Part shown: in pieces, positions 1 to 64,000 of the stretch | Layout: each line of letters begins with the position of its first letter | How positions within the stretch are numbered: position 1 is the first letter of the stretch | Source of the DNA: a virus | Virus record (IMG/VR): IMGVR_UViG_3300034355_001150 | Span: 25,767 to 89,766 of that record | DNA length: 64,000 nt | Reading direction: 5' to 3' (one strand) | Translations under genes and position numbers: made by a program | The notes under the pieces: model-generated | What the model saw: only the letters and a program-made list of their open reading frames with translations | The model's database searches: none | Told to the model about the DNA's origin: nothing

Positions 1-135
1 TTCAGTGCGCCTCAACGAACAGTAACATCCAGTTCACCTGGCAGCGTTGGTCAAATTTGTTGGGATGCAAGTTACATTTATGTATGTACCTCTGCTAATA
101 CATGGTCGCGCACACAATTAACGAGTGGGTTTTAA
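1..135 (+). CDS. 3' end of an upstream fibre-protein paralog (partial)
   Basis: Frame 1 reads FSAPQRTVTSSSPGSVGQICWDASYIYVCTSANTWSRTQLTSGF*, closely matching the C-terminus of the 176..3940 protein (GTVGQICWDTNYVYVCIADNTWKRTALTGGF). Confidence 0.85.
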   Translation, partial: FSAPQRTVTSSSPGSVGQICWDASYIYVCTSANTWSRTQLTSGF

Positions 136-175
136 TGAAAACTAATACTAAAATAATGAGTAACGGAGTAACAAA

Positions 176-3100
176 ATGAGTATTATTAACAAGGTAGCTG
201 GTGGATTAGCTAATATAACCACCTATGATGCGAATACTGGTTCAATCATTGATATCACCGTATCCGGTAATGTTACTGCTGCTTACATCATTGGTGATGG
301 TAGCAATCTAAGCAATATTAATGCTGGAAATCTTGTCGGGGCGTATGGTAATGCTAATGTGGCTGCTTATTTGCCTACTTATACTGGGGCAATTACTGCA
401 AATAGCGCAAATGTAACAGGGAATGTTCTTGGCGCTAACTTCATTGGCAATGGACAATATCTAAGCAACATCAATATCGCTAATATCGCTGGTAGCTATT
501 CCAATTCTAATGTAGCCAGTTATCTGCCCAATAATACCAGCAATATTTCCGGTAACGTAATAACTGGTAATTTATTCTTTGGTGATGGATTTGGATTGAG
601 TAACATTCCTTATGCAAATATCACTAATGCTTATAGTAATGCCAATGTAGCCAGTTATCTGCCCAACAATACAAGCAATATTTCCGGTAACGTAATAACT
701 GGTAATTTATTCTTTGGTGATGGATTTGGATTGAGTAACATTCCTTATGCGAATATCACCAATGCATATAGTAATGTGAATGTAGCCAGTTATCTGCCCA
801 ATAATACAAGCAATATCTCCGGTAACGTAATAACCGGAAATCTGTTAAATGTCAATGGTCCAGCGTTTGTAGCTGGCAACTTGACCGTTAGTGGCAATGT
901 TAACTACACCGATGTAACTGACTTAGTTGTCGGTGATCCTCTTATCTTCGTTGGAGCCAACAACGTCAGTGATATCGTTGATTTGGGCATGATCGTAACT
1001 TTTGATGACGGTGTAGCCCAACACGGTGGATTTGTTCGCGATGCAAGCGATGGTGTTTGGAAGTTGTTCAGCAATGTTATACCCGAACCCAATACTGTAG
1101 TTGACTTCAGCAATGCTATATATGATACGTTGCAAGCCGGATTCTTTTTAGGAGATGGTGGATTATTGAGCAATATCAATGCTGGCAATCTGGTTGGTGC
1201 ATACAGTAATGCTAATGTTGCTAACTATCTGCCAACATTCACTGGAACATTAACAGCGGGTAATGCTAATGTTACTGGCAATATTATTGCTTCTAATTTC
1301 ATCGGCAATGGTCAATACCTAAGCAATATCAATATCGCTAATATCGCTGGTAGCTATTCCAATTCTAATGTAGCCAGCTATCTACCCAATAATACAAGCA
1401 ATATTTCCGGTAACGTAATAACTGGTAATTTATTCTTCGGCAATGGCTTTGGATTGAGTAACATTCCCTATGCGAATATCACTAATGCTTACAGTAATGT
1501 GAATGTAGCATTCTATCTACCTAATAATACCAGCAATATTTCTGGTAATGTCATAACCGGCAATCTATTTTCAGGTAATGGCTCACAACTAACTAATCTA
1601 CCAATTGCATCAATTATTGGTAACGGCACAAGCAACGTCAGGATTCCTACTGCCAATGGCAATATTACGATGACGATAAATGCCGCAAGTGCGTTCAATC
1701 TTAGCGCCACGTCTGTTAGTGTGGGAGTTGGCGCAGGTAGCTTCGCTCAAAGTCAGTTTGGCATAGCGATAGGTGAAAACGCGGGTCAAAACTTACAAGG
1801 CGATGGTGGCATCGCCATCGGTGCTGCTGCGGGACAAGAAACACAAGGCTCCGGAGCCATTGCTATCGGCTTATCTGGAACGGCTGGTAATACACAGGGC
1901 GCATCGGCTATTGCTATCGGCCTTGGCACCGCTTACGATAATCAAGGTGAGAGAGCAATCGCTATCGGTGAGCAAGCAGCATATGACATACAAGGTGCGG
2001 ATGCTATTGCTATCGGCCCGTATTCTGGGTACAGCATACAGGGCATAGGCGCTGTGGCTGTCGGCAACTATGCGGGTCATTTTGTCCAAGGTGAATACAG
2101 TATTGCTATCGGCACACTGGCTGGCAATAGTTCGCAAGCCAACAACAGCATCATTCTGAATGCAACAGGCAATGATCTAGACGCCAACAATAGCGGATTT
2201 TATGCAGCACCAGTTCGTGACAATGTAACAACCGATGCTGTTTTTTATGATGTTACTACTAATGAAATATCATATGCTACGGCCTATGGTAACGCAAATG
2301 TTGCCGATTATCTACCAATCAACACATCCAGTGTTAACGCTGATGTTGTTACAGCTACACTGTTTAGTGGTGACGGTGGATTACTGAGCAACATCAATGC
2401 CGGCAATCTGGTTGGCGCTTATGGTAATGCCAATGTTGCAGATTATCTCGCAAACAATGCGACATCAGGTGACATATACGGTGGAATCATCACTGGCACA
2501 TATCTTTATGGTGATGGTAGCAACCTAACCAACATCGATGGCTCAACTATCTTTGGCGATATCAATATTTCTCCAAACAACATCACTGCTGGTAATGCTA
2601 CGTTTAATGGAAATATCAGTGTAGTCGGTAATGTAACCGTATCCGGCAATCTGAATTATCAAGACGTTACTGATTTAGTTGTAGGTGATCCACTTATCTA
2701 TATCGGTGCGAATAATACTGCTGATATCGTTGATCTCGGGTTAGTTGCAAGCTACGATCCTGGTGCTGGTGAATTACATACTGGCTTCGTGCGTGATCAT
2801 ACAGATGGAATTTGGAAGCTATTTACCGCATTAGCCGATGAACCAACAACCGTAGTCAATTGGGCAAACGCAACGCTTGCCGCAATGGAAGTAGGAACAA
2901 TTATCGGTGACGGTGGATTCCTATCTAATATTCAATATGCCAATGTTGTTGGTGCTTATAGTAACACCAATGTTGCCGATTATCTACCTCTTAATACTGC
3001 CAGCGTTAATGCTGATGTAGTTACTGCCACGCTGTTCAGTGGCGATGGTGGTGAGTTAAGTAATATTATTGCTGCTAATTTAGTAGGTGCATATGCTAAT

Positions 3101-3940
3101 GCTAACGTAGCAGACTACTTGCCGACTTACACTGGCAATCTTGCTGGCAACAACATCACTATAACTAATGAGTCCAACTTTGGTGCTATTGGCAACGTCA
3201 CTATTACTGGCGGCAACGCCGGTGAAGTAATAATCACTGATGGTGCTGGCAATCTGTCGTTCGGCAACGCAGTTACAGTTATTCCAGCAGTCTATTTTAC
3301 TGCCAATACTTCTGGCAATAATCTGACATTCGCTAATGCTATTTTGTCAGCCTATGCTGCCAACACCGATATGACACTGTTCTACAATGGGTCATTGCTA
3401 GATAGCAGTTATTACTCGCTTAGTGGTGATACGATTACCGTAAAAACACCGCTGTCAACTGGGGATAACATTGATATTATACAACAGTTTGCCGGAACTT
3501 TCAACACTGTTGTACCAAATGGTTATGGCAACGCCAACGTAGCTGCTTACCTACCAACCTACTCTGGTAATGTTGGGGCTGGATACATCAACGCCGACGA
3601 TGAGATAACAATCGCTACCAATAATGAGCATGGCGGCGTTGGATATGCTGGCATTATGACGATGACTAACACTGGTTCCAATGTTACTAACCCCAACAAG
3701 TTTGTAAGGCTCAATAACGTCGGAGCATTAGAGATAATAAATAGTTCATACAGTAATGTTATATTGGCCCTAAGTGATTCCGGCAATACTACTATTACGG
3801 GACTATTATCTTCACCTCTCAGAACTGTAACGGCTAATTCCATAGGTACTGTCGGTCAGATTTGTTGGGATACCAATTACGTTTACGTATGCATTGCAGA
3901 CAATACATGGAAGAGAACAGCATTGACAGGTGGGTTCTGA
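176..3940 (+). CDS. Large Asn/Gly-rich virion fibre/adhesin protein (1254 aa)
   Basis: GGAG RBS. Repeated A-x-(Y/F)-F-x-G-D/N-G-x-x-L-S-N-I and Y(G/S)NANVAxYLP motifs, a short YadA-head-like AIAIG array, and a phage-fibre-type C-terminal GQICWD..YVYVC..NTWKR domain. Confidence 0.75.
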   Translation: MSIINKVAGGLANITTYDANTGSIIDITVSGNVTAAYIIGDGSNLSNINAGNLVGAYGNANVAAYLPTYTGAITANSANVTGNVLGANFIGNGQYLSNINIANIAGSYSNSNVASYLPNNTSNISGNVITGNLFFGDGFGLSNIPYANITNAYSNANVASYLPNNTSNISGNVITGNLFFGDGFGLSNIPYANITNAYSNVNVASYLPNNTSNISGNVITGNLLNVNGPAFVAGNLTVSGNVNYTDVTDLVVGDPLIFVGANNVSDIVDLGMIVTFDDGVAQHGGFVRDASDGVWKLFSNVIPEPNTVVDFSNAIYDTLQAGFFLGDGGLLSNINAGNLVGAYSNANVANYLPTFTGTLTAGNANVTGNIIASNFIGNGQYLSNINIANIAGSYSNSNVASYLPNNTSNISGNVITGNLFFGNGFGLSNIPYANITNAYSNVNVAFYLPNNTSNISGNVITGNLFSGNGSQLTNLPIASIIGNGTSNVRIPTANGNITMTINAASAFNLSATSVSVGVGAGSFAQSQFGIAIGENAGQNLQGDGGIAIGAAAGQETQGSGAIAIGLSGTAGNTQGASAIAIGLGTAYDNQGERAIAIGEQAAYDIQGADAIAIGPYSGYSIQGIGAVAVGNYAGHFVQGEYSIAIGTLAGNSSQANNSIILNATGNDLDANNSGFYAAPVRDNVTTDAVFYDVTTNEISYATAYGNANVADYLPINTSSVNADVVTATLFSGDGGLLSNINAGNLVGAYGNANVADYLANNATSGDIYGGIITGTYLYGDGSNLTNIDGSTIFGDINISPNNITAGNATFNGNISVVGNVTVSGNLNYQDVTDLVVGDPLIYIGANNTADIVDLGLVASYDPGAGELHTGFVRDHTDGIWKLFTALADEPTTVVNWANATLAAMEVGTIIGDGGFLSNIQYANVVGAYSNTNVADYLPLNTASVNADVVTATLFSGDGGELSNIIAANLVGAYANANVADYLPTYTGNLAGNNITITNESNFGAIGNVTITGGNAGEVIITDGAGNLSFGNAVTVIPAVYFTANTSGNNLTFANAILSAYAANTDMTLFYNGSLLDSSYYSLSGDTITVKTPLSTGDNIDIIQQFAGTFNTVVPNGYGNANVAAYLPTYSGNVGAGYINADDEITIATNNEHGGVGYAGIMTMTNTGSNVTNPNKFVRLNNVGALEIINSSYSNVILALSDSGNTTITGLLSSPLRTVTANSIGTVGQICWDTNYVYVCIADNTWKRTALTGGF
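502..835 (+). repeat. 120-bp tandem coding repeat (40 aa), with further copies at ~1342-1560
   Basis: Near-identical units encoding SNxNVASYLPNNTSNISGNVITGNLFFGDGFGLSNIPYANITNAY recur at 120-nt spacing. Confidence 0.85.
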
Positions 3941-3986
3941 TACTAAATCAGCTTCCAACAACAATGAATAATATAGATATGGTATA

Positions 3987-3994
3987 GATAAATA
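3987..3994 (+). promoter_or_regulatory. Putative T4-like late promoter box GATAAATA
   Basis: Intergenic, upstream of a structural gene. The same (G/C/T)ATAAATA box precedes other late genes and resembles the T4 gp55 late consensus TATAAATA. Confidence 0.55.
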
Positions 3995-4038
3995 TACACA
4001 TAAAAGAGAATAGCATTAACGAACAACGGAGTTATAAA

Positions 4039-7000
4039 ATGTCAATTAAAAATAAAGTAACCGGCGAATTATCAAACATTACTACCTATGATCCAATTAC
4101 TGGGGAAATCTCAGATATTGGTGTATCTGGTAATGTTGTTGCCGGAAATGAGATGGTTGCTGGTTACTTTATTGGTGACGGCAGCAATATATCCAATCTA
4201 AATCTATCCAATGCTACCGGTGGTTACGGTAACAGTAACGTTGCTAATTATATGCCAACATATGCTGGAAATATCTTAGCCAATGTTGTTACTGCTAATT
4301 TATTTTACGGTAATGGATTTGGATTAAGTAATATTCCTTATGCTAACGTTACTGGTGCCTACAGCAACGCCAACGTTGCCAATTATCTGCCAACGAACAC
4401 GAGCAATATTGCTGGCAACAATATAACTACAATCGGAAATGTTACAGCTGGGTATTTTATCGGCGATGGTTATAATCTATCAAACCTGAACTTAGCCAAC
4501 GCTACTGGTGGTTACGGTAACAGCAACGTTGCTAATTATCTACCTACGTATACGGGCAACATCACCGCAAATAATGTTACTGCAACCACATTTATAGGAA
4601 ACATCGCTCTCGCTAATGTAGTCGGGGCTGGCAATCTCGCAGCTATAAACCTAAATGGCAACGTGTCCACGTATTTGGCTGGCAATGGCGGATGGCTACC
4701 AAGTCCATCGTTGTACAATAACGCAAGTGCAGCAGCATATCTTGCTTCGTTCGGCAGCAATTCAATTAATACCACTGGCACTATTTCTTCTGGATACTTT
4801 ATTGGTAACGGCAGCAATCTTACTAATTTACCGGGTGCTAATATCGTTGGAGCAATCAACATTTCTCCAAATAACATTACTGCTGGCAATGCTACATTCA
4901 ACGGCAACATTAGCGTAGCTGGCAACGTCACTGTATCTGGTAATCTGAATTATCAGGACGTTACTGATTTAGTGGTAGGTGATCCACTTATCTATATCGG
5001 TGCGAATAATACCGCTGACATTGTTGATCTTGGCTTAATCGCAAGTTATGATCCAGGTAACGGCGAACTACACACTGGGTTCGTTCGTGATCACACTGAT
5101 GGCGTTTGGAAGCTATTTGACAATCTACCCGATGAACCAACCACCGTTGTTGATTTTGCTAATGCGACTCCAGCTGATATTCAAGCCGGTACGTTCTTCG
5201 GCGATGGCGGTGGATTATCTAACATTCAGTATGCTAATTTGGTCGGCGCTTATAGCAACTCAAATGTAGCAGCTTATCTGCCCACCTACACTGGTAACAT
5301 CACCGGTAACACCGCCACATTTACTGGCAATGTAACAGGCAATTATATTTTGGGCAATGGTAGCCAACTAACTAGTTTGCCTACTCAGACTCAAATAGTG
5401 AATGGCACAAGCAACGTCTTTATCCCAACAGCCAACGGTAACATCGCATTTACTGTAGCCGGAAACAGTGCTGGCAGAATCAGCAACAGCGCCGTGTCTT
5501 TGGGTGCTGGTGCTGGTGCCACAGCACAAAGCACACAAACTGTTGCCATAGGTGTTACCGCTGGCGCAAACACACAAGGATTCCGTGCTGTTGCCATCGG
5601 CTCTGACGCTGGCGCAAACACACAAGGTTCTGGTTCCGTTGCAGTTGGTCGTGGTGCCGCAACTGATGGACAAGGTTCTAGTTCTGTTGCTGTTGGGCCA
5701 ACCGCCGGTTATGAATTTCAAGGTATTACAGCCGTCGCCATAGGTTCTGGCACTGGATACTCACGTCAGGGTCTAAACTCAGTTGCTGTCGGATATAATT
5801 CTGCCGGAAACGCACAAGGCAACAATTCAGTATGTATTGGTTCAAGTGCTGCTACTGAATCTCAAGGATCCAATGCTGTTGCTATAGGAACAAACGCTGG
5901 CTACCGAACCCAGGGTGCTAACAGTATCGCTATCGGTCTCAACGCTGGTGCCGGCAACACATTCGCTCAACCAGCTAACAGTATTGCTATCGTAGCAACC
6001 GGTGTTGATATGGTTCCACGCAATGCTGGTTTCTATGTTGATCCTGTTCGCAATGATACCGGAAACACCACAAACGTGCTGTATTACAACACGACCACAA
6101 AGGAACTTACTTATGGTCCAGGTGCAAGCAATTATGGCAACTCAAACGTAGCCACATATCTAGCGAGTGGCAATAACACAAGCAATATTATTACAACAGG
6201 TAATTTGGCAATCGGAAATACCATTGCTGTTCTACCTAATACTGTTGCAAGCTTTGGTGCTAATGTTGATAGTTATGCTCAGATAAATCTCCAAAACTTG
6301 AGCAACGGGTCAAATGCCGAAGCTGATTTTGTTATTACCGCCAATAATGGCAATGATACCGTTAATTTTGTTAACATGGGTATCGTCAATAGCGGTTATG
6401 ATGCAAATACTCCCACCAATAGCCTCGGTAATATCATCAATGCTGCTGATGCTTTCGTATATGCTCAAGGTAATACAGCTAATACATCTCAAAGTGGCGG
6501 CAATCTCGCTATCGGCACCACAGTTGCAGGAAAAGTCGTCAGAGTATTTGCTGGTGGTAATACCACATCTGAAATCGTTGCAGTTTTTAGCAATAATCGT
6601 GTTACTATTGGATCAGGCGCAGCTACTGCTAATGCTGGTTCTAACTCGGTCGCTATCGGAACATCTGCTGGTGCTAATGCCCAAGGAAACAATTCCGTAG
6701 CTATCGGAACATTTACTGGTAATAGTTTGCAAGGTGCTAATTCAGTCGCTATTGGCTTTGAATCTGGCAACGCATCACAAAATGCCAACAGTGTTGCAAT
6801 TGGTTATCACTCTGCAAGAAATAGTCAATCCGTTCAATCAGTGGCTATCGGTTTTAGAGCAGGTAATAATTCACAGGGATCGCAATCAGTTGCTATCGGA
6901 CAAAATTGCGGTAATGCCACTCAAGGAACTAATAGTGTTGCAATTGGATCAGCTGCTGGACAAACTACCCAAGGAGATTACGCTGTTGCTATAGGATCAT

Positions 7001-9576
7001 TCACTGGGGTAACTAGTCAAGGTGGGTTAGCTGTGGCTATGGGACATCTAGCAGGTCAATCTACACAAGGCGCGAGAAGCGTTGCTATCGGCTCTGACGC
7101 TGCTGTTACGACACAAGGCGCAAATGCAGTAGCGGTTGGTTACTTGGCTGGTAGAGGAACTCAAGGAAACAGTTCTGTTGCCCTCGGCCACTCAGCAGGA
7201 AGCAACGCACAAGGAATGCAAAGTGTTGCTATTGGCTATCTCGCAGGTAATATTACCCAAGGCAATACCGCCGTTGCTATCGGTTCTTCTGCTGGTGAAA
7301 CATCACAAGGCATCAGATCAGTTGCGCTTGGTGATGGTGCTGCATCAATTTCCCAAGGAACACAATCTGTTGCAATCGGGTATAATGCTGCCGGAAATAC
7401 CCAAGGCACTAACTCTGTTGCGATTGGGCAAAATGCTGGCAATAATTCACAAAGCGGATCAGCAGTAGCAATCGGTAAATCTGCCGGTCAAACGTCTCAA
7501 GGTGCATCCGGTATAGCAATCGGCTCTGATGCCGCTCTGACCTCACAGGGACAAAGTGCTGTCGCTATTGGTACAGGAGCGGCAAATAATACTCAAGGAA
7601 CTCAATCAGTTGCTATTGGTTACTTGGCTGGTAGTAATGTTCAAAGTGTCAATGCTGTTGCTATGGGACCATTAGCTGGTCAATTTAGCCAATCTGCAAA
7701 TGCAGTTGCCATTGGCTTACAAGCTGGCTCAAATACTCAAGGCTCATACGCTATCGCAATCGGTTTCACAGCGGGCTCCACAAGCCAATCTACCAACGGT
7801 GTTGCTATTGGCACGTATGCTGCTAACGTATCACAGGGTGCTCGTTCAGTAGCCATTGGCTACGATGCTGGTCGTGTATCACAGGGCGGTAGTTCAGTAG
7901 CTATAGGCGAAGATGCAGCTAACGCCTCACAGGGATTGGGTGGCGTGGCTATCGGTTACCAAGCAGGTGCCAACACTCAGGGTGCCGCTGGTATCGCAAT
8001 AGGTACAGTGGCCGGTAGTCTCACACAAGGAGCACAATCTATTGCTATCGGTAACACGGCTGGGGCAAACACACAAGGTGCCAACTCTATTGCCATGGGC
8101 TACCAAGCTGGACAGACAACACAAGGAGCGAGAGCAATAGCAATCGGCGGAGTAGCTGGTCAGGTTTCACAAGGCATCAATTCTGTTGCCATTGGTTATC
8201 TTGCTGGTAACGCTTCTCAACCAGCAAATAGTATTATCCTTAATGCTTCTGGTTCAGCACAAAACGCAACCAACTCAGGTTTCTATGTCAATCCAGTTCG
8301 TAACGACACTGCTAATGTGGCAAACGTTGTTTATTTCAACGCAACCACTAATGAACTCACCTATGCTACTGCCTATGGTAATACACAGGTCAGCAACTAC
8401 TTAGCAAACGGCAACAATACCGGCGGGTATTCTACCACAGGCAACATTTCTTCAGGTAGCATAACAGCAAATGGTAATATCATTGTATCAGGAAATGTCG
8501 GTACAGGCAACATAAGTGGCGCTAATAATATCGCTGCTGTCAATTTCCTAGCATCTGGTAACATCACGGTCAGTGGCTTATCAAACCTCGGTGCTGTGGG
8601 CAATGTCAGTATCACTGGTGGCAGTAATGGTCAAGTTCTTACAACTAACGGCAATGGAGTACTAAGTTGGACTACAGTAAGCGGCGGCAGCAGCTATGGC
8701 AATAGTAACGTTGCTCTCTATCTTGCTAGTGGTACTAATACAAGCAACGTCATTACTACTGGAAACCTCGCGGCTGGTACTACCATCAGTTCATTGCCGA
8801 ATACTGTAGCCAGTTTTGGTGGTAATGTAGATAGTTACTTGCAAATCAATCTACAGAACTTGAGTACAGGCAGTAATGCGGAATCCGACATCGTTATCAC
8901 TGCTAATAACGGTAACGATACTGTCAATTATGCTGCGTTGGGATTGGTCAATAGCGCCTACGACAGAAACTCTCCGACTAATAGTCTAGGTAATATCCTC
9001 TACCCGGTTGATACATTCTTGTATGCTCAAGGCAATACTGCTAATACTGCACAGAGCGGTGGTAACCTGGTTCTCGGTACCACAGTGCCAACGAAAAACA
9101 TCAAGTTATTCGCTGGTGGTAACAATGACCAAGCACAGGTAGCAGTATTCACTAACAGTAACGTGTTTATGAATGCTATTCGTAGCGATAACGGAAACCT
9201 CGTAAACGTGATGTATTTTAATACTTCCACGAAGGAAGTAAGTTACGGACCAGCGTCTGTTATCGGCAAGACTACTCTTACCGGCAACACTACTCTGAGC
9301 CTTGGACAAGCAGGCACGTTCTTGTATTCAACATCAGCAAACAACATCAGCGTGACAGTTCCATCAAACTCCAACGTTGCGTTCGCTGTAGGTACTACCA
9401 TTACGCTCGTACAGCAAGGTTCGGGTGCGGCAGTTCTTACTCCACAGGCAGGCGTAACTATGTATCTCGGTGGCAACAACATAAGCACCAGCAGAACAGT
9501 AAGCCCATACGGCATTGGAACGTTGTTGAAGGTGGATACTGATACCTGGTTCGTTAACGGCACAGGAGTATATTAA
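4039..9576 (+). CDS. Giant fibre/adhesin protein (1845 aa) with long YadA-head-like beta-roll arrays
   Basis: N-terminus is paralogous to 176..3940 (MSIxNKVxGxLxNITTYD). Dozens of QGxx(S/A)VAIGxxAGxxx units and a phage-fibre-type C-terminal beta domain. Confidence 0.8.
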   Translation: MSIKNKVTGELSNITTYDPITGEISDIGVSGNVVAGNEMVAGYFIGDGSNISNLNLSNATGGYGNSNVANYMPTYAGNILANVVTANLFYGNGFGLSNIPYANVTGAYSNANVANYLPTNTSNIAGNNITTIGNVTAGYFIGDGYNLSNLNLANATGGYGNSNVANYLPTYTGNITANNVTATTFIGNIALANVVGAGNLAAINLNGNVSTYLAGNGGWLPSPSLYNNASAAAYLASFGSNSINTTGTISSGYFIGNGSNLTNLPGANIVGAINISPNNITAGNATFNGNISVAGNVTVSGNLNYQDVTDLVVGDPLIYIGANNTADIVDLGLIASYDPGNGELHTGFVRDHTDGVWKLFDNLPDEPTTVVDFANATPADIQAGTFFGDGGGLSNIQYANLVGAYSNSNVAAYLPTYTGNITGNTATFTGNVTGNYILGNGSQLTSLPTQTQIVNGTSNVFIPTANGNIAFTVAGNSAGRISNSAVSLGAGAGATAQSTQTVAIGVTAGANTQGFRAVAIGSDAGANTQGSGSVAVGRGAATDGQGSSSVAVGPTAGYEFQGITAVAIGSGTGYSRQGLNSVAVGYNSAGNAQGNNSVCIGSSAATESQGSNAVAIGTNAGYRTQGANSIAIGLNAGAGNTFAQPANSIAIVATGVDMVPRNAGFYVDPVRNDTGNTTNVLYYNTTTKELTYGPGASNYGNSNVATYLASGNNTSNIITTGNLAIGNTIAVLPNTVASFGANVDSYAQINLQNLSNGSNAEADFVITANNGNDTVNFVNMGIVNSGYDANTPTNSLGNIINAADAFVYAQGNTANTSQSGGNLAIGTTVAGKVVRVFAGGNTTSEIVAVFSNNRVTIGSGAATANAGSNSVAIGTSAGANAQGNNSVAIGTFTGNSLQGANSVAIGFESGNASQNANSVAIGYHSARNSQSVQSVAIGFRAGNNSQGSQSVAIGQNCGNATQGTNSVAIGSAAGQTTQGDYAVAIGSFTGVTSQGGLAVAMGHLAGQSTQGARSVAIGSDAAVTTQGANAVAVGYLAGRGTQGNSSVALGHSAGSNAQGMQSVAIGYLAGNITQGNTAVAIGSSAGETSQGIRSVALGDGAASISQGTQSVAIGYNAAGNTQGTNSVAIGQNAGNNSQSGSAVAIGKSAGQTSQGASGIAIGSDAALTSQGQSAVAIGTGAANNTQGTQSVAIGYLAGSNVQSVNAVAMGPLAGQFSQSANAVAIGLQAGSNTQGSYAIAIGFTAGSTSQSTNGVAIGTYAANVSQGARSVAIGYDAGRVSQGGSSVAIGEDAANASQGLGGVAIGYQAGANTQGAAGIAIGTVAGSLTQGAQSIAIGNTAGANTQGANSIAMGYQAGQTTQGARAIAIGGVAGQVSQGINSVAIGYLAGNASQPANSIILNASGSAQNATNSGFYVNPVRNDTANVANVVYFNATTNELTYATAYGNTQVSNYLANGNNTGGYSTTGNISSGSITANGNIIVSGNVGTGNISGANNIAAVNFLASGNITVSGLSNLGAVGNVSITGGSNGQVLTTNGNGVLSWTTVSGGSSYGNSNVALYLASGTNTSNVITTGNLAAGTTISSLPNTVASFGGNVDSYLQINLQNLSTGSNAESDIVITANNGNDTVNYAALGLVNSAYDRNSPTNSLGNILYPVDTFLYAQGNTANTAQSGGNLVLGTTVPTKNIKLFAGGNNDQAQVAVFTNSNVFMNAIRSDNGNLVNVMYFNTSTKEVSYGPASVIGKTTLTGNTTLSLGQAGTFLYSTSANNISVTVPSNSNVAFAVGTTITLVQQGSGAAVLTPQAGVTMYLGGNNISTSRTVSPYGIGTLLKVDTDTWFVNGTGVY

Positions 9577-9577
9577 T

Positions 9578-11161
9578 ATGTCAGCTTTTGAACAGCTAAC
9601 AGTGGGGTCGGCGGCGCTACCGCCGTCGGGCTCTACCGCATATGGTGTGTCTAACCAAAACAATGCAAATATGTTTCTACCGAATAGCGTTGCTAATTTC
9701 AACAACTTGCTGCCGCTCACTGGTGATTTTTGTTGGGAGATGTGGTGCTCCATAGACGGCCTTGGTGGACAGATGTTCAGTTTTGGCAATTTGCCTGGTT
9801 ATCAGTTTGGTGTTAGTTTTTATCAACCTGGAGACGGTACAGCGGCATTGTCATTCCTAGTGGGCGGCGGGCAAGGACCGGATACCTACTACTATGCTCC
9901 AGCAAGTAACTACGCAGGAGCAGGATGGATGCATCTTGCTTTTGCTCGCAGCGGAACAACAGTGAGCACATGGGTCAATGGGGTGTTATCAGCACGACTA
10001 TCTGGCTTCACTGGTACAATTGATTCTTCTGTTTCTACGACCTTATGGATATTTGGTGGTCCAGTTGGCGACCGAGACGAGACTTATGGTTATAGCACGT
10101 CCGGCAGCTGGCGTAATCTAAGATATGTCATCGGTGATTCTGTGTATGGCACTAGTAATTCGTTTGTCCCGCCCCCTGTAAGTGAAAATATACCGGTTAT
10201 CACCGGGACCCAGTATATTTGGTGGTTGAATCCTACAAGCGACATTCCGGATCATAGCACTTTTAACTATGATCCTCGTACTCCTGATTATACTGCGGAT
10301 GCAGCATGGTTGTGGACTAGTGGAACTGGTGCATCAAACGGTACCCAGCCAGCTAAGATGCCGTTCGTATTCCCAGGCGGTGACCCTGCGTTTCCGATTA
10401 CTAATTACGGACAGATTTTGGGTAGAGGGAGTTTCACAAACATGGGTACGGCACCTAACCAGCCTATTATCACTAGCGTCGGTCCCGCTGTTCCTGGTTT
10501 TTGGGCCAACACTGTGGGCGATTTTACAGCGACGGGCACTAATGTTCGCATATACAACGCTGGAGCACAAACGCTTTCACCTGGTCAACAGAGTTGCATT
10601 TATATCCTATATTTCTATGTCCCTGGTAACATAACCAACGAATGCAAAAATTTATTAGTAACAGAAGCAGCAAACGGATTTGTGCTTAACATTGGTAGAA
10701 CTGGATACGGATTAGATTGGGTATCTATTGAAACGTACGAAGGCACTGAGTTGGCATATGGTGCGCACGTATGGGCTCGTAACGCTTGGAATTATTTGGT
10801 AGTACAGCGGCTGTGTCAACCATTCTACTCCGCTTACAACTTTGCTGTTTGGGGCGGATGGGCTGGTGCCAGTATGGTTCCCAAGATACCAATGTATGAC
10901 GCTGGATTCGCATCCTATTCGTTTGCAGGCAGCACCCAACCTTTCTCTATAGGATGTAAAGCTGGGTCAAGCGTGTCGTGTCAATTGTATCTCAGTGAGA
11001 TTTGGACGTGGATCGGTAATTACGCACCAGAATTCTATGACTTTGATGCTCCGTTTATATCTCAACAGACGGTCGCTCCATTTGTTAACTACGCCGATGC
11101 TGCCCTTGGTATGATCTTTGACGGAGCAAACGGCAGTACTACATTTAATCAGTTATTATAA
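9578..11161 (+). CDS. LamG/concanavalin-A-like domain virion protein (527 aa, probably two lectin domains)
   Basis: TGDFCWEMW, WMHLAFARSGTTVSTWVNG, WRNLRY and terminal FDGANGSTTF motifs typical of phage LamG-like domains. Starts 2 nt after the fibre gene stop. Confidence 0.7.
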   Translation: MSAFEQLTVGSAALPPSGSTAYGVSNQNNANMFLPNSVANFNNLLPLTGDFCWEMWCSIDGLGGQMFSFGNLPGYQFGVSFYQPGDGTAALSFLVGGGQGPDTYYYAPASNYAGAGWMHLAFARSGTTVSTWVNGVLSARLSGFTGTIDSSVSTTLWIFGGPVGDRDETYGYSTSGSWRNLRYVIGDSVYGTSNSFVPPPVSENIPVITGTQYIWWLNPTSDIPDHSTFNYDPRTPDYTADAAWLWTSGTGASNGTQPAKMPFVFPGGDPAFPITNYGQILGRGSFTNMGTAPNQPIITSVGPAVPGFWANTVGDFTATGTNVRIYNAGAQTLSPGQQSCIYILYFYVPGNITNECKNLLVTEAANGFVLNIGRTGYGLDWVSIETYEGTELAYGAHVWARNAWNYLVVQRLCQPFYSAYNFAVWGGWAGASMVPKIPMYDAGFASYSFAGSTQPFSIGCKAGSSVSCQLYLSEIWTWIGNYAPEFYDFDAPFISQQTVAPFVNYADAALGMIFDGANGSTTFNQLL

Positions 11162-11162
11162 T

Positions 11163-11912
11163 ATGAATCCCAATTACTTTTACGACCTAAAATATATCAG
11201 TCCATATCGGTTTTACATCTTTGAGTATTCAAAGTTGGACCCTGAACAGAAGGTGGATTTTTCTGTTTATTACGACGAGGGTATGATAGAGGCAGGCTTC
11301 TTTAATGATGAGAGTCTTGCTCTGCTTGACCAATACCGTGCTGTCCCTGCTCCCTACTCTTCGTACCCAAGTTTGGCACTTGAGTTTGATTGTGGTTCTA
11401 AAACTCCTGCATTCTTTACCAGACTACAGTTTAGAGCATTCAGAGCAGAAGAGACAATGGCTGGGTTGGCGTCTATTCTTGGTGTTTCTACACCTGCACT
11501 ACCCGTAGTCAATTCTCCAGCGGAATACGACGAAGTAGGCATTTATCCCGAAAGAAATCGCAATCAATTCAAGTTTGCCGTTCGCGGTCATGGCCAAGCG
11601 TTGAAGGATTTTGCTGACCTTCACGGCTGTAATAACACCGATGTAATAATGAGCGTGGATCATCCACCAATGAACACAGCGGTCAACTTCAATTGGGATG
11701 GCGAAAGGATGTCACATTTCACATTCTCTGCACCAGATTTAGGAGTGAATGACGAATGGGTTCAGCATGTCACTGAACACAATGCCGCTAAATGTGCTGA
11801 GTATTTTGGCGAGCGTGAATATAATATTCAACGTGTTGTGAAAATGTCAATAGGCACAGATTTGCCCGATGGGTACTTGAAGGCTTACTTCATTGTTAGA
11901 GCATCAAAATAA
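11163..11912 (+). CDS. Hypothetical protein (probable start MNPNYF at 11163)
   Basis: Fills the gap between LamG genes. ATG lies immediately after the preceding stop. No family recognised. Confidence 0.65.
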   Translation: MNPNYFYDLKYISPYRFYIFEYSKLDPEQKVDFSVYYDEGMIEAGFFNDESLALLDQYRAVPAPYSSYPSLALEFDCGSKTPAFFTRLQFRAFRAEETMAGLASILGVSTPALPVVNSPAEYDEVGIYPERNRNQFKFAVRGHGQALKDFADLHGCNNTDVIMSVDHPPMNTAVNFNWDGERMSHFTFSAPDLGVNDEWVQHVTEHNAAKCAEYFGEREYNIQRVVKMSIGTDLPDGYLKAYFIVRASK

Positions 11913-11918
11913 ACGATT

Positions 11919-12650
11919 ATGTCAATTACAGTAGAGTCAGGTATTACAGTTCAGAACGGAATCGTCATGGGCGATATACCGATTATCAGTGCTGGTGCCA
12001 ATACTCACACTATTGTCGCCAACACTAATGCTAGGATGTCAACCGCTCAAGCTAAGTTTGGAACAGCATCATACACAAGTAACTCTACAGCAGGTTATTT
12101 GCGTATCACTCCCTTTTCAGATTTTGTTTGGGGAACAGGTGATTTCACGATGGAAATGTGGCTTCGTCCTACATCGGTGACCTCAGCCTACACGTTGGTT
12201 GGATTTCGTCCAGCGAGTACAGAAGGTCTATTTCCTAATATATACGTAAATAACAACAATACAGTAAATTGGTATATTGCGACTGGCAACAGAATAACAT
12301 CTGCTCTTGGCATTCTGACCTTGAATGATTGGAACTCTATTGCGGTTGTTCGGTTATCGGGCAATACCAAGCTATACGTAAATGGCACCCAAACTGGTTC
12401 AACCTACGTTGATAACAATAACTACCAAGCTGGAGCGTGTATCATCGGGGCTAATGATTTTCAAAACGGTACCAGTTTGTTCGTACAAGGCAATCTGGAT
12501 GAAATCAGATTCAGTAATGTAGCAAGATACTCTGGCAATTACACGCCTGCTACTGGTCAATTTTGGCCAGATACTTTTACTCGGTTGTTGCTCCATTGTG
12601 ATGGTGCCAACAACAGCACATCTTTTACAGACTCAAGTAGCGCAGTATGA
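11919..12650 (+). CDS. LamG-like jellyroll lectin protein, paralog 1
   Basis: STAQAKFGT, WGTGDFTMEMW, GNLDEIRFSNVARYSGNYTP and LLLHCDGANNSTSF motifs. Confidence 0.8.
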   Translation: MSITVESGITVQNGIVMGDIPIISAGANTHTIVANTNARMSTAQAKFGTASYTSNSTAGYLRITPFSDFVWGTGDFTMEMWLRPTSVTSAYTLVGFRPASTEGLFPNIYVNNNNTVNWYIATGNRITSALGILTLNDWNSIAVVRLSGNTKLYVNGTQTGSTYVDNNNYQAGACIIGANDFQNGTSLFVQGNLDEIRFSNVARYSGNYTPATGQFWPDTFTRLLLHCDGANNSTSFTDSSSAV

Positions 12651-13378
12651 CAATAACGATTGAATCCGGAATAACAATAGCACCAGGTATTGCCATAGGA
12701 GATATACCTGTCTTTTCAAGCGGGGGTGGATTGACTCACACTGTCACTCCTGTCGGACAGGCTCAGGTATCAACCGCCCAAGCCAAGTTTGGAACAGGCT
12801 CATATACATCCAACAACTTGAGTGGTTACTTGCGTGTAAATCCTTTTTCGGATTTTGCTTGGGGCACCGGTAATTTTACTATGGAGTTTTGGTACAGACC
12901 AGTGGCATTCTCAACAGCATCCACGCTGATTGGGTTGAGGCCAGCATCAAACGAAGGCGCATATCCGGTCATTTTTATCAATACTAACTCCTCAGTCGGC
13001 TATTATGTAAGCGCAGTAACTCGGATAACTTCTGCGACCACTGTGATTACGGCGAACACTTGGAACTCTATTGCTGTTGTTCGTTCCGCTGGCAACACTA
13101 GGATGTACATCAATGGAAACCAAAGTGGCAGTACGTTCGTAGATTCTTTCAACTATCAAGCGGGCAACTGTATCATAGCAGGAAATGATTTTACGCTCGG
13201 ATCTGCTCCTATACTCGGCAACATGGATGAAATCAGATTGAGCAACATTGCCAGATATACTGCCAACTATACACCAGCTACCTCTGCTTTCACGACAGAT
13301 AATTACACTAAATTATTGATTCACTGCGATGGAACCAATGGCAGTAATGTTTTTGTTGATATGAGCAGTGCTATATGA
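12647..13378 (+). CDS. LamG-like jellyroll lectin protein, paralog 2
   Basis: Same motifs as paralog 1, with ATGA stop/start overlap. Confidence 0.8.
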   Translation: MTITIESGITIAPGIAIGDIPVFSSGGGLTHTVTPVGQAQVSTAQAKFGTGSYTSNNLSGYLRVNPFSDFAWGTGNFTMEFWYRPVAFSTASTLIGLRPASNEGAYPVIFINTNSSVGYYVSAVTRITSATTVITANTWNSIAVVRSAGNTRMYINGNQSGSTFVDSFNYQAGNCIIAGNDFTLGSAPILGNMDEIRLSNIARYTANYTPATSAFTTDNYTKLLIHCDGTNGSNVFVDMSSAI

Positions 13379-14091
13379 CGTTTGAAATACAACAAGGAAT
13401 AACTATCGGACAAGGTATCTACTTGGGAGATATGCCAGCATTCAGGACACCAAAAACTATTAGCGTTATTCAACAAGGAAGAATATCAGATGCTCAAGTA
13501 AAATTCGGCACCGGTTCATTGTCAAATAACGGCAATCTTGGTGGTATCAGAGCTACACCTACTACTGATTTCGCTTTTGGAACAAATGACTTTACTATTG
13601 AGTATTGGTACTATCCTACCAGTTTCACAGATTCTTTAGGCGTAGATATGAGGCCGGCAGCTACACAAGGAGCATACCCACTCGTTGGCCCACGAGCAAC
13701 TGGTTCAACTATCTACTATGTGTCGGCTACTACCAGAATCACTTCTTCCACGACAGCAACGCCACTGAATCAATGGTCGTCGGTATCGGTGGTTCGGTAT
13801 CAAGGTAATACCAATTTGTATATCAACGGCGTTCAAGAAGGAGTAACATACGTTGATAATAACAACTACATCGCAGGTAACTGCACGATGGGATGTAATG
13901 GATACGATGGCAACGCTGGTACCTTTCCTCTCAAGGGTTATTTAGACGAGATACGCATTAGCAATGTAGCGAGATATACCGCTAACTACACTCCTGCTGC
14001 TCAGGCATTCGTAAATGATCCTTACACTTTGCTATTATTGCATTGCGATGGTGCTAATGCCAGTCCGACATTTACGGATACTTGGTTTTAA
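13375..14091 (+). CDS. LamG-like jellyroll lectin protein, paralog 3
   Basis: Same motifs (FGTNDFTIEYW, GYLDEIRISNVARYTANYTP), with ATGA overlap. Confidence 0.8.
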   Translation: MTFEIQQGITIGQGIYLGDMPAFRTPKTISVIQQGRISDAQVKFGTGSLSNNGNLGGIRATPTTDFAFGTNDFTIEYWYYPTSFTDSLGVDMRPAATQGAYPLVGPRATGSTIYYVSATTRITSSTTATPLNQWSSVSVVRYQGNTNLYINGVQEGVTYVDNNNYIAGNCTMGCNGYDGNAGTFPLKGYLDEIRISNVARYTANYTPAAQAFVNDPYTLLLLHCDGANASPTFTDTWF

Positions 14092-14112
14092 AAACAATTA
14101 TGCGAATTAAAA

Positions 14113-14120
14113 GATAAATA
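14113..14120 (+). promoter_or_regulatory. Putative late promoter box GATAAATA
   Basis: Lies ~20 nt upstream of the GAGGA RBS/ATG of 14142. Confidence 0.55.
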
Positions 14121-14141
14121 CTACTAACAAACGAGGATCAC

Positions 14142-15071
14142 ATGAAAATTAGCGATGTAATAAGAAATATCAGTGATATGGTAGACTCCACTCCAACCGA
14201 AAGGTCAAGTGGTGACAATACCAGCAAATTCACGGCATTTACTGGCGATTTAACTTTAGTTGAACTACCAGATGGTGAGGATGAAAAACGAAGAGAACCC
14301 GGCAAGATGCCTTCGGGCAATGATGAAATGCCGGAAGACCTTTATCTTCCACCGCTTCAATTAAAATCTGAACTATTGAAGAAAGCAGTAGATGTTGAAA
14401 ACGTTTTTGATGACGGCACTCCGGCTGTACGCTACAACGAAGAATATGGTGATGAGGGATGGCATGGCGATGATAACGATCATAGTTATATCGGTGCTCC
14501 TCAAACTGCTGAAGAAGTGGATGGACAACCTGATCCTAATGAAACCACCGATGGTTCTGATTCTGGCAAGCGTTCTAAACCAAGAGCAGATTCCGATGAT
14601 TCGGACGATGATGATTCGGACGACGATGAAGAACGTGAACGCGCTGATGAATCTTTGAATCGCATCCTTGAACTTGCTTTAGTAAAGGAATCAAACTATC
14701 ATGATTCTAAGTTCGTGGACAGGACTGAACGTCTTGAACGTCTAATGGCTCTTGATAAACGCACAGGTGAGTCAATTGATCGTATTCTTGAACTGGCTCT
14801 GGTAAAGGAATCAAACTATCACGATTCTATCGTTGAGTGGAGCGAGGATGACAACGAGGATCCGGATGTTGCCAAAGCAGACAGAGAGTTATCTCGCTTA
14901 GGCAAGACCTCTATCAAAGCAGCCAACATAGACACTGACAAAGATAAACTTGACGACAAGGAGGAAGAGCAGTTAGACGAGGAAGTCAAGGAAATGAATC
15001 GTATGCGTGAACTGGCCGGGTTGAACCCAGCAGTATTGTTCGCGCTCGGCGACGATGATTACCCGGTGTAA
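14142..15071 (+). CDS. Highly acidic protein, possibly a head-internal/core protein
   Basis: D/E-rich. Internal 120-bp-spaced duplication (RILELALVKESNYHDS twice) and a C-terminal RMRELAGL motif. Late box upstream. Confidence 0.6.
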   Translation: MKISDVIRNISDMVDSTPTERSSGDNTSKFTAFTGDLTLVELPDGEDEKRREPGKMPSGNDEMPEDLYLPPLQLKSELLKKAVDVENVFDDGTPAVRYNEEYGDEGWHGDDNDHSYIGAPQTAEEVDGQPDPNETTDGSDSGKRSKPRADSDDSDDDDSDDDEERERADESLNRILELALVKESNYHDSKFVDRTERLERLMALDKRTGESIDRILELALVKESNYHDSIVEWSEDDNEDPDVAKADRELSRLGKTSIKAANIDTDKDKLDDKEEEQLDEEVKEMNRMRELAGLNPAVLFALGDDDYPV

Positions 15072-15085
15072 TACCACCGCTTGAC

Positions 15086-15120
15086 AAATATTAAAAGCCC
15101 CTTCGGGGCTTTTAATATTT
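15086..15120. terminator. Bidirectional intrinsic terminator
   Basis: AAATATTAAAAGCCC-CTTCG-GGGCTTTTAATATTT, a perfect inverted repeat between convergent genes. Confidence 0.85.
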
Positions 15121-15127
15121 TACACCG

Positions 15128-16240
15128 CTAAATTTGTGGCGGCCAATTCTTTTTACGGTTACCAGCAATCTCCCCAGTTAACCATCTGGGATCATCTTTG
15201 GTTGTCCTAAACATATTACCTTGCAAATCCTTCACAACCATAGTATCTTTGGCGTGTCCAACCATTTCTCCTGAAATCCATCTTGGATCATCTGCGTTGA
15301 TGTGGTGAATGACGCCATGTTCATCTCTTGCTTTTATGGTACCATTGGTGGTACTAACTAACTCACCCGATAGCCGTCGTGGATCATCTATTGCTATATG
15401 GTGGACTTTGCCGTTCTGATCTTTAGCAGGCATCATGCCTTTAGTGGTGCCGAATAGTTCTCCTGATAACCATTCAGGGTCATCTTTGCCGACGACACGA
15501 ACCCTTCCGTTTTTATCTCTTGTCGCCACTTTTCCAGTCGAGATACTAACCAATTCACCCGACAAACGCCGAGGATCATCCATACTGATACGATAAATGT
15601 TTCCGTCTTTATCTTTAGCTGGCATCATACCTTTATTGATTCCGACTAATTCACCCGACAAACGCCGAGGATCATCCATATTGATATGATAAATGTTTCC
15701 ATCTTTATCTTTAGCTGGCATCATTCCTTTAAAAATATGCATAATATTACCAGTCTGTATTCTCGGGTCATCTATTGATACTCGCATTAAGTTTCCGTCT
15801 TTATCTTTAGCTGGCATCATACCTTTATTGATTCCGACTAATTCACCCGACAAACGACGTGGATCATCAAGTGATACAAAATAGACAAACCCATCTTTAT
15901 CACACACAGATACCTTTCCAGTAACATAACACTTGTAACAATCAGATTTATTTAACCACTTATCATCGGCAACCACTTTAAGTCGACGCAAAACTTTATG
16001 CTCCCACAGTACTGCGTCATCTGGCGTAGAGAAGCCTTGGCGTCTGATCTGAATGATATCAGGATCACCGTGTTGTTCTCGGAACTTGGCTACATACTTG
16101 CTCGACGTCTGGTATTTAACCCAGAATAAGCCGGGATCGGCATCTTTTCCATACTTGCTTCCATAATACCAAACATTTAGCCAGGACCAGCCGATCAGGT
16201 AGGTATAGTAAATAGGTGTTTTTAATTTTTTGGTTGCCAT
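15128..16240 (-). CDS. Putative free-standing homing endonuclease (GIY-YIG/Seg-like N-terminus plus eight 32-aa repeats)
   Basis: YYTYLIGW...WYYGSKY...YQTSSKYV...WEHKVL...WLNK resembles a GIY-YIG-type domain. The C-terminus has eight G-x-x-x-(A/V)KDKDG..DDPRxLSGEL repeats. The gene is antisense within a late structural block. Confidence 0.65.
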   Translation of the reverse strand: MATKKLKTPIYYTYLIGWSWLNVWYYGSKYGKDADPGLFWVKYQTSSKYVAKFREQHGDPDIIQIRRQGFSTPDDAVLWEHKVLRRLKVVADDKWLNKSDCYKCYVTGKVSVCDKDGFVYFVSLDDPRRLSGELVGINKGMMPAKDKDGNLMRVSIDDPRIQTGNIMHIFKGMMPAKDKDGNIYHINMDDPRRLSGELVGINKGMMPAKDKDGNIYRISMDDPRRLSGELVSISTGKVATRDKNGRVRVVGKDDPEWLSGELFGTTKGMMPAKDQNGKVHHIAIDDPRRLSGELVSTTNGTIKARDEHGVIHHINADDPRWISGEMVGHAKDTMVVKDLQGNMFRTTKDDPRWLTGEIAGNRKKNWPPQI

Positions 16241-16452
16241 TGATTATCTCCTTTGTTGGTTATGGCAACGCCGATAGAAGATAGTTCAACGCTAAGGTAT
16301 AATAGATAAATAATCATTGCTGATGTCCTTCTGCGACGTTAGAACCGATGGATACTTGCAATATCGTGATCGGTATTTCTATTTATCTAATTCCTGCCAG
16401 TTTACAGTATTTGACGACAAAGCATAAATACAATCAACAACGGAGCAAGATA

Positions 16453-16755
16453 ATGGCTGAAACGGAAGACTGGATTCAAAGACTTTACACATCACGAGAT
16501 AACAACAATCCTGGTGCTAATTACATAGGCCAAGAGGGACGTTTATTCTATCGCCCCGACGACAACACCATACGAGTCAGCGATGGTGTTACTCCCGGTG
16601 GTATCATTGTTAGCGGTGGCGGTGGTGGCATTGGTAAAACACAAATTGACGGTGGTGCAGCAGATTCCGTTTATCTTGACGCCGATCAAGTAAACGGTGG
16701 TTCTGCCGCCAGCGTGTATACACCAAGTCAAGTTATCAATGGTGGTTTTGCTTAA
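16453..16755 (+). CDS. Small virion-associated protein (start MAETEDW)
   Basis: CATAAATA box at 16423-16430 and GGAG RBS. The YIGQEGRLFY...IRVSDGVTPGG motif resembles fibre-attachment N-terminal domains. Confidence 0.6.
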   Translation: MAETEDWIQRLYTSRDNNNPGANYIGQEGRLFYRPDDNTIRVSDGVTPGGIIVSGGGGGIGKTQIDGGAADSVYLDADQVNGGSAASVYTPSQVINGGFA

Positions 16756-16777
16756 ACTCATCAATCATTTAACAGCA

Positions 16778-16807
16778 ATAACCTCGATTTATTCGGGGTT
16801 ATTTTTT
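16778..16807 (+). terminator. Intrinsic terminator
   Basis: AATAACCTCGA-TTTAT-TCGGGGTTATT hairpin followed by a T-run. Confidence 0.7.
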
Positions 16808-16884
16808 GCCCGAATTATTATATCATGAATCAATCTCACATAAAAAGATAAATACATCATACTTCTTTTTAATAGGTAACATCA

Positions 16885-19800
16885 ATGGCATCAGAAATTC
16901 AATTACGCAGAGACACGTCCAATAACTGGATAGCTATCAATCCACTGCTTGCTCAAGGCGAGATCGGTATCGATTTAACAACAAATCAGATAAAGATAGG
17001 CACAGGGGTAGATAACTGGGTGGACCTTCCCTACTTCGGTGGCGGAAATGGCACTGGTGGCTATGGCAATTCAAATGTTGAAGCATTCTTAGCATCAGCG
17101 AGAGTGAGCAACATCATTCCGGACGGAAATGCGATCTATTCATTAGGCAATGCTACGAATCAATGGAAGGATTTATGGATCAGTAGTAATACAATCTACA
17201 TGAATACCATTCCTATCAGTTTAACCAACACAAATGATTTAACCGTAAATGGCAATCCTGTTGTAACTGCCAATTCTGCTGCCAATGGTGCTACTAATGT
17301 CAATGCAATCTCTGTATCGGGTAATCTATCGGCTCAAGAAGCTACAATTGCTAATACAACTATCAGCAATGGCAATATTACTGCTAATTATTTTATTGGT
17401 GATGGTAGTCTATTAACTGGTTTACCCGCTGGTTATGCCAACTCTGATGCTGCCAATTATTTTGCAAGTGGTAATGTTACCACCAATGTTATTACTAGCG
17501 GAAATATCGCTGCCGGTTACTTTATTGGCGATGGTAGCCAATTAACTGGTTTACCTGCTGGTTATGCCAATTCTAATGTCGCTGACTATTTTGCAAGTGG
17601 TAATGTTACCACCGATGTTATTACTAGCGGCAATGTAACTGCAAATTATTTCTTGGGCAACATTGCTTTTGCTTCAGGGGGTTACAGCAATACCGATGTT
17701 GCTGCCTATTTGGCCAACAATACTGGCGGTGAAATTGTTAGTAATGTTATTGTTAGTAACACTGTAACTACTACTGATATCATAGCAAATGGAGAAATTT
17801 CAACTACTGGCGTTGTCATCTCTAACGGCAATATCACCATTGGTGAAACGCTAACAAGTAATTCTGTCGTGAGCAATATTTTCGTGGGTGGTGATTTTAG
17901 CGGAGATGGTGGCAATCTATCCAATATCCAATATTCATCAATAGTTGGCGCTTACGGAGATAGCAACGTAGCTCTTTATCTTGAGAGCGGCAACCTATCA
18001 ACGGAGATTGTTAGCACTAATAGTATTACGGCTGCTCAGTTTTTCGGAGACGGGTATAATCTATCTAATTTAAATCTTGCAAATGCAACAGGCGGTTATG
18101 GCAATAGTGATGTTGCTAATTATCTTCCAACGGATTCCACTATCATTGCAATCAATAGCAATATAGCAAATACAGATGCTAATGTAGCCAATATTATTGT
18201 TGATATTGCTAACACCAATGCAAACGTAGCTAACACAGACTCCAATGTAGCCAATATTATTGTTGATATCGCTAATACTAACAGCAATGTAGCTAACATT
18301 GTTATTGATATTGCTAACACCAATGCAAACGTAGCTAACACAGACTCCAATGTAGCCAATATCATTGTTGATATCGCTAATACTAACAGCAATGTAGCCA
18401 ATACCGATTCTAATGTAGCTAATATCGTTCTGAACATCGCTAATACTAATGCGAACGTAGCGAATACCGATAGTAATGTAGCTAATATTATCCTAAGTAT
18501 TGCAAATACCAATGCAAATGTAACTAATGTCAGTGCCAATGTAGCCAATACCGATTCTAATGTAGCCAATATTATTGTTGATATCGCTAATACTAACAGC
18601 AATGTAGCCAATACCGACAGCAATGTAGCCAACAATGCTTCTAATATTCTTACACTACAAGGTCAAGTTTATTCAAACGTAAATGCTGCCGCGTATCTCG
18701 CCAATGCAAATACACAAGGAACAATCTACTCTGGTGATTTAACTATTGGCGCGGGTAATACTCTTGCCTTTGCCGAAGGTGGCTCAGTTGATTCTGTTAC
18801 TGCCGCTGGATTTGAAGGCACTCTGACTATTAACGGCAAAGCCAATAGAGGTATCTCTGTTACTGCCGGTGGTACTGTACCGGGTGCAAGTTATTCTCAG
18901 TTACAGTGGGTAGAAGATATCGCCAATTATGACCCTTATGGCGCACCTAATTCTATCACGAACTGGGTTTATGTCCAAAATGACGGTATCTATCTTCAGA
19001 ATATTGATACGCTAAACTCACCCGGATATGATTATCTATGGAAGTTTGCCGTTGATGGCAATCTAACATCACCTGGTAACATCATCAATGATGGTGATAT
19101 CTATGCAAATGCTTATTACGGCGATGGTGGATTCTTATCTAACATCACTAGCAGTTATCAAGATGCTAATGTAGTTGCATTGTTACAAAGTGGCAATATC
19201 TCTACTCCGATTGTTACTACTAATGCTATTACAGGCAATACAGTGACAAGCACCAGCACAATTACGGCTGTTGATGCAAATATCGCCAACACAGTAATAG
19301 CTAATCTATTCATCGGTGACTTCCAAGGTAATATCTCTGGTAATCTATCTGTTCCGGGTGCTAATACTCAGGTACTATTCAATGATAATGACGTGGCTGG
19401 TGCTGATGTTGGATTTACATATGATTCTGCTACCAAAACGGCCACAGTGGGCAACACCGTTGCTGCTGTTAATGTCGTTACAAGCGGACAAGTATTCTCT
19501 ACGGGCAATATCACAAGTAATTCAACTGTTATCGCTAACACATTAAGTGTAGGTGCAAATAGTATCGCTATCGTTGATAATTTAATCAAGACAGCCTCCC
19601 AAACGATCACCATTGATCCAATCGGCGATGGTTCGGCGGCAGGTAATGTGGTGATTCAAGGCAACCTACAAGTTACTGGTAACTTAACATACGTTGATGT
19701 ATCTACTGCTGTTACGAGTAACCTACTATGGCAAGCGGCCAATTCCGCTAATAGTCAAAGCGAAGCGTCGGGTGGTGGTTTAGCAGTTGGTCCCGGCAAT

Positions 19801-22800
19801 ACAGCTTATGCTACATGGACATACAACAGCGGAGGCAACAGTTGGGTTAGTAATTTACCTATCAAAGCGACGGGTGGCGCTAATATCGCTGGCCCACTAA
19901 CTGGTGCAACTACTGGTTCATTCGCAAATACTGTTACCGCTGGTGCATTCTCCGGTAATGGTGCTGCATTAACAAGTATTACTGGTGCTGCTGTTACTGG
20001 CCAAGTATCCAACGCGATTATTGCCGGAACTGTTTATACTGCTGCTCAACCAAATATCACTTCTGTTGGCAACTTGACATCTCTGGTTGTATCAGGTACC
20101 GCTAATGCCGTGGACATCAATGCTTCTGGCAATATCGCTGTTACTGGCAATCTATCAGTCAATCATGTCGTCGCTGCCGGAAATCTCTCTGTTTCTGGTA
20201 CATTAACTGGCAATAATGCTAATTTTAGCAATACAGTTACGGCTGCTTACTTCTCCGGTGATGGTAGCAATCTTGTTAATGTACCGATTGCTTCAAGATT
20301 AGCCAATGGCACAAGCAATGTTAGCATTCCGATTGCTAATGGAAATATCACAATGGCAGTCAATGGTACTCCTATTGTAAACCTATCATCCACATCTATA
20401 GCTATTGGTGCTGGTATCAATACTATCCAACAGGTATCTGGTGCCGTTGCGGTCGGTGATGGTGCTGGTGCAAGCAACCAACAAGCAAATGCAATTGCTA
20501 TTGGCGTTGGTGCTGGTGCCGCGTCACAGGGCAACAATGCTGTTGCTATTGGTGCTGGTTCAGGTGGTACTAATCAAGCGGAAAATTCAGTTGCAATTGG
20601 TTCTCGCGCTCATGCAAGTAATGCCGCTATCGTATTAAATGCAAGTGGCACTATTCAAAATGGCCAGAATGCAGGATTCTATGTTAACCCGGTTCGCAAT
20701 GATCAATCTAATATTGCACAAGCGGTAACATATAACGTCACATCAAAAGAAATCACTTATTCTAATACCATCAATTTAGCAGGAAACATTTCTGGTGGCA
20801 ACTTGAATTCAATTGGAATTGCGAATGTTGTTGGCAATATCAATAGTGGTAGCTGGCTAAACGCAAACGGCGCTAATATTCAAGGTAATGTTATCGTTTA
20901 CGATACTGTTAATAGTGGTGGAGTAAGCACTGGTGTATTAGCAACATCAGGCAATGCTTCTATCGGCAACAATATCACTGTAGCAAGCAATGCCGTAGTA
21001 ACGGGTAATATCTCGGGTAATAACTTATCTATCAGTAACAATGTTGCTATTGCAGGAAATGAAACTATCGGTGGGAATGCTACAGTAACGGGGAATATCT
21101 CAGGTAATAACCTATCTATCAGCAACAATGTTGCTATCACTGGCAATGAAACCATTACTGGCAATACAGTTGTAACCGGTAATATCTCAGGCAATAACCT
21201 ATCAATCAGTAACAATGTTGCTATCACCGGAAATACCGTTGTAACAGGCAATATCTCGGGTAATAACCTATCTATCACTGGCAATGAAACCATTACTGGC
21301 AATACAGTTGTAACCGGAAATATCTCGGGTAATAACCTATCTATCAGTAATAGTGTTGCTGTAACCGGTAATACCGTTGTAACCGGCAATATCTCAGGTA
21401 ATAACTTATCTATCAGTAATAGTGTTGCTGTAACCGGTAATACCGTTGTAACCGGTAATATCTCAGGTAATAACCTATCTATCAGTAACAATGTTGCTAT
21501 CACTGGCAATGAAACCATTACTGGCAACACTGTAGTAACAGGGAATATAACCGGCAATAACTTCATTGGTAATTCAATGGCGATTACTGGTAATATTTCT
21601 GCCAATAACTTTATCGGCAATCTCGCCAATGGCACCACTAATGTATCCATTATGGGCACTAACGGCAATATTACTATGACTGTTGCTGGCACACCATCGT
21701 TTACATTGAATAACAATAGTATTGCTATTGGTAATTCTGCCGCACTCACATCCCAAGGTGTCAGTGCTATTGCAATTGGCACAAGTGCCGGTAGAACTTC
21801 ACAAGGAAATTCAACAGTAGCGGTCGGCCAAAGCGCAGGTAATTCTTCACAAGGAATTGCGGCAGTAGCGGTTGGTTTTCAAGCAGGTTTCACGAGCCAA
21901 AGCACTAATGCGGTTGCCATTGGTAGCTATGCAGGAAATGTTACTCAAGGTGTAAATGCAATTGCCGTGGGTGTAGGCTCTGGTGCAAATACACAGGGTT
22001 CAAATTCAGTCGCAATTGGTGCATTTGCTGGAAATATTTCACAAGGTACTTCGGCGGTTGCCATCGGCCTCAATGCTGGAACAAATGCTCAAGGAGCAGG
22101 CACAATTGCAATCGGTAACCAAGCTGGCAACTCTAGCCAAAGCACAAGTGCGATTGCGGTTGGTCAATTGGCTGGATCAAATGCACAAGGAATTGCGGCA
22201 GTAGCGGTTGGTTTTCAAGCAGGGTTCACTGGACAAAGCACAAATGCAATTGCCATCGGTAGCTATGCTGGAAATTCAACCCAAGCGACAAGTGGTATTG
22301 CGATTGGCACAAATTCTGGTGCAAATACACAATCAGCTAATAGTATCGCTATTGGCACCAACGCGGCCAATAATACACAAGGCATTAATAGTGTTGCTCT
22401 TGGTGCTTCAGCCGCCAGCAATGTTCAGTTAGCTAACGCGGTTGCAATCGGCACTCAAGCTGGCAACAATATGCAGCAAACCAATAGTATAGCAATGGGT
22501 ACTCAAGCAGCCAATATCAACCAAGGTACTAACAGTGTTGCTATCGGTACTGAAGCTGCTGGTTTATCAGCAAGATACACAGCGAATAATATTATGTTCG
22601 CTAATAGCACGATGTCGGTATTTGGCACTCAGAGCGGAAACATCACCACTACATTGCTTGTTGCCGGAAATGGTGTTGCTGCCAATACTCGGGTAAGTGC
22701 AGTTAATACCACCATCAACCCTAATTCAACGATTACAGGAACAACATTAACAGTAAAAGGAACTGTTCAGATTGCTTATCTCGACAATGATTATGTTGTT

Positions 22801-25383
22801 ACCGGCAATGGTGTTGCTGCCAATACTCGCGTCACATCAGTAATTCAATCTACCATGAATGCCACAGTGAGTGGCACCACGCTAACTGTTAATTCGTATT
22901 CCGGCAATGATCCTGTTGTTGGTATGTATATGAATTTCAATGGCGCAAATCCTGGTGTTTGGATTGCAAATAATATCAGCGGCAATGGCGTCGGCTCAAC
23001 GTGGCAATTAAGTTCGGCTGTTACAGCCGCAACGTACACCAATACGGTCGGTAGAATTTGGACAGTAGAACCATCACAAACCACAAGCAATGTCACACTA
23101 ACCGGTGTTGCATACTCATTGAATAATTCACTTAATGCCAATGTAGGTAACATCAGCAATGTCGTCGTAACATCTGGACAAGGTGCTCTTTCTGTTGCCA
23201 TCGGTTATCAAGCCGGCGCGAATACACAAGGTAATATTGCTGTCGCTATCGGTTACCGAACTGCTGCTACTTTACAAAGTCAAGGTGCTGTTGCTATTGG
23301 GCAAGATGCTGGTAGCAATAGACAATCGTCGTCGGCAGTTGCCATTGGCACAAATGCTGGATCAAATACACAAGGACAAAACTCTGTTGCCGTCGGCCCA
23401 AGTGCTGGTTTATCTGGTCAGGCTCAAAACGCGGTTGCAGTAGGTGTCATCGCAGGCTCTACCGGACAAGGAGCACAATGTGTTGCTGTTGGCTATTACG
23501 CCGGTGCCACCACTCAAGGAACATCGGCAGTTGCTATTGGTCAATCTGCTGGGCAAACCACTCAGGGCACAAACGCGGTTGCTATCGGTATTAACGCTGG
23601 TAGTGGTTCTCAAGGAACACAAGCGGTTGCTGTCGGTCAATCTGCTGGGCAGACTACTCAAGGTGTAAGCGCGGTTGCTGTTGGTGTTAACGCAGGCTCT
23701 ACCGGACAAGGAGCGCAATGTGTTGCTGTTGGTGTTAACGCTGGTCTGTCCACTCAAGGAACACAGTCGGTTGCAATCGGCGCTGGCGCTGGTCAAACAA
23801 CACAGGGAACACAATCGGTTGCTGTTGGCGGAGCTGCTGGTCAATCCTTACAAAAAAATAACACGGTAGCAGTTGGGTATTTCGCTGGCCAAATATCACA
23901 ATGGGCTAATAGTACAGCATTGGGTCATTACGCTGGTCAACATTCTCAACGACCCGGTGCCGTCGCCATTGGTGCACAAGCAGGAATGGGCATTCAAGGA
24001 GCATTTACCAACTCTGGTACTATTGCTGGAAATGTATTCTCGATTGCCGGTAATGCCGCCAACGTGTCTGGTACTTTTGCAGTGGGTCAAACACTATTCG
24101 GAACTAATGTCCCAAATGATACCTACATCACTGCTTTGGGAACCGGCACCGGTAATGCTGGCACTTACTTCCTAAACACCAATACTGGCAATATTGTTGC
24201 CAATACTCAAGTATGGGCATACACAGGACAAGGTAATAGTGCCATCGCTATCGGCAATATTGCTGCCCCGTATAATCAAGGCGGAAACGCTATCGCCATT
24301 GGTAATTCGGTTGCACGATTCAATCAAGGCAACGCTGCTATTGCTATTGGTAATAATACTGCCAACAGCCAAGGAACAGGCTCTATTGCTATTGGTTCAA
24401 ATGCTGTTGCTAATGCACAATTTGCAAACTCTATCGTAATCAATGCTTCTGGTAATGCAATCGTAGCATCAAACGTGGGATTGTATATCAATCCTGTGAG
24501 AAATGATCTCGGAAATCTTGCTAATGCGGTTTATTACAATACATCAACAAGAGAACTAACCTATGGTCCATCATCTCTTGCATCAACCGATTACATCCAC
24601 GTTGTTCGCACTACCATCCAATCATGGAACTCGACAAATGCTGCTGTATTATTTAATTCAACAGTAGCCACTAATAGTAGTATACCATATAACTCAAGCA
24701 CTGGTGTGTTCACACTATCAGCCAACAAAACCTATCGCTTAACTGCTGGTATTCCGTTAGACGCAGCGGGTGGATATAATTCCTACCAATGGCAATATAG
24801 TGGCAACACTACTCCTATCAGCACAGCCACAGGAATGGCCGCTACTACTTCTTATGGAGCAAGCACCATCGAAGTGATATTTACATCAACCACTGATACT
24901 ACTGTAGCATTGAAAAGCCTCATGTCGTCGGGTAGTACCATATACGGTGGCGCATGGGCGGTTGTTCAACAAATTGGCGCAAGTGCGGTAACAAATAATC
25001 TTACCATTACTGGTGGATTATTTGCCAATACTATCGGAGGCACTGCTGCTAATGCCGGTATGGCTTTCAGCAACTACAAAGATGTAGTAAATAGCCCCGC
25101 CTTCGTTGCCTCGTATGCTCCCGATGTCAGCACTGGTTCAGTATTCAGAATGACATTGACCAACAACATCACTATCAATGGTTTTGGCGGTACTCCACAA
25201 GCTGGTCAAAGTGCAACATTGATCTTGACACAAGATGCAACGGGCAATAGGACTTTAAGTTCAACCATGAAGTTTGCTGGTGGCAACAAAACTCTCAGCA
25301 CAGCAGCAAATGCGATAGATATGTTATTCATCTTCTATGATGGCACAACATATTATGCAAGTCTGACAAAGGGGTATCAATAA
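16885..25383 (+). CDS. Giant tail fibre protein (2832 aa) with Mtd-N-like attachment domain, coiled coil and YadA-like arrays
   Basis: The N-terminal IQLRRDTSNNW..NPLLAQGEIGIDLTTNQIKIGTG...WVDLPY is a major-tropism-determinant N-terminal-type domain. It also has a heptad segment, VAIG arrays and a typical C-terminal TLILTQDATGNRTL domain. GATAAATA box at 16847-16854. Confidence 0.85.
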   Translation: MASEIQLRRDTSNNWIAINPLLAQGEIGIDLTTNQIKIGTGVDNWVDLPYFGGGNGTGGYGNSNVEAFLASARVSNIIPDGNAIYSLGNATNQWKDLWISSNTIYMNTIPISLTNTNDLTVNGNPVVTANSAANGATNVNAISVSGNLSAQEATIANTTISNGNITANYFIGDGSLLTGLPAGYANSDAANYFASGNVTTNVITSGNIAAGYFIGDGSQLTGLPAGYANSNVADYFASGNVTTDVITSGNVTANYFLGNIAFASGGYSNTDVAAYLANNTGGEIVSNVIVSNTVTTTDIIANGEISTTGVVISNGNITIGETLTSNSVVSNIFVGGDFSGDGGNLSNIQYSSIVGAYGDSNVALYLESGNLSTEIVSTNSITAAQFFGDGYNLSNLNLANATGGYGNSDVANYLPTDSTIIAINSNIANTDANVANIIVDIANTNANVANTDSNVANIIVDIANTNSNVANIVIDIANTNANVANTDSNVANIIVDIANTNSNVANTDSNVANIVLNIANTNANVANTDSNVANIILSIANTNANVTNVSANVANTDSNVANIIVDIANTNSNVANTDSNVANNASNILTLQGQVYSNVNAAAYLANANTQGTIYSGDLTIGAGNTLAFAEGGSVDSVTAAGFEGTLTINGKANRGISVTAGGTVPGASYSQLQWVEDIANYDPYGAPNSITNWVYVQNDGIYLQNIDTLNSPGYDYLWKFAVDGNLTSPGNIINDGDIYANAYYGDGGFLSNITSSYQDANVVALLQSGNISTPIVTTNAITGNTVTSTSTITAVDANIANTVIANLFIGDFQGNISGNLSVPGANTQVLFNDNDVAGADVGFTYDSATKTATVGNTVAAVNVVTSGQVFSTGNITSNSTVIANTLSVGANSIAIVDNLIKTASQTITIDPIGDGSAAGNVVIQGNLQVTGNLTYVDVSTAVTSNLLWQAANSANSQSEASGGGLAVGPGNTAYATWTYNSGGNSWVSNLPIKATGGANIAGPLTGATTGSFANTVTAGAFSGNGAALTSITGAAVTGQVSNAIIAGTVYTAAQPNITSVGNLTSLVVSGTANAVDINASGNIAVTGNLSVNHVVAAGNLSVSGTLTGNNANFSNTVTAAYFSGDGSNLVNVPIASRLANGTSNVSIPIANGNITMAVNGTPIVNLSSTSIAIGAGINTIQQVSGAVAVGDGAGASNQQANAIAIGVGAGAASQGNNAVAIGAGSGGTNQAENSVAIGSRAHASNAAIVLNASGTIQNGQNAGFYVNPVRNDQSNIAQAVTYNVTSKEITYSNTINLAGNISGGNLNSIGIANVVGNINSGSWLNANGANIQGNVIVYDTVNSGGVSTGVLATSGNASIGNNITVASNAVVTGNISGNNLSISNNVAIAGNETIGGNATVTGNISGNNLSISNNVAITGNETITGNTVVTGNISGNNLSISNNVAITGNTVVTGNISGNNLSITGNETITGNTVVTGNISGNNLSISNSVAVTGNTVVTGNISGNNLSISNSVAVTGNTVVTGNISGNNLSISNNVAITGNETITGNTVVTGNITGNNFIGNSMAITGNISANNFIGNLANGTTNVSIMGTNGNITMTVAGTPSFTLNNNSIAIGNSAALTSQGVSAIAIGTSAGRTSQGNSTVAVGQSAGNSSQGIAAVAVGFQAGFTSQSTNAVAIGSYAGNVTQGVNAIAVGVGSGANTQGSNSVAIGAFAGNISQGTSAVAIGLNAGTNAQGAGTIAIGNQAGNSSQSTSAIAVGQLAGSNAQGIAAVAVGFQAGFTGQSTNAIAIGSYAGNSTQATSGIAIGTNSGANTQSANSIAIGTNAANNTQGINSVALGASAASNVQLANAVAIGTQAGNNMQQTNSIAMGTQAANINQGTNSVAIGTEAAGLSARYTANNIMFANSTMSVFGTQSGNITTTLLVAGNGVAANTRVSAVNTTINPNSTITGTTLTVKGTVQIAYLDNDYVVTGNGVAANTRVTSVIQSTMNATVSGTTLTVNSYSGNDPVVGMYMNFNGANPGVWIANNISGNGVGSTWQLSSAVTAATYTNTVGRIWTVEPSQTTSNVTLTGVAYSLNNSLNANVGNISNVVVTSGQGALSVAIGYQAGANTQGNIAVAIGYRTAATLQSQGAVAIGQDAGSNRQSSSAVAIGTNAGSNTQGQNSVAVGPSAGLSGQAQNAVAVGVIAGSTGQGAQCVAVGYYAGATTQGTSAVAIGQSAGQTTQGTNAVAIGINAGSGSQGTQAVAVGQSAGQTTQGVSAVAVGVNAGSTGQGAQCVAVGVNAGLSTQGTQSVAIGAGAGQTTQGTQSVAVGGAAGQSLQKNNTVAVGYFAGQISQWANSTALGHYAGQHSQRPGAVAIGAQAGMGIQGAFTNSGTIAGNVFSIAGNAANVSGTFAVGQTLFGTNVPNDTYITALGTGTGNAGTYFLNTNTGNIVANTQVWAYTGQGNSAIAIGNIAAPYNQGGNAIAIGNSVARFNQGNAAIAIGNNTANSQGTGSIAIGSNAVANAQFANSIVINASGNAIVASNVGLYINPVRNDLGNLANAVYYNTSTRELTYGPSSLASTDYIHVVRTTIQSWNSTNAAVLFNSTVATNSSIPYNSSTGVFTLSANKTYRLTAGIPLDAAGGYNSYQWQYSGNTTPISTATGMAATTSYGASTIEVIFTSTTDTTVALKSLMSSGSTIYGGAWAVVQQIGASAVTNNLTITGGLFANTIGGTAANAGMAFSNYKDVVNSPAFVASYAPDVSTGSVFRMTLTNNITINGFGGTPQAGQSATLILTQDATGNRTLSSTMKFAGGNKTLSTAANAIDMLFIFYDGTTYYASLTKGYQ
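18150..18650 (+). repeat. 21-bp-period repeat encoding a heptad coiled coil (IANTDSN/VANIIVD/IANTNAN)
   Basis: Strict 7-residue periodicity with I/V at the first position, and recurrent identical nucleotide blocks. Confidence 0.8.
20995..21565 (+). repeat. Degenerate tandem coding repeat (VVTGNISGNNLSISNNVAITGNETITGNT)
   Basis: Near-identical nucleotide units of variable length, with about eight GNISGNNLS copies. Confidence 0.8.
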
Positions 25384-26096
25384 TGTTTTTGCAAAAAATG
25401 GCCGCTAATCCTAAAAGGGTGGCGGTCACTGTAAATCCACAAACCATATCCGTAACTACAACCACTGGATCACCTGTGGGTTCCGGATATGCAATGTTTT
25501 TTCCGGGCAACAACGGATTGAACGAATGCGTATTCTTAAATGGCACTAATGTACCATTGGCTCAAAATGGATTTACATTTGGAACAGGCAATTTTACTAT
25601 GGAGTGTTGGTTTAACCCAACAAGACTTAATATCGGCAGTTTTGGTTACCTCATGGAGATACCCGGCGGCGGTCCTACGCTCTTTTTGCAAGCATCTGAT
25701 TCCAAATTGTGTATGGGCCAAGCTGGCGTAGGTTGGATTTATACGGGATCAGTACCCAGTATAAACACTTGGTATAACTTTTGTGTATGCAGAGCGAGCG
25801 GCACTCTGAGAACATTCTTAAATGGCACCATTGTTCAAAGTATTTCAGCGAGTAATGTATTCAGTCAAGGAGCATCATCTCCAAACGCATTCATTGGTGG
25901 CGGATTTCCGGGAGGAAGTAGTCCCGCGTGTGGGTTTACTGGTTTCATCTGTGAGGCAAGAATCAGCAACATTGCGAGATATACTGCAAATTACACACCA
26001 CAAACGACACCTTTTGTTAATGATACAAATACTCTTTTGTTGGTGCATGGCGATAATACCAACGGATCATTGGCAATATCAGATGATAATACATAA
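25383..26096 (+). CDS. LamG-like lectin protein coupled to the giant fibre gene
   Basis: TAATG overlap. FGTGNFTMECWF, GFICEARISNIARYTANYTP and TLLLVHGD motifs. Confidence 0.8.
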   Translation: MFLQKMAANPKRVAVTVNPQTISVTTTTGSPVGSGYAMFFPGNNGLNECVFLNGTNVPLAQNGFTFGTGNFTMECWFNPTRLNIGSFGYLMEIPGGGPTLFLQASDSKLCMGQAGVGWIYTGSVPSINTWYNFCVCRASGTLRTFLNGTIVQSISASNVFSQGASSPNAFIGGGFPGGSSPACGFTGFICEARISNIARYTANYTPQTTPFVNDTNTLLLVHGDNTNGSLAISDDNT

Positions 26097-26138
26097 TGTA
26101 GCGAGTTAATCCAGATAATTAACTCGCTATAGCTTCGT

Positions 26139-26627
26139 TCAGTGATTGCCGGCAGGAATATAATTGTATGGACCATCGTAGCGAGGATCATAATATGATG
26201 GTGCGGCATCATAGTAATCACCACCATAATAATCACCATCATCGCATTCTGATTCTTCCGGAAAACAAAAGTTTTCAAACTCAGATTCAGAAAAATCACC
26301 ATTCTGTACACACCGAACGAAATCCCACTCATCCAAGAATCCATCCCCGATTTGTTCCATAGTGGAGAAGTCACGAACACATAGATTATTATCAATCTCG
26401 GTCAGTTCATAGCCATCGCTATCATCAAATGGTTTTGCAATATCACAATCTGCATCAAGCGCGGCCTGAGCTTTTGCTTCACTACTGAACCAATCAATAT
26501 AACCATACTTAGGTTCAATGAAGAACTCAAGAGTGTCCATGTCACCAACAGTGTACAGATAACCCCAATCCAGCCCCTTACGATTTCTTACGCCAGTGAT
26601 ATGCTTTACTTTGATTACGCTTTTCAT
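26139..26627 (-). CDS. Hypothetical early protein with acidic Tyr-rich tail
   Basis: AGGGG RBS and a strong sigma70-type promoter directly upstream. Confidence 0.65.
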   Translation of the reverse strand: MKSVIKVKHITGVRNRKGLDWGYLYTVGDMDTLEFFIEPKYGYIDWFSSEAKAQAALDADCDIAKPFDDSDGYELTEIDNNLCVRDFSTMEQIGDGFLDEWDFVRCVQNGDFSESEFENFCFPEESECDDGDYYGGDYYDAAPSYYDPRYDGPYNYIPAGNH

Positions 26628-26658
26628 GATTTTTCCCCTGATTGAGTTGATGGAGAGT

Positions 26659-26686
26659 ATTATACAGAAAGATTTAAGATTGTCAA
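26659..26686 (-). promoter_or_regulatory. Early sigma70-type promoter TTGACA-16-TATAAT
   Basis: - strand reads TTGACAATCTTAAATCTTTCTGTATAAT. Member of a repeated promoter family. Confidence 0.8.
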
Positions 26687-26971
26687 CTACTTTGACATGT
26701 ATTTTTTAAATTGCTTATCCAACTTTTCCTGATCGGTGGTCTTGCCGTTTCTGCTTTCCAACCAGCACACTCTATCTTGCAATGCCTTAACCATTGATTC
26801 CAATTGCGCCACTCTGGCCACCGTATTTCGTTGAGCATCAACGGTGGATTTAGCGAATTGCTGTTGTAAATCAGAAGATACTATCACTTGTTGAGTTAAT
26901 CCATTAACTGCCGATTGACTTGCACATCCACTCATTATCATCAATCCAACTACTGCTACTATCTTTTTCAC
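26687..26971 (-). CDS. Small lipoprotein, Lpp/OprI-like (GTG start at 26971)
   Basis: MKKIVAVVGLMIMSG-C lipobox signal, coiled-coil body, and C-terminal KLDKQFKKYMSK ending in Lys. Confidence 0.65.
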   Translation of the reverse strand: MKKIVAVVGLMIMSGCASQSAVNGLTQQVIVSSDLQQQFAKSTVDAQRNTVARVAQLESMVKALQDRVCWLESRNGKTTDQEKLDKQFKKYMSK

Positions 26972-26972
26972 C

Positions 26973-27089
26973 TTACCATCCTCTTTTGTTATGTTTAACT
27001 TTTCTTTGATAATCGTTTTTACGGTCACGGTGAGTTGCCGCTTTATTTACTTCTCGGGCATATTTTGCTACTAAGTTATTTGCTTTCAT
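26973..27089 (-). CDS. 38-aa basic protein missing from the ORF track (MKANNLVAKYAREVNKAATHRDRKNDYQRKVKHNKRGW)
   Basis: GAGAG RBS, directly behind the promoter at 27118-27145. Its stop lies 1 nt before the lipoprotein GTG. Confidence 0.7.
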   Translation of the reverse strand: MKANNLVAKYAREVNKAATHRDRKNDYQRKVKHNKRGW

Positions 27090-27117
27090 GTTTATTTCTC
27101 TCGTTGGTATGGCGAGT

Positions 27118-27145
27118 ATTATACAGAATGATTTGAGAATGTCAA
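27118..27145 (-). promoter_or_regulatory. Early promoter TTGACA-16-TATAAT
   Basis: TTGACATTCTCAAATCATTCTGTATAAT on the - strand. Confidence 0.8.
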
Positions 27146-27160
27146 CTGTTTTTGCAAAAA

Positions 27161-29113
27161 TTATCGTTGTTGTTTTTCTTGTTCTACTGCTCTTTTCACT
27201 TCGTCTCGTAATTCTGGTGGCACATCATACAACGCTATGTCCTTTTGATTAACAGCGATTTTGCATAGCTCTGGTGTTCTCAGTTCTTCTGGCACTGCTC
27301 CCAACGCCTCGCCATTTTGACTAACAGCGATTTTGCATAGCTCTGGTGTTCTTAATTCTTCTGGCACATAATGCAACGCTATGCCCCTTTGATTAACAGC
27401 GATTTTGCATAGTGATGGTGTTCTTAGTTGTTTCGGGTGTTCTGGCACATAGTCCAACGCCAAACCATTTTGTCTAACAGCGATGTTACATAGATCGGGT
27501 GTTCTTAGTTCAGGAGGCCATATTTGTGCCAACGCCTTGCCATTTTGACTAACAGCGATTTTGCATATATCTGCATATTCTGGCAAATTTGTTGGTACGA
27601 TTTTCAGTATCTCGCTATCTTGTCTGACTGCGGCTTTGCATATTTCCGAGTATTCCGGTAAATCGCGTGGCATCTGGATCAACACCTTGGGATTTTGACT
27701 AACAGCGATTTTGCATATATCTGCATATTCTGGCAATTCTGGTGGCACGTATCTCCACATCTCTCCTTTTTGACTAACTGCCATTTCGCACAATTCCGGC
27801 GTCCTTGAATCGATTGGTATATATACCAACGCATTGCCATCTTGACTAATAGCGATTTTACATAGTTTGGTATAACCAGTAGTAGATGGTTGAATGAACT
27901 CTAGATTTTTGTAATACGATTGCACCAATCCTTCCAAAATTTCAAAATTTCTTCGTATATCTCTATTTGCTTGAGATATAAGTAATTCGGGATCTCTTTT
28001 CAGCACATTCAATATCACGTCTTTATATCTCTCAATCATATTACTCGGAACATTCAGCGATAATTCCGGGTCTGCTTGAATCGCTTTGTCCCATGCCGCG
28101 GGATCATTAGTGTATTCACCGGTATTTGGATCAATCAGATATTGTAAGCCAGGTGATAGACCCGATATCTCATTGATGTACATTTTTCTTACCCAGGCCG
28201 GTGCTCGTAGTGCTTGATTGGGACTTACTTTAATTTGATCGCTTATCAAATTAGGTTTTTTATTTTGAATTACTTGTAGGTTTTCATCTGATAGGTCAAA
28301 TACCGAGAAGTTATTGTCGGCTAAGTAACCACCACCCTCAATTCCTTTTACCTTGTCGCTTAGTAATAAACTCATGATCTGAGGATGAAGCTTTTCTGAT
28401 GGCTTTTGGTTATTATATGCCTTCATCTCTCCTAAATTGCCATTAGGTTCAAGCACGAATGTAAGCAATACCTGACCGTTTTTCCTCAAGCTCAGTATTC
28501 GCTGATTTGGGTTGCTTTTTCCAGTTACATTACCACAATGCTTGCCGTGCTTGCCTTCTCTGTCGCAATAGGCCCTGTCGACCCACCACCAAGCAGAGCC
28601 ATCAGGGAATTTCATCAATTCATAGTCGCCTTCTTGTGGTTCTATTGGTGGCAAATTACGCTTAGACTGTTTCTCGCTCCAATCTTGTTCTATTGATTGC
28701 AAATCATTGATAATTTCATCATAAGACTTCTTACCGAATTGATACTGATCAATCGCCGGTATATTAAACCCAAAGAAGTGTCCGAGATCATTCTGAATTT
28801 CTTTTATATCAGGTACTTGTTTTCCTGCTTGTTGATCAACAAGCATATTGCCGACATTCTTCATATACCAAACGATTTTTTCGTCTTTTTTGAGCGTAGC
28901 CTTTGCCCACTTGAGTTGATCTGTGATTTCTTGTTGGAAATCGGGATACTTAGCCTTCATCGAGGCAATCATACCATCATAACTGGCTTCAGTGAGATTC
29001 ACTTCTTCGTATATCTTCTTGCTGGATTCTAACACGAACTGATGAAACAACTGATAAGCAGTTGTTTCATCATCATTCATTAGTGATTCAAGGATTTTGG
29101 AAAAGTGTGACAT
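27161..29113 (-). CDS. 650-aa protein with C-terminal DUF4116-like helical repeats
   Basis: Repeated ELRTPELCKIAVxQxGxALxYVP units. The N-terminus resembles prohead-core leader helices. Confidence 0.7.
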   Translation of the reverse strand: MSHFSKILESLMNDDETTAYQLFHQFVLESSKKIYEEVNLTEASYDGMIASMKAKYPDFQQEITDQLKWAKATLKKDEKIVWYMKNVGNMLVDQQAGKQVPDIKEIQNDLGHFFGFNIPAIDQYQFGKKSYDEIINDLQSIEQDWSEKQSKRNLPPIEPQEGDYELMKFPDGSAWWWVDRAYCDREGKHGKHCGNVTGKSNPNQRILSLRKNGQVLLTFVLEPNGNLGEMKAYNNQKPSEKLHPQIMSLLLSDKVKGIEGGGYLADNNFSVFDLSDENLQVIQNKKPNLISDQIKVSPNQALRAPAWVRKMYINEISGLSPGLQYLIDPNTGEYTNDPAAWDKAIQADPELSLNVPSNMIERYKDVILNVLKRDPELLISQANRDIRRNFEILEGLVQSYYKNLEFIQPSTTGYTKLCKIAISQDGNALVYIPIDSRTPELCEMAVSQKGEMWRYVPPELPEYADICKIAVSQNPKVLIQMPRDLPEYSEICKAAVRQDSEILKIVPTNLPEYADICKIAVSQNGKALAQIWPPELRTPDLCNIAVRQNGLALDYVPEHPKQLRTPSLCKIAVNQRGIALHYVPEELRTPELCKIAVSQNGEALGAVPEELRTPELCKIAVNQKDIALYDVPPELRDEVKRAVEQEKQQR

Positions 29114-29119
29114 AATAAT

Positions 29120-30013
29120 TCATATAATAATGAAGTATTTATCTGAAACCTCAAATTTCTTCAGAACAAGGCGCTCACCTTTCGCATTAGCTTCACCAAT
29201 CATACCTTCATCTGCCATCAGATTCACCAAGGCATGAACATACTTATCATTAAGGCGAAATTTCTTCTTCAGAATGTCATTAGTGATCTTCTTTTGGTGC
29301 AAAGTAAAGGTAGCTACCTTAAACCAAATCTTATCATCAGCATAACCTAACGTATGAACGTATGCCTTTATAAGAAGATTTCTATACTGATCGTCTTTTC
29401 TTTTATTCTTGATCCAATCATTGTAAAAATCAAGTGCCATTGCAATCAGAATAGTGCTTACAACGATAGTACCGATAATACCACCCAGATGAAGGTAAAC
29501 AAATTTAAGAATTATCACAATAAGAGCTACAAGAAGCACTGGAACAAAAAATGATGCAGCAGCGCCAACCAGTCCACCCACTATCATATCTGATATAAAT
29601 CCACCACCGTGGTGTGCATCAGCAAAAACGCCATAAATCATTCCGATAATTGTAAAAGGAATAATAGTAATTCCAGTGAATATACTACCCTGAGGAACCC
29701 ACTCTCTGTTTGATGTAGAAGAAGAAACACTTGAGGTAATTGACGAAACAGAATTGGAAACACTTGAGGTAATTGACGAAACAGAATTGGAAACACTTGA
29801 CGATGAACCTGCTAATGAAGATTTTGATCTCGAAGCGATATCGGAAAGTCCTTCAGAGGTAAGATCATAGCCTTGCATAAGAAAAATTGATCCTTTGCCA
29901 TAAGTAGCTTCGGCAATAGATGTTGCCATGCTCGTATTAAGAGCATCAATTTTTACATTAAAGGGATATTGACCATGAAGACGAATGGTAGCAAGAAATG
30001 AAGACATTGACAT
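29120..30013 (-). CDS. Membrane protein with Ser-rich linker and C-terminal FtsK-gamma-like winged helix
   Basis: Several hydrophobic segments, a 33-bp tandem repeat (~29724-29800), and C-terminal KVATFTLHQKKITNDILKKKFRLNDKYVHALVNLMADEGMIGEANAKGERLVL. Confidence 0.6.
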   Translation of the reverse strand: MSMSSFLATIRLHGQYPFNVKIDALNTSMATSIAEATYGKGSIFLMQGYDLTSEGLSDIASRSKSSLAGSSSSVSNSVSSITSSVSNSVSSITSSVSSSTSNREWVPQGSIFTGITIIPFTIIGMIYGVFADAHHGGGFISDMIVGGLVGAAASFFVPVLLVALIVIILKFVYLHLGGIIGTIVVSTILIAMALDFYNDWIKNKRKDDQYRNLLIKAYVHTLGYADDKIWFKVATFTLHQKKITNDILKKKFRLNDKYVHALVNLMADEGMIGEANAKGERLVLKKFEVSDKYFIII

Positions 30014-30046
30014 GATTTTTATCTCTCGTTGGTTGGTATGGAGAGT

Positions 30047-30074
30047 ATTATACAGAAAGATTCAGGAAAGTCAA
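30047..30074 (-). promoter_or_regulatory. Early promoter TTGACT-16-TATAAT
   Basis: TTGACTTTCCTGAATCTTTCTGTATAAT. The downstream leader resembles those at 26659 and 27118. Confidence 0.75.
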
Positions 30075-30254
30075 ATGTTTTTTATGAGAGAAGGATGAAC
30101 GCAATAGTTCATTATAATGGAGAAATTGTGGTAGTAGGTTCAGAGATGAGCGTAGCTCATCTGATGATTGGTTAGCACCAATCATCTTTTTTCTTACACG
30201 ATTAAAAGATAAATTCTTGTTTAATAAGAATATTATTGTTGAATAATGATGGAG

Positions 30255-30870
30255 GATAGTGAGATTTGAGATTACCTCACTTCGGGAGGATTGTGCTGGG
30301 TTTATGACAGCCCCCTTTCAGGGGACAATCATAATCTTCGGTTGGGACCGGAGGGATACAACAGGTAGGATTTTTTTGAACTCTTGGACGGGGGGCTCGC
30401 ACCCAACCCCGGTACCTACTGCGACTTTCTTATTAAGGGATTCCCTGGCGTTAATTTGGAATTCCCAGTCCTTCATCAAATAATGGTATTACTTGAAACA
30501 AGTTCAATAGACGATTGATTACTCAACCTCAAACCTATTACAGTGACGCAAAATTCCTTCTCCATAAGGAGAGGATTTTTAAAGGCATCCAGACACGCGA
30601 TGGACTGGGTAGTGCGCCAAGGCTTGGATGCGACCTCCAAAATTACGTTCCTCCACACAGCAGAGAGGCATTCCGTTGCCGAATTATCAGAGGAGCCGGC
30701 TATCTCCAAAAATCGCAGTGGGTGCCAGTTTTGTTTCCCACTCTGGCAAGTGGTTTGTAACGCTAGTTTAAAGGGCACCCGGTTACCTGGAGTCCACGGA
30801 GTAAGCTCTACCGCGAGGCGACGGTAATGATAATCAGATTATCTGCTTGCCCCGTCTGAACAAGCACTTT
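30255..30870 (-). ncRNA. Candidate large structured non-coding RNA (~600 nt), family unassigned
   Basis: Sits in a ~900-bp gap with no credible ORF and is visibly more GC-rich than its flanks. It has many hairpins, a long-range helix (30415-30428 with 30709-30722) and two promoters immediately upstream. Boundaries are approximate. Confidence 0.6.
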
Positions 30871-30911
30871 TATTTATACACAATACTACGCTTGTTCAGG
30901 AATCACGTCAA
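30871..30911 (-). promoter_or_regulatory. Tandem sigma70 (TTGACG-17-TAGTAT) and T4-late (TATAAATA) promoters
   Basis: -35 at 30906-30911, -10 at 30883-30888, TATAAATA at 30871-30878. The -10 and late box are flanked by the inverted repeat CTGAACAAGC (30856-30865 / 30890-30899). Confidence 0.7.
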
Positions 30912-30920
30912 GTAAAAAGG

Positions 30921-31304
30921 TCAAATGCCACGTATTTTCTTAATCTCAGTTTTCATGTCATCAACCGATATTTTTCCATCTACGTATGATATCAATAGCG
31001 ATTTAAATTCCTTGATAAATTTTTTAATCTCAGTGCTTTCATAAGTATCCAAGGCATTCTTAACATACTTTGCGATTATTGTGGGATTGTTTCCGATAGA
31101 ATATGTTGCAACATGTATTCTATTCTTAAACACCTTCATTCTACATTTGGTGTGGGGTAATTCGTCGGGTTGAGTGCGAGTCCATAGCGTGATGTTACCG
31201 GGAATACCAGTAACATCAGCAATCAGATTGCCCATTTCGGCAATGAATGTATCTTCTCGTAGATTCATTCTGAGCTTATTATGAGGTAATTCAGAAATTT
31301 TCAT
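30921..31304 (-). CDS. Hypothetical protein, paralog of 31301..31642
   Basis: Shares the EMxN...(T/S)G(I/L)PxNI...H..R(M/I)KV motif with its neighbour. ATGA overlap. Confidence 0.7.
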   Translation of the reverse strand: MKISELPHNKLRMNLREDTFIAEMGNLIADVTGIPGNITLWTRTQPDELPHTKCRMKVFKNRIHVATYSIGNNPTIIAKYVKNALDTYESTEIKKFIKEFKSLLISYVDGKISVDDMKTEIKKIRGI

Positions 31305-31642
31305 AATGAACGTAGTTCTTGAACCATTTCTGTGGTATCAATCTCGTCATTCCAATATTTCATCAATACATCGTAGTTTTTGTTGATGTATTCCCTTAGT
31401 GCATTTAATACATCATTGGTGAGTGTATCGTAACCGATTACATCATCCTGCGTGATGTTTCTTTTTAGTATAACGCTAACTGTTTCGTGTGGATTAAAAT
31501 TATCATCAGTGTTGGTCATAACCTTAATTCTCGGTCCGTGACGTTTATTCACGCTGCCGCCGCTACTGACATAAATGTTTACGGGCAATCCGGAAGTCCT
31601 TTTCCAGATATTGCTCATCTCAAATAGATCATCAACGAACAT
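31301..31642 (-). CDS. Hypothetical protein (DUF4160-like fold possible)
   Basis: EMSNIWKRTSGLPVNIYV...HGPRIKV...YINKNYDVLMKYWN. Confidence 0.7.
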   Translation of the reverse strand: MFVDDLFEMSNIWKRTSGLPVNIYVSSGGSVNKRHGPRIKVMTNTDDNFNPHETVSVILKRNITQDDVIGYDTLTNDVLNALREYINKNYDVLMKYWNDEIDTTEMVQELRSL

Positions 31643-31643
31643 T

Positions 31644-32234
31644 TCAGATACTATTTCTATCTACGATGATTTTATCAGCCAATCCATAGGCAACCGATTC
31701 TTCCGCTGACATAAATGTATCTCTGTCCATATCTCGTTCAAATTCTGCATAAGTTTTACCAGCAGAATTATGATTAACGTAGATATTAGTGAGTGTTTCT
31801 TTTACCTTCTGAATTTCTTTTGCTTGAATCTGAATATCAGATGCCATGCCGCTCGCACCACCGCTCGGTTGATGAATCATGTGCCTTGCATTGGGTAACA
31901 TAATTCGCTTACCCGGTGAACCAGCAGTAGCTAATAACGAACCCATACTACATGCCTGTCCAGTCACGATAGTAGATACATCGGGCTTGATGAATCGCAT
32001 AGTATCGTAGATTGCCATTCCAGCGGTTACTTCACCTCCACCAGAGTTGATATACATAAATATGTCGGTTTCTGTATCTTCGGCCTCTAAAAATAGCAAT
32101 TGAGCTACCACAACATGGCTCATTTCAGTGTGAATAGAACCATTTAAAAATATAATTCTTTCTTTCAATAGCCTGGAAAAAATATCATAACTTCGTTCAG
32201 AAGTGGCTGTTTTTTCTATTACAAATGGAATCAT
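31644..32234 (-). CDS. clpP: ATP-dependent Clp protease proteolytic subunit
   Basis: SYDIFSRLLKERIIFL, YINSGGG, GQACSMGS (catalytic Ser), MIHQPSGG and RDTFMSAEESVAYGLAD. Confidence 0.97.
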   Translation of the reverse strand: MIPFVIEKTATSERSYDIFSRLLKERIIFLNGSIHTEMSHVVVAQLLFLEAEDTETDIFMYINSGGGEVTAGMAIYDTMRFIKPDVSTIVTGQACSMGSLLATAGSPGKRIMLPNARHMIHQPSGGASGMASDIQIQAKEIQKVKETLTNIYVNHNSAGKTYAEFERDMDRDTFMSAEESVAYGLADKIIVDRNSI

Positions 32235-32249
32235 TTATTTTCCCTCATG

Positions 32250-32645
32250 TTAAGATTCTGTTCCCTCTGATTCTTCTACGCAAAACTCAACCGATTCTTT
32301 AGTTAGTGTGCGTAATGCATCTTTTTCTATATACAGTCTGCGAACAACATCCTCAAGACTCTTATATTCATTAACTGAGATATGTCCTTGCGCTCCCTCG
32401 GCCAAAAATACCATGTCCCAATAGTTTTTAGCAGTCAAAAAGATATTGGCCGCTATAATCATTTGATTTTTATCTTCTTTGTCTTTTGTACCGGATGCAA
32501 AAACAGCAGCAGAATTCATTGCTTCTGTTAATACAACTGAGCATATTCTCGCCCTGCCAAATTTGGTATATTTTTCAATTTCCTGAGACAAAGATGCAGA
32601 TGATATACAAATCAATCCGCATCCTATAATGTGTTTAATTTTCAT
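32250..32645 (-). CDS. Hypothetical exported protein
   Basis: N-terminal signal-peptide-like segment, packed tightly in the operon. Confidence 0.6.
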   Translation of the reverse strand: MKIKHIIGCGLICISSASLSQEIEKYTKFGRARICSVVLTEAMNSAAVFASGTKDKEDKNQMIIAANIFLTAKNYWDMVFLAEGAQGHISVNEYKSLEDVVRRLYIEKDALRTLTKESVEFCVEESEGTES

Positions 32646-32889
32646 TTATTAGTGATAGTAGTAATTCACGATGATGATACACCGTTCCACTCAAGTATAT
32701 CACCAACAATCCGATGTTGACCAGAAAAATGTTGAAATCTCTCACTCGCCATGCCCACAACGCATACAACAATGCACCAAAATTACTGATGTAGATATTA
32801 AGTGGGGCTATCTGAAATGCAGTCAGAGTAGCCCCAATCAATGCAACAATCAAACCAAAATTTTTAATTACGCTATTAAGCATAATCAA
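32635..32889 (-). CDS. Small multi-pass membrane protein
   Basis: Three hydrophobic segments. Confidence 0.6.
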   Translation of the reverse strand: MIMLNSVIKNFGLIVALIGATLTAFQIAPLNIYISNFGALLYALWAWRVRDFNIFLVNIGLLVIYLSGTVYHHRELLLSLINEN

Positions 32890-33040
32890 AATCTTCTAAT
32901 GATGCTGCATAAGCATGTTCAAGAAAATCAATCTGCCATTGAATTTCTTGGAGAGATTCTACTGTGAGTTCTTCGGATTCAAATTGCTCATACAATGAAT
33001 TCAGTTCGGTCTTGATAGAAGCGTTGTCTGAAATAATCAT
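32876..33040 (-). CDS. Small acidic early protein (start MIISDNA)
   Basis: GGAG RBS, directly behind the promoter at 33077-33104. Confidence 0.55.
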   Translation of the reverse strand: MIISDNASIKTELNSLYEQFESEELTVESLQEIQWQIDFLEHAYAASLEDFDYA

Positions 33041-33076
33041 CTTAGGTTCTCCGTGGTTGGTGTTGATGATGGGTGA

Positions 33077-33104
33077 ATTATACACGCAAACCAAAAGATG
33101 TCAA
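33077..33104 (-). promoter_or_regulatory. Early promoter TTGACA-16-TATAAT
   Basis: TTGACATCTTTTGGTTTGCGTGTATAAT. Confidence 0.75.
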
Positions 33105-33110
33105 GCGTTT

Positions 33111-33683
33111 TTAGCTTTTCAATAAAGATTTCACGTTCTTCATGGTGTCCATGAGGATATTTTCCGCCCCACTCAACTCGGAGAACAGTTCGCCAACATG
33201 ATCAACAACAACCCACTGAACTTTAGGATATGAGCGTATCACTTCGCTGACCAAATTTCTATAGTTGGTTAACTTAGTTCCGATTGTTGAATCATCTTCA
33301 GTGCTCCAATCAAATCCATATAATATAACAATATCAGATGATACACTGGCTAAGTGCATTGCGATTATTTCTTCATGATTGATGACATCATGGGCAAATT
33401 CACCATGAAAATAGGTTACTTTGGGCATTACACCAAATTTTTCCTCACACTTTACCGGAAGATAAAGCATATTGGCTACCTGATTGAATCGTTTTCTTAT
33501 TAGCTTATCTGCCTCAGACGAATCATAGCAAATGATATTATCAGTTTTACACGTATGCCATGTTTTCCAACTACCCCAAAATTGTCCGCTTGCTTTTAGC
33601 GCAGCAACATCCTCGGTTGGGTCCATGACTGTATCGTTGGCGAATACCCAATTTATTTTCATTTTACGATCAACGCTGTCCAA
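33111..33683 (-). CDS. Hypothetical protein (nucleotide-sugar/glycosyltransferase-like fold possible)
   Basis: AMHLA..SDIVILYGFD motif. Probable start MKINW. Confidence 0.55.
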   Translation of the reverse strand: MDSVDRKMKINWVFANDTVMDPTEDVAALKASGQFWGSWKTWHTCKTDNIICYDSSEADKLIRKRFNQVANMLYLPVKCEEKFGVMPKVTYFHGEFAHDVINHEEIIAMHLASVSSDIVILYGFDWSTEDDSTIGTKLTNYRNLVSEVIRSYPKVQWVVVDHVGELFSELSGAENILMDTMKNVKSLLKS

Positions 33684-34012
33684 TTTTCTGATGGAGGGGT
33701 TTCTGTAAATTCAGCAATACGACGCTTAATATCATCGTAAAAACTGTTTACTTCTCCGCTCCAAAATCCATACAATGATTCTATACATTGCAAGCAATCG
33801 TCCCACTTTTTTTCTTTATACGCTTCAATCATGTCTTTATGTAATTCACTCATTTCTGCATTGAGTGACATTTCCTCAACAGGAACAGTTTCAATGACGC
33901 AAAAAGCCGTAGATGTTTCTGGCTTATCCTTAAACAAGAACGTATCAAGTTCAAGAATGGTGTACTTAGTTGACAGACGTTCTGCTGATTCGTGACCGAA
34001 AATAATATTCAT
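33659..34012 (-). CDS. Protein resembling the C-terminal part of class III adenylate cyclases
   Basis: IIFGHESAERL..KYTILELDTF..K...YKEKKWDDC...RRIAEF..TPPSENWTAL pattern. No catalytic N-terminal half. Confidence 0.5.
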   Translation of the reverse strand: MNIIFGHESAERLSTKYTILELDTFLFKDKPETSTAFCVIETVPVEEMSLNAEMSELHKDMIEAYKEKKWDDCLQCIESLYGFWSGEVNSFYDDIKRRIAEFTETPPSENWTALIVK

Positions 34013-34059
34013 GCGCTCTCCAATTTGCTAAATATACTATATTTATATTATTCTAAACC

Positions 34060-34851
34060 ATGACAACAATTTTGTGCGATATCGTTTCGGATTTACACAT
34101 CACACACGCAGATGATTTTAACTGGGAAGGCCAGCCTACCAGTCCATTTTGTATCGTTGCCGGTGATGTAGCCAGAGATAGGACTATTCTTAAATCTGTT
34201 TTAACTCATTTGGGTCAATGCTATCAGCAAGTGTTTTACATTGATGGCAACGATGAACATCGTGATTATCTTGAGGATTTGGATGCAAGCTACGATCATT
34301 TAGGTGATATGCTTGCTGGAATCAATAACGTAGTTTATCTACGTGACGAGATTGTTGTTCTCAACGGAGCAGCTATTATTGCAGCCAATGGATGGTGGAC
34401 ATATGATTTTGATCCTATGATTAGTGTTGATTCCGCTCTTCAAGGCTATTGTGATTATACCGGCATTTCCAGAGAAGCTGCCCTCAAAATAGTAGAGAAG
34501 GCTTATGAAGATTCCTGTTACTTAGTAAACAGTGTTCAAAAGATTCAGAGACATCCCGATATCAAGGTGGCTACGATCATTAGCCATACATTGCCGTGTA
34601 CAACACTTATAAATCATGATATTTCGTTAGTGGGAGAGCCAAGATTTAATTGCATGGGCAATCAACACATGAATCAAGTGTTTCAAGCTGATTTAGAATC
34701 TAAAATAAAAGTGTGGGGAATGGGACATTATCATTATTGTATTGATCGTGAATTGAATGGCGTAAGATATATGAGTAATGTTAGGGGACGTGCTAATACA
34801 CCATGGTATCAACACGCCTTTTACCCTAAACGAATTACGTTTGATAATTAA
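34060..34851 (+). CDS. Calcineurin-like metallophosphoesterase
   Basis: VSDLH, AGDV, GNDEH, SHTLP and GHYH metal-binding motifs. Confidence 0.9.
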   Translation: MTTILCDIVSDLHITHADDFNWEGQPTSPFCIVAGDVARDRTILKSVLTHLGQCYQQVFYIDGNDEHRDYLEDLDASYDHLGDMLAGINNVVYLRDEIVVLNGAAIIAANGWWTYDFDPMISVDSALQGYCDYTGISREAALKIVEKAYEDSCYLVNSVQKIQRHPDIKVATIISHTLPCTTLINHDISLVGEPRFNCMGNQHMNQVFQADLESKIKVWGMGHYHYCIDRELNGVRYMSNVRGRANTPWYQHAFYPKRITFDN

Positions 34852-35153
34852 GCATCAGGCTCAATTTTCACTTGCAGCGGATAGTTTTGCGTTCTTGCAG
34901 CTAAAGTAACTTCAATACCGCGTTGTTCCGCTATTTCAAATGGTAATACAGCAACAACAGCCGAACCTTTTTCGTGTATATCTTGTGTGATATAAATCGC
35001 GGTTTCAGCAGTATAATTGAAGTAATCAATAAGTGTTTCAATAACGAATTCAACCGTGGTCGTATTATCGTTAATATATACCACTCTGAACAACGGCGGT
35101 TCTTTAATTGCTACTTCTGGCCTAACAAGTACCGCTGGATCTGCATTTCCCAT
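34848..35153 (-). CDS. clpS: ATP-dependent Clp protease adaptor ClpS
   Basis: PPLFRVVYINDNTTTVEFVIETL...IHEKGSAVVAV.PFEIAE...YPLQVKIE. Confidence 0.93.
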   Translation of the reverse strand: MGNADPAVLVRPEVAIKEPPLFRVVYINDNTTTVEFVIETLIDYFNYTAETAIYITQDIHEKGSAVVAVLPFEIAEQRGIEVTLAARTQNYPLQVKIEPDA

Positions 35154-35184
35154 ATAATTATTCCCTTTGTAAAAATGTATTTAT

Positions 35185-35631
35185 CTACGAAGCATATGTA
35201 ATAGGAATACTTTTTGGCTTTTCAATCTCCGGAATAAGTCGCTGAACCCTAACATTCAGAATTCCGTCCTTTACATTAGCATCCAATACTTCTACATTAT
35301 CGGCCAATGTCCATGTCCGAATAAATTTTCTTGCCGAGATACCATGATGAACATAGTTTACCTCGGTTGTATCTTCATTAAATGCTTTTTCACCTGAAAT
35401 AACCAGTAGACCGTTTTCAATCTTTACTTCAAGTTCGCTGATATTAAAGCCAGCAACTGCTACTTGTACCTCAGTTTCGGTTTCACTTAGCTTAATAATA
35501 TTATAAGGCGGATAGTTACCGTGTTGACCATTTTGATTTTCAATTGAATCCAAAATGCGTGTAATAATCCTATCAGCACCAAGAGCATGCCGATGAGCAT
35601 TGGTAAAATCGGTTGATGTTAATCTAGACAT
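35185..35631 (-). CDS. hsp20: Small heat-shock protein (Hsp20/IbpA family)
   Basis: NYPPYNIIK, VAVAGF, YVHHGISARKFIRTWTLADNVEV and DGIL motifs. Confidence 0.95.
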   Translation of the reverse strand: MSRLTSTDFTNAHRHALGADRIITRILDSIENQNGQHGNYPPYNIIKLSETETEVQVAVAGFNISELEVKIENGLLVISGEKAFNEDTTEVNYVHHGISARKFIRTWTLADNVEVLDANVKDGILNVRVQRLIPEIEKPKSIPITYAS

Positions 35632-35640
35632 TTGTTTTTT

Positions 35641-35658
35641 CTCCTAAGTTAGCGAGTA
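35641..35658 (-). promoter_or_regulatory. ROSE-like RNA thermometer (UCGCU paired to AGGA SD) of hsp20
   Basis: - strand reads TACTCGCT-AACTT-AGGAG upstream of the ATG. U(U/C)GCU is the ROSE hallmark of ibpA-type leaders. Confidence 0.7.
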
Positions 35659-35746
35659 TTTTACTTCCCTTTACGGCAAAGTTAAGTGGGAGAAGTATAT
35701 TTTAATCGCCCCTCTCCCGTTTGGCGACTCCCATCCCGATGGGATA

Positions 35747-37378
<1,632 letters not shown>

Positions 37379-37684
37379 TTAGTTTTCTCCTCTAATAATT
37401 GCAACCACTTCGTCTTCGCGAAGAATATGATAATTTTTACTCTCTACTGTAACCGTTTGGCCAGCGTGTTTGCTAAACAGAACACGATCACCAACACTAA
37501 TGACCAACGGAACAATAGTACCATCTTCGGCGATACGACCAGAACCGACACCCAATACTACCGCTTGAGTGGGTTTTTCGTTTGCGGAATCTGGAATAAC
37601 CAATCCAAATTCAGTCACGGTTTCATTTTCAATAAGCTCAACTACGATTCTATCGCGAATTGGCTGAACAGGACATGTACTCAT
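37379..37684 (-). CDS. groES: Co-chaperonin GroES
   Basis: PIRDRIVV...[12 protein letters not shown]...VGSGR...[12 protein letters not shown]...REDEVVAII. Confidence 0.97.
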
Positions 37685-37719
37685 TTATTTCTCCATTAAA
37701 TTTTAGGCAAGTTTGTCTT

Positions 37720-37751
37720 TGAATCGCTTGAATAGATATTCAAGCGATTCA
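37720..37751. repeat. Perfect 15-bp inverted repeat upstream of groES
   Basis: TGAATCGCTTGAATA-GA-TATTCAAGCGATTCA. Could be a terminator, processing site or operator. Confidence 0.75.
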
Positions 37752-37981
37752 TTTGGGTGAGTTTACTATCGGGAATGTTGCATCGCCCTTAATAGGCGAT
37801 TTTTCTTTCTACTTTGATTTATTCCCTGTCGCATACAAGGGGTGAGTAGCCTCATAAAGCTACTCAATAGTGGCCCTGATCTTTTCAGGATTTTTTGAAT
37901 TCTTTGTTGTTTCCAACGACAATATGGTCTTCTGAATATGACCATGACTTTTCTTGGACATGGTGTCTTTTTTCTTTTCAT
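37749..37981 (-). pseudogene. Probable degraded dnaK 3' remnant
   Basis: An alternative frame reads KKDTMSKKSHGHIQKTILSLETTKNSKNPEKIRATIE*LYEATHPLYA...KGDATFPIVNSPK*, resembling the DnaK lid and DAEF tail. A heat-shock-type leader lies upstream. Confidence 0.45.
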
Positions 37982-38102
37982 TATGTTTCTCCTTAAATCA
38001 AGCGAGTATTACTTATGAACCCATATAGGCATTCATATATTCACTATCATTAGACTAATAATAGCGTCTGAAGTTCAATAATTCAAGTACAAAGTTGAAA
38101 TT

Positions 38103-39230
38103 CTAAACTTCAGAAAAATGTTTCTCAATGAAATCAGCTTCTTCCCAGGGATAGTGTTGAATCAATCCTTCTACTAGCAAATGATGCTGTTCTTTCAACG
38201 TATGAGTTGGGTTTAGTCCCTTCCAAACCTTTGCGGCTTCTTTAGCACTTACTTTTATTCCATTGACATGAATATCCTTGTTGAGATCAAGTAGTTGTTC
38301 AACGGGAATTCTATCAATGCTATTTAGCTTTAGGTCATCGCTGATACTAATAAATGCCTCATCATTAACTGCTTCAGAAACAAAGTCTTTTATAGTATCG
38401 GTTGATATTATGGTAGCTTTTTCTGAATCAGAAAAATGAGTGATTGTTTTCCCATCAGACGAGTTAGTTCTATCTTCTTTTCTCCACTTAAATCCCTCAT
38501 TGGCCGCTAATACCATTGTAATAGCCAATGGATCAAACACGATCACCAACATAATAATTAACCATCTGACAGCTTTTTCAAGCGTGTTAGTATCAGGATT
38601 ATCGCCATATACCATAGCTGCCAAATATTTTATTGGTCCTACCTCCGCTTCTACTTGCCTCATTTCAGCAGCAATCGGCGCTCTCTGATCGTTCAATTGA
38701 ACTATTTTTTCCTGAGATAACGTAATTGATTTCTGAATGTCATTGCGTTCTTTAGTCAGATTTTTTCTTAATTGAAACGCTCTGCCAACAGCGGACTCAG
38801 AAGTAGACCGAGCAATAGTTTCATTAACACCATTGCTCATTTGGGATAATGTTTTTCTATTTTCCTCTATGTTGTTTTTTTCTATCTGAATCTTTTCATC
38901 AAGGATTGCTAATTGAGACAAAACATTGCCTGATACAAGATTCTGAGAACTATGAGCTTTGGACAATAATCCAAATATGCCAATACTGGTTATCGTTGAT
39001 AAAACTATCACGGACGCAACCAAATACGTTTTCATGGTCCATTTACATCTTTTCCAATAATGATGAAGCCATACTGCTGTTGTTACTTTAGCCACCTCCA
39101 TTGAGGCTGACATAATGATAACAGGCAAAGGAGCGGCAGAAAAGATGGTAGCTAATCCGATTACACTATAATAGGCCGCGATTCCAGACAACGTTAACGC
39201 AACAAATAGCGTCCATAGCGATAAAAACAT
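38103..39230 (-). CDS. Membrane protein with long coiled coil
   Basis: Three N-terminal TM segments, coiled coil, EAEVGPIKY motif and another TM (VFDPLA). GCTAAATA box at 39277-39284. Confidence 0.75.
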   Translation of the reverse strand: MFLSLWTLFVALTLSGIAAYYSVIGLATIFSAAPLPVIIMSASMEVAKVTTAVWLHHYWKRCKWTMKTYLVASVIVLSTITSIGIFGLLSKAHSSQNLVSGNVLSQLAILDEKIQIEKNNIEENRKTLSQMSNGVNETIARSTSESAVGRAFQLRKNLTKERNDIQKSITLSQEKIVQLNDQRAPIAAEMRQVEAEVGPIKYLAAMVYGDNPDTNTLEKAVRWLIIMLVIVFDPLAITMVLAANEGFKWRKEDRTNSSDGKTITHFSDSEKATIISTDTIKDFVSEAVNDEAFISISDDLKLNSIDRIPVEQLLDLNKDIHVNGIKVSAKEAAKVWKGLNPTHTLKEQHHLLVEGLIQHYPWEEADFIEKHFSEV

Positions 39231-39302
39231 AACAATATCCTCTACAATAATAATTGAGTTGCAATTCTCAATCTATTATTTAGCGAAAATGTCATGAAAT
39301 TT

Positions 39303-39833
39303 TCAGAACCAAACACGATGCTTTTCGGCTACCCATTCTTCTCCTTGAAATGATTCAATCTTCCATTCTACATCAATTGGAATACTGACTATGGTCAGAG
39401 TAGCCATCGGACCAGATGCATCTTCGGCCAGGTTTCTTACGATATTCACCAATATTCTATCATCTCTTGCCAATCTGGTATCCCAATACCGATCATTATT
39501 TACTTCAGTGTATTTTCCATACTTATTAGTGGCGTGTCTATCTTCCCTATCCACTAAAGTATACTGTGTGCCCAATGCAGTCAAGTATTCTATCTGAGCC
39601 CTATGTGATAAGCCAAATTTACCATAAGGCTCAGAATTGATTACTATATCGCGTTTGCCCTTTAAGCAAGAAAAAAACTCATCGTACTGAGTGTCTCTGA
39701 TGTTTTCCGGTGAAATCAAGCGTATAAATTGAATACACTTGTTACATATCATTACTCTATCACCGCTAATAGTAGTGCTAAATGCCCCGAAAACATCAGT
39801 TGAGGAGCAAATAACACATCTACTTGTTCTCAT
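39303..39833 (-). CDS. Protein with N-terminal C4 zinc finger fused to a conserved phage domain
   Basis: CxxC...ICxxC, then IVIN..YG.FGLS...RDD.ILV..V...EWVAEKHRVW. Confidence 0.65.
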   Translation of the reverse strand: MRTSRCVICSSTDVFGAFSTTISGDRVMICNKCIQFIRLISPENIRDTQYDEFFSCLKGKRDIVINSEPYGKFGLSHRAQIEYLTALGTQYTLVDREDRHATNKYGKYTEVNNDRYWDTRLARDDRILVNIVRNLAEDASGPMATLTIVSIPIDVEWKIESFQGEEWVAEKHRVWF

Positions 39834-40276
39834 CAGTCGGCAAACTCACACAGAAGAACGTTTTCTTCTACAATATCGTAATTGAAGTAATCGGTTCGTT
39901 GAATCCTATCTACCTTAAATCCACCAGAAATCTTAATATACTCTTCTTCAATGTGCCATCTATCTTTGTCTTGAAGACCACCATTTTTTAACCATTCATT
40001 CCTGATAATATCACGCTCTATTTCGATGTAGCTATCATCAAATGTAAAATGATAACCAATCAGATTATGCAATTCACAGCCCAATCCCTCTGACATACTG
40101 CATGTTACGTATGTATTGAATTCACTTCTTGTTGGACAGGAACGACTATCTCTGTATGCAATTGCGTGTTTATAAAACTCTGACACTGTCCAACCTCTTG
40201 TTTCTGCACCAGTGTTTTCAAACACACTCCAAAAGACTTCTACAAACTTATTTTCAGGTGATTCAATTCTGTACAT
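39833..40276 (-). CDS. Hypothetical protein
   Basis: GAGGA RBS and 1-nt overlap with the downstream gene. Confidence 0.65.
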   Translation of the reverse strand: MYRIESPENKFVEVFWSVFENTGAETRGWTVSEFYKHAIAYRDSRSCPTRSEFNTYVTCSMSEGLGCELHNLIGYHFTFDDSYIEIERDIIRNEWLKNGGLQDKDRWHIEEEYIKISGGFKVDRIQRTDYFNYDIVEENVLLCEFAD

Positions 40277-40325
40277 ATTATCCTCTTGTTGATATCTCTT
40301 GGTTAAATTAGGGTTAGTCCGACGA

Positions 40326-40607
40326 TTATATCAATCTTGCCACTCCTATTAGTTTTCCGTTCTCCCAATCAAATGTGAATTTAACATTATTTTCCTCATC
40401 CTTTCTTGGTGGTCTAAACCGACAAAACTCTTTCTCTAATACGATAACACCAGATACCTCAATGTTTTTTCGCTTGATTCTATATTCAACATCATTGTCC
40501 CACACGGGCGTTAAACAATCAACCCAACCATCTTCCCATTTAGCTTGAATTTCAGCGCCATTTGCCCATGCAATAATCAGATCGCGATGCTTATGTGGTT
40601 TTGACAT
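40326..40607 (-). CDS. Hypothetical phage protein
   Basis: KPHKH.DLI.AWANGAEIQ...W..C..P.W....EYRIK. Coupled to the ligase stop. Confidence 0.7.
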   Translation of the reverse strand: MSKPHKHRDLIIAWANGAEIQAKWEDGWVDCLTPVWDNDVEYRIKRKNIEVSGVIVLEKEFCRFRPPRKDEENNVKFTFDWENGKLIGVARLI

Positions 40608-41968
40608 TACACTTTTTCTCCTTCAGTAAAGCCACGGAATCGTTCAAATCTTGGGAATCTCAAGCTATAAGTACCATCTTGATTTTTTGTAATCGTATCC
40701 GCTTGAATCTCAATCACTCTACCAAGAACAATATCACGATCTTCCCAAAAACTTTCACGCTGTACATCAGTAAATCCGCTACCAACATTGACTCGTATAA
40801 TGCGACCATTATCCTCGCCTTCGCAAATCAATGCACCCAGCTTCCCTTCATTTTTGCCAGTGCCTTCCTCATAACCGATTACTGATAGATCAAATGTTTC
40901 TACTGGCTTATATTTCAACCAAGATGTGGATCGTTTGCACTTATACGGTGCATCCAAATCTTTAATCATAATGCCCTCAAATTTATCACTGATAGCTTTA
41001 TTGGCAAAATCCCACATCTGATCAACACCTTCATCTGTATCCAGATCAACAATCAGATTGTCTACCAATTGAATGCAATCACATTCAAGAATTTCTTTTG
41101 CCTTGAATAAAGTTTCGGTTCTCTTACTTTGCGCAATAGGGCATTCACCATCCTTAAAATCACTACTGGGAACAACATCAAACACATGGTAAATGGTATC
41201 ATCGGTGTTGATATCAGTCTTGCGACGAGCTTGCTTCATCAACATCTGGAATGATTGACCAATCACTTCGCCATCAATAACAAACGATGATCCAAAAATA
41301 GGCGCAAGTTCATCGTATCGCTTCTGAATTTCTTCTGCAATATGCGGAAAATTATCAAATGGTTTTCCATTGCGGCTCATTAAATTTACAGTAGCACCAG
41401 TGACGATAGCCAACACCCTCACACCGTCTAGCTTCAGCTCGATTTGCTTTTTACCAAGCATTTTTTTCTGATTATCTTTTGAATCAGATGCAAGTTGGCA
41501 AGAGAATACAGGAATTTCCCATTGAGTATTTTTCAATACTTTATTAAGTGTTTTTTCAGAAATGCCTACTCGCAAATCCTTGGTGAGAATTCTGCGGCAA
41601 CCGTTATTCCAATTATCAGAATCAAATTGCTTGCTTAGTTTGGCAATCATATCACGAGCAAGATTTCCAGTAACGCTTCTGGTTCTTAGTTCTTCGCATA
41701 ATGCCCAAAATTCTGGCCATGGATTTTCTTTATCAGTTAACGCAACCGTAGTTGGAACTTGCTTAATATTGAATACAAAAAATGGATTGTATGTCAGATA
41801 GCAATTGTATAAAAATGCATCTGCGTCTTCGGAACCAAGATTGGCAAACATCAATGCTTGCTCAAGGATTTGTTCCTTCTCATTTCTGCTATTTGTAGAC
41901 TCTAGCCTACTGATCCATTTTCCAGACACATTCAATCCATTGAATTTAGTATTATTGACTTCTAACAT
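40607..41968 (-). CDS. lig: ATP-dependent DNA ligase
   Basis: Motif I KLDGVR, VIDGEV, FDVV, EGIMIK, KRSTSWLKYK, VGSGF and LRFPRF. Confidence 0.95.
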   Translation of the reverse strand: MLEVNNTKFNGLNVSGKWISRLESTNSRNEKEQILEQALMFANLGSEDADAFLYNCYLTYNPFFVFNIKQVPTTVALTDKENPWPEFWALCEELRTRSVTGNLARDMIAKLSKQFDSDNWNNGCRRILTKDLRVGISEKTLNKVLKNTQWEIPVFSCQLASDSKDNQKKMLGKKQIELKLDGVRVLAIVTGATVNLMSRNGKPFDNFPHIAEEIQKRYDELAPIFGSSFVIDGEVIGQSFQMLMKQARRKTDINTDDTIYHVFDVVPSSDFKDGECPIAQSKRTETLFKAKEILECDCIQLVDNLIVDLDTDEGVDQMWDFANKAISDKFEGIMIKDLDAPYKCKRSTSWLKYKPVETFDLSVIGYEEGTGKNEGKLGALICEGEDNGRIIRVNVGSGFTDVQRESFWEDRDIVLGRVIEIQADTITKNQDGTYSLRFPRFERFRGFTEGEKV

Positions 41969-42030
41969 ACTATTTACTCACTTTGGGTTAAAAAAGACAT
42001 CTTAGCAGAATGTCGGTGAAATGTCAAGCG

Positions 42031-42279
42031 TTAAAGGTAATCTGTGCAATGTCTATGCACTCTGTCGGCTGATCCCCATAATTCTGTGGGAACCTCAAAG
42101 TAAATACACCTTACCAAATCTTCTAAAGATTTTATATCGTCTGGACTTGCTTCCAGCACAGCATTGAAGAGATCATTCTGAAGAACAAACTTCAAAAATG
42201 AGCTATCAATCTTGCCGTGTTCAATGTATTGCTGAAGCCGAATCTTTAGATCGGCGTGAATGTTGTATTTTTCAAACAT
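42031..42279 (-). CDS. Hypothetical protein
   Basis: Strong AAGGAGG RBS. YIEHG...FL..VL.NDL..A motif. Confidence 0.7.
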   Translation of the reverse strand: MFEKYNIHADLKIRLQQYIEHGKIDSSFLKFVLQNDLFNAVLEASPDDIKSLEDLVRCIYFEVPTELWGSADRVHRHCTDYL

Positions 42280-42551
42280 TGTCTCCTCCTTATGATTAAT
42301 GAGAAGATAGTATATACTGTTGTCCTCAAAAAATCAACTGTTTTCTTTTCGTTTCTTTGTTGGCTTGTCGTCGGTGGTTAAAGCCATCGCCAAAATCATA
42401 ATTGTGATCGTTATAAAAAAGTCCATTGTGTCTCCTTTGTTTCGTTGTTAATACGTCTCTGTAGTATTTAGGGATATGATAACACAAAAAAGCAACAATT
42501 CAAGCATTTTGAGCGCAATTTATTATTTACTCTGAGTGAATGATGGCACGT

Positions 42552-42749
42552 TTAGTTCATCATTGGGTCTTCAATACCGACGAATACCATTGGATTGGTT
42601 AATGCCAATTGCTCAATGAATTTCTCCATCATACGATTTTCTAACCATGCCATTTCTACTTCCGTTAGAATATCTGGGTCCATTCCTTCGGATAGAACCT
42701 GATTCACCATTATCATTCTCTTCTTGGAAGGTTTCGGTAAGGTCATCAT
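42552..42749 (-). CDS. Hypothetical protein
   Basis: GAGG RBS, follows the 42754..42912 ORF. Confidence 0.55.
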   Translation of the reverse strand: MMTLPKPSKKRMIMVNQVLSEGMDPDILTEVEMAWLENRMMEKFIEQLALTNPMVFVGIEDPMMN

Positions 42750-42753
42750 TTGA

Positions 42754-42912
42754 TTACACCTCTACCAATTCATTGGGATCAAACGCAGCCAAGTTATCTT
42801 CTTCGTCGTCTTCCCAAACAGCATTTCCCTCATCGTACTTAACGAATCTGAGTTTTGATTCAGGGTCAACGAACGTAGCTCCAAAATACAGTTTTCCGAA
42901 TTCAATAGTCAT
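42754..42912 (-). CDS. 52-aa acidic protein missing from the ORF track (MTIEFGKLYFGATFVDP...)
   Basis: GGAG RBS, directly downstream of the promoter at 42938-42965. Confidence 0.6.
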   Translation of the reverse strand: MTIEFGKLYFGATFVDPESKLRFVKYDEGNAVWEDDEEDNLAAFDPNELVEV

Positions 42913-42937
42913 TTTTAGTCTCCATTAAATTAGTGTG

Positions 42938-42965
42938 ATTATACAGTAAAATTTTAGATTGTCAA
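42938..42965 (-). promoter_or_regulatory. Early promoter TTGACA-16-TATAAT overlapping the MTase stop
   Basis: TTGACAATCTAAAATTTTACTGTATAAT. Confidence 0.8.
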
Positions 42966-43873
42966 CAACTGCTCTCAATTAGCTCAATTTCTTCTTTGGT
43001 CAGATTAAAATGATTGTACAATTGCTGATTGGACCAGCTTCTTGTCAAGTCAAGTTTAGGAAAAACATTCAAGTTTTTCGTTTCATTATATTGAGTATGG
43101 CGATATACGCGAGAAAAAAATTTATACAGATTGCTATTAAACACTGTTTTTGCGTGTTCAACACTTTCTTCTTCTTTCAAGAGCATTGTTTGGCACCATC
43201 CTACACCATAATGTCCATCATCAATGATTACTTTTGTGGGTCCATTGTAGGGAATAACCACTTTCTTTTTTGATTTTAACGGTGATTCAATTTCACTCCA
43301 TCTTACAGGAATTCCAGAATCGTTTAAGTAATCCTTGCTAGAATTAACATGATGTATGTTTGCGTGTATGGCGTTCGCCGTTTTATTATCGGTATGATAG
43401 CCTGTTCCTTTATATTGATGATTTATGCCAGCTAAGAAAAAATTACAACGTGGTTCGGACGATTCTGTTAGCTTTTTTATAATAGTCAGCCCTTTGTTTG
43501 TAATTAGCTTGGTTTTCCTTAAATCAACTACATGAACACCATCATTGCAATTTATCTCAGATTTACCTTGATATTGATTTTTTTGTACAATAGTGTAGCC
43601 AAACGTAGAGGAAACATTAAAGTAATTTTTAATTCTATCCGATATGTCAGCGTATATCAGATTGTATTCTGAAAACACTCTCTCAATGATTTTTCCATTA
43701 TCGCTCGGAGAACACCAACCAGTTGGCGTAATTAAGCAAGTATATCCATTTTCTGCTGTGATGTCAACCGATAGCGTTAAAAACTCTTTCCACAGAGATT
43801 TGTTAGTTTGTCTTCCGTTTTTGGCGAGTTGTTTGAATGGTGGATTACCTACCACTATGTCAAATTTCATCAA
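42962..43873 (-). CDS. N6-adenine DNA methyltransferase catalytic/TRD half (Eco57I-like), cassette 5
   Basis: Starts at MKFDIVVGNPPF (motif IV). No SAM-binding motif I. Confidence 0.8.
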   Translation of the reverse strand: MMKFDIVVGNPPFKQLAKNGRQTNKSLWKEFLTLSVDITAENGYTCLITPTGWCSPSDNGKIIERVFSEYNLIYADISDRIKNYFNVSSTFGYTIVQKNQYQGKSEINCNDGVHVVDLRKTKLITNKGLTIIKKLTESSEPRCNFFLAGINHQYKGTGYHTDNKTANAIHANIHHVNSSKDYLNDSGIPVRWSEIESPLKSKKKVVIPYNGPTKVIIDDGHYGVGWCQTMLLKEEESVEHAKTVFNSNLYKFFSRVYRHTQYNETKNLNVFPKLDLTRSWSNQQLYNHFNLTKEEIELIESSC

Positions 43874-43882
43874 CCAATATTC

Positions 43883-44980
43883 TCAATAGTAATTTGGCAT
43901 AGCGTTTATTACGTCGCGCTCTTCTTGTGTGAATCCATAGAAGTCTTGTATTGAATCTTCAGTCCAAATTCTATCCAATGGCGGTAGTGGTACATTTTCA
44001 AAATATCGCTTAATAAACAAATGCTGTGATACCTTGTATATCACCAAGCCATATCTAGCCACCTTTGTTTTCAAATAAGATTTTAAGCTATCTTTTTCTT
44101 CGTCTGTGTTAATGACCAAACATTTAGCGCCATCTTTCAAGACATCAATTTTACTGTTCCTGTAGAAAAAAGTAAAATAATCATCAGTATTAAAATGTCC
44201 ACATATTTGAGGTAACGCAATAAATGGTCGGTTGGGTCGATCTGAAGATATATCATTCAAACACTTTTCTTTCGTTAATTCTTTGTATCTATTTACGAGA
44301 CTCAAAACAACGTCACTTGGTTCCCAAAACCCCGTAGGCAAATCAGAAATGTCTTTTATATAATATTTATTATCTGATTCTTTGTAATGCAATTTAATGT
44401 TATCTTGGTTGTTCTTTATAGCATATGTTACGCATAGATAGCAACTGAATAGGCCCTTTCCAAATAACTCGTTGCCATCCATAAATGTTAATTGTTTAAG
44501 TCTTCCCTTTAGCTCTCTTCTGACTTCTTTTTCTATAGAAGAATTGCCTCGATATGTCCACCCCGATGGGTGAATCAAGCAAACAATATCAGCTATCTGC
44601 AAACATTTCAATAAAAAATCTAAGTGGGTATTTTTTAAATAAGGTGGATTGCCCACCACTATGTCAAATTTCATATCTGTTTCCCATGTCAAAAAGTCGG
44701 CTCTGATTACGTTCTTGAATCGGCCATGCAACATCATGCGATTAGTTGCCCATATTGCCTTATCAAGAACGTATATGCGATTATTTATGTAGTCATTGTC
44801 AAAGCCTAATTTTCGCATTCTTCTTACAATCACTTTTGACTCGGTTCCATAGCCACAGGCAACATTCAGTATCTTAATATCTGGATTTAAAAATACCTCG
44901 TCGGGTATTTGGTCAATGATTTCTGTCCACAATTCAATACTATCTGGATCACCTAAAAAGCAATTGCCGCCGTATCCCAT
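43883..44980 (-). CDS. N6-adenine DNA methyltransferase (gamma-type order), cassette 4
   Basis: Motif-I-like ILNVACGYGTE followed by FDIVVGNPPY and a unique C-terminal region. Confidence 0.85.
   Translation of the reverse strand: MGYGGNCFLGDPDSIELWTEIIDQIPDEVFLNPDIKILNVACGYGTESKVIVRRMRKLGFDNDYINNRIYVLDKAIWATNRMMLHGRFKNVIRADFLTWETDMKFDIVVGNPPYLKNTHLDFLLKCLQIADIVCLIHPSGWTYRGNSSIEKEVRRELKGRLKQLTFMDGNELFGKGLFSCYLCVTYAIKNNQDNIKLHYKESDNKYYIKDISDLPTGFWEPSDVVLSLVNRYKELTKEKCLNDISSDRPNRPFIALPQICGHFNTDDYFTFFYRNSKIDVLKDGAKCLVINTDEEKDSLKSYLKTKVARYGLVIYKVSQHLFIKRYFENVPLPPLDRIWTEDSIQDFYGFTQEERDVINAMPNYY
44640..44980. repeat. Direct repeat shared with 48240..48580 (exactly 3600 bp apart)
   Basis: 44640-44820 appears identical to 48240-48420 and the remainder is near-identical. 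Shorter copies lie at 45851-45897, 47438-47477 and ~43839-43870. Confidence 0.9.
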
Positions 44981-45048
44981 TAAAATTCCTCCATAGATTA
45001 ATTGTTGTTAATAACTGTTCTCATTTGTTTTAGGTCATGTCAAGTCTT

Positions 45049-45918
45049 TTACGAGGTTTCTTTTTTTCTAACAAGTACATCTAAGATGTATTCTTGCTCC
45101 GTGGCGGAGATATTGAACAATGAGAATAATTCTGAATCATTCATATTAATTCCGGAAATTTTTGGCATCCTTGCTAAATTTCTATAGCTCACTTGCGCTG
45201 CATTGGCAAAAGAATATACACAAAATCTACCAAGAAGTGATTTGGATAAATACCAAGAGTTAAGGTGAGCTTCCGTCTCCGAATCCATCTTTAAAAACAT
45301 ACCTCTGCCATTCTCAATTATTCCTTCGTTTGTATGATTCACTCTTGAAATAACTGACTTTTTTCCACCCTTTGGTTTTGTGTGACAAAAACGAATATAT
45401 GCAGAATCAACAAAAACATAATCTTTTGCAATCTCGTTTCGTGATAGAAACAATTTTTCTCCCGAGGAGTTAAACACTTTGTCTATTATGGATGCCCCCA
45501 CAATGTTTGTGGCCTGTATGGGTAACGCCTTTTGCATATCCCAATCAATGTGCGATTCCGAGAAGATGACTTTTGTTGTTTTTGTAACCAATCCCAAAGA
45601 CTTTGAACCAATAAAACCAGCAATGTTTGTTCCAATTCCCGGAAAACTTTCATTCAGGTTGGCAAATACTGTTGTTAATGAAAATAAATTATGTATTATT
45701 TTAGCACTTTTAGACCCCGGATCTAAAAATCTATTGGGAACAACGAATGCAATCAATCCGTCTTCTGAAAGAACTTTTCCAGACTTTTCTATAAATTTTG
45801 TATAATACGAAGAATCACCGTCTATTTTATATGGCGGATTTCCAACCACAATGTCAAATTTCATATCTGTTTCCCATGTCAAAAAGTCGGCTCTGATGAC
45901 ATTATTGAACCCACCCAA
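45049..45918 (-). CDS. 5'-truncated methyltransferase cassette 3
   Basis: NPPY and TRD region are intact. Upstream codons LDRTIWATNRIRILGGF (from ~45957) are a remnant of the N-terminal half seen in cassettes 1 and 4. Confidence 0.75.
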   Translation of the reverse strand: MGGFNNVIRADFLTWETDMKFDIVVGNPPYKIDGDSSYYTKFIEKSGKVLSEDGLIAFVVPNRFLDPGSKSAKIIHNLFSLTTVFANLNESFPGIGTNIAGFIGSKSLGLVTKTTKVIFSESHIDWDMQKALPIQATNIVGASIIDKVFNSSGEKLFLSRNEIAKDYVFVDSAYIRFCHTKPKGGKKSVISRVNHTNEGIIENGRGMFLKMDSETEAHLNSWYLSKSLLGRFCVYSFANAAQVSYRNLARMPKISGINMNDSELFSLFNISATEQEYILDVLVRKKETS

Positions 45919-45969
45919 AATACGTATCCGATTGGTAGCCCAAATGGTCCTATCTAATTAGTGTGATTA

Positions 45970-46581
45970 TTAATCTTCTAGGTTAAATAGATTTATAAAT
46001 TCCTGTGGGGTTAGATATTCTTTTGCCCTGATAACAACGTCGTTGCCATATTTGGCAAACAACGCCTTCCCGTCATATTTTTCGTATATCTGAGGCCATA
46101 GACCTTTATTATCGTTAACCGAACGAGTGGGAAAAGCGACGCGAATCTTTAATTTACTAGAAACCGTAACGTTACCTGCATTTCTCTTAATCGACTTGAG
46201 TTTGATATCCTTCAAAATTTTTGAAGCCTCTTCTTTGTCCAATCCACTGGGTGCATTGTATAGATCGCTGGGGAAATCAACCCAGCGTCCGTTCTCATGA
46301 ATCCAATAATCAACATTGATAGGATCAATTTTAAATAGCTCTGTTACATATGCCGCCTCTCTGGCATCTGCATAATATCCGCCGTGCCAAGAAGTTCTTT
46401 CTTGTGCATATAATTGTGAACGAATAGAGGTATCTGATGGATTGGCACATGCCGCAATAAATGGTTTGGATTCATCCAATGTCCAAGCAGTGGATAATGC
46501 GGCTCCGGTGTAACCCGACCTATTTGATTTTCTGGTTGACAGATGAATTTTTATGCCGGTGGAAAGAGTAATAGTGGTCAT
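45970..46581 (-). CDS. Protein with degenerate AP2-like DNA-binding domain (start MTTITL)
   Basis: SNRSGYTG....W...FIA...WHGGYYADAREAAY pattern, GAGGAG RBS, and its own early promoter. Confidence 0.55.
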   Translation of the reverse strand: MTTITLSTGIKIHLSTRKSNRSGYTGAALSTAWTLDESKPFIAACANPSDTSIRSQLYAQERTSWHGGYYADAREAAYVTELFKIDPINVDYWIHENGRWVDFPSDLYNAPSGLDKEEASKILKDIKLKSIKRNAGNVTVSSKLKIRVAFPTRSVNDNKGLWPQIYEKYDGKALFAKYGNDVVIRAKEYLTPQEFINLFNLED

Positions 46582-46635
46582 TGTTTGTCTCCTCGTTAAA
46601 ATTAAGACTTGAACGAACTTCAAATCATTGGGAGT

Positions 46636-46663
46636 ATTATACAGTAAAATTTTTACTTGTCAA
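46636..46663 (-). promoter_or_regulatory. Early promoter TTGACA-16-TATAAT overlapping the MTase stop
   Basis: TTGACAAGTAAAAATTTTACTGTATAAT, nearly identical to 42938-42965. Confidence 0.8.
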
Positions 46664-47477
46664 CCTTTTTTACTCTACTCTCTATGAAATTTATCTCATC
46701 ATCGGACAGCAAGAAATGCTTATAAACATCGTTATTGGTCCACATTCTATCAGAATCTAACTTTGGTAACAAATTATTATTTTTTACCACTGGAGTAAAT
46801 CCAGCTGTTTTAAGATGGTTGTCGGCATAAAAGCGATATAAATTACTGTTGGTATATGATAAAATATTATTGCCCTCCTTTATGTTCGTTATAGGAAGAA
46901 TTTTATTAAATTTACAAGTGGGCGAATCGGTTATGAATTGCGAGGAGTAACTTGCGCTGAAAGGATAGACTATTTTGAGGCCGACATTATTTGGCTTTAA
47001 ATCTGTGTTCGTTTTGTTTTTGCCGCTATAATAAATCTCACAATCCCCTATGTTTAAATTCTCTTTTGTTATTTGCGGGTTCTCGTATATCAAAGATAAA
47101 AATTCCGCGCTATCTAACATTTTAGACACAATAGAGTCAATCATTGGATCTCTTAGTATTGGAAGCATAACCTTTTTGTGCTTTGAACTTCTCGTTACTA
47201 CCCAATGACATGTATTCACTCCAACTGAAAACCATTGTTTTTCTTTGTGTACAGAAGCATGAGTTAAAGTTAGTTGATTATTCAATCTATCCTTAAACCA
47301 CTTTCCCATACCGACCGTGTAATCAAAAATAGATGCAGGTGTTACGAATGCAACAAACCCGATGTCGGTAACTAGGGTGAGTGTTTTTTTCGCGAATTTA
47401 TGCCATAATTTATTATTTTTAGCTTTATTGTTGTTGTCCTGATAAGGTGGATTGCCCACCACTATGTCAAATTTCAT
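46653..47477 (-). CDS. N6-adenine methyltransferase catalytic/TRD half, cassette 2
   Basis: Starts at MKFDIVVGNPPYQ with an ATGA overlap. No motif I. Confidence 0.8.
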   Translation of the reverse strand: MKFDIVVGNPPYQDNNNKAKNNKLWHKFAKKTLTLVTDIGFVAFVTPASIFDYTVGMGKWFKDRLNNQLTLTHASVHKEKQWFSVGVNTCHWVVTRSSKHKKVMLPILRDPMIDSIVSKMLDSAEFLSLIYENPQITKENLNIGDCEIYYSGKNKTNTDLKPNNVGLKIVYPFSASYSSQFITDSPTCKFNKILPITNIKEGNNILSYTNSNLYRFYADNHLKTAGFTPVVKNNNLLPKLDSDRMWTNNDVYKHFLLSDDEINFIESRVKKVDK

Positions 47478-48580
47478 TGACCAATTTTCTCAATTAGCTC
47501 AATTTCTTTGTTAGTCAGATTAAAATGATTATACAATTCTACGTCGGACCACGCCATGTTGGTGTCAACCATCGGTAATGATTGCAAAATTCCGGTACTC
47601 GATTGCCCTGCCTCTCCGCCAAGTATTTTAAACACGTAGCAAAACAACTTGCTATTGAATATTGTTTTATAATTTGCAAGATTTTTTGTATCAGCTATCA
47701 CCATAGTTTGTGCAGAATGATTAGTGTCCGACGAACGACCGATAAAAAGTTTATCGTATTTTTTGAATCGTCCTCCGTTTATCTTAACCACCAAATCAGA
47801 TTCCTTCGACTTATCGCATTCTGTAAATTTCCATTTCTTGGAGGAATATGTTTTGTTCAATATACTTAGATTATCTGGAGTAACATCAAACGGAATAGGA
47901 CAGGAAGCATCTACATCGCAGTAAGTAGAATCATTATTATTTAAGATAAGACATTGTCCAACATAATTTTTGGACATAACAAATGCACTTATGCGAATAC
48001 CAACATTGAAATGATGCGAAACATCCGGGTATATTCCGATGAATTTAAAATTATTTTTATAAATAAATGTTATCTTGTTTGTTTCCTTGCCAAAATTTGA
48101 TATAGAAAAAATTGAAGTGGGAACTATCATTGCTATAGTTGTATTTTCGCTTGACAATTCAACGGCTTTTGTCAAAAAAGCCCACCAAAAGCCTCCTTGT
48201 TTATTGTTCTTGCATTTTATAGCTGCGGTCGATGCCTGATAAGGTGGATTGCCCACCACTATGTCAAATTTCATATCTGTTTCCCATGTCAAAAAGTCGG
48301 CTCTGATTACGTTCTTGAATCGGCCATGCAACATCATGCGATTAGTTGCCCATATTGCCTTATCAAGAACGTATATGCGATTATTTATGTAGTCATTGTC
48401 AAAGCCTAATTTTCGCATTCGGCGAACGATCACTTTTGACTCGGTTCCATAGCCACAGGCAACATTCAGTATCTTAATATCTGGATTTAGAAATACCTCA
48501 TCGGGTATTTTGTCAATGATTTCTGTCCACAATTCCTCGCTATCGGGATCACCCAAGAAGCAATTACCACCATATCCCAT
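47474..48580 (-). CDS. N6-adenine DNA methyltransferase (gamma-type order), cassette 1
   Basis: First ~113 aa almost identical to cassette 4, then a different sequence after NPPY. Confidence 0.85.
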   Translation of the reverse strand: MGYGGNCFLGDPDSEELWTEIIDKIPDEVFLNPDIKILNVACGYGTESKVIVRRMRKLGFDNDYINNRIYVLDKAIWATNRMMLHGRFKNVIRADFLTWETDMKFDIVVGNPPYQASTAAIKCKNNKQGGFWWAFLTKAVELSSENTTIAMIVPTSIFSISNFGKETNKITFIYKNNFKFIGIYPDVSHHFNVGIRISAFVMSKNYVGQCLILNNNDSTYCDVDASCPIPFDVTPDNLSILNKTYSSKKWKFTECDKSKESDLVVKINGGRFKKYDKLFIGRSSDTNHSAQTMVIADTKNLANYKTIFNSKLFCYVFKILGGEAGQSSTGILQSLPMVDTNMAWSDVELYNHFNLTNKEIELIEKIGQ

Positions 48581-49935
48581 TACACATCTCCAAAACAGAA
48601 ATCATTGATTAAATTGTTGTATTTTTTAGTATTCTGGACAACCACGTCTAATATCGGCTCATTCAGAATTCCCTTATCTAAGATCATCAAAGCTATCTCA
48701 ATATCAATTCCGACAAAATCATAAAATTCTTCGGATGATTGCGCAGAGTAAATAATGTTCTCCAAACACTCTTTGTACGTTTCTCCGCTTGGATATAGAT
48801 AATGAACATTTCTCGCAGACCGATTTATCGTCTTGATGGCCTCATTTATTATCGTCTCAATATCTTTATCACTTTTGCGATTTTTCGGCCTTTTGCCATC
48901 TGTTTCAGTTACATAATTTTTAACAGCATCAATTGCATTTTTGCCTTGATGTCCTGGTCCAGCAATACGATTCGCGTTTTCAAGATGTTCAACGATGTCA
49001 CGTGCCAAATCAATATTTACAGTAACATCGGCCACCCGAAGTAGATTTTCATTATCATTCAGAATGGTGAACATTTCAGATTCAGTTACCTCAACCGCCG
49101 TTCCATACTTCACTCTAAAACAATCTATGCTTGATAAAACAAAGCGAGTCGCGGTTGGAAAATCCATCCCTTCGCTTTTATGAACCTGCATGATCTCTTC
49201 TACTAATAGCTTTTCTATATTTTCAGAACGATTTGGGTCAAAGCTAAGATCAACAATGTGTCCATACTCTTTTGATTCACCAGAGAATGTGTTACCCGGT
49301 GTCAAACAACGACTTACTTTTTGAATAGTAGTATCTACCGATCCTCTATCATAAGCAATAACTGATGCTTGAATTTCAGATATACTGTATGATCGTGAAC
49401 CCATCTGATTTGATATTATAATCAAACCATCCTTGCCAGCGATTTTTGCCTCGTTTATTTCCCGAATCGTTTCTGATTCTGCTTCTTTGTTGCTGGTAAA
49501 ATCACCGTTTAATATTTTGATATGATAATTAGGGATAGCCCTGATAGCGATATCTTTAATCTGCCGCATTTCCTTGTTGTTGGCACTCACCAACAACATA
49601 AAGCAATCAACAGATTCGCCGGTCAAATTGCTCAAGTTCAATTCTTGTCGTAGAGGTTCTTCTCCGATAAAACTCTTGAATAATTTTGTGATAAACGATT
49701 TATTTCCATTGGGTTTTCCCCATATTTTTGCCCAAGAAGGCTGAACTTCTGGCTCAAGCGATTCTATATCATGCTTGAGTGTATCTACTTCCAACATGAA
49801 GAATTTTCGTTTTATAATACTTTCTTCGGATTGCTCTAATTGACTATAAGCGGTATAAATAACCCCATCAACTTTTGGCGCACCTTTGGCCAATCTCTGG
49901 ATGTTGGTTCCAGAGGCATATATTTTTATTAGCAT
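48580..49935 (-). CDS. SF2 (restriction-type) helicase C-terminal part
   Basis: Begins with motif-III-like YASGT, has MGSRSYSI and motif-VI-like IQKVSRCLTP. TAATG-coupled to MTase cassette 1. Confidence 0.7.
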   Translation of the reverse strand: MLIKIYASGTNIQRLAKGAPKVDGVIYTAYSQLEQSEESIIKRKFFMLEVDTLKHDIESLEPEVQPSWAKIWGKPNGNKSFITKLFKSFIGEEPLRQELNLSNLTGESVDCFMLLVSANNKEMRQIKDIAIRAIPNYHIKILNGDFTSNKEAESETIREINEAKIAGKDGLIIISNQMGSRSYSISEIQASVIAYDRGSVDTTIQKVSRCLTPGNTFSGESKEYGHIVDLSFDPNRSENIEKLLVEEIMQVHKSEGMDFPTATRFVLSSIDCFRVKYGTAVEVTESEMFTILNDNENLLRVADVTVNIDLARDIVEHLENANRIAGPGHQGKNAIDAVKNYVTETDGKRPKNRKSDKDIETIINEAIKTINRSARNVHYLYPSGETYKECLENIIYSAQSSEEFYDFVGIDIEIALMILDKGILNEPILDVVVQNTKKYNNLINDFCFGDV

Positions 49936-49959
49936 AGTTCATTTTGGTGTTTATTGATT

Positions 49960-50784
49960 TCATGAAAACAAAAAATCTACTTTTTTAATTTGATTGTCGG
50001 TATGAGTGCCGAAATCTCCCTCGTCGGCGAAAACAAATATATCGTCATTTTTCAAATCTGATATCCATTGATGTTTTTCGCACCATTCATCATAATCTCC
50101 GTGAAGTGAGATAGGAACAACTACTCGTTGACCATTAGATAAAGCATTTTCAACTTTGAATGAGGCATCGTCGTCATTGCAATCAATCAATGCAATGTCC
50201 AAAAAATCATCATAGTCCGATAATGCATTTATGAATGATGAATGCACACTGAGCCAATACGCTGGCAACAGCATAATTCTATTGTTGTATCTTTCGCAAA
50301 CAGCATTAAATAGCATCAGTGACCATATTGTTTTGCCAAATCTCGGGCATAAATTTGCGGCAATCGTTGGCGAATGATCGGTTTTATCTATTATTTCTAA
50401 TGCGTCATTTAATGCTTTTTGTTGTAAGTCACGAAGTACAACCTTGTTTCTTACTCGTTTTCCCTCCATGGATTCAACCAAGTCATCAATGTAACGATGA
50501 GCGTCATCAATAGAGGTACCGGGAATTTTAAACCATTCGGTTCCTGCACCATCTTTGTGGTGCAATCCTTTCCTGGTCAATACTTTATGAACTTCGTAAT
50601 CACGCTTGATATTCTGAAGATTATTCCATGAGCCTACTCGGATTTTTGCTTCATACTCTGATGCACCTCCCTGTTCTGCTATTCTAACGTCAACATCACG
50701 AATACTATCGCCCACTTTGGCCAAAATAAACCCATCATACTTGCATAATGCCGAAGGATAAGTGTACGCATATAAATTGATCAT
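49960..50784 (-). CDS. GIY-YIG/T5orf172-like nuclease fused to SF2 helicase N-terminal part (start MINLYAY)
   Basis: LYAY...KVGDS.RDV..RI.EQ...D..VH..L...GTEWF nuclease domain, LRDLQ Q-motif, Walker A CPRFGKT and Walker B FADEGD. Confidence 0.75.
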   Translation of the reverse strand: MINLYAYTYPSALCKYDGFILAKVGDSIRDVDVRIAEQGGASEYEAKIRVGSWNNLQNIKRDYEVHKVLTRKGLHHKDGAGTEWFKIPGTSIDDAHRYIDDLVESMEGKRVRNKVVLRDLQQKALNDALEIIDKTDHSPTIAANLCPRFGKTIWSLMLFNAVCERYNNRIMLLPAYWLSVHSSFINALSDYDDFLDIALIDCNDDDASFKVENALSNGQRVVVPISLHGDYDEWCEKHQWISDLKNDDIFVFADEGDFGTHTDNQIKKVDFLFS

Positions 50785-50789
50785 GCTGC

Positions 50790-51266
50790 TCACTCTCCCC
50801 AATTATCAAATAGCGTGTGTTTATGTAATTCATCATCGTTAAAGTTTGTTCCATTGAACTCATATCCATAGGTTAAACCATCATGGCATACTATGTTCTT
50901 CTCAACAATGTGAGAATATTCTGATTTACCACATAATAAACGCTCTCTGCACAGAGTAACATTATCTTGCATAATATCAACGCCAAAAACTGTACTCAGG
51001 GCTTGTTTAAACCCATGACCGTTCTCTAGCTTACGAATAAGAACTTCGCTTAAAAATTGCCCATCGCCGCAACTTGGATCAAGAAATGTTTTAGTTGGAT
51101 CCGTAAATGAATCTTTTGGTAATAGGTCCAATATCTCTTGCACCAATGGCGTGGGTGTGAAGCACTCCCCTGTGCTTTTTATGCGGGACATTTCTCGAAC
51201 AGTCCCGGACATGAATTCTCTATCGCGCATATGCGATATAGCTGATTGTAATTCTTCTTTCGTCAT
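50790..51266 (-). CDS. Stand-alone SAM-binding half of an adenine methyltransferase (158 aa)
   Basis: Motif X GECFTP, motif I FLDPSCGDGQFL, motif II FGVDI and motif III NIVCHDGL. Ends before any NPPY. Confidence 0.85.
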   Translation of the reverse strand: MTKEELQSAISHMRDREFMSGTVREMSRIKSTGECFTPTPLVQEILDLLPKDSFTDPTKTFLDPSCGDGQFLSEVLIRKLENGHGFKQALSTVFGVDIMQDNVTLCRERLLCGKSEYSHIVEKNIVCHDGLTYGYEFNGTNFNDDELHKHTLFDNWGE

Positions 51267-51331
51267 AATTCTCCTATTATAATATGGTTAAGATTACCTC
51301 AATTTGCTAATTACTTAAAGTCATTTTGCGA

Positions 51332-51358
51332 TAAAGGGATCATGACATGATCCCTTTA
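51332..51358. terminator. Hairpin, probable terminator upstream of the methyltransferase locus
   Basis: TAAAGGGATCATG-A-CATGATCCCTTTA palindrome. Confidence 0.6.
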
Positions 51359-51365
51359 GTTTTTG

Positions 51366-51734
51366 CTATGTTGAATCAATTTTTGGCTTTCTTGGCAATT
51401 TAAGTCCATGCTCAACCATGTGCATAAACGATTCAACGTCCGTTACATGATAATCTATATCGTCAATTGTCACATTGGGTCTGTCGCTCGTTACATCAAA
51501 CTCTGGCATTTCATGCAAAAACCAATCAATCCAATCTCTCAGTTCTTTTCCTAGAAATAAATCCAATACAAGTTGAGTTTGAAAATAGTATGTATTGGTA
51601 TATAAATTTTCTGATATAACTTCCTCTAATGAGGGATCCACAGAACGCAAGTCGCGTCTATACTTGTCCAAGTTCTCATTGTCTGATTTTAACCGAGTTG
51701 CGATTTCTCTAAAATCTTCAAGATATACATTCAT
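51366..51734 (-). CDS. Hypothetical protein
   Basis: Packed ORF. No family recognised. Confidence 0.6.
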   Translation of the reverse strand: MNVYLEDFREIATRLKSDNENLDKYRRDLRSVDPSLEEVISENLYTNTYYFQTQLVLDLFLGKELRDWIDWFLHEMPEFDVTSDRPNVTIDDIDYHVTDVESFMHMVEHGLKLPRKPKIDST

Positions 51735-51737
51735 GGT

Positions 51738-52154
51738 TTATTGACAAACCTTTACATAGCGAGGATTGCCAGCTTGATCATACACGGTTTCGCCATGGCA
51801 ATTGTTGGCCGCAGATGGTTGAGAATATCCATTAGCAGGATGACCCGCAGATTGTGGATATTGCTGTTGTGGATATCCTCCTTGTGGCTGTTGGCCGGTA
51901 GGTTGACCATTCTGGTTAACGTAGATTACTTGAGGTGGTGCTTGTTGAACTTGTACTGGGTCAGGTTGACTCATCTTATTAACAATGCCGCTAACAAGAG
52001 CAACACCAGCCTGCGCCACGCCCATGCCCAGTGGACTTGAGTACCAATTCGATGATCCAAATTGCTGATTCATCGTATATTGTTGGTTATATGGACCATA
52101 GGCATTTGCATTACATGAGACAAGAATCGCACCGATAAAAAGTAACTTTTTCAT
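51738..52154 (-). CDS. Exported Gln/Pro/Gly-rich protein (start MKKLLF)
   Basis: GAGG RBS, signal peptide ending ANA, and an early promoter at 52186-52213. Confidence 0.65.
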   Translation of the reverse strand: MKKLLFIGAILVSCNANAYGPYNQQYTMNQQFGSSNWYSSPLGMGVAQAGVALVSGIVNKMSQPDPVQVQQAPPQVIYVNQNGQPTGQQPQGGYPQQQYPQSAGHPANGYSQPSAANNCHGETVYDQAGNPRYVKVCQ

Positions 52155-52185
52155 TGTAATCACCTCTTTGTTTATAGTGATGTGT

Positions 52186-52213
52186 ATTATACACACATTT
52201 TTTCAGTTGTCAA
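52186..52213 (-). promoter_or_regulatory. Early promoter TTGACA-16-TATAAT
   Basis: TTGACAACTGAAAAAATGTGTGTATAAT. Confidence 0.75.
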
Positions 52214-52219
52214 GCAAAT

Positions 52220-52480
52220 TCAAAGATATTCGTTCTGATTTTTATTCAACGGGCAAAACTTAGTAGACCAACGATCATACTCAGTGATAGCATAAGGAGC
52301 ATAATCATAGGTTTTTCCATTTGAACACCACTCGCATTCATATCCATTAGCCCAACTTCGGCTAATGCGTTCCCATCCTGCGTTTTTGTTGGATGTTCTC
52401 ATGCCCACCCTAGCGCCTTGTTCAGTGCTATAAGTGGCCACTTTTTCGCCAGTTTTTATATAAAAAAGAATGTATGTCAC
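52220..52480 (-). CDS. Hypothetical protein
   Basis: GAGG RBS and GTG start. Confidence 0.6.
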   Translation of the reverse strand: MTYILFYIKTGEKVATYSTEQGARVGMRTSNKNAGWERISRSWANGYECEWCSNGKTYDYAPYAITEYDRWSTKFCPLNKNQNEYL

Positions 52481-52489
52481 GGTTAAACC

Positions 52490-52690
52490 TCAAACAAAAT
52501 CAATTTGAACTTTATGACCGTCCGTGTCTGTTAAAGCAATACCAACTGATCCATCGTTGGATTGAAGCAACTTAGCATAAGCTCGTTGCACAATCTTATT
52601 TATTCTTTCAGAATCACCAACGCCTTTCTGAATAGCGTTGCTTGAGGAATAAAACGATACATCATTGACAATAACACGAATCTTTTTCAT
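52490..52690 (-). CDS. Hypothetical protein
   Basis: AGGAG RBS. Confidence 0.6.
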   Translation of the reverse strand: MKKIRVIVNDVSFYSSSNAIQKGVGDSERINKIVQRAYAKLLQSNDGSVGIALTDTDGHKVQIDFV

Positions 52691-52702
52691 GATAATTTGC
52701 TC

Positions 52703-52987
52703 CTATCGGCAGTTATATTGGCAAGGTTGTTGATATTGTGGTTGATACTGTTGCTGTTGTGGGTATGACGGGTCGTTGTTGTTGATAATGATTGGCGGAC
52801 TCTGTTGGATTATAGTCGAATAGTTGAACGAGGGGGATGGAATAGCATAACCATACCCCATCATTCCATAAGGCATCCCGTATCCATAACCACCATATCC
52901 ATAGCCACCGAATCCGCCATAGCCTCCCCACCATGCGTTAGATGCCGAACATACCAACATTAGTGTGATAAAAGATAAAATTTTCAT
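52703..52987 (-). CDS. Exported Gly/Tyr- and Gln/Pro-rich low-complexity protein
   Basis: Signal peptide (..ASNA) followed by WWGGYGGFGGYGYGGYGYG. Promoter TTGACA-17-TACAAT at 53024-53052. Confidence 0.65.
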   Translation of the reverse strand: MKILSFITLMLVCSASNAWWGGYGGFGGYGYGGYGYGMPYGMMGYGYAIPSPSFNYSTIIQQSPPIIINNNDPSYPQQQQYQPQYQQPCQYNCR

Positions 52988-53059
52988 AGTGTCTCCAATA
53001 AGTAATTTCTGACCACGGATAGAATTGTACTACCAAAAATCAAAAGTGTCAACTATTTT

Positions 53060-53971
53060 TCACGGATTAGTAACCGCGCTGCCACCTTCTCCGGTTTCTT
53101 CCGATGGTGTCAACGGCAATGTAATCTCAATAGGGATGTTAGTGGCATAATTCACACCAGATGATGACATGCTGGTTTGATTAACGCCCTCTCGCAGACA
53201 TCCTATCACACTCTGCCCAGATAGCAACTGCATATTTGCAATGGATTGGATAAACCAATGATTGCCACCGGGCCTGAGATCAAGTCCTTGTTGTGGCAAT
53301 GTTCTTATCCATGCGGTCATCGCTAAATCATCACCAGCGCCCAAATCTGACCAATCTAAGCCAGCTTTTCCTTGTAGCTTTACTTCATTTATGACTTGGT
53401 CGTCTGCCGAGTTCCACCTATTGTTCAATAAAGATTGTTGGAATGGATATAAAGCAATGATGTTTGCTATTTCGGCTAATGCCGCAGGAATCAATCCATC
53501 AGTAAACGCTGTTTCTATTGAAGAATATGTTCCAGCAGCCGGTTTTTCGGCTGGAATAACAACCGGACCACTTCCGTAATCGCCACTGACCGTAGATTTC
53601 ATGGTGGTGTATATTGATTGAAGACTGGACGTATCCATTTCGGACAATATATTAACGATAGCAATGTAATTTAAGCCAATAATTCCAGCAAGTGAACCAA
53701 AAAAATCAGCTATAACAAATGTTCCACCAGGCCCAGAACCAACAGCAACTTCGTTCGCAAAAAAATCAGCGACTTCTTTTGGTACTGGTTGAGTCAATTT
53801 GTTAACCAATGGAAGATCAGAACATGTCCTCATCGGAGTAGCAGCAGAGGCTATCTCCTTTAATTTAATAGATGGATTTTTTGATATCTGTTGCAGCGTT
53901 ACTGATAACGCCTTATTAGCTAATGCAATATCGGCTGGTAAAATTTGTTGCAGTCTGTCTAATGCTATCAT
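53060..53971 (-). CDS. Putative baseplate/tail-associated structural protein
   Basis: Coupled downstream of PAAR and 53968..55308. The call rests on gene context only. Confidence 0.5.
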   Translation of the reverse strand: MIALDRLQQILPADIALANKALSVTLQQISKNPSIKLKEIASAATPMRTCSDLPLVNKLTQPVPKEVADFFANEVAVGSGPGGTFVIADFFGSLAGIIGLNYIAIVNILSEMDTSSLQSIYTTMKSTVSGDYGSGPVVIPAEKPAAGTYSSIETAFTDGLIPAALAEIANIIALYPFQQSLLNNRWNSADDQVINEVKLQGKAGLDWSDLGAGDDLAMTAWIRTLPQQGLDLRPGGNHWFIQSIANMQLLSGQSVIGCLREGVNQTSMSSSGVNYATNIPIEITLPLTPSEETGEGGSAVTNP

Positions 53972-55308
53972 GCAGTTGATCTCAGTGTATATGCTGGCAA
54001 TGATTGGCTCAACGTAGAGTTTACACCAGTTGCGCTGATATAAATGGGTTGATATCCATCTTTTGTCGGAACTTTCATCGTTTTGTAGCTGTTAGGAAAT
54101 AGCTTCATGGGGTTTAAAAGATCAGCCGCAGTTTCTAAGTTTTTTGTTTTTACATTAAGAACTTTTGTAATCTGAGCTAAGGCATCACCAGTTATTAACG
54201 ATAATGCCTTATACATCAATTTTTGAGTCTCGTCGGATACACTTGCATTCACCGAGCCTATCGCTCCAACAACTTGTTGCTGAATGCCCACCGTTAAAAA
54301 GGCAACTGATAAAATAGGTAAATATCCCGTAACGCTAATTATTTGTCGTACCAATGCTAATGGACTTCCTAAATCATTCAAGTTGTCCAAGTTAATCAGT
54401 TTTCCTAAATTATTGAGGTCAAATGAGAATTGTTTTATATTTGGATTTATTGAAGATACCGCTCCTGTGATTAAATCCGACATTCCATTGAATGTATTCT
54501 GTAAGTAGTTTTGCCCTATATTTGCGCTATTGATAAATTGATTTGCTTGAGACATATATCCTTGAATGAGATTATATGCCTGAACGAAAATAGTGTAGTC
54601 ATAAGGCAATTTACTTCTATCAGTGGTATCAGGGTCTTGTATACCACCGGCACCCAAGTATAAGTTGTGTAATTTTTTTACAAATTTATCATACTTTTGA
54701 TCTTGTGCCCAACATTTTCCAATCCAGGGAATGTTTGCGACATTACCATCTTTTGGGTATTCTACGAAATCACTCATCAAGAATGGATAATATACATTTC
54801 CTTCTGTTTTTGGAACCGTGTCTTTAAAGCAAGATAACAAGTCAAAACTGGTGTATCGGGTATTGGCATTTGCATCAACTAAATTAACGAACTGACCAGA
54901 TGGCGTAACATGTTGGCAAATATTTACTGTTCCCGTACAGATAGTATCACCACAAGTAACCGTAACAGAGGTTCCTGCACGAATGATATTGGAAATCATT
55001 TTCCCTTTTAGAGAGGTAATTCCCATAGTCGAGTATAAATTTGGTCCTGATCCAGTAAAAATTGTAACATTTCCACCAGAATTGCTTAATGCAGGGCAAG
55101 CAGGAGATAATGTACTTAAACTGTTTATTGTGGCAGTGGACAATACTCCAGAATCCGTTGCTATTTGAATAGTGTCAATTAACGGTTTTATCAAGGGCGA
55201 ATTTAAGTAAACAACCTTTCCGTCTGTGTTGGACACGTTTGCGCATAGTCCTTGATTCTGCAATAACCCGGCAGAGGCATTAATCTGAAGAGGAGTTAAA
55301 TTCATCAA
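53968..55308 (-). CDS. Putative baseplate/tail-associated structural protein
   Basis: Directly downstream of the PAAR gene. The call rests on gene context only. Confidence 0.5.
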   Translation of the reverse strand: MMNLTPLQINASAGLLQNQGLCANVSNTDGKVVYLNSPLIKPLIDTIQIATDSGVLSTATINSLSTLSPACPALSNSGGNVTIFTGSGPNLYSTMGITSLKGKMISNIIRAGTSVTVTCGDTICTGTVNICQHVTPSGQFVNLVDANANTRYTSFDLLSCFKDTVPKTEGNVYYPFLMSDFVEYPKDGNVANIPWIGKCWAQDQKYDKFVKKLHNLYLGAGGIQDPDTTDRSKLPYDYTIFVQAYNLIQGYMSQANQFINSANIGQNYLQNTFNGMSDLITGAVSSINPNIKQFSFDLNNLGKLINLDNLNDLGSPLALVRQIISVTGYLPILSVAFLTVGIQQQVVGAIGSVNASVSDETQKLMYKALSLITGDALAQITKVLNVKTKNLETAADLLNPMKLFPNSYKTMKVPTKDGYQPIYISATGVNSTLSQSLPAYTLRSTA

Positions 55309-55578
55309 CTATCCTACAAACACGTTAAATGCCCCTCCGATTCTTACATCTCCGCAAGAATCAACGTCTCCCATTTTAATTACGGGTAGACCATTGCATA
55401 TCACTTGAAATTGAGTGGGTATAGTCACTGCACCAACGTGATAGTAGCTATGCGGAGAAACCGGCATACCCATAACAGCAATTGGAAGACCATTTACCAA
55501 TACATTAGGAATGCCCATCATAATGGCACCACCACCTGTGTTTACATCTCCCAATCGTTGTACAGGCATAGGAATCAT
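55309..55578 (-). CDS. PAAR-domain spike-tip protein (T4 gp5.4-like)
   Basis: PVQRLGD..TGGG...VLVNGLPIA..G..V.PH...H...V..NGLPVI..GD..SCG...NVFVG. Confidence 0.9.
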   Translation of the reverse strand: MIPMPVQRLGDVNTGGGAIMMGIPNVLVNGLPIAVMGMPVSPHSYYHVGAVTIPTQFQVICNGLPVIKMGDVDSCGDVRIGGAFNVFVG

Positions 55579-55582
55579 GGCA

Positions 55583-55882
55583 TTATCCCATCAGAATTTT
55601 GCTTGATACTGGCTTAATGCCAGTAGTCGTCTCAATATATCCGTCTGATACTTCTCTGCGAGCAACAACGATCATAGCGCAGTGTGCTTTGAAAAGCGTT
55701 ACATCAGCTTCAGGATCACCGGTAACCACTCCGGAAATCATCTGAACACCCTGTGGGCCAGCAATAACAACCAATGGCTTAGTCAGAGTATAGGTAAGCT
55801 CATCTTCTGCTATGATTTTGGTCACAAGTTCATCACCATAACTGGTCTTAATTACATAAATTTCGTCAAAACTGATATTCAA
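55583..55882 (-). CDS. Conserved phage hypothetical protein (Sm-like fold possible)
   Basis: IKTSYGDELV.K...LTKPL...YIETTTGI pattern. Confidence 0.65.
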   Translation of the reverse strand: MNISFDEIYVIKTSYGDELVTKIIAEDELTYTLTKPLVVIAGPQGVQMISGVVTGDPEADVTLFKAHCAMIVVARREVSDGYIETTTGIKPVSSKILMG

Positions 55883-55883
55883 G

Positions 55884-56696
55884 TTATTCTCCGTTAAAAA
55901 TTATTTTTGTCAATAAGTCTATGCCATCTATGGCATTCATTTGCATAGATATATCTTGTTTGCGTGATATATCCGGTTCATATAGGTTTATCCTAATCAA
56001 TTTGCTGGTTCTTTCTGCACCAAACCATCTAATAGATGGGATAGTTTTACCAGCCCCTATCTCAATTCCGACAATGTTTTTCTTATCAGATTCCCATTCG
56101 GTATATGATCTTTGTTGTTCGTCCACCCGATTGAAACAAAAAGCAGGATCATTGAACATCATTACTTTTGGTCTCAAATAGCTACCGCAATTTGGGCAGG
56201 TTGGTATATCTTTTTCGCTGGTCAGTACATCAGTAAAATTCGGCATAGGCCAATCTTCGCGTGTGCATTGATCAACACATTGAATATATCGCAAATTACC
56301 GTGAATTTCAAGCAATTTGTTTGAATCATATCCAGCCTTTAAAAAGTGACCATCAACATTGGATGTTACCGAGAATATATCCTTTCCTAATTCTTTAAGC
56401 CTCAGTAATTGTACATATCCCTTATGAGGAGTTAATGACATTCCGGTTATCAATCTGGTAATATAAAAGTTCCATGCTTCCAAAGGATGAATGGCAAATG
56501 CGTCGGCTGTAGCAAATTTCATGAAATTACTTTGCTCACTTGTCCATATTCCATCTTTTCCCCTAAAGTCCGGTATTCCAGAATCAACGCTCATACCCGC
56601 CCCAGATAGAATAACAATCCCATCTGCTTCATCAATCATCTTTTTGATTTGATTATCCAGCACAGCTTTCGCATTCTCCTTTACTAGCTTGAACAC
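55884..56696 (-). CDS. Sir2/sirtuin-family NAD-dependent deacylase
   Basis: GAGMSVDSGIPDFRG, TSNVDG, EIHG, Zn-binding Cys pairs, LRPKVMMF, IGAG and RIN motifs. The start may be ~56639. Confidence 0.92.
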   Translation of the reverse strand: MFKLVKENAKAVLDNQIKKMIDEADGIVILSGAGMSVDSGIPDFRGKDGIWTSEQSNFMKFATADAFAIHPLEAWNFYITRLITGMSLTPHKGYVQLLRLKELGKDIFSVTSNVDGHFLKAGYDSNKLLEIHGNLRYIQCVDQCTREDWPMPNFTDVLTSEKDIPTCPNCGSYLRPKVMMFNDPAFCFNRVDEQQRSYTEWESDKKNIVGIEIGAGKTIPSIRWFGAERTSKLIRINLYEPDISRKQDISMQMNAIDGIDLLTKIIFNGE

Positions 56697-57648
56697 CCGA
56701 TTCTGATCTAATATAATACAATGATTTAATCAACGGATCATTAAATGCCATCTGATGAACTTCTGAGATATATTCTTCTGATTCATCTGACGAGAAAAAT
56801 AGATTGATGGATTGCGCTTGGTCTATAAATTGCTGTCTTACTGAAGCTAATCTTATAATGACCTTTTGATCAATTTCAAATGCCGTTTTAAATACTTTTT
56901 TCTCTTCTTCGTTTAACCATTCAACATCTTGCACCGAGCCATTATGATTGATTACTTCGTTGATGTGCTTATCATCATAAATTCCTTTTTCCTTCAACAG
57001 TTCCAAAAATACCGGATTGATTCTGTTCATTTCTCCAGCAGCAGAACCTTGTACGTAGACATTTTTATAAACGGGTTCAATTCCCTGTGATACGCCTCCC
57101 ATAATTCCGGCTGTTGATAGCGTTGGTGCAACAGCCAATAGATGAGAATTTCTACGATTATATCCTCTGCACCATTCTGGTTCGCCAAATGCTTCTGCCA
57201 TCCATCGTGTTGCCTTTTCTGATTCTTCTTTAATTTTTTTGAAGATTTCTGCATTCTTAAAGTGAGCTTCTATTGATTCAAACGGAATCATATTTAATTG
57301 CAAATAGGTATGAAATCCCATTACGCCAAGTCCTAATGCTCTTGACTTTTCCGTGAACCTGACTGCTTTTTCTAAACCTTTTATTTTTTTACCAATAGAA
57401 ATAAACTCAGATGCGACACAGTCTAAGAATACAGAAGAAACAAAAATAGTATCGGTATCTTTCCATTCATCATACTTAGCTAAATTCAACGAAGATAATA
57501 CGCATGTATAGGTATGTTCATCATCGGAGAACAACGTGATCTCTGTGCAATTATGAACCAAAATGTCGTTTCCGAAGAAGTTATTATTGTCTTCTACTGT
57601 TATATCATAAACATCTTCTAGATAGTCAACCTCTTCAATTAATAGCAT
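56653..57648 (-). CDS. nrdA: Ribonucleotide reductase class Ia alpha, C-terminal fragment preceded by split-intein C-half
   Basis: VYDITVEDNNNFFGNDILVHN|CTEI, then CVLSSLN, RALGLG, AVAPT, DQAQS, SLYYIR and a C-terminal CESC. Confidence 0.95.
   Translation of the reverse strand: MLLIEEVDYLEDVYDITVEDNNNFFGNDILVHNCTEITLFSDDEHTYTCVLSSLNLAKYDEWKDTDTIFVSSVFLDCVASEFISIGKKIKGLEKAVRFTEKSRALGLGVMGFHTYLQLNMIPFESIEAHFKNAEIFKKIKEESEKATRWMAEAFGEPEWCRGYNRRNSHLLAVAPTLSTAGIMGGVSQGIEPVYKNVYVQGSAAGEMNRINPVFLELLKEKGIYDDKHINEVINHNGSVQDVEWLNEEEKKVFKTAFEIDQKVIIRLASVRQQFIDQAQSINLFFSSDESEEYISEVHQMAFNDPLIKSLYYIRSESGVQASKGECESCAG
57550..57648 (-). other. Split intein C-terminal half (33 aa)
   Basis: Block F VYDITV and block G HN, followed by +1 Cys. 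Confidence 0.9.
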
Positions 57649-58612
57649 CTAATACCTCTTTAACATTAATTTTGTTTCTCATTTTGTTATACCTATTGTA
57701 TTCTAAATTTAACTCTTTACAAACCGGCGAAATCAAATTGTTTTTAACATCACCATTAAACCTAAACCCACTTTTAGCACCGCCGCCGAGATTTGGAAAT
57801 TTTCTAAATTTGTGTTTTTCATCCCAAATCAACTTAATCAATTTTAATCCTGGCAATTCATTAAATTGGTATTTTTCGGCAATCACAGACGCAACCTTTA
57901 CGTAAAAATCATAGATTTCATCATCGGTTATTCCGCTGTATTTTGGGTTATTTGTTCCGGTTGTCTGATCATCTTTATTTGAAGCAGATACCCAATCTTC
58001 AATATTGTCCAAATCGTTCTTATTGCAATATCTTCCTTCTCCGGTTTTTTTATTATAAAATTTGTGTTTATTCTTTGAATGATGAACCCATTCACCCGAA
58101 ACGACTTTTGGGTGATTTTTTTCAACTGATCCAACTATTTCTCCGGTTAATACATCTTTTACTGGAAAAGTTCCTTTTCTTGATATTGATATTCTGTGTT
58201 TTCCTTCTTTTGTTTGCCACCCGTTAGTTTTACGAAAACTCGAAGAATTTTGCCTCATCCATGCATAAGAATTTCGTATTTTTCTATTTAAACAGGTTTT
58301 AATATTTTTCAATTTCTTTTTGCTGTTAAACCCGTTTATAACAAACTTAATAGCAATAAAATCACATCGTTCACCATAAGCTTTATATCTTATTAAATGC
58401 GCAAACAAATGTTCTTCTGGCAAAAGCGTAACTATATTATCTATGTTATTTGAACCCCCAACACTTTTTGGAATTATATGATGCCCCTCGACATATAATT
58501 CTAAATTATTTACTATTCGTAAATCTTTGGGGTTTCGTTTCCTTAACCGAGCAAAAGGGGTTGTTCTTTGACAATAATTGATAAATGTTTCATATAATTT
58601 AATATAATTCAT
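57635..58612 (-). CDS. Free-standing HNH homing endonuclease between the nrdA halves
   Basis: EGHHIIPKSVGGSN..DNIVTL.PEEH..AH motif. Confidence 0.88.
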   Translation of the reverse strand: MNYIKLYETFINYCQRTTPFARLRKRNPKDLRIVNNLELYVEGHHIIPKSVGGSNNIDNIVTLLPEEHLFAHLIRYKAYGERCDFIAIKFVINGFNSKKKLKNIKTCLNRKIRNSYAWMRQNSSSFRKTNGWQTKEGKHRISISRKGTFPVKDVLTGEIVGSVEKNHPKVVSGEWVHHSKNKHKFYNKKTGEGRYCNKNDLDNIEDWVSASNKDDQTTGTNNPKYSGITDDEIYDFYVKVASVIAEKYQFNELPGLKLIKLIWDEKHKFRKFPNLGGGAKSGFRFNGDVKNNLISPVCKELNLEYNRYNKMRNKINVKEVLDAIN

Positions 58613-58617
58613 GTTTT

Positions 58618-58651
58618 AATTCCTCTTCGTGTATTTATACGAAGAGGAATT
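58618..58651 (-). promoter_or_regulatory. RBS-sequestering hairpin containing late promoter TATAAATA
   Basis: AATTCCTCTTCGT-ATAAATAC-ACGAAGAGGAATT immediately upstream of the HNH ATG. Confidence 0.8.
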
Positions 58652-58664
58652 TCACTACATAAAA

Positions 58665-59789
58665 CTATAAAATTTTGAGTTCATCAGAAGTTGTCAAATT
58701 GCCAGCCTCAACATAACCTCTATTTTTAGTATAGATGAGATGACAAGGAGTACAAACTAAACTTTTGCCAGAAGTTTCATCTGTAATTTTAATCAATTTC
58801 GCATCTTTTTTCGTTAAAGCAAAATCAACAATTTTTTTCCATTCAATTTTGTTTGATTCTATATTAAACGACTTCGTTAATAACGGAATGCCATTATCTA
58901 AAAATAATCCAACAAGTTTGATGGGAAGTACAAATTCTTCCGACGATTCGTCCTCAATTTTTACTTGAACCAAAGTATTTCCGGTTACACAGAGATTACT
59001 CGCCTTTACTTTTAATCCATTATCTTTGTAACATTTGGGTGTCAGCTTGTTTACCTTGTCAACAAAAAAGAAATATCCCTTTCCGGTTACCATCTTGGTT
59101 TTCATAACCTTTTGATACCTTGAAATAGCTTTTTTATCGCCTGAGTTCAATCTCCTAATGAATTTATCAGTTATAACCCACCCGATATTACAATCATCTG
59201 GGCTTGAATTGAGGAAGTTAATGATCTCCCAAAAATCTTCATGATCAATTTCAATATATCCAGCCCATGCTCCACGCCTCGTGTTGCCCTGAGATATATC
59301 TCTGGACAATTGAACAAAGTCTTTCAATACAGGAAGAACACCAGATGCCTTTCCGCCAGATGAGATTTCTGTTCCTCTATGTCTGATTGCACCAAGATAC
59401 GAGCTTGTACCAAAACCGTTCTTGGATAACATTGCTATTTCTTTTTGAGTATCATAAAAGTCATACACACAATCATTGACAAAATTACCAGAGCAGCTTA
59501 CATTACATCCTCTATCGGTTCCCATGTTGGCGAGAATCGGAGTAGCACAAGATAGCCAACCATTCCAAATAACTGTATAAAATTTATGTTCCCAATACTC
59601 TGGATCATCAGTCCATTTAGCCGCACATTTGCTAATTCTACGAGCTACTGACTTAAAGTCCTTTTCTGTTTTAGTTGCGTATTTTGAAGAGAATAATTGC
59701 CACCCAGCGGTCGTAAACCAATCAGGTAAAACGCCTTCCTCTTGGAGACGTTTGCGTTCTTCGGATAGATCTTCGTAAATTGTCTTCAT
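58665..59789 (-). CDS. nrdA: Ribonucleotide reductase class Ia alpha, N-terminal fragment ending in split-intein N-half (start MKTIYED)
   Basis: ATPILAN, VSCS, SQGNTRRGA and SNL|CVTGNT. ATGA overlap with nrdB. Confidence 0.95.
   Translation of the reverse strand: MKTIYEDLSEERKRLQEEGVLPDWFTTAGWQLFSSKYATKTEKDFKSVARRISKCAAKWTDDPEYWEHKFYTVIWNGWLSCATPILANMGTDRGCNVSCSGNFVNDCVYDFYDTQKEIAMLSKNGFGTSSYLGAIRHRGTEISSGGKASGVLPVLKDFVQLSRDISQGNTRRGAWAGYIEIDHEDFWEIINFLNSSPDDCNIGWVITDKFIRRLNSGDKKAISRYQKVMKTKMVTGKGYFFFVDKVNKLTPKCYKDNGLKVKASNLCVTGNTLVQVKIEDESSEEFVLPIKLVGLFLDNGIPLLTKSFNIESNKIEWKKIVDFALTKKDAKLIKITDETSGKSLVCTPCHLIYTKNRGYVEAGNLTTSDELKIL
58668..58991 (-). other. Split intein N-terminal half (108 aa)
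   Basis: Block A CVTGNTLV and block B CTPCHLIYT..RGYVEAGNL...DEL, then stop. Confidence 0.9.
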
Positions 59790-60790
59790 GCCGCTTCCTC
59801 TACCGACCAATTGAATCCCTTCTCGTTCCAATCTCGCTTATATGAATTGCCAATTTTATAGAAAAAATCATGCAATTGAGGTGCGTTGATGTTTTTATAG
59901 AACCAAGTTTTGATTGGATTGTATTGAGGATTATAGTGTTTTTCAAATCCAAGTTGTTCTAAACAAAGATCAAGTCGATGCTGAATAAACGATTTTAGCT
60001 GATGGTCGGTAATTCCCTTGATATTGCCCTTCTCAAAAATCATATCTATAATTCTATCCTCGTGTTCTTTGATGTGTTCTACTGTTTCTAATAGGTCTGT
60101 GTTTAATTTCGTTATTTGTTCTTGTGATAATTCGCTTTCTGCCAACAGAGTTCTGAACAACCATGCTCCGGCAATAGAATGAAGATTCTCATCTCTGACG
60201 GAGAAGTTAATTCCGGCAGTAACGTTCACCAACTTGTTTTTTCCCTCTGATTGAAAATGCTTCAAGAAAGCAAATGATGAGTACAAGATAGCGCCTTCAA
60301 TCATTGAAAAAACAGCTAATGATTTCAGAATATCAATGATATTGTCAGAAGGTTTGGCGATTACCTTATTGATCCAATTTATTCTATTGAACAACACCGA
60401 ATCTTCAACATAAGAATTGTAGAATTCGTCTGTGTTCAATCCAAGAACTTCGTTTAGTTTGTTATAGAATGGTGCATGAACATTTAGCTCAAAAAAACTA
60501 AAACAGTTGCTCATTCGTTCAATATCTGGCCTGGGGAAAAGCCTTTTTATTTTTCCAGACCAATATTCTTTGCCTACTACCAATTCATATAACGTGAATA
60601 GCTTTAAGGTAGTAATTACTCCATGATACTCAGCATCAGTGAAATTGGTCTTCATATCATGAAGGTCCTTTTCCACCTCTATTTCATTGGGATGCCAAAA
60701 AATATCCATTTGTTGGTTTGCAAACTCAACCGCTTCGGGATAATCTATCGTGTATGTTGTTTTTTCTTGTAATAGTCTTGGTTTTTCCAT
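59786..60790 (-). CDS. nrdB: Ribonucleotide reductase class Ia beta subunit
   Basis: FWHPNEI, FELNVH..FY, EGAILYSSF and RDENLH diiron motifs. Confidence 0.93.
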   Translation of the reverse strand: MEKPRLLQEKTTYTIDYPEAVEFANQQMDIFWHPNEIEVEKDLHDMKTNFTDAEYHGVITTLKLFTLYELVVGKEYWSGKIKRLFPRPDIERMSNCFSFFELNVHAPFYNKLNEVLGLNTDEFYNSYVEDSVLFNRINWINKVIAKPSDNIIDILKSLAVFSMIEGAILYSSFAFLKHFQSEGKNKLVNVTAGINFSVRDENLHSIAGAWLFRTLLAESELSQEQITKLNTDLLETVEHIKEHEDRIIDMIFEKGNIKGITDHQLKSFIQHRLDLCLEQLGFEKHYNPQYNPIKTWFYKNINAPQLHDFFYKIGNSYKRDWNEKGFNWSVEEAA

Positions 60791-60800
60791 TGGTAATCAG

Positions 60801-61223
60801 TTATAATAATTTTTCTTTAAAGTAATCCTGAGACAACCTTCTTGTGACATCTGCTTTTGGTCGTGTATTTACTATGGATTCTTTATCCACGTTTAAAATA
60901 TATTCATCATTATGAATCAATGATGTAGAGTTGTCAACTGAATAGATTAAATCAAAATTTTGAAGGTCTGATCTATCAATCAACACAATAGTATACATCA
61001 TCGCTAATCCACGCGATACGTCGCAGTATCTATCAAAAAATAGTAGCTCCCATGGATCTGGCCATGATTTAAAATCATCCCAGTGTAAATGATACGGTGT
61101 CCAAGGTCTGTTGAACCACCAACTATTTATAGTTTGTAACGCAGATTGAATTGACGTTTCTGCGAGCGCAAAGCTACGCAACTGATTCCATTCAATCAGT
61201 TTTTGGTCATATGTCATGCTCAT
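60801..61223 (-). CDS. Hypothetical protein, transglutaminase-like cysteine-peptidase fold possible (start MSMTYDQ)
   Basis: WPDPWELL...YCD...LAMMYT pattern. Confidence 0.55.
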   Translation of the reverse strand: MSMTYDQKLIEWNQLRSFALAETSIQSALQTINSWWFNRPWTPYHLHWDDFKSWPDPWELLFFDRYCDVSRGLAMMYTIVLIDRSDLQNFDLIYSVDNSTSLIHNDEYILNVDKESIVNTRPKADVTRRLSQDYFKEKLL

Positions 61224-61224
61224 A

Positions 61225-62868
61225 TCAGTAGTTAAATGTTTGAATAGAGTAACTAAATGTAGCGTCAATAAAATTGAATGAAGTGGTATACACAACCGAT
61301 AATACTTCTCCCGCTTGCTTTACAACCAAATTAACACCCGATGGTTGATTTTCTGTATAATCATCCGACCATGTAGGCTCAAGATTTATTGCACCGTTAG
61401 CACTCACTGAAATCGTGCCAGTTCTATACACCGATCCTCTGATAATAGAATAGTTGATAGAGAATGTATCTATGTCTAACGTATTGACAACAAGTGGCTC
61501 ACCATATTCGCTTATTACGGTTGTCTCAACAGATGTATTATCAGCTAATGTTGCGATACTACCGGGTCTACGAATGTATGTTCCGACTTCAACCTGATCG
61601 CTCATCACCGAGATTGATGTGGTGTTGTTAGTCAATATGCAGGGAATGGATGTTCCCGGTAACACTGATCCGGGATCAACGGTCTCTCTGGTAAATAGAT
61701 CACCTACACTAATATTGTCGCCATTTTTGAATTCAATGATGGCAGTATAAGGATTTTCTATTCCGAGTAAGTAGTTACCAACATCGTAAAAAAAGTTATA
61801 GGCGCTTGCATTTATTCTAACTTTTCCAATAATAATACCTTCGGCGTAAATTGAATCAAATACGTTGGATGTTATTCTGAATCCAGTTATCTCATTCGTA
61901 AACGTGTTTGAGCCGATTCTGATTCCTTGGTATAGGTTGGACAATTTTGACTCGTTGATAGTAACTCCGCGAACAGACGAGTTATCTCCTGATTCATAAT
62001 CATCGGTGTTGATCGCGTATGTCAATCCGCTAAATTGGCAATTGTCAATCGTAACTGAATTTGTAATCAGTGATTCGTTACTTCTGAATCTGATTGCAGC
62101 CATTCTTGCAACATCCGACGATATTTCGTTATTGACCAATGGTCCTTGGAAGCCAACTGATTGGAACCTAATGACCGACACTGAATCAAGTAAGCATAAA
62201 TTTGAATTGGATGTTTTTGATGCAATACACATATTGAAGATGGTTACATTTTGTGGAAGAATTGCACCATTTGAGCCAATGTTTACGCCCGTTTGTTGAT
62301 TGCTATCAGCAGTAACAAGAACATAGGGTTCTACGCTATTATATGCCATTTGAATGATGGAGTTTTCTGCTCCATCACCATAAAGCGTGGCATAGGGAGG
62401 AACCTTGATTGCACTGGTTACTTTATACACACCCGCTGGAAAATAAATTGACTTTCTTACTTGTGGATTTACATCTCTGCAATATATCTGATATAAAGCA
62501 CGATTGATGGCCGCTGTATCGTCGGCGAATCCATCACCCTTTGCTCCAAAATCTTTAACTGATACCCATTGATCCATCCATTGTTGGAGTGACATTGTTA
62601 CCGGCGAATCTATATTTGGTCCGGTTTGTGCTATATATCCGGTTGATTCACCTTCGTAGGTGTAGGTGGCATTTACTTTCAGAATATCACTGAATTCAGT
62701 TAAAACTTCGGTGTTTCCTATAACTGGTGCGCCTTCTTCAAGATCGCCATTGCCGATAAACAATCTTCTGCTATCCACCGACCAGCCAAATTCTGCTCCA
62801 GCTAATCTTGGTAAATCAACTTGTAATCCCTTTCTTTGGGTAATCTGAGATATCTGAGTAATTGCCAC
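61225..62868 (-). CDS. Virion protein with Mtd-N-like domain and pectate-lyase-like beta-helix (GTG start)
   Basis: QRKG...LP.LAGAEFGWSVD.RRLFIGNG, VSVKDFGAKGDGFADDTAAINRA and IYFPAGVY. GCTAAATA box at 62892-62899. Confidence 0.8.
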   Translation of the reverse strand: MAITQISQITQRKGLQVDLPRLAGAEFGWSVDSRRLFIGNGDLEEGAPVIGNTEVLTEFSDILKVNATYTYEGESTGYIAQTGPNIDSPVTMSLQQWMDQWVSVKDFGAKGDGFADDTAAINRALYQIYCRDVNPQVRKSIYFPAGVYKVTSAIKVPPYATLYGDGAENSIIQMAYNSVEPYVLVTADSNQQTGVNIGSNGAILPQNVTIFNMCIASKTSNSNLCLLDSVSVIRFQSVGFQGPLVNNEISSDVARMAAIRFRSNESLITNSVTIDNCQFSGLTYAINTDDYESGDNSSVRGVTINESKLSNLYQGIRIGSNTFTNEITGFRITSNVFDSIYAEGIIIGKVRINASAYNFFYDVGNYLLGIENPYTAIIEFKNGDNISVGDLFTRETVDPGSVLPGTSIPCILTNNTTSISVMSDQVEVGTYIRRPGSIATLADNTSVETTVISEYGEPLVVNTLDIDTFSINYSIIRGSVYRTGTISVSANGAINLEPTWSDDYTENQPSGVNLVVKQAGEVLSVVYTTSFNFIDATFSYSIQTFNY

Positions 62869-62902
62869 AATAAATTCTCCTTGTAATGGAGTATTTAGCA
62901 AT

Positions 62903-63622
62903 TTACAACAGGTAGAACTGTTCTACTCTTTTCCACCATAAATCAACATACTTGTCGTATTCTTTTCCTTCTAAAATAAATTCCTGATATTCTGGGTCTG
63001 ATAGTAAATGGCCAGTTGATTCATCTACCTTTGGCTTAACCGACATGAATATCACGCCTTTTTTAATTTTGGTTCCATATGTCTCGTCGTGGGCCAATCC
63101 GTAAGCCACTAATTGCAAAAAATAATCTTCAATCCATTCACGATTTTTTGGTTTATTGGTTTGCTTATGGTCCATAATCGCTTCGGCAGAATCATGAACT
63201 CCAACTAAATCAGTTGTTCCTGCATACAATTGCGGAAAATATAAACCGATTTCAACTCCCCAAACCTCGTTTACGTTGGATAGTCCATTGTCGATGATTG
63301 CTTTAGCCATCGCATGGGCCGGCCAAGAAAATGGGTTACTGGTTCTTTCCGGCAAGATACCATTCTCAACATATCCTTCTAAGAGAGAATGCATCTTTGT
63401 GCCGCGATTTGCAGCTTCCGTGGTGATCTTTTTTGCCTTTTCTGTTCCTACTCGTTCTTTCCATTCTTTTAATGCTTTGACCTTTTCTTTTGGTTTTGTG
63501 GCATCAAGAATGGTTGTTACTGAAGCAACCGCTTGTCCAGATGGAGTAGTGTATAAACGCTTTCCATCTTCATTCTTGCGTTTAAGCGGAAGATACTCAA
63601 ACTTTTTTGTTAAAAGTGGCAT
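62903..63622 (-). CDS. PD-(D/E)XK exonuclease (phage exonuclease/Cas4-like superfamily)
   Basis: SVTTIL, RGT.MH, E...YAGTTD...IMDHKQ and YFLQL.AY. Confidence 0.85.
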   Translation of the reverse strand: MPLLTKKFEYLPLKRKNEDGKRLYTTPSGQAVASVTTILDATKPKEKVKALKEWKERVGTEKAKKITTEAANRGTKMHSLLEGYVENGILPERTSNPFSWPAHAMAKAIIDNGLSNVNEVWGVEIGLYFPQLYAGTTDLVGVHDSAEAIMDHKQTNKPKNREWIEDYFLQLVAYGLAHDETYGTKIKKGVIFMSVKPKVDESTGHLLSDPEYQEFILEGKEYDKYVDLWWKRVEQFYLL

Positions 63623-63625
63623 AGT

Positions 63626-63907
63626 TTAATAAGGATACGTTGGTTGAAATGGTCGATAACACATACAATTACCATCCCATATTGATTGATACTGAGGGGG
63701 TGGTAAATTATAATTCTGAGGATTGATTCTTGGGGGAGGTGGTATTCCCATGCCCGGAAATCCGTAACCGGGCATTCCCATGCCTATTCCCATTCCGCCC
63801 ATGCCATAACCGGGCATTCCCATACCCATTGGTGGGATACCTTGTCCATACGGGTTGGACATCGCGGATACAGAAAATAAAAGCAAGAATCCAAAAATAA
63901 TTTTCAT
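63626..63907 (-). CDS. Exported Gly/Met/Pro-rich low-complexity protein
   Basis: Signal peptide followed by GMGMPGYG repeats. Promoter TTGACA-17-TATCAT at 63941-63969. Confidence 0.6.
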   Translation of the reverse strand: MKIIFGFLLLFSVSAMSNPYGQGIPPMGMGMPGYGMGGMGIGMGMPGYGFPGMGIPPPPRINPQNYNLPPPQYQSIWDGNCMCYRPFQPTYPY

Positions 63908-64000
63908 CGTCGTTCACCTATTTTGTTGAGGTAAGTGAGAATGATACACGTGGTTGATAGATATGTCAACGCATCTGTTGAATTAAATTTTGAGGACGTT

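Follow-up and report, generated by a model that had tools for sequence, protein, structure and literature searches.

Genes and features of the locus

The window analysed here, a 64-kb stretch of viral DNA, belongs to an 89.8-kb IMG/VR virus record whose completeness is estimated at 27%, implying a jumbo phage of roughly 330 kb. Within a run of minus-strand genes lies a gene-free gap of 907 nt (30014-30920), bounded by the ORFs 29120-30013(-) and 30921-31304(-); its part 30275-30880 is referred to below as the core. The gap sits in a translation and protein-quality module (ClpP, with a GroEL gene nearby) in which related phages carry tRNA arrays or a tmRNA. The features of the locus are listed in the minus-strand direction.

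31644-32234, minus strand: ClpP gene, upstream of the stretch
31301-31642, minus strand: small gene of 113 aa, upstream of the stretch, no Pfam hit
30921-31304, minus strand: small gene of 127 aa, directly upstream of the gap, no Pfam hit
30911-30883, minus strand: putative sigma-70-like promoter, TTGACG-17-TAGTAT, 9 of 12 positions matching
30856-30865 and 30890-30899, no strand assigned: perfect 10-nt inverted repeat around the -10 box and the likely start
30871-30878, minus strand: sequence match to the "late box" TATAAATA
30610-30876, minus strand: GC-rich 5' arm (GC about 0.50) with interleaved UGCCAG/CUGGCA and AGUGGG/CCCACU pairings
30464-30609, minus strand: central domain of 146 nt with three hairpins closed off by an 8-bp helix (CCCAGUCC/GGACUGGG), predicted to form a four-way junction
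30555-30575, minus strand: hairpin A, flanked by an A-run and a U-run and terminator-like in both directions
30275-30463, minus strand: GC-rich 3' arm with a GAAA-capped hairpin at 30310-30326
30014-30274, no strand assigned: hypervariable spacer with a hairpin at 30144-30162, a terminator on the plus strand at 30163-30186 and the early promoter that serves the downstream gene
30074-30047, minus strand: that early promoter, TTGACT-16-TATAAT, with a repeated leader
29120-30013, minus strand: membrane protein gene with a weak FtsK-gamma match, downstream of the gap

A first-pass annotation of this DNA had proposed that the gap, described as non-coding and GC-richer than its flanks, encodes a large, ornate RNA with early and late promoters. 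Every sequence feature it listed was found at its place, and the gap proved to be both gene-free and GC-rich: GC content is 0.479 in the core and averages 0.399 over 600-nt windows of the record (z 2.1), and three other non-coding gaps found in the 89.8-kb record have a GC content of 0.35. Long GC-rich intergenic regions are reported to be enriched for structured RNAs (PMC8723152). The core is single-copy within the 89.8-kb record, itself an estimated 27% of the genome. The family of the 127-aa gene shares an invariant LW..QP.ELPH.K.R.KV.K motif and is present in 16 metagenome clusters.

A sigma-70-like promoter at 30911-30883 is plausible. The hexamers of the early promoter claimed in the annotation are unchanged in relatives while the spacer between them varies, with only spacer positions 30900 and 30905 affected among the changes listed; promoter-like sites do not exceed shuffled sequence (6 found versus 12.4). 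The late promoter did not survive scrutiny, as TATAAATA occurs at chance frequency (6 copies versus 7.06 expected, with 65 of 100 shuffles reaching 6), and nothing therefore suggests T4-type late promoters in this phage. The 10-nt inverted repeat described around the -10 box and TATAAATA is present.

Several signals read on the plus strand, namely a strong terminator at 30163-30186, promoter-like sites at 30304-30332 and 30456-30484, and a cUUCGg hairpin at 30275-30289 that reads best in that direction. The terminator scan found no minus-strand intrinsic terminator at the 3' end of the core. Downstream, within 30014-30095, an early promoter that recurs in the window (TTGACT-16-TGTATAAT) precedes the next gene and is followed by some 20 nt of conserved initial leader; further leader copies are located at 26650-26674 and 27103-27133, so that at least three minus-strand units are headed in this way. 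Many contigs pile up on the 35 nt of repeated promoter and leader at 30028-30062, which break metagenome assemblies; this repeated promoter probably marks the start of the next gene's own transcription. The interval 30100-30200 has two hairpins in tandem (30144-30162 and 30163-30186) with a plus-strand run of six T behind them, as well as TATAAT at 30113-30118; it may encode a small plus-strand RNA, some 70 nt long, that would converge on the candidate RNA discussed below. In relatives, the 3-nt loop of hairpin 30144-30162 is fully changed and its stem kept.

Conservation and coding potential

DNA resembling the stretch is present in lake and freshwater metagenomes of 13 studies, and the runs listed as matching include no RNA run. 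We compared contigs from four runs with 29500-31500; the difference counts per contig are complete, and the lists of sites are lower bounds. The core in run X9 differs at 4 of 373 nt on the 3' arm side (record 21) and at 4 of 313 nt on the 5' arm side (record 22), whereas the spacer in the same run (30033-30304, record 20) differs at 18 of 272 nt (6.6%) and carries a 19-nt deletion; gene 29120-30013 has 6 differences in 503 nt and a 33-nt indel. A contig of run X5 matches 30033-31042 with 25 differences before becoming unlike the window inside the upstream gene; among its listed differences, 15 lie left of 30275 and 4, plus one deletion, in the core. By these counts conservation of the core is close to that of coding sequence and exceeds that of its spacer 5-6 fold, and the contigs show it evolving as expected under purifying selection relative to that spacer. 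The conserved part ends near 30275, since the 3'-most hairpin of the annotation (30257-30282) is broken by changes in both X5 and X9.

One X9 contig joins 30359 directly to 30618, skipping 258 nt, and the depth of its flanks fits a second population, which suggests that the centre has been deleted or replaced in a natural variant. The whole central domain is absent or replaced in that variant.

The longest ORFs in the gap reach at most 100 aa. None of the seven gap ORFs matches PHROGs, and the sole Pfam listing among them (E 0.054) falls below its cutoff. Among 5.8 billion protein clusters there is no relative of the 100-aa ORF, against 4 and 16 relatives of the flanking genes 29120-30013 and 30921-31304. 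Natural 1-base deletions in the core, at 30371 (run X5) and 30708 (run X14), shift all reading frames. Two of the three substitutions among those listed for the 100-aa frame fall at second codon positions (read by hand), and codon-position GC over the stretch has no clear periodicity. A coding reading of the skipped 258-nt segment, which is of in-frame length, was set aside after the joined frames gave, by our own reading, no convincing protein. With no protein relatives, no clear codon periodicity and frame-breaking indels in its relatives, the stretch is non-coding, as had been claimed.

Searches for more distant homologues were made by distant and near DNA comparison with INPHARED phages, in IMG/VR via single flanking proteins and via an alignment of the downstream gene's relatives, in JGI metagenomes via the same alignment, in IMG/VR and JGI metagenomes with a degenerate DNA pattern of hairpin A, and with nhmmer, BLAST and a model of the central domain (R1) on 80 ClpP loci and on five related jumbo-phage records (four of them estimated 99-100% complete); all returned no relative, and as the searched sets may omit records of, or very near, the window's genome, these blanks say little on close kin. 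Relatives of the upstream gene led to one IMG/VR locus (L087), in which a methyltransferase-like gene follows directly with no gap. Other loci have gaps downstream of ClpP with short motifs in common, none of which the stretch shares. In Agrobacterium phage Atu_ph07, whose ClpP is the nearest among named phages (64%), no gap of this sort lies close to that gene. An antisense target search of the 89.8 kb gave only chance-level matches of at most 15 nt. No iterons were found in the stretch, and its direct repeats have no more than two short copies.

Folding of the core and comparison with known RNAs

The whole stretch folds better than its shuffles on the minus strand (z -3.70, 0 of 20 shuffles as stable) and not on the plus strand (z -0.87), which together with a core divergence of about 1% supports the view of a conserved and minus-strand-biased element. 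The 146-nt central domain reaches -49.1 kcal/mol on the minus strand (z -5.11, 0 of 200 shuffles), and its plus-strand z is -3.06 (1 of 200). The ends of this domain were chosen at a helix, which flatters z, and we added a control in which 7,982 windows of 146 nt were folded on both strands across the 64 kb. None of the 2,824 windows with a GC content of 0.37-0.43 reaches -49.1 kcal/mol, and the GC-corrected residual of the central domain is -3.5 sd. Three single differences are located inside the domain, two at unpaired sites and one changing a G-C pair to G.U.

Hairpin A is followed by four U on the minus strand and five on the plus strand, and the terminator scan flags it on the plus strand. 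We compared by hand the unaligned end of a divergent, low-depth contig of 188 nt from run X14 with 30548-30577. Seven letters differ in hairpin A and no pair is broken: the U-A pair of 30555 and 30575 becomes G.U, which pairs on the minus strand only, the C-G pair of 30562 and 30569 becomes U-A with pairing kept, and further changes fall within the loop at 30565-30567. As this comparison of one hairpin with one low-depth contig shows, hairpin A appears to be maintained by compensatory change that works on the minus strand, and the hairpin annotated at 30550-30579 is borne out in this form. A terminator hairpin would covary likewise. Covariation in the element as a whole comprises the two compensated pairs of hairpin A only, with no distant homologues found.

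The arms give a different picture. Fold z-scores are -0.89 on the minus and +0.65 on the plus strand for the 5' arm (30610-30876), -0.49 and -0.41 for the 3' arm (30275-30463), and -1.35 for 30548-30876(-). These GC-rich arms, about 75% of the core, thus fold no better than shuffles on either strand, and the "ornate" fold envisaged across the full 650 nt is not borne out. Sliding windows of 240 nt inside the core have z-scores from +0.3 to -2.1, compared with frequent values of -2 to -3.5 in neighbouring coding sequence. All of the interleaved (pseudoknot-like), GCATCCA, GGTTGGG and GAAA-capped pairings of the annotation are present in the sequence, and the minus strand has GNRA loops (GAAA, GUAA). 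Taken singly, the pairings do not stand out; exact complementarity in the long helices extends over only 7-8 bp, and a few cores of that length are expected per 650 nt by our own arithmetic. The long-range pairing 30404-30428/30709-30733 spans 25 nt at 76% complementarity, and the annotated long-range helix within it (30415-30428/30709-30722) is present but loses one strand in the 30359/30618 variant of run X9.

At least eight core variants could be placed on the predicted fold. Five of the eight listed are at predicted unpaired sites and one is a homopolymer deletion at a helix end. The variants at 30569 and 30386 convert G-C to G.U on the minus strand and would be C.A on the plus strand, the change at 30386 being also compatible with a plus-strand helix. 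One well-supported structured domain within a conserved, non-coding and minus-biased element is real.

Rfam 15 covariance models, applied to the 64 kb at gathering score, gave no matches; applied to 29950-31000 at E up to 10, they gave four chance-level hits (best E 0.7), all at or below 21.3 bits and below their cutoffs. No family matched, GOLLD, ROOL, OLE, HEARO, raiA, RNase P and group I/II introns included. Matches to "Polynucleobacter-1" (15 bits, E 1.2) and RatA (21 bits, E 6.6) were rejected as chance level. ARAGORN reported no tRNA or tmRNA genes in the window or in the whole record, and the earlier statement that the stretch has no tmRNA, RNase P or intron hallmarks agrees with these results.

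A tmRNA deserved a serious look given the ClpP context, in which relatives carry tRNA arrays and a tmRNA. Of 585 ClpP relatives in IMG/VR, 80 loci were kept and 48 of these scanned with ARAGORN; four of the 48 have tRNA arrays downstream of ClpP, and one has a permuted tmRNA (L056, IMGVR_UViG_3300017917_003016; positions 10888-11443, 556 nt), which scores 119 bits with Rfam and served as a positive control. L056 is a 202-kb jumbo-phage contig whose tmRNA is of the betaproteobacterial type, has a 29-residue tag and lies about 4.3 kb downstream of ClpP. The two loci are alike in an element of about 550 nt encoded on the ClpP strand a few kb downstream of that gene, and their ClpPs are 67% identical. 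In contrast to this tmRNA, the stretch has no T-arm or CCA acceptor, no tag frame and no ARAGORN or Rfam hit; six-frame translation shows no tag peptide with a hydrophobic or Ala-rich tail ahead of a stop, and a tmRNA was rejected.

Phage 121Q carries a large RNA in four copies, near 90.3, 192.8, 247.5 and 326.6 kb by self-comparison. From these four copies of one genome we built a profile and covariance models for the conserved 5' and middle domains (R2 and R3), which score 110-141 bits on the four copies and at most 6 bits on 29900-31100 with filters off; nhmmer with the 121Q profile found nothing on the stretch. Membership of the 121Q/RaK2-type jumbo-phage RNA was rejected on these scores, which come from models of one genome. 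Phage 121Q has four copies, and one copy of the present element was located in the 89.8-kb record, which is estimated 27% complete. In four freshwater relatives the hits of R2 and R3 were only marginal (per-genome E 0.01-0.5), and the window's own record had none.

GOLLD, ROOL and OLE are reported as large "ornate" RNAs often found in phages and prophages, and the known large phage-borne RNAs as forming RNA-only assemblies (Rfam; PMC12286853). The stretch resembles these three in being about 600 nt long, gene-free, GC-richer than its surroundings and part of a lake-water phage. Unlike them, it has no covariance match at E up to 10 and fold support for a quarter of its length, and it is known from one narrow lineage only.

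A candidate RNA gene and its rivals

What stands of the large ornate RNA with two promoters is a conserved non-coding RNA candidate with one structured domain and a sigma-70-like promoter; the structured arms and the late box fall away. We tentatively read 30275-30880 as the gene for a lineage-specific minus-strand non-coding RNA with a promoter at 30911-30883 and a predicted start near 30876, a reading to which we give slightly less than an even chance. Transcription would begin at about 30876 from this host-type (sigma-70-like) promoter, and hairpin A with its A-run and U-run may act as a leaky internal terminator. As hairpin A is terminator-like and no minus-strand terminator follows the core, we propose two forms, a short one of about 330 nt that would stretch between 30876 and about 30548, and one of about 600 nt that would read through hairpin A and end in the variable spacer. 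Early in infection the RNA may work in trans, binding proteins as a scaffold or decoy.

The main rival is that the gap is a composite regulatory spacer and not one RNA, hairpin A being a bidirectional terminator between convergent short transcripts, a minus transcript from 30883 and a plus transcript from about 30275 or from 30456-30484, with the remainder made up of leader, trailer and protein-binding DNA. Hairpin A does meet the terminator pattern on the plus strand and has four U after it on the minus strand, the promoter-like sites at 30304-30332 and 30456-30484 and the cUUCGg hairpin at 30275-30289 favour plus-strand transcription, and the arms have no fold signal. The resemblance of hairpin A to bidirectional intrinsic terminators extends to its GC-containing stem, its A-run and U-run flanks and its compensatory change. 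Unlike such terminators, however, it lies inside a helix-closed 146-nt domain, the 8-bp helix enclosing it in a fold far better than chance, and the conserved non-coding sequence goes on for some 270 nt past it. Its G.U states work only on the minus strand, and ordinary spacers are AT-rich (GC 0.35) and fast-varying (6.6% next door), in contrast to a GC content of 0.48 and a divergence of about 1% here. We consider the composite spacer unlikely, though the likeliest of the rivals.

Conservation of the GC-rich arms without a fold signal would also suit an element acting as DNA, such as a replication origin, a packaging or recombination site or a binding platform, at which the promoter only opens or primes. 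The palindromes around the promoter and the GGAATTCC-type palindromes are consistent with this, as are the contigs of relatives, which end or become dissimilar on either side in the manner of a mosaic joint. The compensated pairs and the G.U changes confined to one strand nevertheless point to RNA, there are no iterons or direct-repeat families beyond two short copies, and the GC skew has no genome-scale switch centred on the core, making a DNA-level element improbable. Marginally less probable again is that the stretch is left over from a decayed gene or from foreign DNA of higher GC content, and looks conserved only through recent spread among related phages. The GC content above the phage mean and the lack of distant homologues fit such a remnant, and X5 shares the core at about 99% while its upstream gene runs on unlike the window. 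Against it, no protein relic is detectable and no clear codon periodicity is seen, and the adjacent spacer on the same contigs has diverged by 6.6%, which beside a core at about 1% favours selection over recency.

If the gap does encode a minus-strand RNA, a bolder proposal can be built on it, which we rate as a minority prospect: the stretch would be the first representative of a new class of phage non-coding RNA some 600 nt long, with a swappable four-way-junction centre that folds independently, set between two GC-rich arms whose folding would depend entirely on tertiary or intermolecular contacts. Freshwater jumbo phages would make this RNA early, for the takeover of translation and proteostasis. 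GOLLD and ROOL, in their RNA-only assemblies, would offer a parallel for such arms. Structured RNAs of large size whose function is unknown are rare, and phages carry several of those described so far. A further one, if true, would add a case from uncultured freshwater jumbo phages with a clear setting (ClpP, chaperonins, and tRNA or tmRNA in relatives), and the stretch also shows natural modular variation. It is a candidate, with one lineage and one supported domain.

Three other regions of the window were noted in passing. Among the 146-nt windows of the 64 kb, 15009-15154 is the most stable once GC is corrected for (-63.9 kcal/mol, residual -5.1 sd); it lies between convergent genes and is probably a terminator that acts strongly in both directions. 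At 56653-59831 the large subunit of ribonucleotide reductase looks split, with a 388-aa ORF that matches only the first quarter of the barrel domain and is followed by more ORFs on the same strand; Rfam detects no intron in this region, and an intein, intron or homing-endonuclease insertion is possible. The interval 32650-33105 contains a plus-strand ORF of 98 aa that is probably spurious, small minus-strand ORFs and an early-type promoter (TTGACA-17-TATAAT), and folds at z -3.2.

Follow-up and report, generated by a model that had tools for sequence, protein, structure and literature searches.

Why should a phage carry a run of adenine methylase genes that open with nearly the same DNA, part company just past catalytic motif IV and, in several copies, lack the cofactor-binding half altogether? 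We addressed this in the window, a stretch of 64,000 nucleotides (positions 25,767 to 89,766) from the 89.8-kb virus record IMGVR_UViG_3300034355_001150, a large freshwater phage. Our preferred reading, to which we assign a probability of roughly 55%, is that the locus encodes a combinatorial split methylase, the motif-IV repeat being where homologous recombination reshuffles it.

An array of methylase modules with a common head

The initial annotation described five co-oriented ORFs with a common MKFD head. All five lie on the minus strand where it had placed them, and each is an Eco57I-family N6-adenine methylase module exceeding the Pfam Eco57I (PF07669) cut-off (E 7.5e-9 to 2.1e-13). The SAM-binding half, where fused N-terminally, is called N'.

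47474–48580, minus strand: module A, 368 aa; N' (residues 1–102) fused to a catalytic/recognition half; GGAG Shine-Dalgarno
48239–48580, minus strand: constant N' region of A, up to NPPY, repeated in D 3600 bp away
47488–47551, minus strand: conserved tail of A (W..LYNHFNLT..EIELIE; family D4)
46653–47477, minus strand: module B, 274 aa; free catalytic/recognition half beginning with the MKFD Met; its ATG overlaps the stop of A (ATGA)
46636–46663, minus strand: promoter-like site 1, perfect TTGACA-N16-TATAAT, past B and ahead of orf217 (family D6)
45970–46623, minus strand: orf217, 217 aa; unrelated ORF inserted between B and C
45049–45957, minus strand: module C as a whole; free half plus a diverged N' remnant (motif II–III region) behind an in-frame TAA
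45049–45918, minus strand: ORF of module C, 289 aa from TTG
43883–44980, minus strand: module D, 365 aa; N' fused to a catalytic/recognition half; GGAGG Shine-Dalgarno
42962–43873, minus strand: module E, 303 aa; free half, MKFD ATG at 43870
42938–42965, minus strand: promoter-like site 2, perfect, 90% identical to site 1, overlapping the stop of E (family D6)
Record 949–1809, outside the window: module F, full, with fused N'
Record 176–955, outside the window: module G, shortened to a free half; TGATG overlap with F

Five is the count for the window only; the record holds at least three further modules, and hence at least eight in all. F and G form a second array with its own junction, 70 kb off, and the record opens with 39 nt from the start of a further full-length copy, the remainder being cut off by the record end. 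N' is fused in A, D and F, and probably also in H, a module outside the window found at two metagenome loci (L008/L011), whereas B, C, E and G begin at motif IV or shortly ahead of it. The motif order of A and D is that of the gamma class.

Modules A to E and the record copies have a near-identical head (MKFDIVVGNPPY/F), after which their catalytic and recognition halves are unrelated. That nearly the same DNA encodes this head holds for four copies of the 32-nt sequence ATGAAATTTGAC...CCACC, at no more than three mismatches (0 in 100 shuffles); the head of C is a fifth and more diverged copy, at 61–65% over the 49-nt family D3. Among A, D and F the N' DNA is 91–95% identical. The repeat of about 340 bp in A and D does lie exactly 3600 bp apart from start to start, and measures 300 nt at 96% or 344 nt at 94.8% in two comparisons; 18 of 342 nt differ, all within codons 3–54, while codons 55–114, ending at NPPY, are identical. 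Past NPPY/F identity breaks sharply, significant pairwise matches being limited to 20–25% over approximately 250 aa, or to 45% or less over no more than 93 aa, chiefly in the tail. The initial annotation had taken the variable part to be the target-recognition domain (TRD) alone; it in fact takes in motifs V–VIII as well.

The junctions and tails were as first described. B and E start at the MKFD Met behind a common ATTGAGAA(A/T)ATTGGT..ATG sequence at A|B and D|E, and the ATG of E lies 12 nt past the stop of D, preceded by a remnant of an A-like tail. The partial 5' remnant of C reads LDRTIWATNR...WETD behind the in-frame stop, its possible starts being the TTG at 45918 or the MKFD ATG at 45864. 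The tail of A is 84% identical in DNA to that of E (42973–43036) and 63% to that of B (46679–46742). Family searches with orf217 gave no match. All 17 sequencing runs listed are of DNA.

A stand-alone cofactor half and its relatives

Three further genes complete the operon upstream of the array.

50790–51266, minus strand: P0001, the N-half, 158 aa; first gene of the operon; AGGAG Shine-Dalgarno
49960–50802, minus strand: orf280, N-part of a nuclease-helicase-like protein; weak T5orf172/MUG113 match, Walker A/B by eye
48580–49935, minus strand: orf451, C-part of that helicase-like protein; stop overlapping the start of A (TAATG)

P0001 carries motifs X (GECFTP), I (LDPSCGDGQFL), II (FGVDI) and III (CHDGL) and no motif IV; it aligns with positions 22–108 only of the 311 in the Pfam N6_Mtase profile, and its match to BseCI covers residues 9–105. 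Its 14 homologues average 61% identity, with FTPT, CGDGQFL, GVD and DGL invariant. A homologue is present in 23 of the 31 metagenome loci retrieved with an N' query, and a motif-pattern search found a P0001-like ORF in 16 loci (11 of them complete), none with NPP[YFW]. Searching the whole library with P0001 returned 846 cluster representatives at E<=1e-10, and 140 of the best 150 are no longer than 260 aa. Its Atlas clusters are viral, and the Atlas model has a pTM of 0.79.

Since P0001 holds motifs X and I–III and stops before IV, it complements B and E, which start in motif IV, and we infer that they are paired halves. Each module comprises a catalytic half, running from motif IV (NPPY/F) through VIII, together with its own target-recognition part. 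A, D, F, the eighth copy and probably H, with N' in front, would act as single chains, whereas P0001 most likely completes the Rossmann fold of B, C, E and G in trans. A single cofactor half would in that case be shared by several specificity halves, the back halves presumably differing in the sites that they recognise.

The same two halves occur as natural pairs in cultured phages. In P-SSM2, gene 036 (193 aa, MKFTLAIGNPPY...) is a free catalytic half overlapping 037, an N-half, and in S-CAM7 a free half of 317 aa overlaps an N-half of 136 aa; in S-SKS1 and Klebsiella phage PKO111 a motif-IV-bearing protein is likewise overlapped by an N-half. The P-SSM2 (PSSM2_036/037) and S-CAM7 (CC030809_00075/76) pairs, from T4-like phages, belong to the same families as those described here, and all four proteins are annotated as hypothetical. 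There, one adjacent and overlapping pair is the only form, whereas here a single N-half accompanies at least four free halves that do not adjoin it, in addition to four or more copies with fused N' across two arrays. Elsewhere the halves are joined. Aeromonas phage 65 p65301 (phrog_11371) is a natural fusion in the order IV–VIII, TRD, X, I–III, as are the metagenomic P0063 and P0142, and because one polypeptide contains both, these proteins provide a Rosetta-stone link between the halves; unlike the present locus, they have a single specificity and no array. The metagenomic P0134 is fused with the N-half first and the catalytic half second.

Judged from their sequences, the back halves are drawn from a common pool. 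That of D matches P0134 and phage 65, that of B matches the free P0007, the S-CAM7 half and full-length proteins with quite different N-halves, and F matches the free P-SSM2 036 at 38.6% over 171 aa (E 2e-35). Tandem free halves are also found independently, two at L037 and two with MKFD starts at L041/L042, the latter followed by an N-half and with no full-length gene upstream.

P0001 does not adjoin the first free half, which lies 2.2 kb downstream of it. Moreover, in most relatives the methylase ahead of the N-half already carries an N' of its own, so the role of the N-half cannot be to serve free halves alone. With its atypical motif X, N' may itself be the odd part.

Rearranged forms in related strains

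Relatives in a second lake metagenome (X5), on contigs 90–97% identical to the record, differ from it in both the order and the number of cassettes. In these forms A is joined straight to D, skipping B, orf217 and C; N' is joined to the C half, which thereby becomes fused; and the D half is free, behind a tail-stop-ATG junction. The joints run from 45018 to 47488 (56 nt on the shorter side), from 45958 to 48428 (54 nt) and from 44674 back to 42973 (41 nt; the D half behind the tail-ATG junction), each rearrangement being carried by one Logan contig with 41–56 nt on the shorter side at a likeness threshold of 85%. These variants come from related strains, as strain-level contigs, and not from one clone. 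In X2, X5 and X8 the common head also precedes other back halves, of which one is identical to H.

Homology for ordinary homologous recombination would come from the near-identical DNA of head and N' and from the partly conserved tail; such recombination could add, delete and swap back halves, and convert free into fused forms and the reverse, within the phage population. The array repeats are in direct orientation and, as the initial annotation had proposed, no recombinase was found among the 12 window ORFs scanned (40607–52196). Direct repeats allow deletion or unequal exchange only, and not reversible switching.

The initial annotation envisaged a recombining cassette library. Modular exchange at the motif-IV head and N' repeat is borne out by the X5, X2 and X8 contigs; a silent store that depends on recombination is not. 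Under the latter reading only N'-fused genes are enzymes, and the NPPY-starting ORFs stay in store until recombination at the head links them to N' with loss of the intervening DNA. The DNA-identical heads, the direct 340-bp N' repeat and the fused C, free D and A-to-D forms of X5 would all be expected of such a store, and B, C, E and G are without a good Shine-Dalgarno, C also having no ATG start ahead of MKFD. Against this, the free halves begin at ATG, and of the three in the window two are either stop-start coupled or start no more than 12 nt past the stop of the gene ahead. The exchanges that direct repeats permit are irreversible deletions, the variants are strain-level and no switching within a clone was seen. 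The operon itself encodes a stand-alone SAM-binding half, and P-SSM2 and S-CAM7 have the same free pair with no N' to recombine with. The NPPY-starting ORFs are therefore probably not silent, and we regard a silent store as unlikely.

Slightly less likely still is that the shortened ORFs are non-functional by-products of unequal exchange on their way to being lost, so that only A, D and F matter. The degenerate remnant of C, with three stops in front of it, the single methylase in this module in most relatives and the X5 form devoid of B, orf217 and C would fit such decay. Yet all four shortened ORFs are intact, at 237–302 codons from MKFD; an X5 relative shows 34 substitutions and no gap across orf217 and B; B keeps every invariant column in an alignment with 11 homologues; and the same kind of free half recurs independently at L037, at L041/L042 and in the cultured phages.

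An assembly chimera, in which the single methylase genes of several strains were collapsed or concatenated at the N' repeat, is very improbable. Several alternative halves do occur on one head within the same samples, and in X2, an independent run with sequence identical to the record, short-read contigs end at every repeat and so give no independent confirmation of block order across the 340-bp repeat. Nevertheless, X2 contigs span A|B, D|E and the segment from upstream of D to C with 0 mismatches each, and the exact B protein is found on five contigs, the longest of 115,795 nt. The distant F–G array with its own junction and the tandem halves at L037 and L041/L042 likewise argue against a chimera.

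Known systems and a possible role

By sequence the nearest solved relative is M.TaqI, one of the gamma-class N6-adenine methylases; in the comparison a 23-letter protein stretch aligns with IRADFLTWETDMKFDIVVGNPPY. M.TaqI is one chain with one specificity, whereas here half of the copies are without motifs I–III. M.AquI and M.EcoHK31I are natural two-polypeptide C5 methylases. Fragments of split M.SssI also complement one another (PMC3404938). All three make a methylase from two polypeptides, as proposed here for the free halves; they are, however, C5 enzymes split elsewhere, with one pair per specificity, and are not known to share one half among many partners.

In Helicobacter pylori, homologous recombination at conserved motifs carries TRDs from one Type III mod gene to another (Furuta and Kobayashi 2012, PMC3467074). 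The recognition part travels there, as here, by way of DNA encoding conserved methylase motifs. That account concerns full genes at different bacterial chromosomal loci, whereas the phage arrays are tandem, the entire catalytic half moves, and free and fused states change. The phase-variable Type I hsdS shufflons, for example of Streptococcus pneumoniae (PMC4948785), also combine an expressed locus with truncated specificity genes through common repeats. As that source presents them, they work by inversion at inverted repeats; here the repeats are direct, the scanned ORFs include no recombinase and the shortened genes have their own starts.

The split methylase would probably serve to guard the phage against host restriction, by methylating its own DNA at many motifs. 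Bacillus phages SPR, phi3T and rho11s have multispecific C5 methylases with several TRDs per polypeptide. Like the set proposed here, these are phage enzymes covering several restriction specificities, although their TRDs lie inside one polypeptide and not in separate ORFs closed by stops.

With the enzyme mechanism unchanged, the methylases might instead form the modification component of a restriction-like module that the phage carries, built with the adjoining nuclease-helicase. We consider this doubtful. The order nuclease-helicase, methylase, N-half is kept in nine long mapped metagenome loci and in L051, orf280 being a context gene that stays beside the methylase in relatives, and in ACG-2014f and G001 the methylase is flanked by a helicase and a gene resembling a PD-(D/E)XK nuclease by eye. 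The nuclease assignment of orf280 is nevertheless weak (MUG113, E 0.019). The PADLOC comparison suggested initially yielded a single weak match, that of orf280 to PDC-M15A (E 0.0015), and nothing for orf451; there was no match in PHROGs, and none in NCBIfam or PDB for the fused L026 homologue. The helicase is also split into two ORFs in this phage, whereas L026, L016 and L051 have a single ORF of 726–760 aa; orf451 is 50–66% identical to its counterparts in 13 of the 16 matching metagenome loci.

Methylase modules and their shared entry sequence

The reading that we favour, with a probability of roughly 0.55 on the sequence comparisons that follow, is that the locus may constitute a combinatorial split methylase reshuffled by homologous recombination. 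Its core is a set of five minus-strand ORFs at 42962-48580 (modules A to E) assigned to the Eco57I N6-adenine methylase family: against PF07669 all five have E-values between 7.5e-9 and 2.1e-13 and score 36-51 bits, the curated cut-off being 25.3. The same cut-off is exceeded at seven places in the record.

Methylase modules of the record, with the ORF lying among them
Module A, minus strand, 368 aa; first in gene order
Module B, minus strand, 274 aa; second, after A
orf217, minus strand; between B and C, unrelated and without a family match
Module C, minus strand, 289 aa; after orf217
Module D, minus strand, 365 aa; after C
Module E, minus strand, 303 aa; last in gene order
Module F, record 949-1809, outside the window; full length, PF07669 match
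Module G, record 176-955, outside the window; truncated, PF07669 match, with a TGATG overlap with the stop of F

Record positions 1-1809 (G000) hold a second methylase array, F followed by G. The record's first 39 nt are the beginning of a further full-length copy, truncated where the contig stops; the contig therefore probably broke within the repeat.

Catalytic motif IV, (D/N)PP(Y/F), reads NPPY in A, B, C and D and NPPF in E, F and G. The gamma order, in which motifs X and I-III precede motif IV on one chain, is present in A, D and F, where a SAM-binding half (N'; ILNVACGYGTE, VLDK, RADFL, with an atypical motif X) is fused before motif IV and where each gene has a GGAG-type Shine-Dalgarno sequence. 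Motifs X and I-III are absent from B and E, and C retains only a motif II-III remnant behind a stop; modules of this kind, which we term free halves, therefore fall short of a complete gamma-class enzyme. The initial annotation had B and E starting at the MKFD methionine behind similar junctions, and so they do: the start codon of B and the stop codon of A overlap (ATGA), the start of E comes 12 nt past the D stop, and B and E both follow a common short junction, ATTGAGAA(A/T)ATTGGT; at A|B this is where the coding tail of A ends, and at D|E it is a tail remnant. The partial 5' remnant attributed to C is likewise present, diverged, kept from motif II onward and closed by TAA, with three in-frame stops between it and orf217. 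G starts within N', at MLHGRF. All four truncated ORFs (B, C, E and G) are intact; C is the least convincing candidate for translation among them. In total there are at least 8 halves and at least 4 fused genes.

The DNA encoding MKFDIVVGNPP (the 32-nt head) had been proposed as a common entry sequence. It occurs four times at no more than 3 mismatches, with no match in any of 100 shuffles, and a fifth copy, that of C, has diverged further. Such repetition far exceeds what chance would give. A and D, whose starts lie 3600 bp apart, share their whole N-terminal 114 codons up to NPPY, as the annotation had described. They differ at 18 of 342 nt (13 synonymous and 2 non-synonymous codons), all within codons 3-54, and codons 55-114 are identical. 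F differs from A at 23 of the 342 positions and from D at 31. Immediately past NPPY/F the DNA of the modules is unrelated, and the back-half proteins show identities of approximately 20-25% across some 250 aa; higher values, up to 45%, come from stretches no longer than 93 aa that lie mainly in a C-terminal tail of the pattern W..LY..F.LT.EE...IE (in A and E this tail is 84% identical at the DNA level). Because divergence sets in directly at this point, the variable unit runs from motif V to the end of the protein and extends beyond the target-recognition domain (TRD) to which the annotation had confined it. Multispecific single-chain phage methylases carry several TRDs in one ORF, whereas the modules here are separate ORFs, each terminated by its own stop codon, and no ORF holds several TRDs.

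A stand-alone SAM-binding half and its relatives

A separate gene encodes what the free halves lack.

Gene for the stand-alone SAM-binding half
N-half (P0001), 50790-51266, 158 aa; AGGAG Shine-Dalgarno sequence, head of the operon

P0001 contains motifs X (GECFTP), I (LDPSCGDGQFL), II (FGVDI) and III (CHDGL) and terminates 25 residues past motif III, without motif IV. It matches positions 22-108 only of the 311-position Pfam N6_Mtase profile and aligns to M.BseCI over residues 9-105. With 26% identity to N' over 105 aa (E 4e-7), P0001 is a distant paralogue of N'. Among 14 homologues from metagenome loci, mean identity is 61% and all motif residues are invariant. An exhaustive search returned 2993 cluster representatives at E<=1e-3 and 846 at E<=1e-10, and 140 of the best 150 matches are no longer than 260 aa; the Atlas clusters are viral and the Atlas model has a pTM of 0.79. 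These figures make P0001 a conserved protein in its own right. P0001 (X, I-III only) and modules B and E (IV onwards) carry complementary, non-overlapping motif sets in separate genes. Complementary sets of this kind, and fusion of the two families elsewhere, are two of the marks of a split two-polypeptide methylase.

With N' as query, 31 metagenome loci were recovered at 31-88% identity over the best aligned segment, and the N-half is present in 23 of them. The typical module of these relatives comprises a nuclease-helicase, one N'-fused methylase (343-412 aa) and an N-half overlapping the methylase stop; the N-half is thus kept beside a methylase that already carries N'. Compared with this arrangement, the window phage holds an expanded version in which the N-half has moved to the front. 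Free halves also occur beyond this phage. Two tandem MKFD-start halves precede the N-half in L041/L042, where no full-length gene lies upstream, a tandem pair of halves occurs in L037 as well, L022 has an extra half upstream of a full gene, and relatives of B include proteins starting MKFD or MNFT (P0007 and P0008). Cultured phages possess the same pair, annotated as hypothetical proteins.

Catalytic-half and N-half pairs in cultured phages
P-SSM2 (L048, 39800-40760): catalytic half 036, 193 aa, MKFTLAIGNPPY...; N-half 037, overlapping
S-CAM7 (L045, 49969-51325): catalytic half of 317 aa; N-half of 136 aa, overlapping
S-SKS1 (L047): motif-IV-bearing protein; N-half overlapping
Klebsiella phage PKO111 (L050): motif-IV-bearing protein; N-half overlapping

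The pairs in P-SSM2, S-CAM7, S-SKS1 and PKO111 look like unrecognised two-gene adenine methylases. Elsewhere the two halves are found in one chain, in either order: Aeromonas phage 65 p65301 runs IV-VIII, TRD, X, I-III, as do the metagenome proteins P0063 and P0142, and in P0134 the N-half stands before the catalytic half. The back halves of the window phage belong to the same pools as these free and fused proteins. F matches the free P-SSM2 036 (38.6% identity over 171 aa, E 2e-35), D matches P0134 and Aeromonas phage 65, and the matches of B include P0007 and the S-CAM7 half, both free, together with full-length P0003-P0006, whose N-terminal halves differ strongly. Taken together, these comparisons suggest that the two halves make up one enzyme, and that the link between motifs III and IV is where evolution cuts, permutes and re-joins it.

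Close relatives of the array itself are few. Megablast of 42900-48600 found nothing in GenBank phages, tblastn of A gave distant cyanophage matches only (about 32-33% identity over 30-43% of the query), and IMG/VR scans with A, a degenerate head pattern and orf451 (the larger helicase-like ORF upstream of A) yielded L008/L011, L009, L010 and L051. A further back half, H, lies behind the same N' in another IMG/VR contig. Over 133 nt this N' and the N' of F are 99.2% identical, whereas the other 10.7 kb of the contig has no match in the record. Within the literature available to us, PMC7824862 and PMC3467074 included, we found neither a phage adenine methylase divided between its motifs III and IV nor an array of methylase halves like this one.

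Promoter-like sites and rearranged forms

Perfect (12/12) TTGACA-N16-TATAAT sites occur at 46636-46663 and 42938-42965 as 90% identical copies, each directly after a free half (B and E, respectively), which suggests that a tail-plus-promoter segment was duplicated along with the cassettes. A palindromic terminator-like hairpin with a 12-bp stem (window 51332-51358), just upstream of the N-half gene, probably marks the operon start. From this layout two transcription units are likely: N-half, orf280 (the smaller helicase-like ORF), orf451, A and B; then orf217, C, D and E.

The window is the final 64 kb of an 89,766-base IMG/VR record with a CheckV completeness of 27%. Its source is lake water, where four runs contain 95-96% of the region's sampled words. 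An independent run, X2, gave the same sequence with no mismatch; because every repeat interrupts its contigs, the unique junctions are confirmed and the block order is not. In a different lake metagenome, X5, relatives approximately 90-97% identical have contigs joined otherwise.

Joints in X5 contigs, in window positions
45018 to 47488, shorter side 56 nt: the tail of A leads to the region upstream of D, without B, orf217 or C
45958 to 48428, shorter side 54 nt: N' runs into the C remnant
44674 back to 42973, 10 nt between, shorter side 41 nt: the D half stands behind an E-like tail-type junction

In the second of these N' continues into the remnant, so C is fused; in the third the D half, up to its MKFD ATG, follows a tail-type junction, so D is free. 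Each form is represented by a single contig, short on one side and aligned at a likeness threshold of 85% in a mixed community, and we read the joints as strain-level reshuffling at head, N' and tail, not as proof of switching within a clone. Two further joints were left uncounted for their short sides: 44992 to 48601 in X5, which would be the clean deletion between N' repeats and skips 3608 (shorter side 24 nt), and 44625 to 48042 (shorter side 21 nt). At loose ends at 48235-48239 in X2, X5 and X8 (the last at very low depth), the constant head continues into other back halves, H among them. In X6 there is no cover over 46072-47973 and no contig joining across, so this gap cannot be taken as a sign of absence.

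Heads, N' and tails are all direct repeats, and the inverted pairs that occur (20-30 nt at 70-90%) do not flank cassettes; a simple exchange would thus delete or duplicate. Shufflons and phase-variable cassettes, by contrast, are invertible segments flanked by inverted repeats, and shufflon-type systems have a site-specific recombinase at the locus. Among the 12 window ORFs scanned (40607-52196) no recombinase family was found, in keeping with the recombinase-free locus that the annotation had envisaged. Its wider idea, a cassette library swapping specificities by homologous recombination at the motif-IV repeat, survives in part: X5 contigs have other cassette orders and states, as single contigs and at the level of strains, and the free halves, with a likely use of their own, are probably not a silent library.

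A proposed common cofactor module and its neighbourhood

How, then, might such a set of halves operate? In the split-methylase reading, N'-fused copies would act on their own and the common N-half would complete the free halves in trans, while homologous recombination at the motif-IV codons would move halves between free and fused states and between phages. The set could thereby give the phage many methylation specificities, with protection against host restriction as the most plausible role. Binding, activity, specificity and expression of the halves are inferences throughout. The more specific proposition, that one small conserved SAM-binding half serves at least four free halves in trans, with reshuffling at the motif-IV codons, and that the same two-gene enzyme occurs in P-SSM2, S-CAM7 and many aquatic and T4-like phages, we hold more tentatively, at a little under even odds.

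Two translational routes were also considered and set aside. Fusion of A and B by frameshifting or read-through would still provide one SAM-binding half per two catalytic halves and has no sequence signal; ribosomal hopping between identical heads would have to span 800-3600 nt, again with no supporting signal.

Should the free halves indeed work with the common N-half, they would offer a modular route to many methylation specificities from one cofactor module, split within the Rossmann fold, where natural methylase classes are circularly permuted. This would account for the many small viral proteins (846 cluster representatives at E<=1e-10) that now bear the label 'N-6 DNA methylase domain' or hypothetical, and would give a function to paired hypothetical genes of model cyanophages. 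Phages could then track changing host restriction repertoires through ordinary recombination at a short conserved coding repeat, quickly re-assorting a multi-specificity methylome. It is tempting to speculate that the halves could become natural parts for split, programmable adenine methylases.

A Type III-like restriction-modification system would pair the methylase with a nuclease and a helicase. The neighbour here is conserved next to the methylase in relatives, and its putative nuclease domain is a weak match only (orf280 to Pfam MUG113, E 0.019). The helicase-like protein (window 48580-50802) is split into ORFs of 280 and 451 aa here and in several relatives, and is unsplit, at 726-760 aa, in L026, L016 and L051. 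orf280 has a weak PADLOC match (PDC-M15A, E 0.0015) and orf451 none; PHROGs returned nothing for the nuclease-helicase, and NCBIfam and PDB were also blank with the fused L026 homologue as query. orf217 (45970-46623) lies within the array, preceded by a perfect promoter-like site of its own, and is missing with B and C from one X5 variant. Searches of Pfam, PHROGs, PADLOC, NCBIfam and PDB were all blank for it, and the Atlas offered no usable match (its Atlas model is poor, pLDDT 0.35).

In L044 (ACG-2014f gp052) and L043 (G001 1772-2341), the methylase is separated from the N-half or helicase by a protein of about 190-200 aa in which a PD-(D/E)XK-like motif (GVDG...VQIK) can be seen by eye; in the adjoining methylases the N-terminal half is without a G-x-G motif I. 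In a related marine contig, L016 (7702-13552), the methylase/N-half module is followed a few kb downstream by Type I-like hsdM and hsdS. The window phage itself encodes ribonucleotide reductase, GroEL and an ATP-dependent DNA ligase, which marks it as a large phage; the GroEL homologue lies at window 35747-37375 (phrog_5725, E 1.4e-172).

Follow-up and report, generated by a model that had tools for sequence, protein, structure and literature searches.

A free-standing SAM-binding half beside NPPY-first cassettes in a phage locus: a candidate two-piece adenine methyltransferase

The window analysed here, a stretch of 64,000 nucleotides of DNA from a lake phage, carries a gene for a 158-aa protein with the features of the SAM-binding half of an adenine methyltransferase, followed by a row of methyltransferase cassettes that consist of a catalytic (NPPY) part and a target-recognition domain (TRD). 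Because several of these cassettes have no cofactor-binding half and lie beside a separate gene for such a half, the enzyme is probably made of two pieces. We consider it fairly probable that the free-standing half completes the NPPY-first modules in trans, that the cassettes without an N-half are active adenine methylases of different specificities, and that cassettes 1, 4 and 6 are autonomous. From the observed anatomy, conservation, neighbourhoods and fused relatives and from fold and complex models, we infer for this reading binding, activity, sharing among the cassettes and the evolutionary logic.

The SAM-half gene is the first in the gene order of the locus and leads a tightly packed gene row with a strong ribosome-binding site, with 5 nt between its stop and the next ATG (Table 1). 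As the earlier note had described, its translation contains motifs X, I, II and III and does not reach motif IV; the motifs read GECFTPTP (X), FLDPSCGDGQF (I), FGVD (II) and IVCHDGL (III), and the protein ends 29 residues past motif III. The Pfam profile N6_Mtase matched residues 29-121 with its positions 22-108 of 311 (E 6.3e-07), covering just the front part of the domain, and a profile of the SAM-half family matched the N-terminus of M.BseCI (chain residues 10-103, E 7.1e-05) as well as the corresponding region of HsdM, CamA and BsaXI. There is no TRD in the 158-aa protein, the TRDs being carried by the cassettes. Neither NCBIfam nor PADLOC contained a model for a free-standing half; all matches were to the fronts of full-length methyltransferase models, those from NCBIfam staying below the curated cut-offs and those from PADLOC coming from models that carry no cut-offs. 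The hairpin upstream of the gene has a T-run on the plus strand only and is therefore terminator-like for that strand, the SAM-half gene lying on the minus strand. No sigma-70-like site was listed directly upstream of the gene, and the promoter-like sites of the region were not above chance (35 vs. 35.8 in shuffles). A megablast search of positions 42900-51400 against the phage collection gave no match, the collection thus offering no close cultured relative.

Table 1. Features of the methyltransferase locus in the window (positions refer to the 64,000-nt stretch).
Feature	Position	Strand	Basis or remarks
Stand-alone SAM-binding half, 158 aa	50790..51266	-	Basic N-terminal stretch, motifs X/I/II/III, variable linker, C-terminal LFD tail
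AGGAG ribosome-binding site of the SAM-half gene, 5 nt ahead of its ATG	51271..51275	-	Anti-SD duplex -7.3 kcal/mol
12-bp palindromic hairpin, between upstream 122-aa ORF and SAM-half gene	51332..51358	.	Hairpin scan
T5orf172/MUG113-like domain and helicase motifs I-II (PRFGKT, DEGD)	49960..50784	-	Likely ATG 50784, SD -8.9 kcal/mol
Second half of SF2 helicase-like ATPase, 451 aa	48580..49935	-	Matches the later portion of fused helicases (roughly 720-780 aa) in relatives
Cassette 1: complete gamma-order methyltransferase, own N-half, NPPY and TRD	47474..48580	-	Pfam Eco57I E 2.1e-13; models
Cassette 2: begins MKFDIVVGNPPY, without SAM half	46653..47477	-	Sequence read, Pfam
Cassette 3: NPPY and TRD after 18-aa N-half remnant; MKFD ATG at 45864	45049..45918	-	Sequence read
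Cassette 4: complete methyltransferase	43883..44980	-	Sequence read
Cassette 5: begins (M)MKFDIVVGNPPF, without SAM half	42962..43873	-	Sequence read, Pfam
36-nt junction repeat (ATG AAA TTT GAC ... CCACC TTAT) at motif IV	48239..48274	-	
Further copies of the 36-nt junction	47442-47477, 45829-45864, 44639-44674, 43835-43870	-	Two more outside the window
Predicted perfect TTGACA-N16-TATAAT, end of cassette 2	46636..46663	-	12/12 consensus matches
Predicted second copy of TTGACA-N16-TATAAT, end of cassette 5	42938-42965	-	12/12 consensus matches

Judged by its sequence, the 158-aa protein is a real, conserved and free-standing SAM-binding half of a family that is very large in phages. The homologue search gave 5041 proteins (86-277 aa) at E<=1e-3, of which the best 120 have lengths of 148-197 aa (median 155) and identities of 63-98%, with CGDGQF kept in 119 and an [NDS]PP[YFW] motif in none of the 120. 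An alignment of 21 homologues shows little or no variation in motifs X, I, II and III, and FLDPSCGDGQF, GVD and CHD, including the acids of motifs II and III, are the same in all 21. A C-terminal tail beyond the domain (hydrophobic-Phe-acidic), located behind a variable linker, is conserved among the homologues as well. The genes are annotated as 'type I M subunit' or 'hypothetical'. The ORF breaks off at the point where motif IV should start, and another gene begins 5 nt downstream, as would be expected of a functionless leftover front of a methyltransferase gene that was broken by insertion of the nuclease and helicase genes. Such an origin is extremely improbable, given thousands of same-sized homologues with invariant cofactor-binding residues, the strong ribosome-binding site, the conserved tail beyond the domain, and the presence of the same free-standing gene in 80 of 80 related loci, which are IMG/VR loci chosen through the SAM half. 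Because there are 5041 homologues of similar size, we do not regard the ORF as a gene fragment; its reading as a pseudogene was likewise rejected, being contradicted by the conservation.

The five cassettes counted in the earlier note are those of the window; the contig contains seven in total, with cassette 6, which has its own N-half, and a seventh, which has no SAM half, located outside the window. An NPPY-type motif IV is present in every cassette. It had also been stated that cassettes 2 and 5, and effectively cassette 3, begin at motif IV, and this was confirmed: the former start exactly there (MKFDIVVGNPPY/F), and cassette 3 retains an 18-aa remnant of the N-half. With intact ORFs of 274-303 aa, the half cassettes look maintained; four relatives that share the TRD type of cassette 2 are 43-55% identical to it across 97-99% of its length. 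The ATG of cassette 2 overlaps the stop of cassette 1 (ATGA), and the ribosome-binding sites of cassettes 2 and 5 are weak (-2.7 kcal/mol); the promoter-like TTGACA-N16-TATAAT sites at the ends of these two cassettes are predicted by consensus matching only. All seven cassettes have the 36-nt junction in common. The first 30 nt after its ATG are 87-100% identical in all 21 cassette pairs, the next 30 nt are 27-57% identical in 20 of the 21, and identity still farther on is mostly 20-40%.

The N-halves of cassettes 1 and 4 had been called atypical, which is true of their sequences (GNCFLGDP and NVACGYGTE; the 300 nt of the N-half of cassette 4 are 96% identical to cassette 1) but not of their structure, since they fold confidently as a Rossmann half. 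The AF2 model of cassette 1 reached a pLDDT of 80 and a pTM of 0.81, with block means of 88-98 for residues 11-110, and matched CamA, M.TaqI and M.BseCI in Foldseek. In these models cassette 1 folds as a complete TaqI/CamA-like enzyme, which would make complementation unnecessary for it; cassettes 1 and 4 look self-sufficient.

For the half cassettes, the earlier note had predicted that complexes with the 158-aa protein should form. The complex model with cassette 2 scored 0.83 (runs 0.83, 0.84 and 0.83), compared to 0.00 for the best of three controls, and passed a mark which is reached by 58 of 80 solved complexes and by 2 of 110 mismatched pairs. Contacts agreed to at least 92% between the runs, and the pLDDT of the partners was at least 83. 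In the model, the motif-I strand of the 158-aa protein is set against the motif-IV strand of cassette 2, and the pairs of lowest error connect residues 3-7 of cassette 2 (FDIVV) with residues 59-64 of the 158-aa protein (KTFLDP). The modelled interface on the latter comprises residues 33-75, 94 and 130-137, with the C-terminal tail outside. This contact between β1 and β4 corresponds to the switch point of the methyltransferase fold (PMC7544214). The predicted strand pairing thus agrees with the proposal, but solved single-chain enzymes could drive the pass: halves of a well-known fold can pass via likeness to solved methyltransferases, and unrelated proteins rather than other SAM halves served as controls. 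For the 158-aa protein, a complete seven-stranded fold is obtained solely when both chains are modelled together.

Mechanistically, strands β1-β3 and motifs X, I, II and III make the 158-aa protein the AdoMet-binding half of an N6-adenine DNA methyltransferase. Its motif-I strand most likely docks on the motif-IV strand of an NPPY-first catalytic/TRD module, and docking would provide in trans what both the seven-stranded fold and the cofactor site lack. Cassettes 2 and 5, probably cassette 3, and the seventh cassette outside the window would become active adenine methylases of different specificities in this way, and cassettes 1, 4 and 6 with their own N-halves should work alone. With a SAM half acting in trans, a cassette may lose its N-half at the 36-nt motif-IV junction and stay usable, and N-half loss by recombination with continued use would explain the swappable, variable array. 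A single shared subunit serving many specificities at once, as put forward in the earlier note, is plausible in this phage.

Fused and adjacent relatives, together with the conserved free-standing half and the cassette 2 complex model, speak for the pairing of a SAM half with NPPY-first modules. The protein p65301 of Aeromonas phage 65 (386 aa) starts with FDYVIMNPPY and carries the SAM-half domain at its end, and the same order of NPPY, TRD and SAM half was found in 5 of 11 longer homologues examined (P0125, P0131, P0133, P0134 and P0136); such fusions behind an NPPY-first module are rare among the relatives. An AF2 model of P0134, calculated from the single sequence without an alignment, reached a mean pLDDT of 31.5. 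In PHROG 11371, the 158-aa protein aligns to positions 270-382 of 383. Synechococcus phage S-CAM7 has a 317-aa ORF (MKFD...NFPF) overlapping a 136-aa SAM-half ORF, and an NPPY-starting ORF abuts the SAM half in 3 of the 80 related loci (L018, L027, L029) and likewise lies beside it in L085, L099, L128, L188, L190 and L191. Because these NPPY-first modules are fused or adjacent to the SAM-half domain and have no other N-half, the domain can be the sole SAM half.

The usual neighbour of the SAM half, however, has an N-half of its own, so the SAM half is not specifically the partner of half cassettes, and its main role may differ from their rescue. The gene abutting it codes for a full-length methyltransferase in 46 and for a helicase fusion in 17 of the 80 loci, the latter being a helicase and a methyltransferase in one ORF of 1140-1236 aa. 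A methyltransferase with its own N-half precedes the SAM half in 63 loci, all told in the order T5orf172-like gene, helicase, methyltransferase and SAM half (63/80), and the gene order with the SAM half first, as in the window, occurred in none of the 80. As to the co-occurrence of the two halves, which the earlier note had proposed as a check, the SAM half is present in the locus of 89 of 96 full-length MKFD-type genes vs. 6 of 17 NPPY-starting genes, a comparison limited by contig ends and redundant contigs. The two genes following the SAM half in the window are of the same kind as in these loci. The T5orf172/MUG113-like ORF matched Pfam MUG113 at E 0.019, below the cut-off, and among 13 fused relatives ResIII was matched in 3, MUG113 in 2 and T5orf172 in 2; the 451-aa ORF gave no family match of its own in Pfam, NCBIfam, PADLOC and other family profile searches. 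The helicase motifs in the relatives and the window are GKT and DEGD/DEAD, and the sole PDB sequence match of the helicase profile was XPD (E 0.0099).

These neighbourhoods (the gene order, the 17 one-ORF fusions and the association with full-length genes) would suit a SAM half that is mainly an accessory subunit of a nuclease-helicase-methyltransferase machine resembling Type ISP enzymes, the NPPY-starting cassettes being silent or decaying recombination products or a TRD reservoir that is active only when recombined behind an N-half. Such a role, which we rate as rather unlikely, is also in agreement with the weak ribosome-binding sites of cassettes 2 and 5 and with the junction common to all seven cassettes, right after which identity drops in nearly all pairs. 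It does not explain why the half cassettes are intact ORFs, with the start of cassette 2 overlapping the stop of cassette 1, or why NPPY-first modules without another N-half are fused or adjacent to the SAM-half domain; moreover, it is hard to see how a half Rossmann fold with an exposed β1 edge would bind a complete enzyme.

Variation between lakes bears on the same question. Cassette content differs among lake metagenomes, whose contigs break at the junctions; joints from 44992 to 48601 and from 45018 to 47488 drop whole cassette groups, and in one contig an N-half end precedes a homologue of cassette 5 (loose end at 43870). The half state therefore changes between close relatives, which is again what a recombination reservoir would show: this state could have arisen recently by recombination, and exchange at the shared junction may in part have produced it as a side effect. 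Against a reservoir, direct repeats yield deletions rather than reversible switching, and because the joints were called at a 90% likeness threshold and one joint side has only 24 letters, some of them may derive from other phages. Segments lacking coverage in runs X5 and X8 did not enter the metagenome evidence.

The retention of the SAM half next to complete enzymes would also be explained if its partners were short NPPY-TRD isoforms produced from all cassettes via a conserved internal Met before motif IV, the long form being self-contained. Of 62 N-half alignments, 57 have a Met in this column; the loci behind them had been selected for their SAM half, irrespective of the Met. Across 81 non-redundant full-length genes, SD-like pairing before the internal ATG had a mean of -5.2 kcal/mol and lay at or below -4 in 68%, compared to -1.8 and 17% for 649 other in-frame ATGs of the same genes (Mann-Whitney p 3e-23), and it exceeded the -3.8 obtained after shuffling synonymous codons within these peptides (Wilcoxon p 2e-6); the internal ATGs of cassettes 1, 3 and 4 in the window gave -4.2 kcal/mol. 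We nevertheless think that this is quite improbable. The SD-likeness comes mostly from the amino acids ahead of the Met (W, G, D, E), only 12% of the genes fall into the strongest tenth of their synonymous variants (10% expected), and the 81 genes came from a pattern requiring an ATG. In addition, the internal start is a predicted one and two forms bring no clear benefit.

Among known systems, the locus shares features with the gamma-class enzymes (M.TaqI, CamA, M.BseCI; Eco57I PF07669 and N6_Mtase PF02384). The 158-aa protein aligns to their N-terminal SAM-binding part (M.BseCI and CamA, also HsdM), the cassettes contain the Eco57I-type NPPY region, and the cassette 1 model superposes on CamA, M.TaqI and M.BseCI. 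In these enzymes, a single chain contains motifs X-I-II-III-IV as well as the TRD, whereas here the front half has a gene of its own and several catalytic/TRD modules are wholly without it; the 158-aa protein has the motif I loop and the acids of motifs II and III, and a motif IV and TRD in the same chain are absent. The fused relatives (p65301, P0125, P0131, P0133, P0134, P0136) show the beta-class order of motif IV, TRD and motif I, but differ from beta-class PF01555 in being Eco57I/TaqI-type modules by sequence; in the window, the halves are unfused and the SAM half is upstream. The break at the β1/β4 switch point is where the circular-permutation model expects a permutation (PMC7544214; Jeltsch 1999 as cited there), and a circularly permuted M.EcoKI-like adenine methylase is mentioned for jumbo phages by Iyer et al. 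2021 (PMC7824862). Related phages jointly show a full gamma enzyme with an extra half, two separate halves, and a permuted fusion.

One methyltransferase fold from two genes is known from M.AquI and M.EcoHK31I (PMC3404938). Both belong to the C5-cytosine enzymes and are divided near motifs VIII-X, in or after the variable region, with one partner each (same source), whereas here the division falls between motifs III and IV of an NPPY amino-methyltransferase, its small subunit having several candidate partners. The order of nuclease-like domain, SF2 helicase-like ATPase, gamma adenine methyltransferase and TRD resembles Type ISP enzymes, but these combine an Mrr nuclease, SF2 ATPase, coupler, methyltransferase and TRD in a single chain. 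In the phage locus, separate ORFs are present, the nuclease-like domain is T5orf172/GIY-YIG-like by weak matches and has no Mrr match, and no sequence match to the solved Type ISP chains was obtained; the described Type ISP enzymes have no extra SAM-half subunit, and the system here is phage-borne. As would the parts proposed here, Type I systems (HsdM with exchangeable HsdS) combine a constant cofactor-related part with variable DNA-reading parts, and specificity modules are shuffled by recombination at conserved flanks. However, HsdM contains the whole catalytic fold and only the TRDs are separate, whereas here the cut runs through the fold, leaving the NPPY motif on the same piece as the TRD. 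Searches of open-access text gave no description of this split methyltransferase family; the supplements of PMC7824862 may list permuted or split phage methylases. New here are the seven cassettes on one contig, their common 36-nt motif-IV junction, and the cassette variation from lake to lake.

An extension of the two-piece reading appears doubtful to us. According to it, a single highly conserved SAM half would license a library of NPPY-TRD modules that recombine at the 36-nt junction within and between phages and are active whether or not they have an N-half, the short forms starting at the internal Met would also be its clients, and its C-terminal tail would tether it to a partner, such as the sliding clamp, coupling methylation to replication. 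The clamp idea follows the polymerase tails of T4 and RB69; for the tail, the analysis covered its conservation. Among the ORFs of the contig, similar tails were limited to the 158-aa protein itself and one internal look-alike, and the T4 clamp family PF02916 gave no match in the contig. This result is uninformative about a clamp, as the contig covers an estimated 27% of the genome and the control genomes yielded no match either.

If the SAM half supplies the cofactor site in trans, as we favour, phage adenine methylases would often be two-subunit enzymes, a fact missed by annotation, and NPPY-first genes would only look truncated, which would change methylome predictions for thousands of phages. 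Related phages would then display stages of the circular permutation of methyltransferases side by side. For this phage, the presence of seven cassettes points to wide-ranging protection from host restriction, their content differing between lake populations, and a constant cofactor subunit with exchangeable catalytic and DNA-reading modules would be a possible scaffold for methylases of new specificity.

The window makes up the final 64 kb of a viral contig in IMG/VR (89,766 bp), to which CheckV assigned a completeness of 27%, so that the source is probably a large phage. Near-identical DNA was found in lake-water metagenomes, where, apart from the possible source sample, three runs of three studies contained at least 0.96 of the sampled words. 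By eye, minus-strand ORFs of 542 and 101 aa (35747-37684) resemble GroEL and GroES, an ORF at 40607-41968 resembles a DNA ligase, and putative ribonucleotide reductase pieces surround an HNH-like ORF (56653-59831). Every gene of the methyltransferase locus lies on the minus strand. The gene for the 158-aa protein, a free-standing SAM-binding half of an N6-adenine methyltransferase (SAM half), carries AGGAG 5 nt ahead of its ATG (-7.3 kcal/mol); its stop codon is followed by the next ATG after 5 nt, and the later ORFs are 24 nt apart or overlap by 1 and 4 nt, which places it at the head of a tightly packed gene row. Between this gene and an upstream 122-aa ORF of no family lies a 12-bp perfect palindrome (51332-51358) with a T-run on the plus strand only.

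Features of the methyltransferase locus, in window coordinates unless stated otherwise
Feature	Position	Strand	Remarks
SAM-half ORF, 158 aa	50790-51266	minus	first in gene order
280-aa ORF	ATG at 50784 probable start	minus	second in order
451-aa ORF	48580-49935	minus	third in order
Cassette 1, 368 aa	47474-48580	minus	fourth in order
Cassette 2, 274 aa	46653-47477	minus	fifth in order
217-aa ORF	45970-46623		between cassettes 2 and 3
Cassette 3	45049-45918	minus	after 217-aa ORF
Cassette 4, 365 aa	43883-44980	minus	after cassette 3
Cassette 5, 303 aa	42962-43873	minus	last in order
Junction copies, 36 nt	48239-48274, 47442-47477, 45829-45864, 44639-44674, 43835-43870		motif IV
Perfect TTGACA-N16-TATAAT sites	46636-46663, 42938-42965	minus	ends of cassettes 2 and 5
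Two extra cassettes outside window	contig G000:C1 176-952, 949-1791	minus	about 67 kb away

Motifs X, I, II and III, and none beyond, are readable in the translated SAM half as the earlier note had claimed, and the protein ends 29 residues past motif III. Its Pfam N6_Mtase match covers only model positions 22-108 of 311, and the family profile matches the first 100 residues of M.BseCI as well as HsdM, CamA and BsaXI in the same region. A protein search at E≤1e-3 returned 5041 homologues between 86 and 277 aa long. The top 120 measured 148-197 aa (median 155), and their identity to the query was 63-98%; 119 of these 120 kept CGDGQF, and none contained an NPPY-like motif. The cofactor-binding residues D63, C66-F71, D97 and D129 were invariant across 21 aligned members. 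The same-sized homologues and these invariant residues rule out that the ORF is a gene fragment. Longer relatives were scarce (16 at E≤1e-3 among 298 candidates). Two metagenomic proteins of 697 aa, P0129 and P0130, carry the domain in the N-terminal third and a PF01555-type (SPPY) methyltransferase region C-terminally, which is another architecture for it. The free-standing form makes up two PHROGs families (phrog_21201 and phrog_4376), has no model in NCBIfam or PADLOC, and no description of such a split family was found in the open-access literature; Iyer et al. 2021 (PMC7824862) mention jumbo-phage adenine methylases that are M.EcoKI-like and circularly permuted.

The cassettes, methyltransferase ORFs with NPPY and a TRD, occur with and without an N-half (the SAM-binding front). 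As proposed, cassettes 2 and 5 start at motif IV, both opening at MKFDIVVGNPPY/F, and cassette 3 is effectively without an N-half, retaining 18 residues of its end. The 217-aa ORF, which has no match in Pfam or PHROGs, occupies the place expected for the N-half of cassette 3. Cassettes 1 and 4 each possess an N-half of 102 aa, with 300 nt being 96% identical between them. These N-halves had been considered atypical; they are unusual in sequence, but that of cassette 1 modelled confidently, within a chain that folds like a complete enzyme. The motif-I loop is wholly absent from 10 of 62 aligned related N-halves. The cassette 1 model (31 aligned relatives) reached a mean pLDDT of 80 and a pTM of 0.81, with block means of 88-98 for residues 11-110, and its predicted N-half strands at 37-40, 69-73 and 90-93 lie beside the motif-IV strand at 105-110; CamA, M.TaqI and M.BseCI superpose on it. 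An acid occupies the motif-II column in 54 of the 62 rows, and the N-halves of full-length enzymes are mostly undecayed. Given the ten without the loop, some partners may depend on the SAM half, while most need not. BLAST aligned the 158-aa protein with the cassette 1 N-half at 26% identity over 105 residues (E 4.5e-05), by which the two are homologous, though old paralogues.

Fusions, gene adjacency and modelling suggest that a SAM-half domain can complete an NPPY-first module. Protein p65301 of Aeromonas phage 65 (386 aa) starts with FDYVIMNPPY, followed by a TRD and a terminal domain 34% identical to the 158-aa protein, and this NPPY-TRD-SAM half order recurred in 5 of the 11 longer homologues fetched. 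Synechococcus phage S-CAM7 has a 317-aa ORF, alignable to cassette 2 from MKFD as far as the LTxEE helix at the C-terminus, and this ORF overlaps one of 136 aa that encodes a SAM half. Among related IMG/VR loci, NPPY-starting ORFs adjoin the SAM half in L018, L027, L029, L085, L099, L128, L188, L190 and, with the SAM half first, L191. The proposed complex modelling, using cassette 2 (45-row alignment) and the 158-aa protein (21-row alignment), yielded scores of 0.83, 0.84 and 0.83 versus 0.00 for the best of three controls, which were unrelated proteins rather than other SAM halves; of 80 solved complexes 58 reached the score mark, as did 2 of 110 mismatched pairs. Because many single-chain structures of this fold have been solved, two halves of it may pass through resemblance to them. 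The runs shared at least 92% of contacts, with a partner pLDDT of at least 83. The lowest-error contacts set residues 3-7 of cassette 2 (FDIVV, the strand ahead of NPPY) against residues 59-64 (KTFLDP, the motif-I strand), and this pairing lies at the point where the methyltransferase sheet switches between beta1 and beta4 (PMC7544214). Outside the confident interface residues of the model lies the C-terminal tail (last 20 residues, 50790-50850), which sits behind a variable linker and is kept despite long inserted linkers (e.g., P0063 and P0106; a 27-residue Lys/Pro-rich insert). A hydrophobic-Phe-acidic/Ser motif occurs within the last 10 residues in 99 of the best 120 homologues, and a hydrophobic-Phe-acidic tail also ends the permuted relatives in which the parts are fused. 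The tail resembles a peptide that would dock onto a third partner.

The gene neighbourhoods show the SAM half as a regular companion of complete enzymes. In 80 IMG/VR loci retrieved by searching with the aligned SAM halves, we called ORFs and checked them against the window proteins. Directly upstream of the SAM half, 46 loci had a full-length methyltransferase (NPPY near residue 105-140), 17 a fusion of helicase and methyltransferase (1140-1236 aa), three an NPPY-starting ORF and two a methyltransferase-like ORF in which NPPY was not found; three further loci had a methyltransferase elsewhere, none was found in six, and in three the upstream DNA lay beyond the available sequence. The claim that the SAM half partners NPPY-starting cassettes agrees with neighbours of the L018, L027 and L029 type and with the NPPY-TRD-SAM half fusions, but 63 of 80 neighbours carry their own N-half. 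An independent scan with a DNA pattern for the MKFD...GNPPY junction produced at least 128 matches in at least 117 loci; among the matches listed, the SAM half was in the locus for 6 of 17 NPPY-starting ones and for 89 of 96 that are extended N-terminally by 60 codons or more, these counts being rough owing to redundant contigs and uneven flanks. Four of the 17 were cut by a contig end, and a profile search added two more weak SAM-half matches; 13 listed matches were 5'-cut and two intermediate.

The recurring operon comprises a T5orf172-like protein, an SF2 helicase (one or two ORFs), the methyltransferase and the SAM half; in no case among the 80 loci did the nuclease-helicase genes follow the SAM half the way they do in the window. 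A weak MUG113 match (E 0.019) and the helicase motifs PRFGKT and DEGD characterise the 280-aa ORF, and the 451-aa ORF has no family match. The T5orf172-like/helicase protein is encoded by two ORFs in the window (48580-50784) and its closest relatives (274 + 446-454 aa), and by a single one of roughly 720-780 aa in other relatives. The second ORF in the window lacks an SD-like sequence (+0.4 kcal/mol). Among 13 fused relatives there were matches to ResIII (3), MUG113 (2), T5orf172 (2), Helicase_C (1) and SNF2 (1), and the only PDB sequence match of the helicase was XPD (E 0.0099). The domain order is similar to that of Type ISP enzymes (PMC4666363, PMC3553950), but the nuclease-helicase-methyltransferase locus falls outside that class as defined.

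Full-length genes might also yield short forms. A Met precedes motif IV in 57 of 62 aligned full-length rows, corresponding to Met103 in cassettes 1 and 4 (48274 and 44674). In 81 non-redundant full-length genes among the matches listed, the mean anti-SD pairing energy of the 18 nt before this ATG was -5.2 kcal/mol, compared to -1.8 kcal/mol for the 649 other in-frame ATGs in these genes (p 3e-23). Synonymous shuffles of the same peptides gave -3.8 kcal/mol (Wilcoxon p 2e-6), and only 12% of the genes ranked in the strongest tenth of their own synonymous variants, so the amino acids carry most of the SD-like signal. Internal initiation producing short forms that would need the SAM half is a lead rather than a finding.

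Seven junctions occur on the contig; five belong to the window, and the other two lie near the contig's opposite end. One outside cassette is full-length (280 aa in all), its N-half 95% identical to that of cassette 1; the cassette after it overlaps it by 4 nt and starts with a 21-aa N-half remnant like cassette 3, which brings the number of full-plus-half pairs to three. Over the first 30 nt, counted from the ATG, identity is 87-100% in 21 of 21 cassette pairs, and complete among cassettes 1, 2 and 4; it drops to 27-57% over the following 30 nt in 20 of 21 pairs, and beyond that it is mostly 20-40%. Third codon positions are thus conserved at the junction only, which points to recombination or gene conversion there. 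A 64-nt repeat is common to the 3' ends of cassettes 1, 2 and 5, and together with the two TTGACA-N16-TATAAT sites it shows cassettes 1+2 and cassettes 4+5 to be copies, about 3.6 kb apart, of a single unit of two genes. The site at the end of cassette 2 leads into the 217-aa ORF. Contigs from four lake or freshwater metagenomes break at junctions with different sequence beyond; in run X8, an N-half end precedes a cassette 5 homologue. At a 90% likeness threshold and with sides of 24 and 56 letters, run X7 gave candidate joints from 44992 to 48601 (3608 nt skipped) and from 45018 to 47488 (2469 nt skipped), which would remove cassette groups. Contigs of X5 and X8 that extend from around the cassette 1 junction across the SAM-half gene retain the SAM-first order. 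These contigs point to a polymorphic cassette content in lake populations.

The idea of one shared SAM half completing cassettes in trans is therefore plausible and partly supported, but the family is mostly found beside complete enzymes. For this phage, we lean, by a modest margin, towards the 158-aa protein being a putative trans-acting AdoMet-binding subunit: it would supply the AdoMet-binding part in trans, cassettes without an N-half would be completed by it, and its existence would let cassettes be cut and swapped at motif IV.
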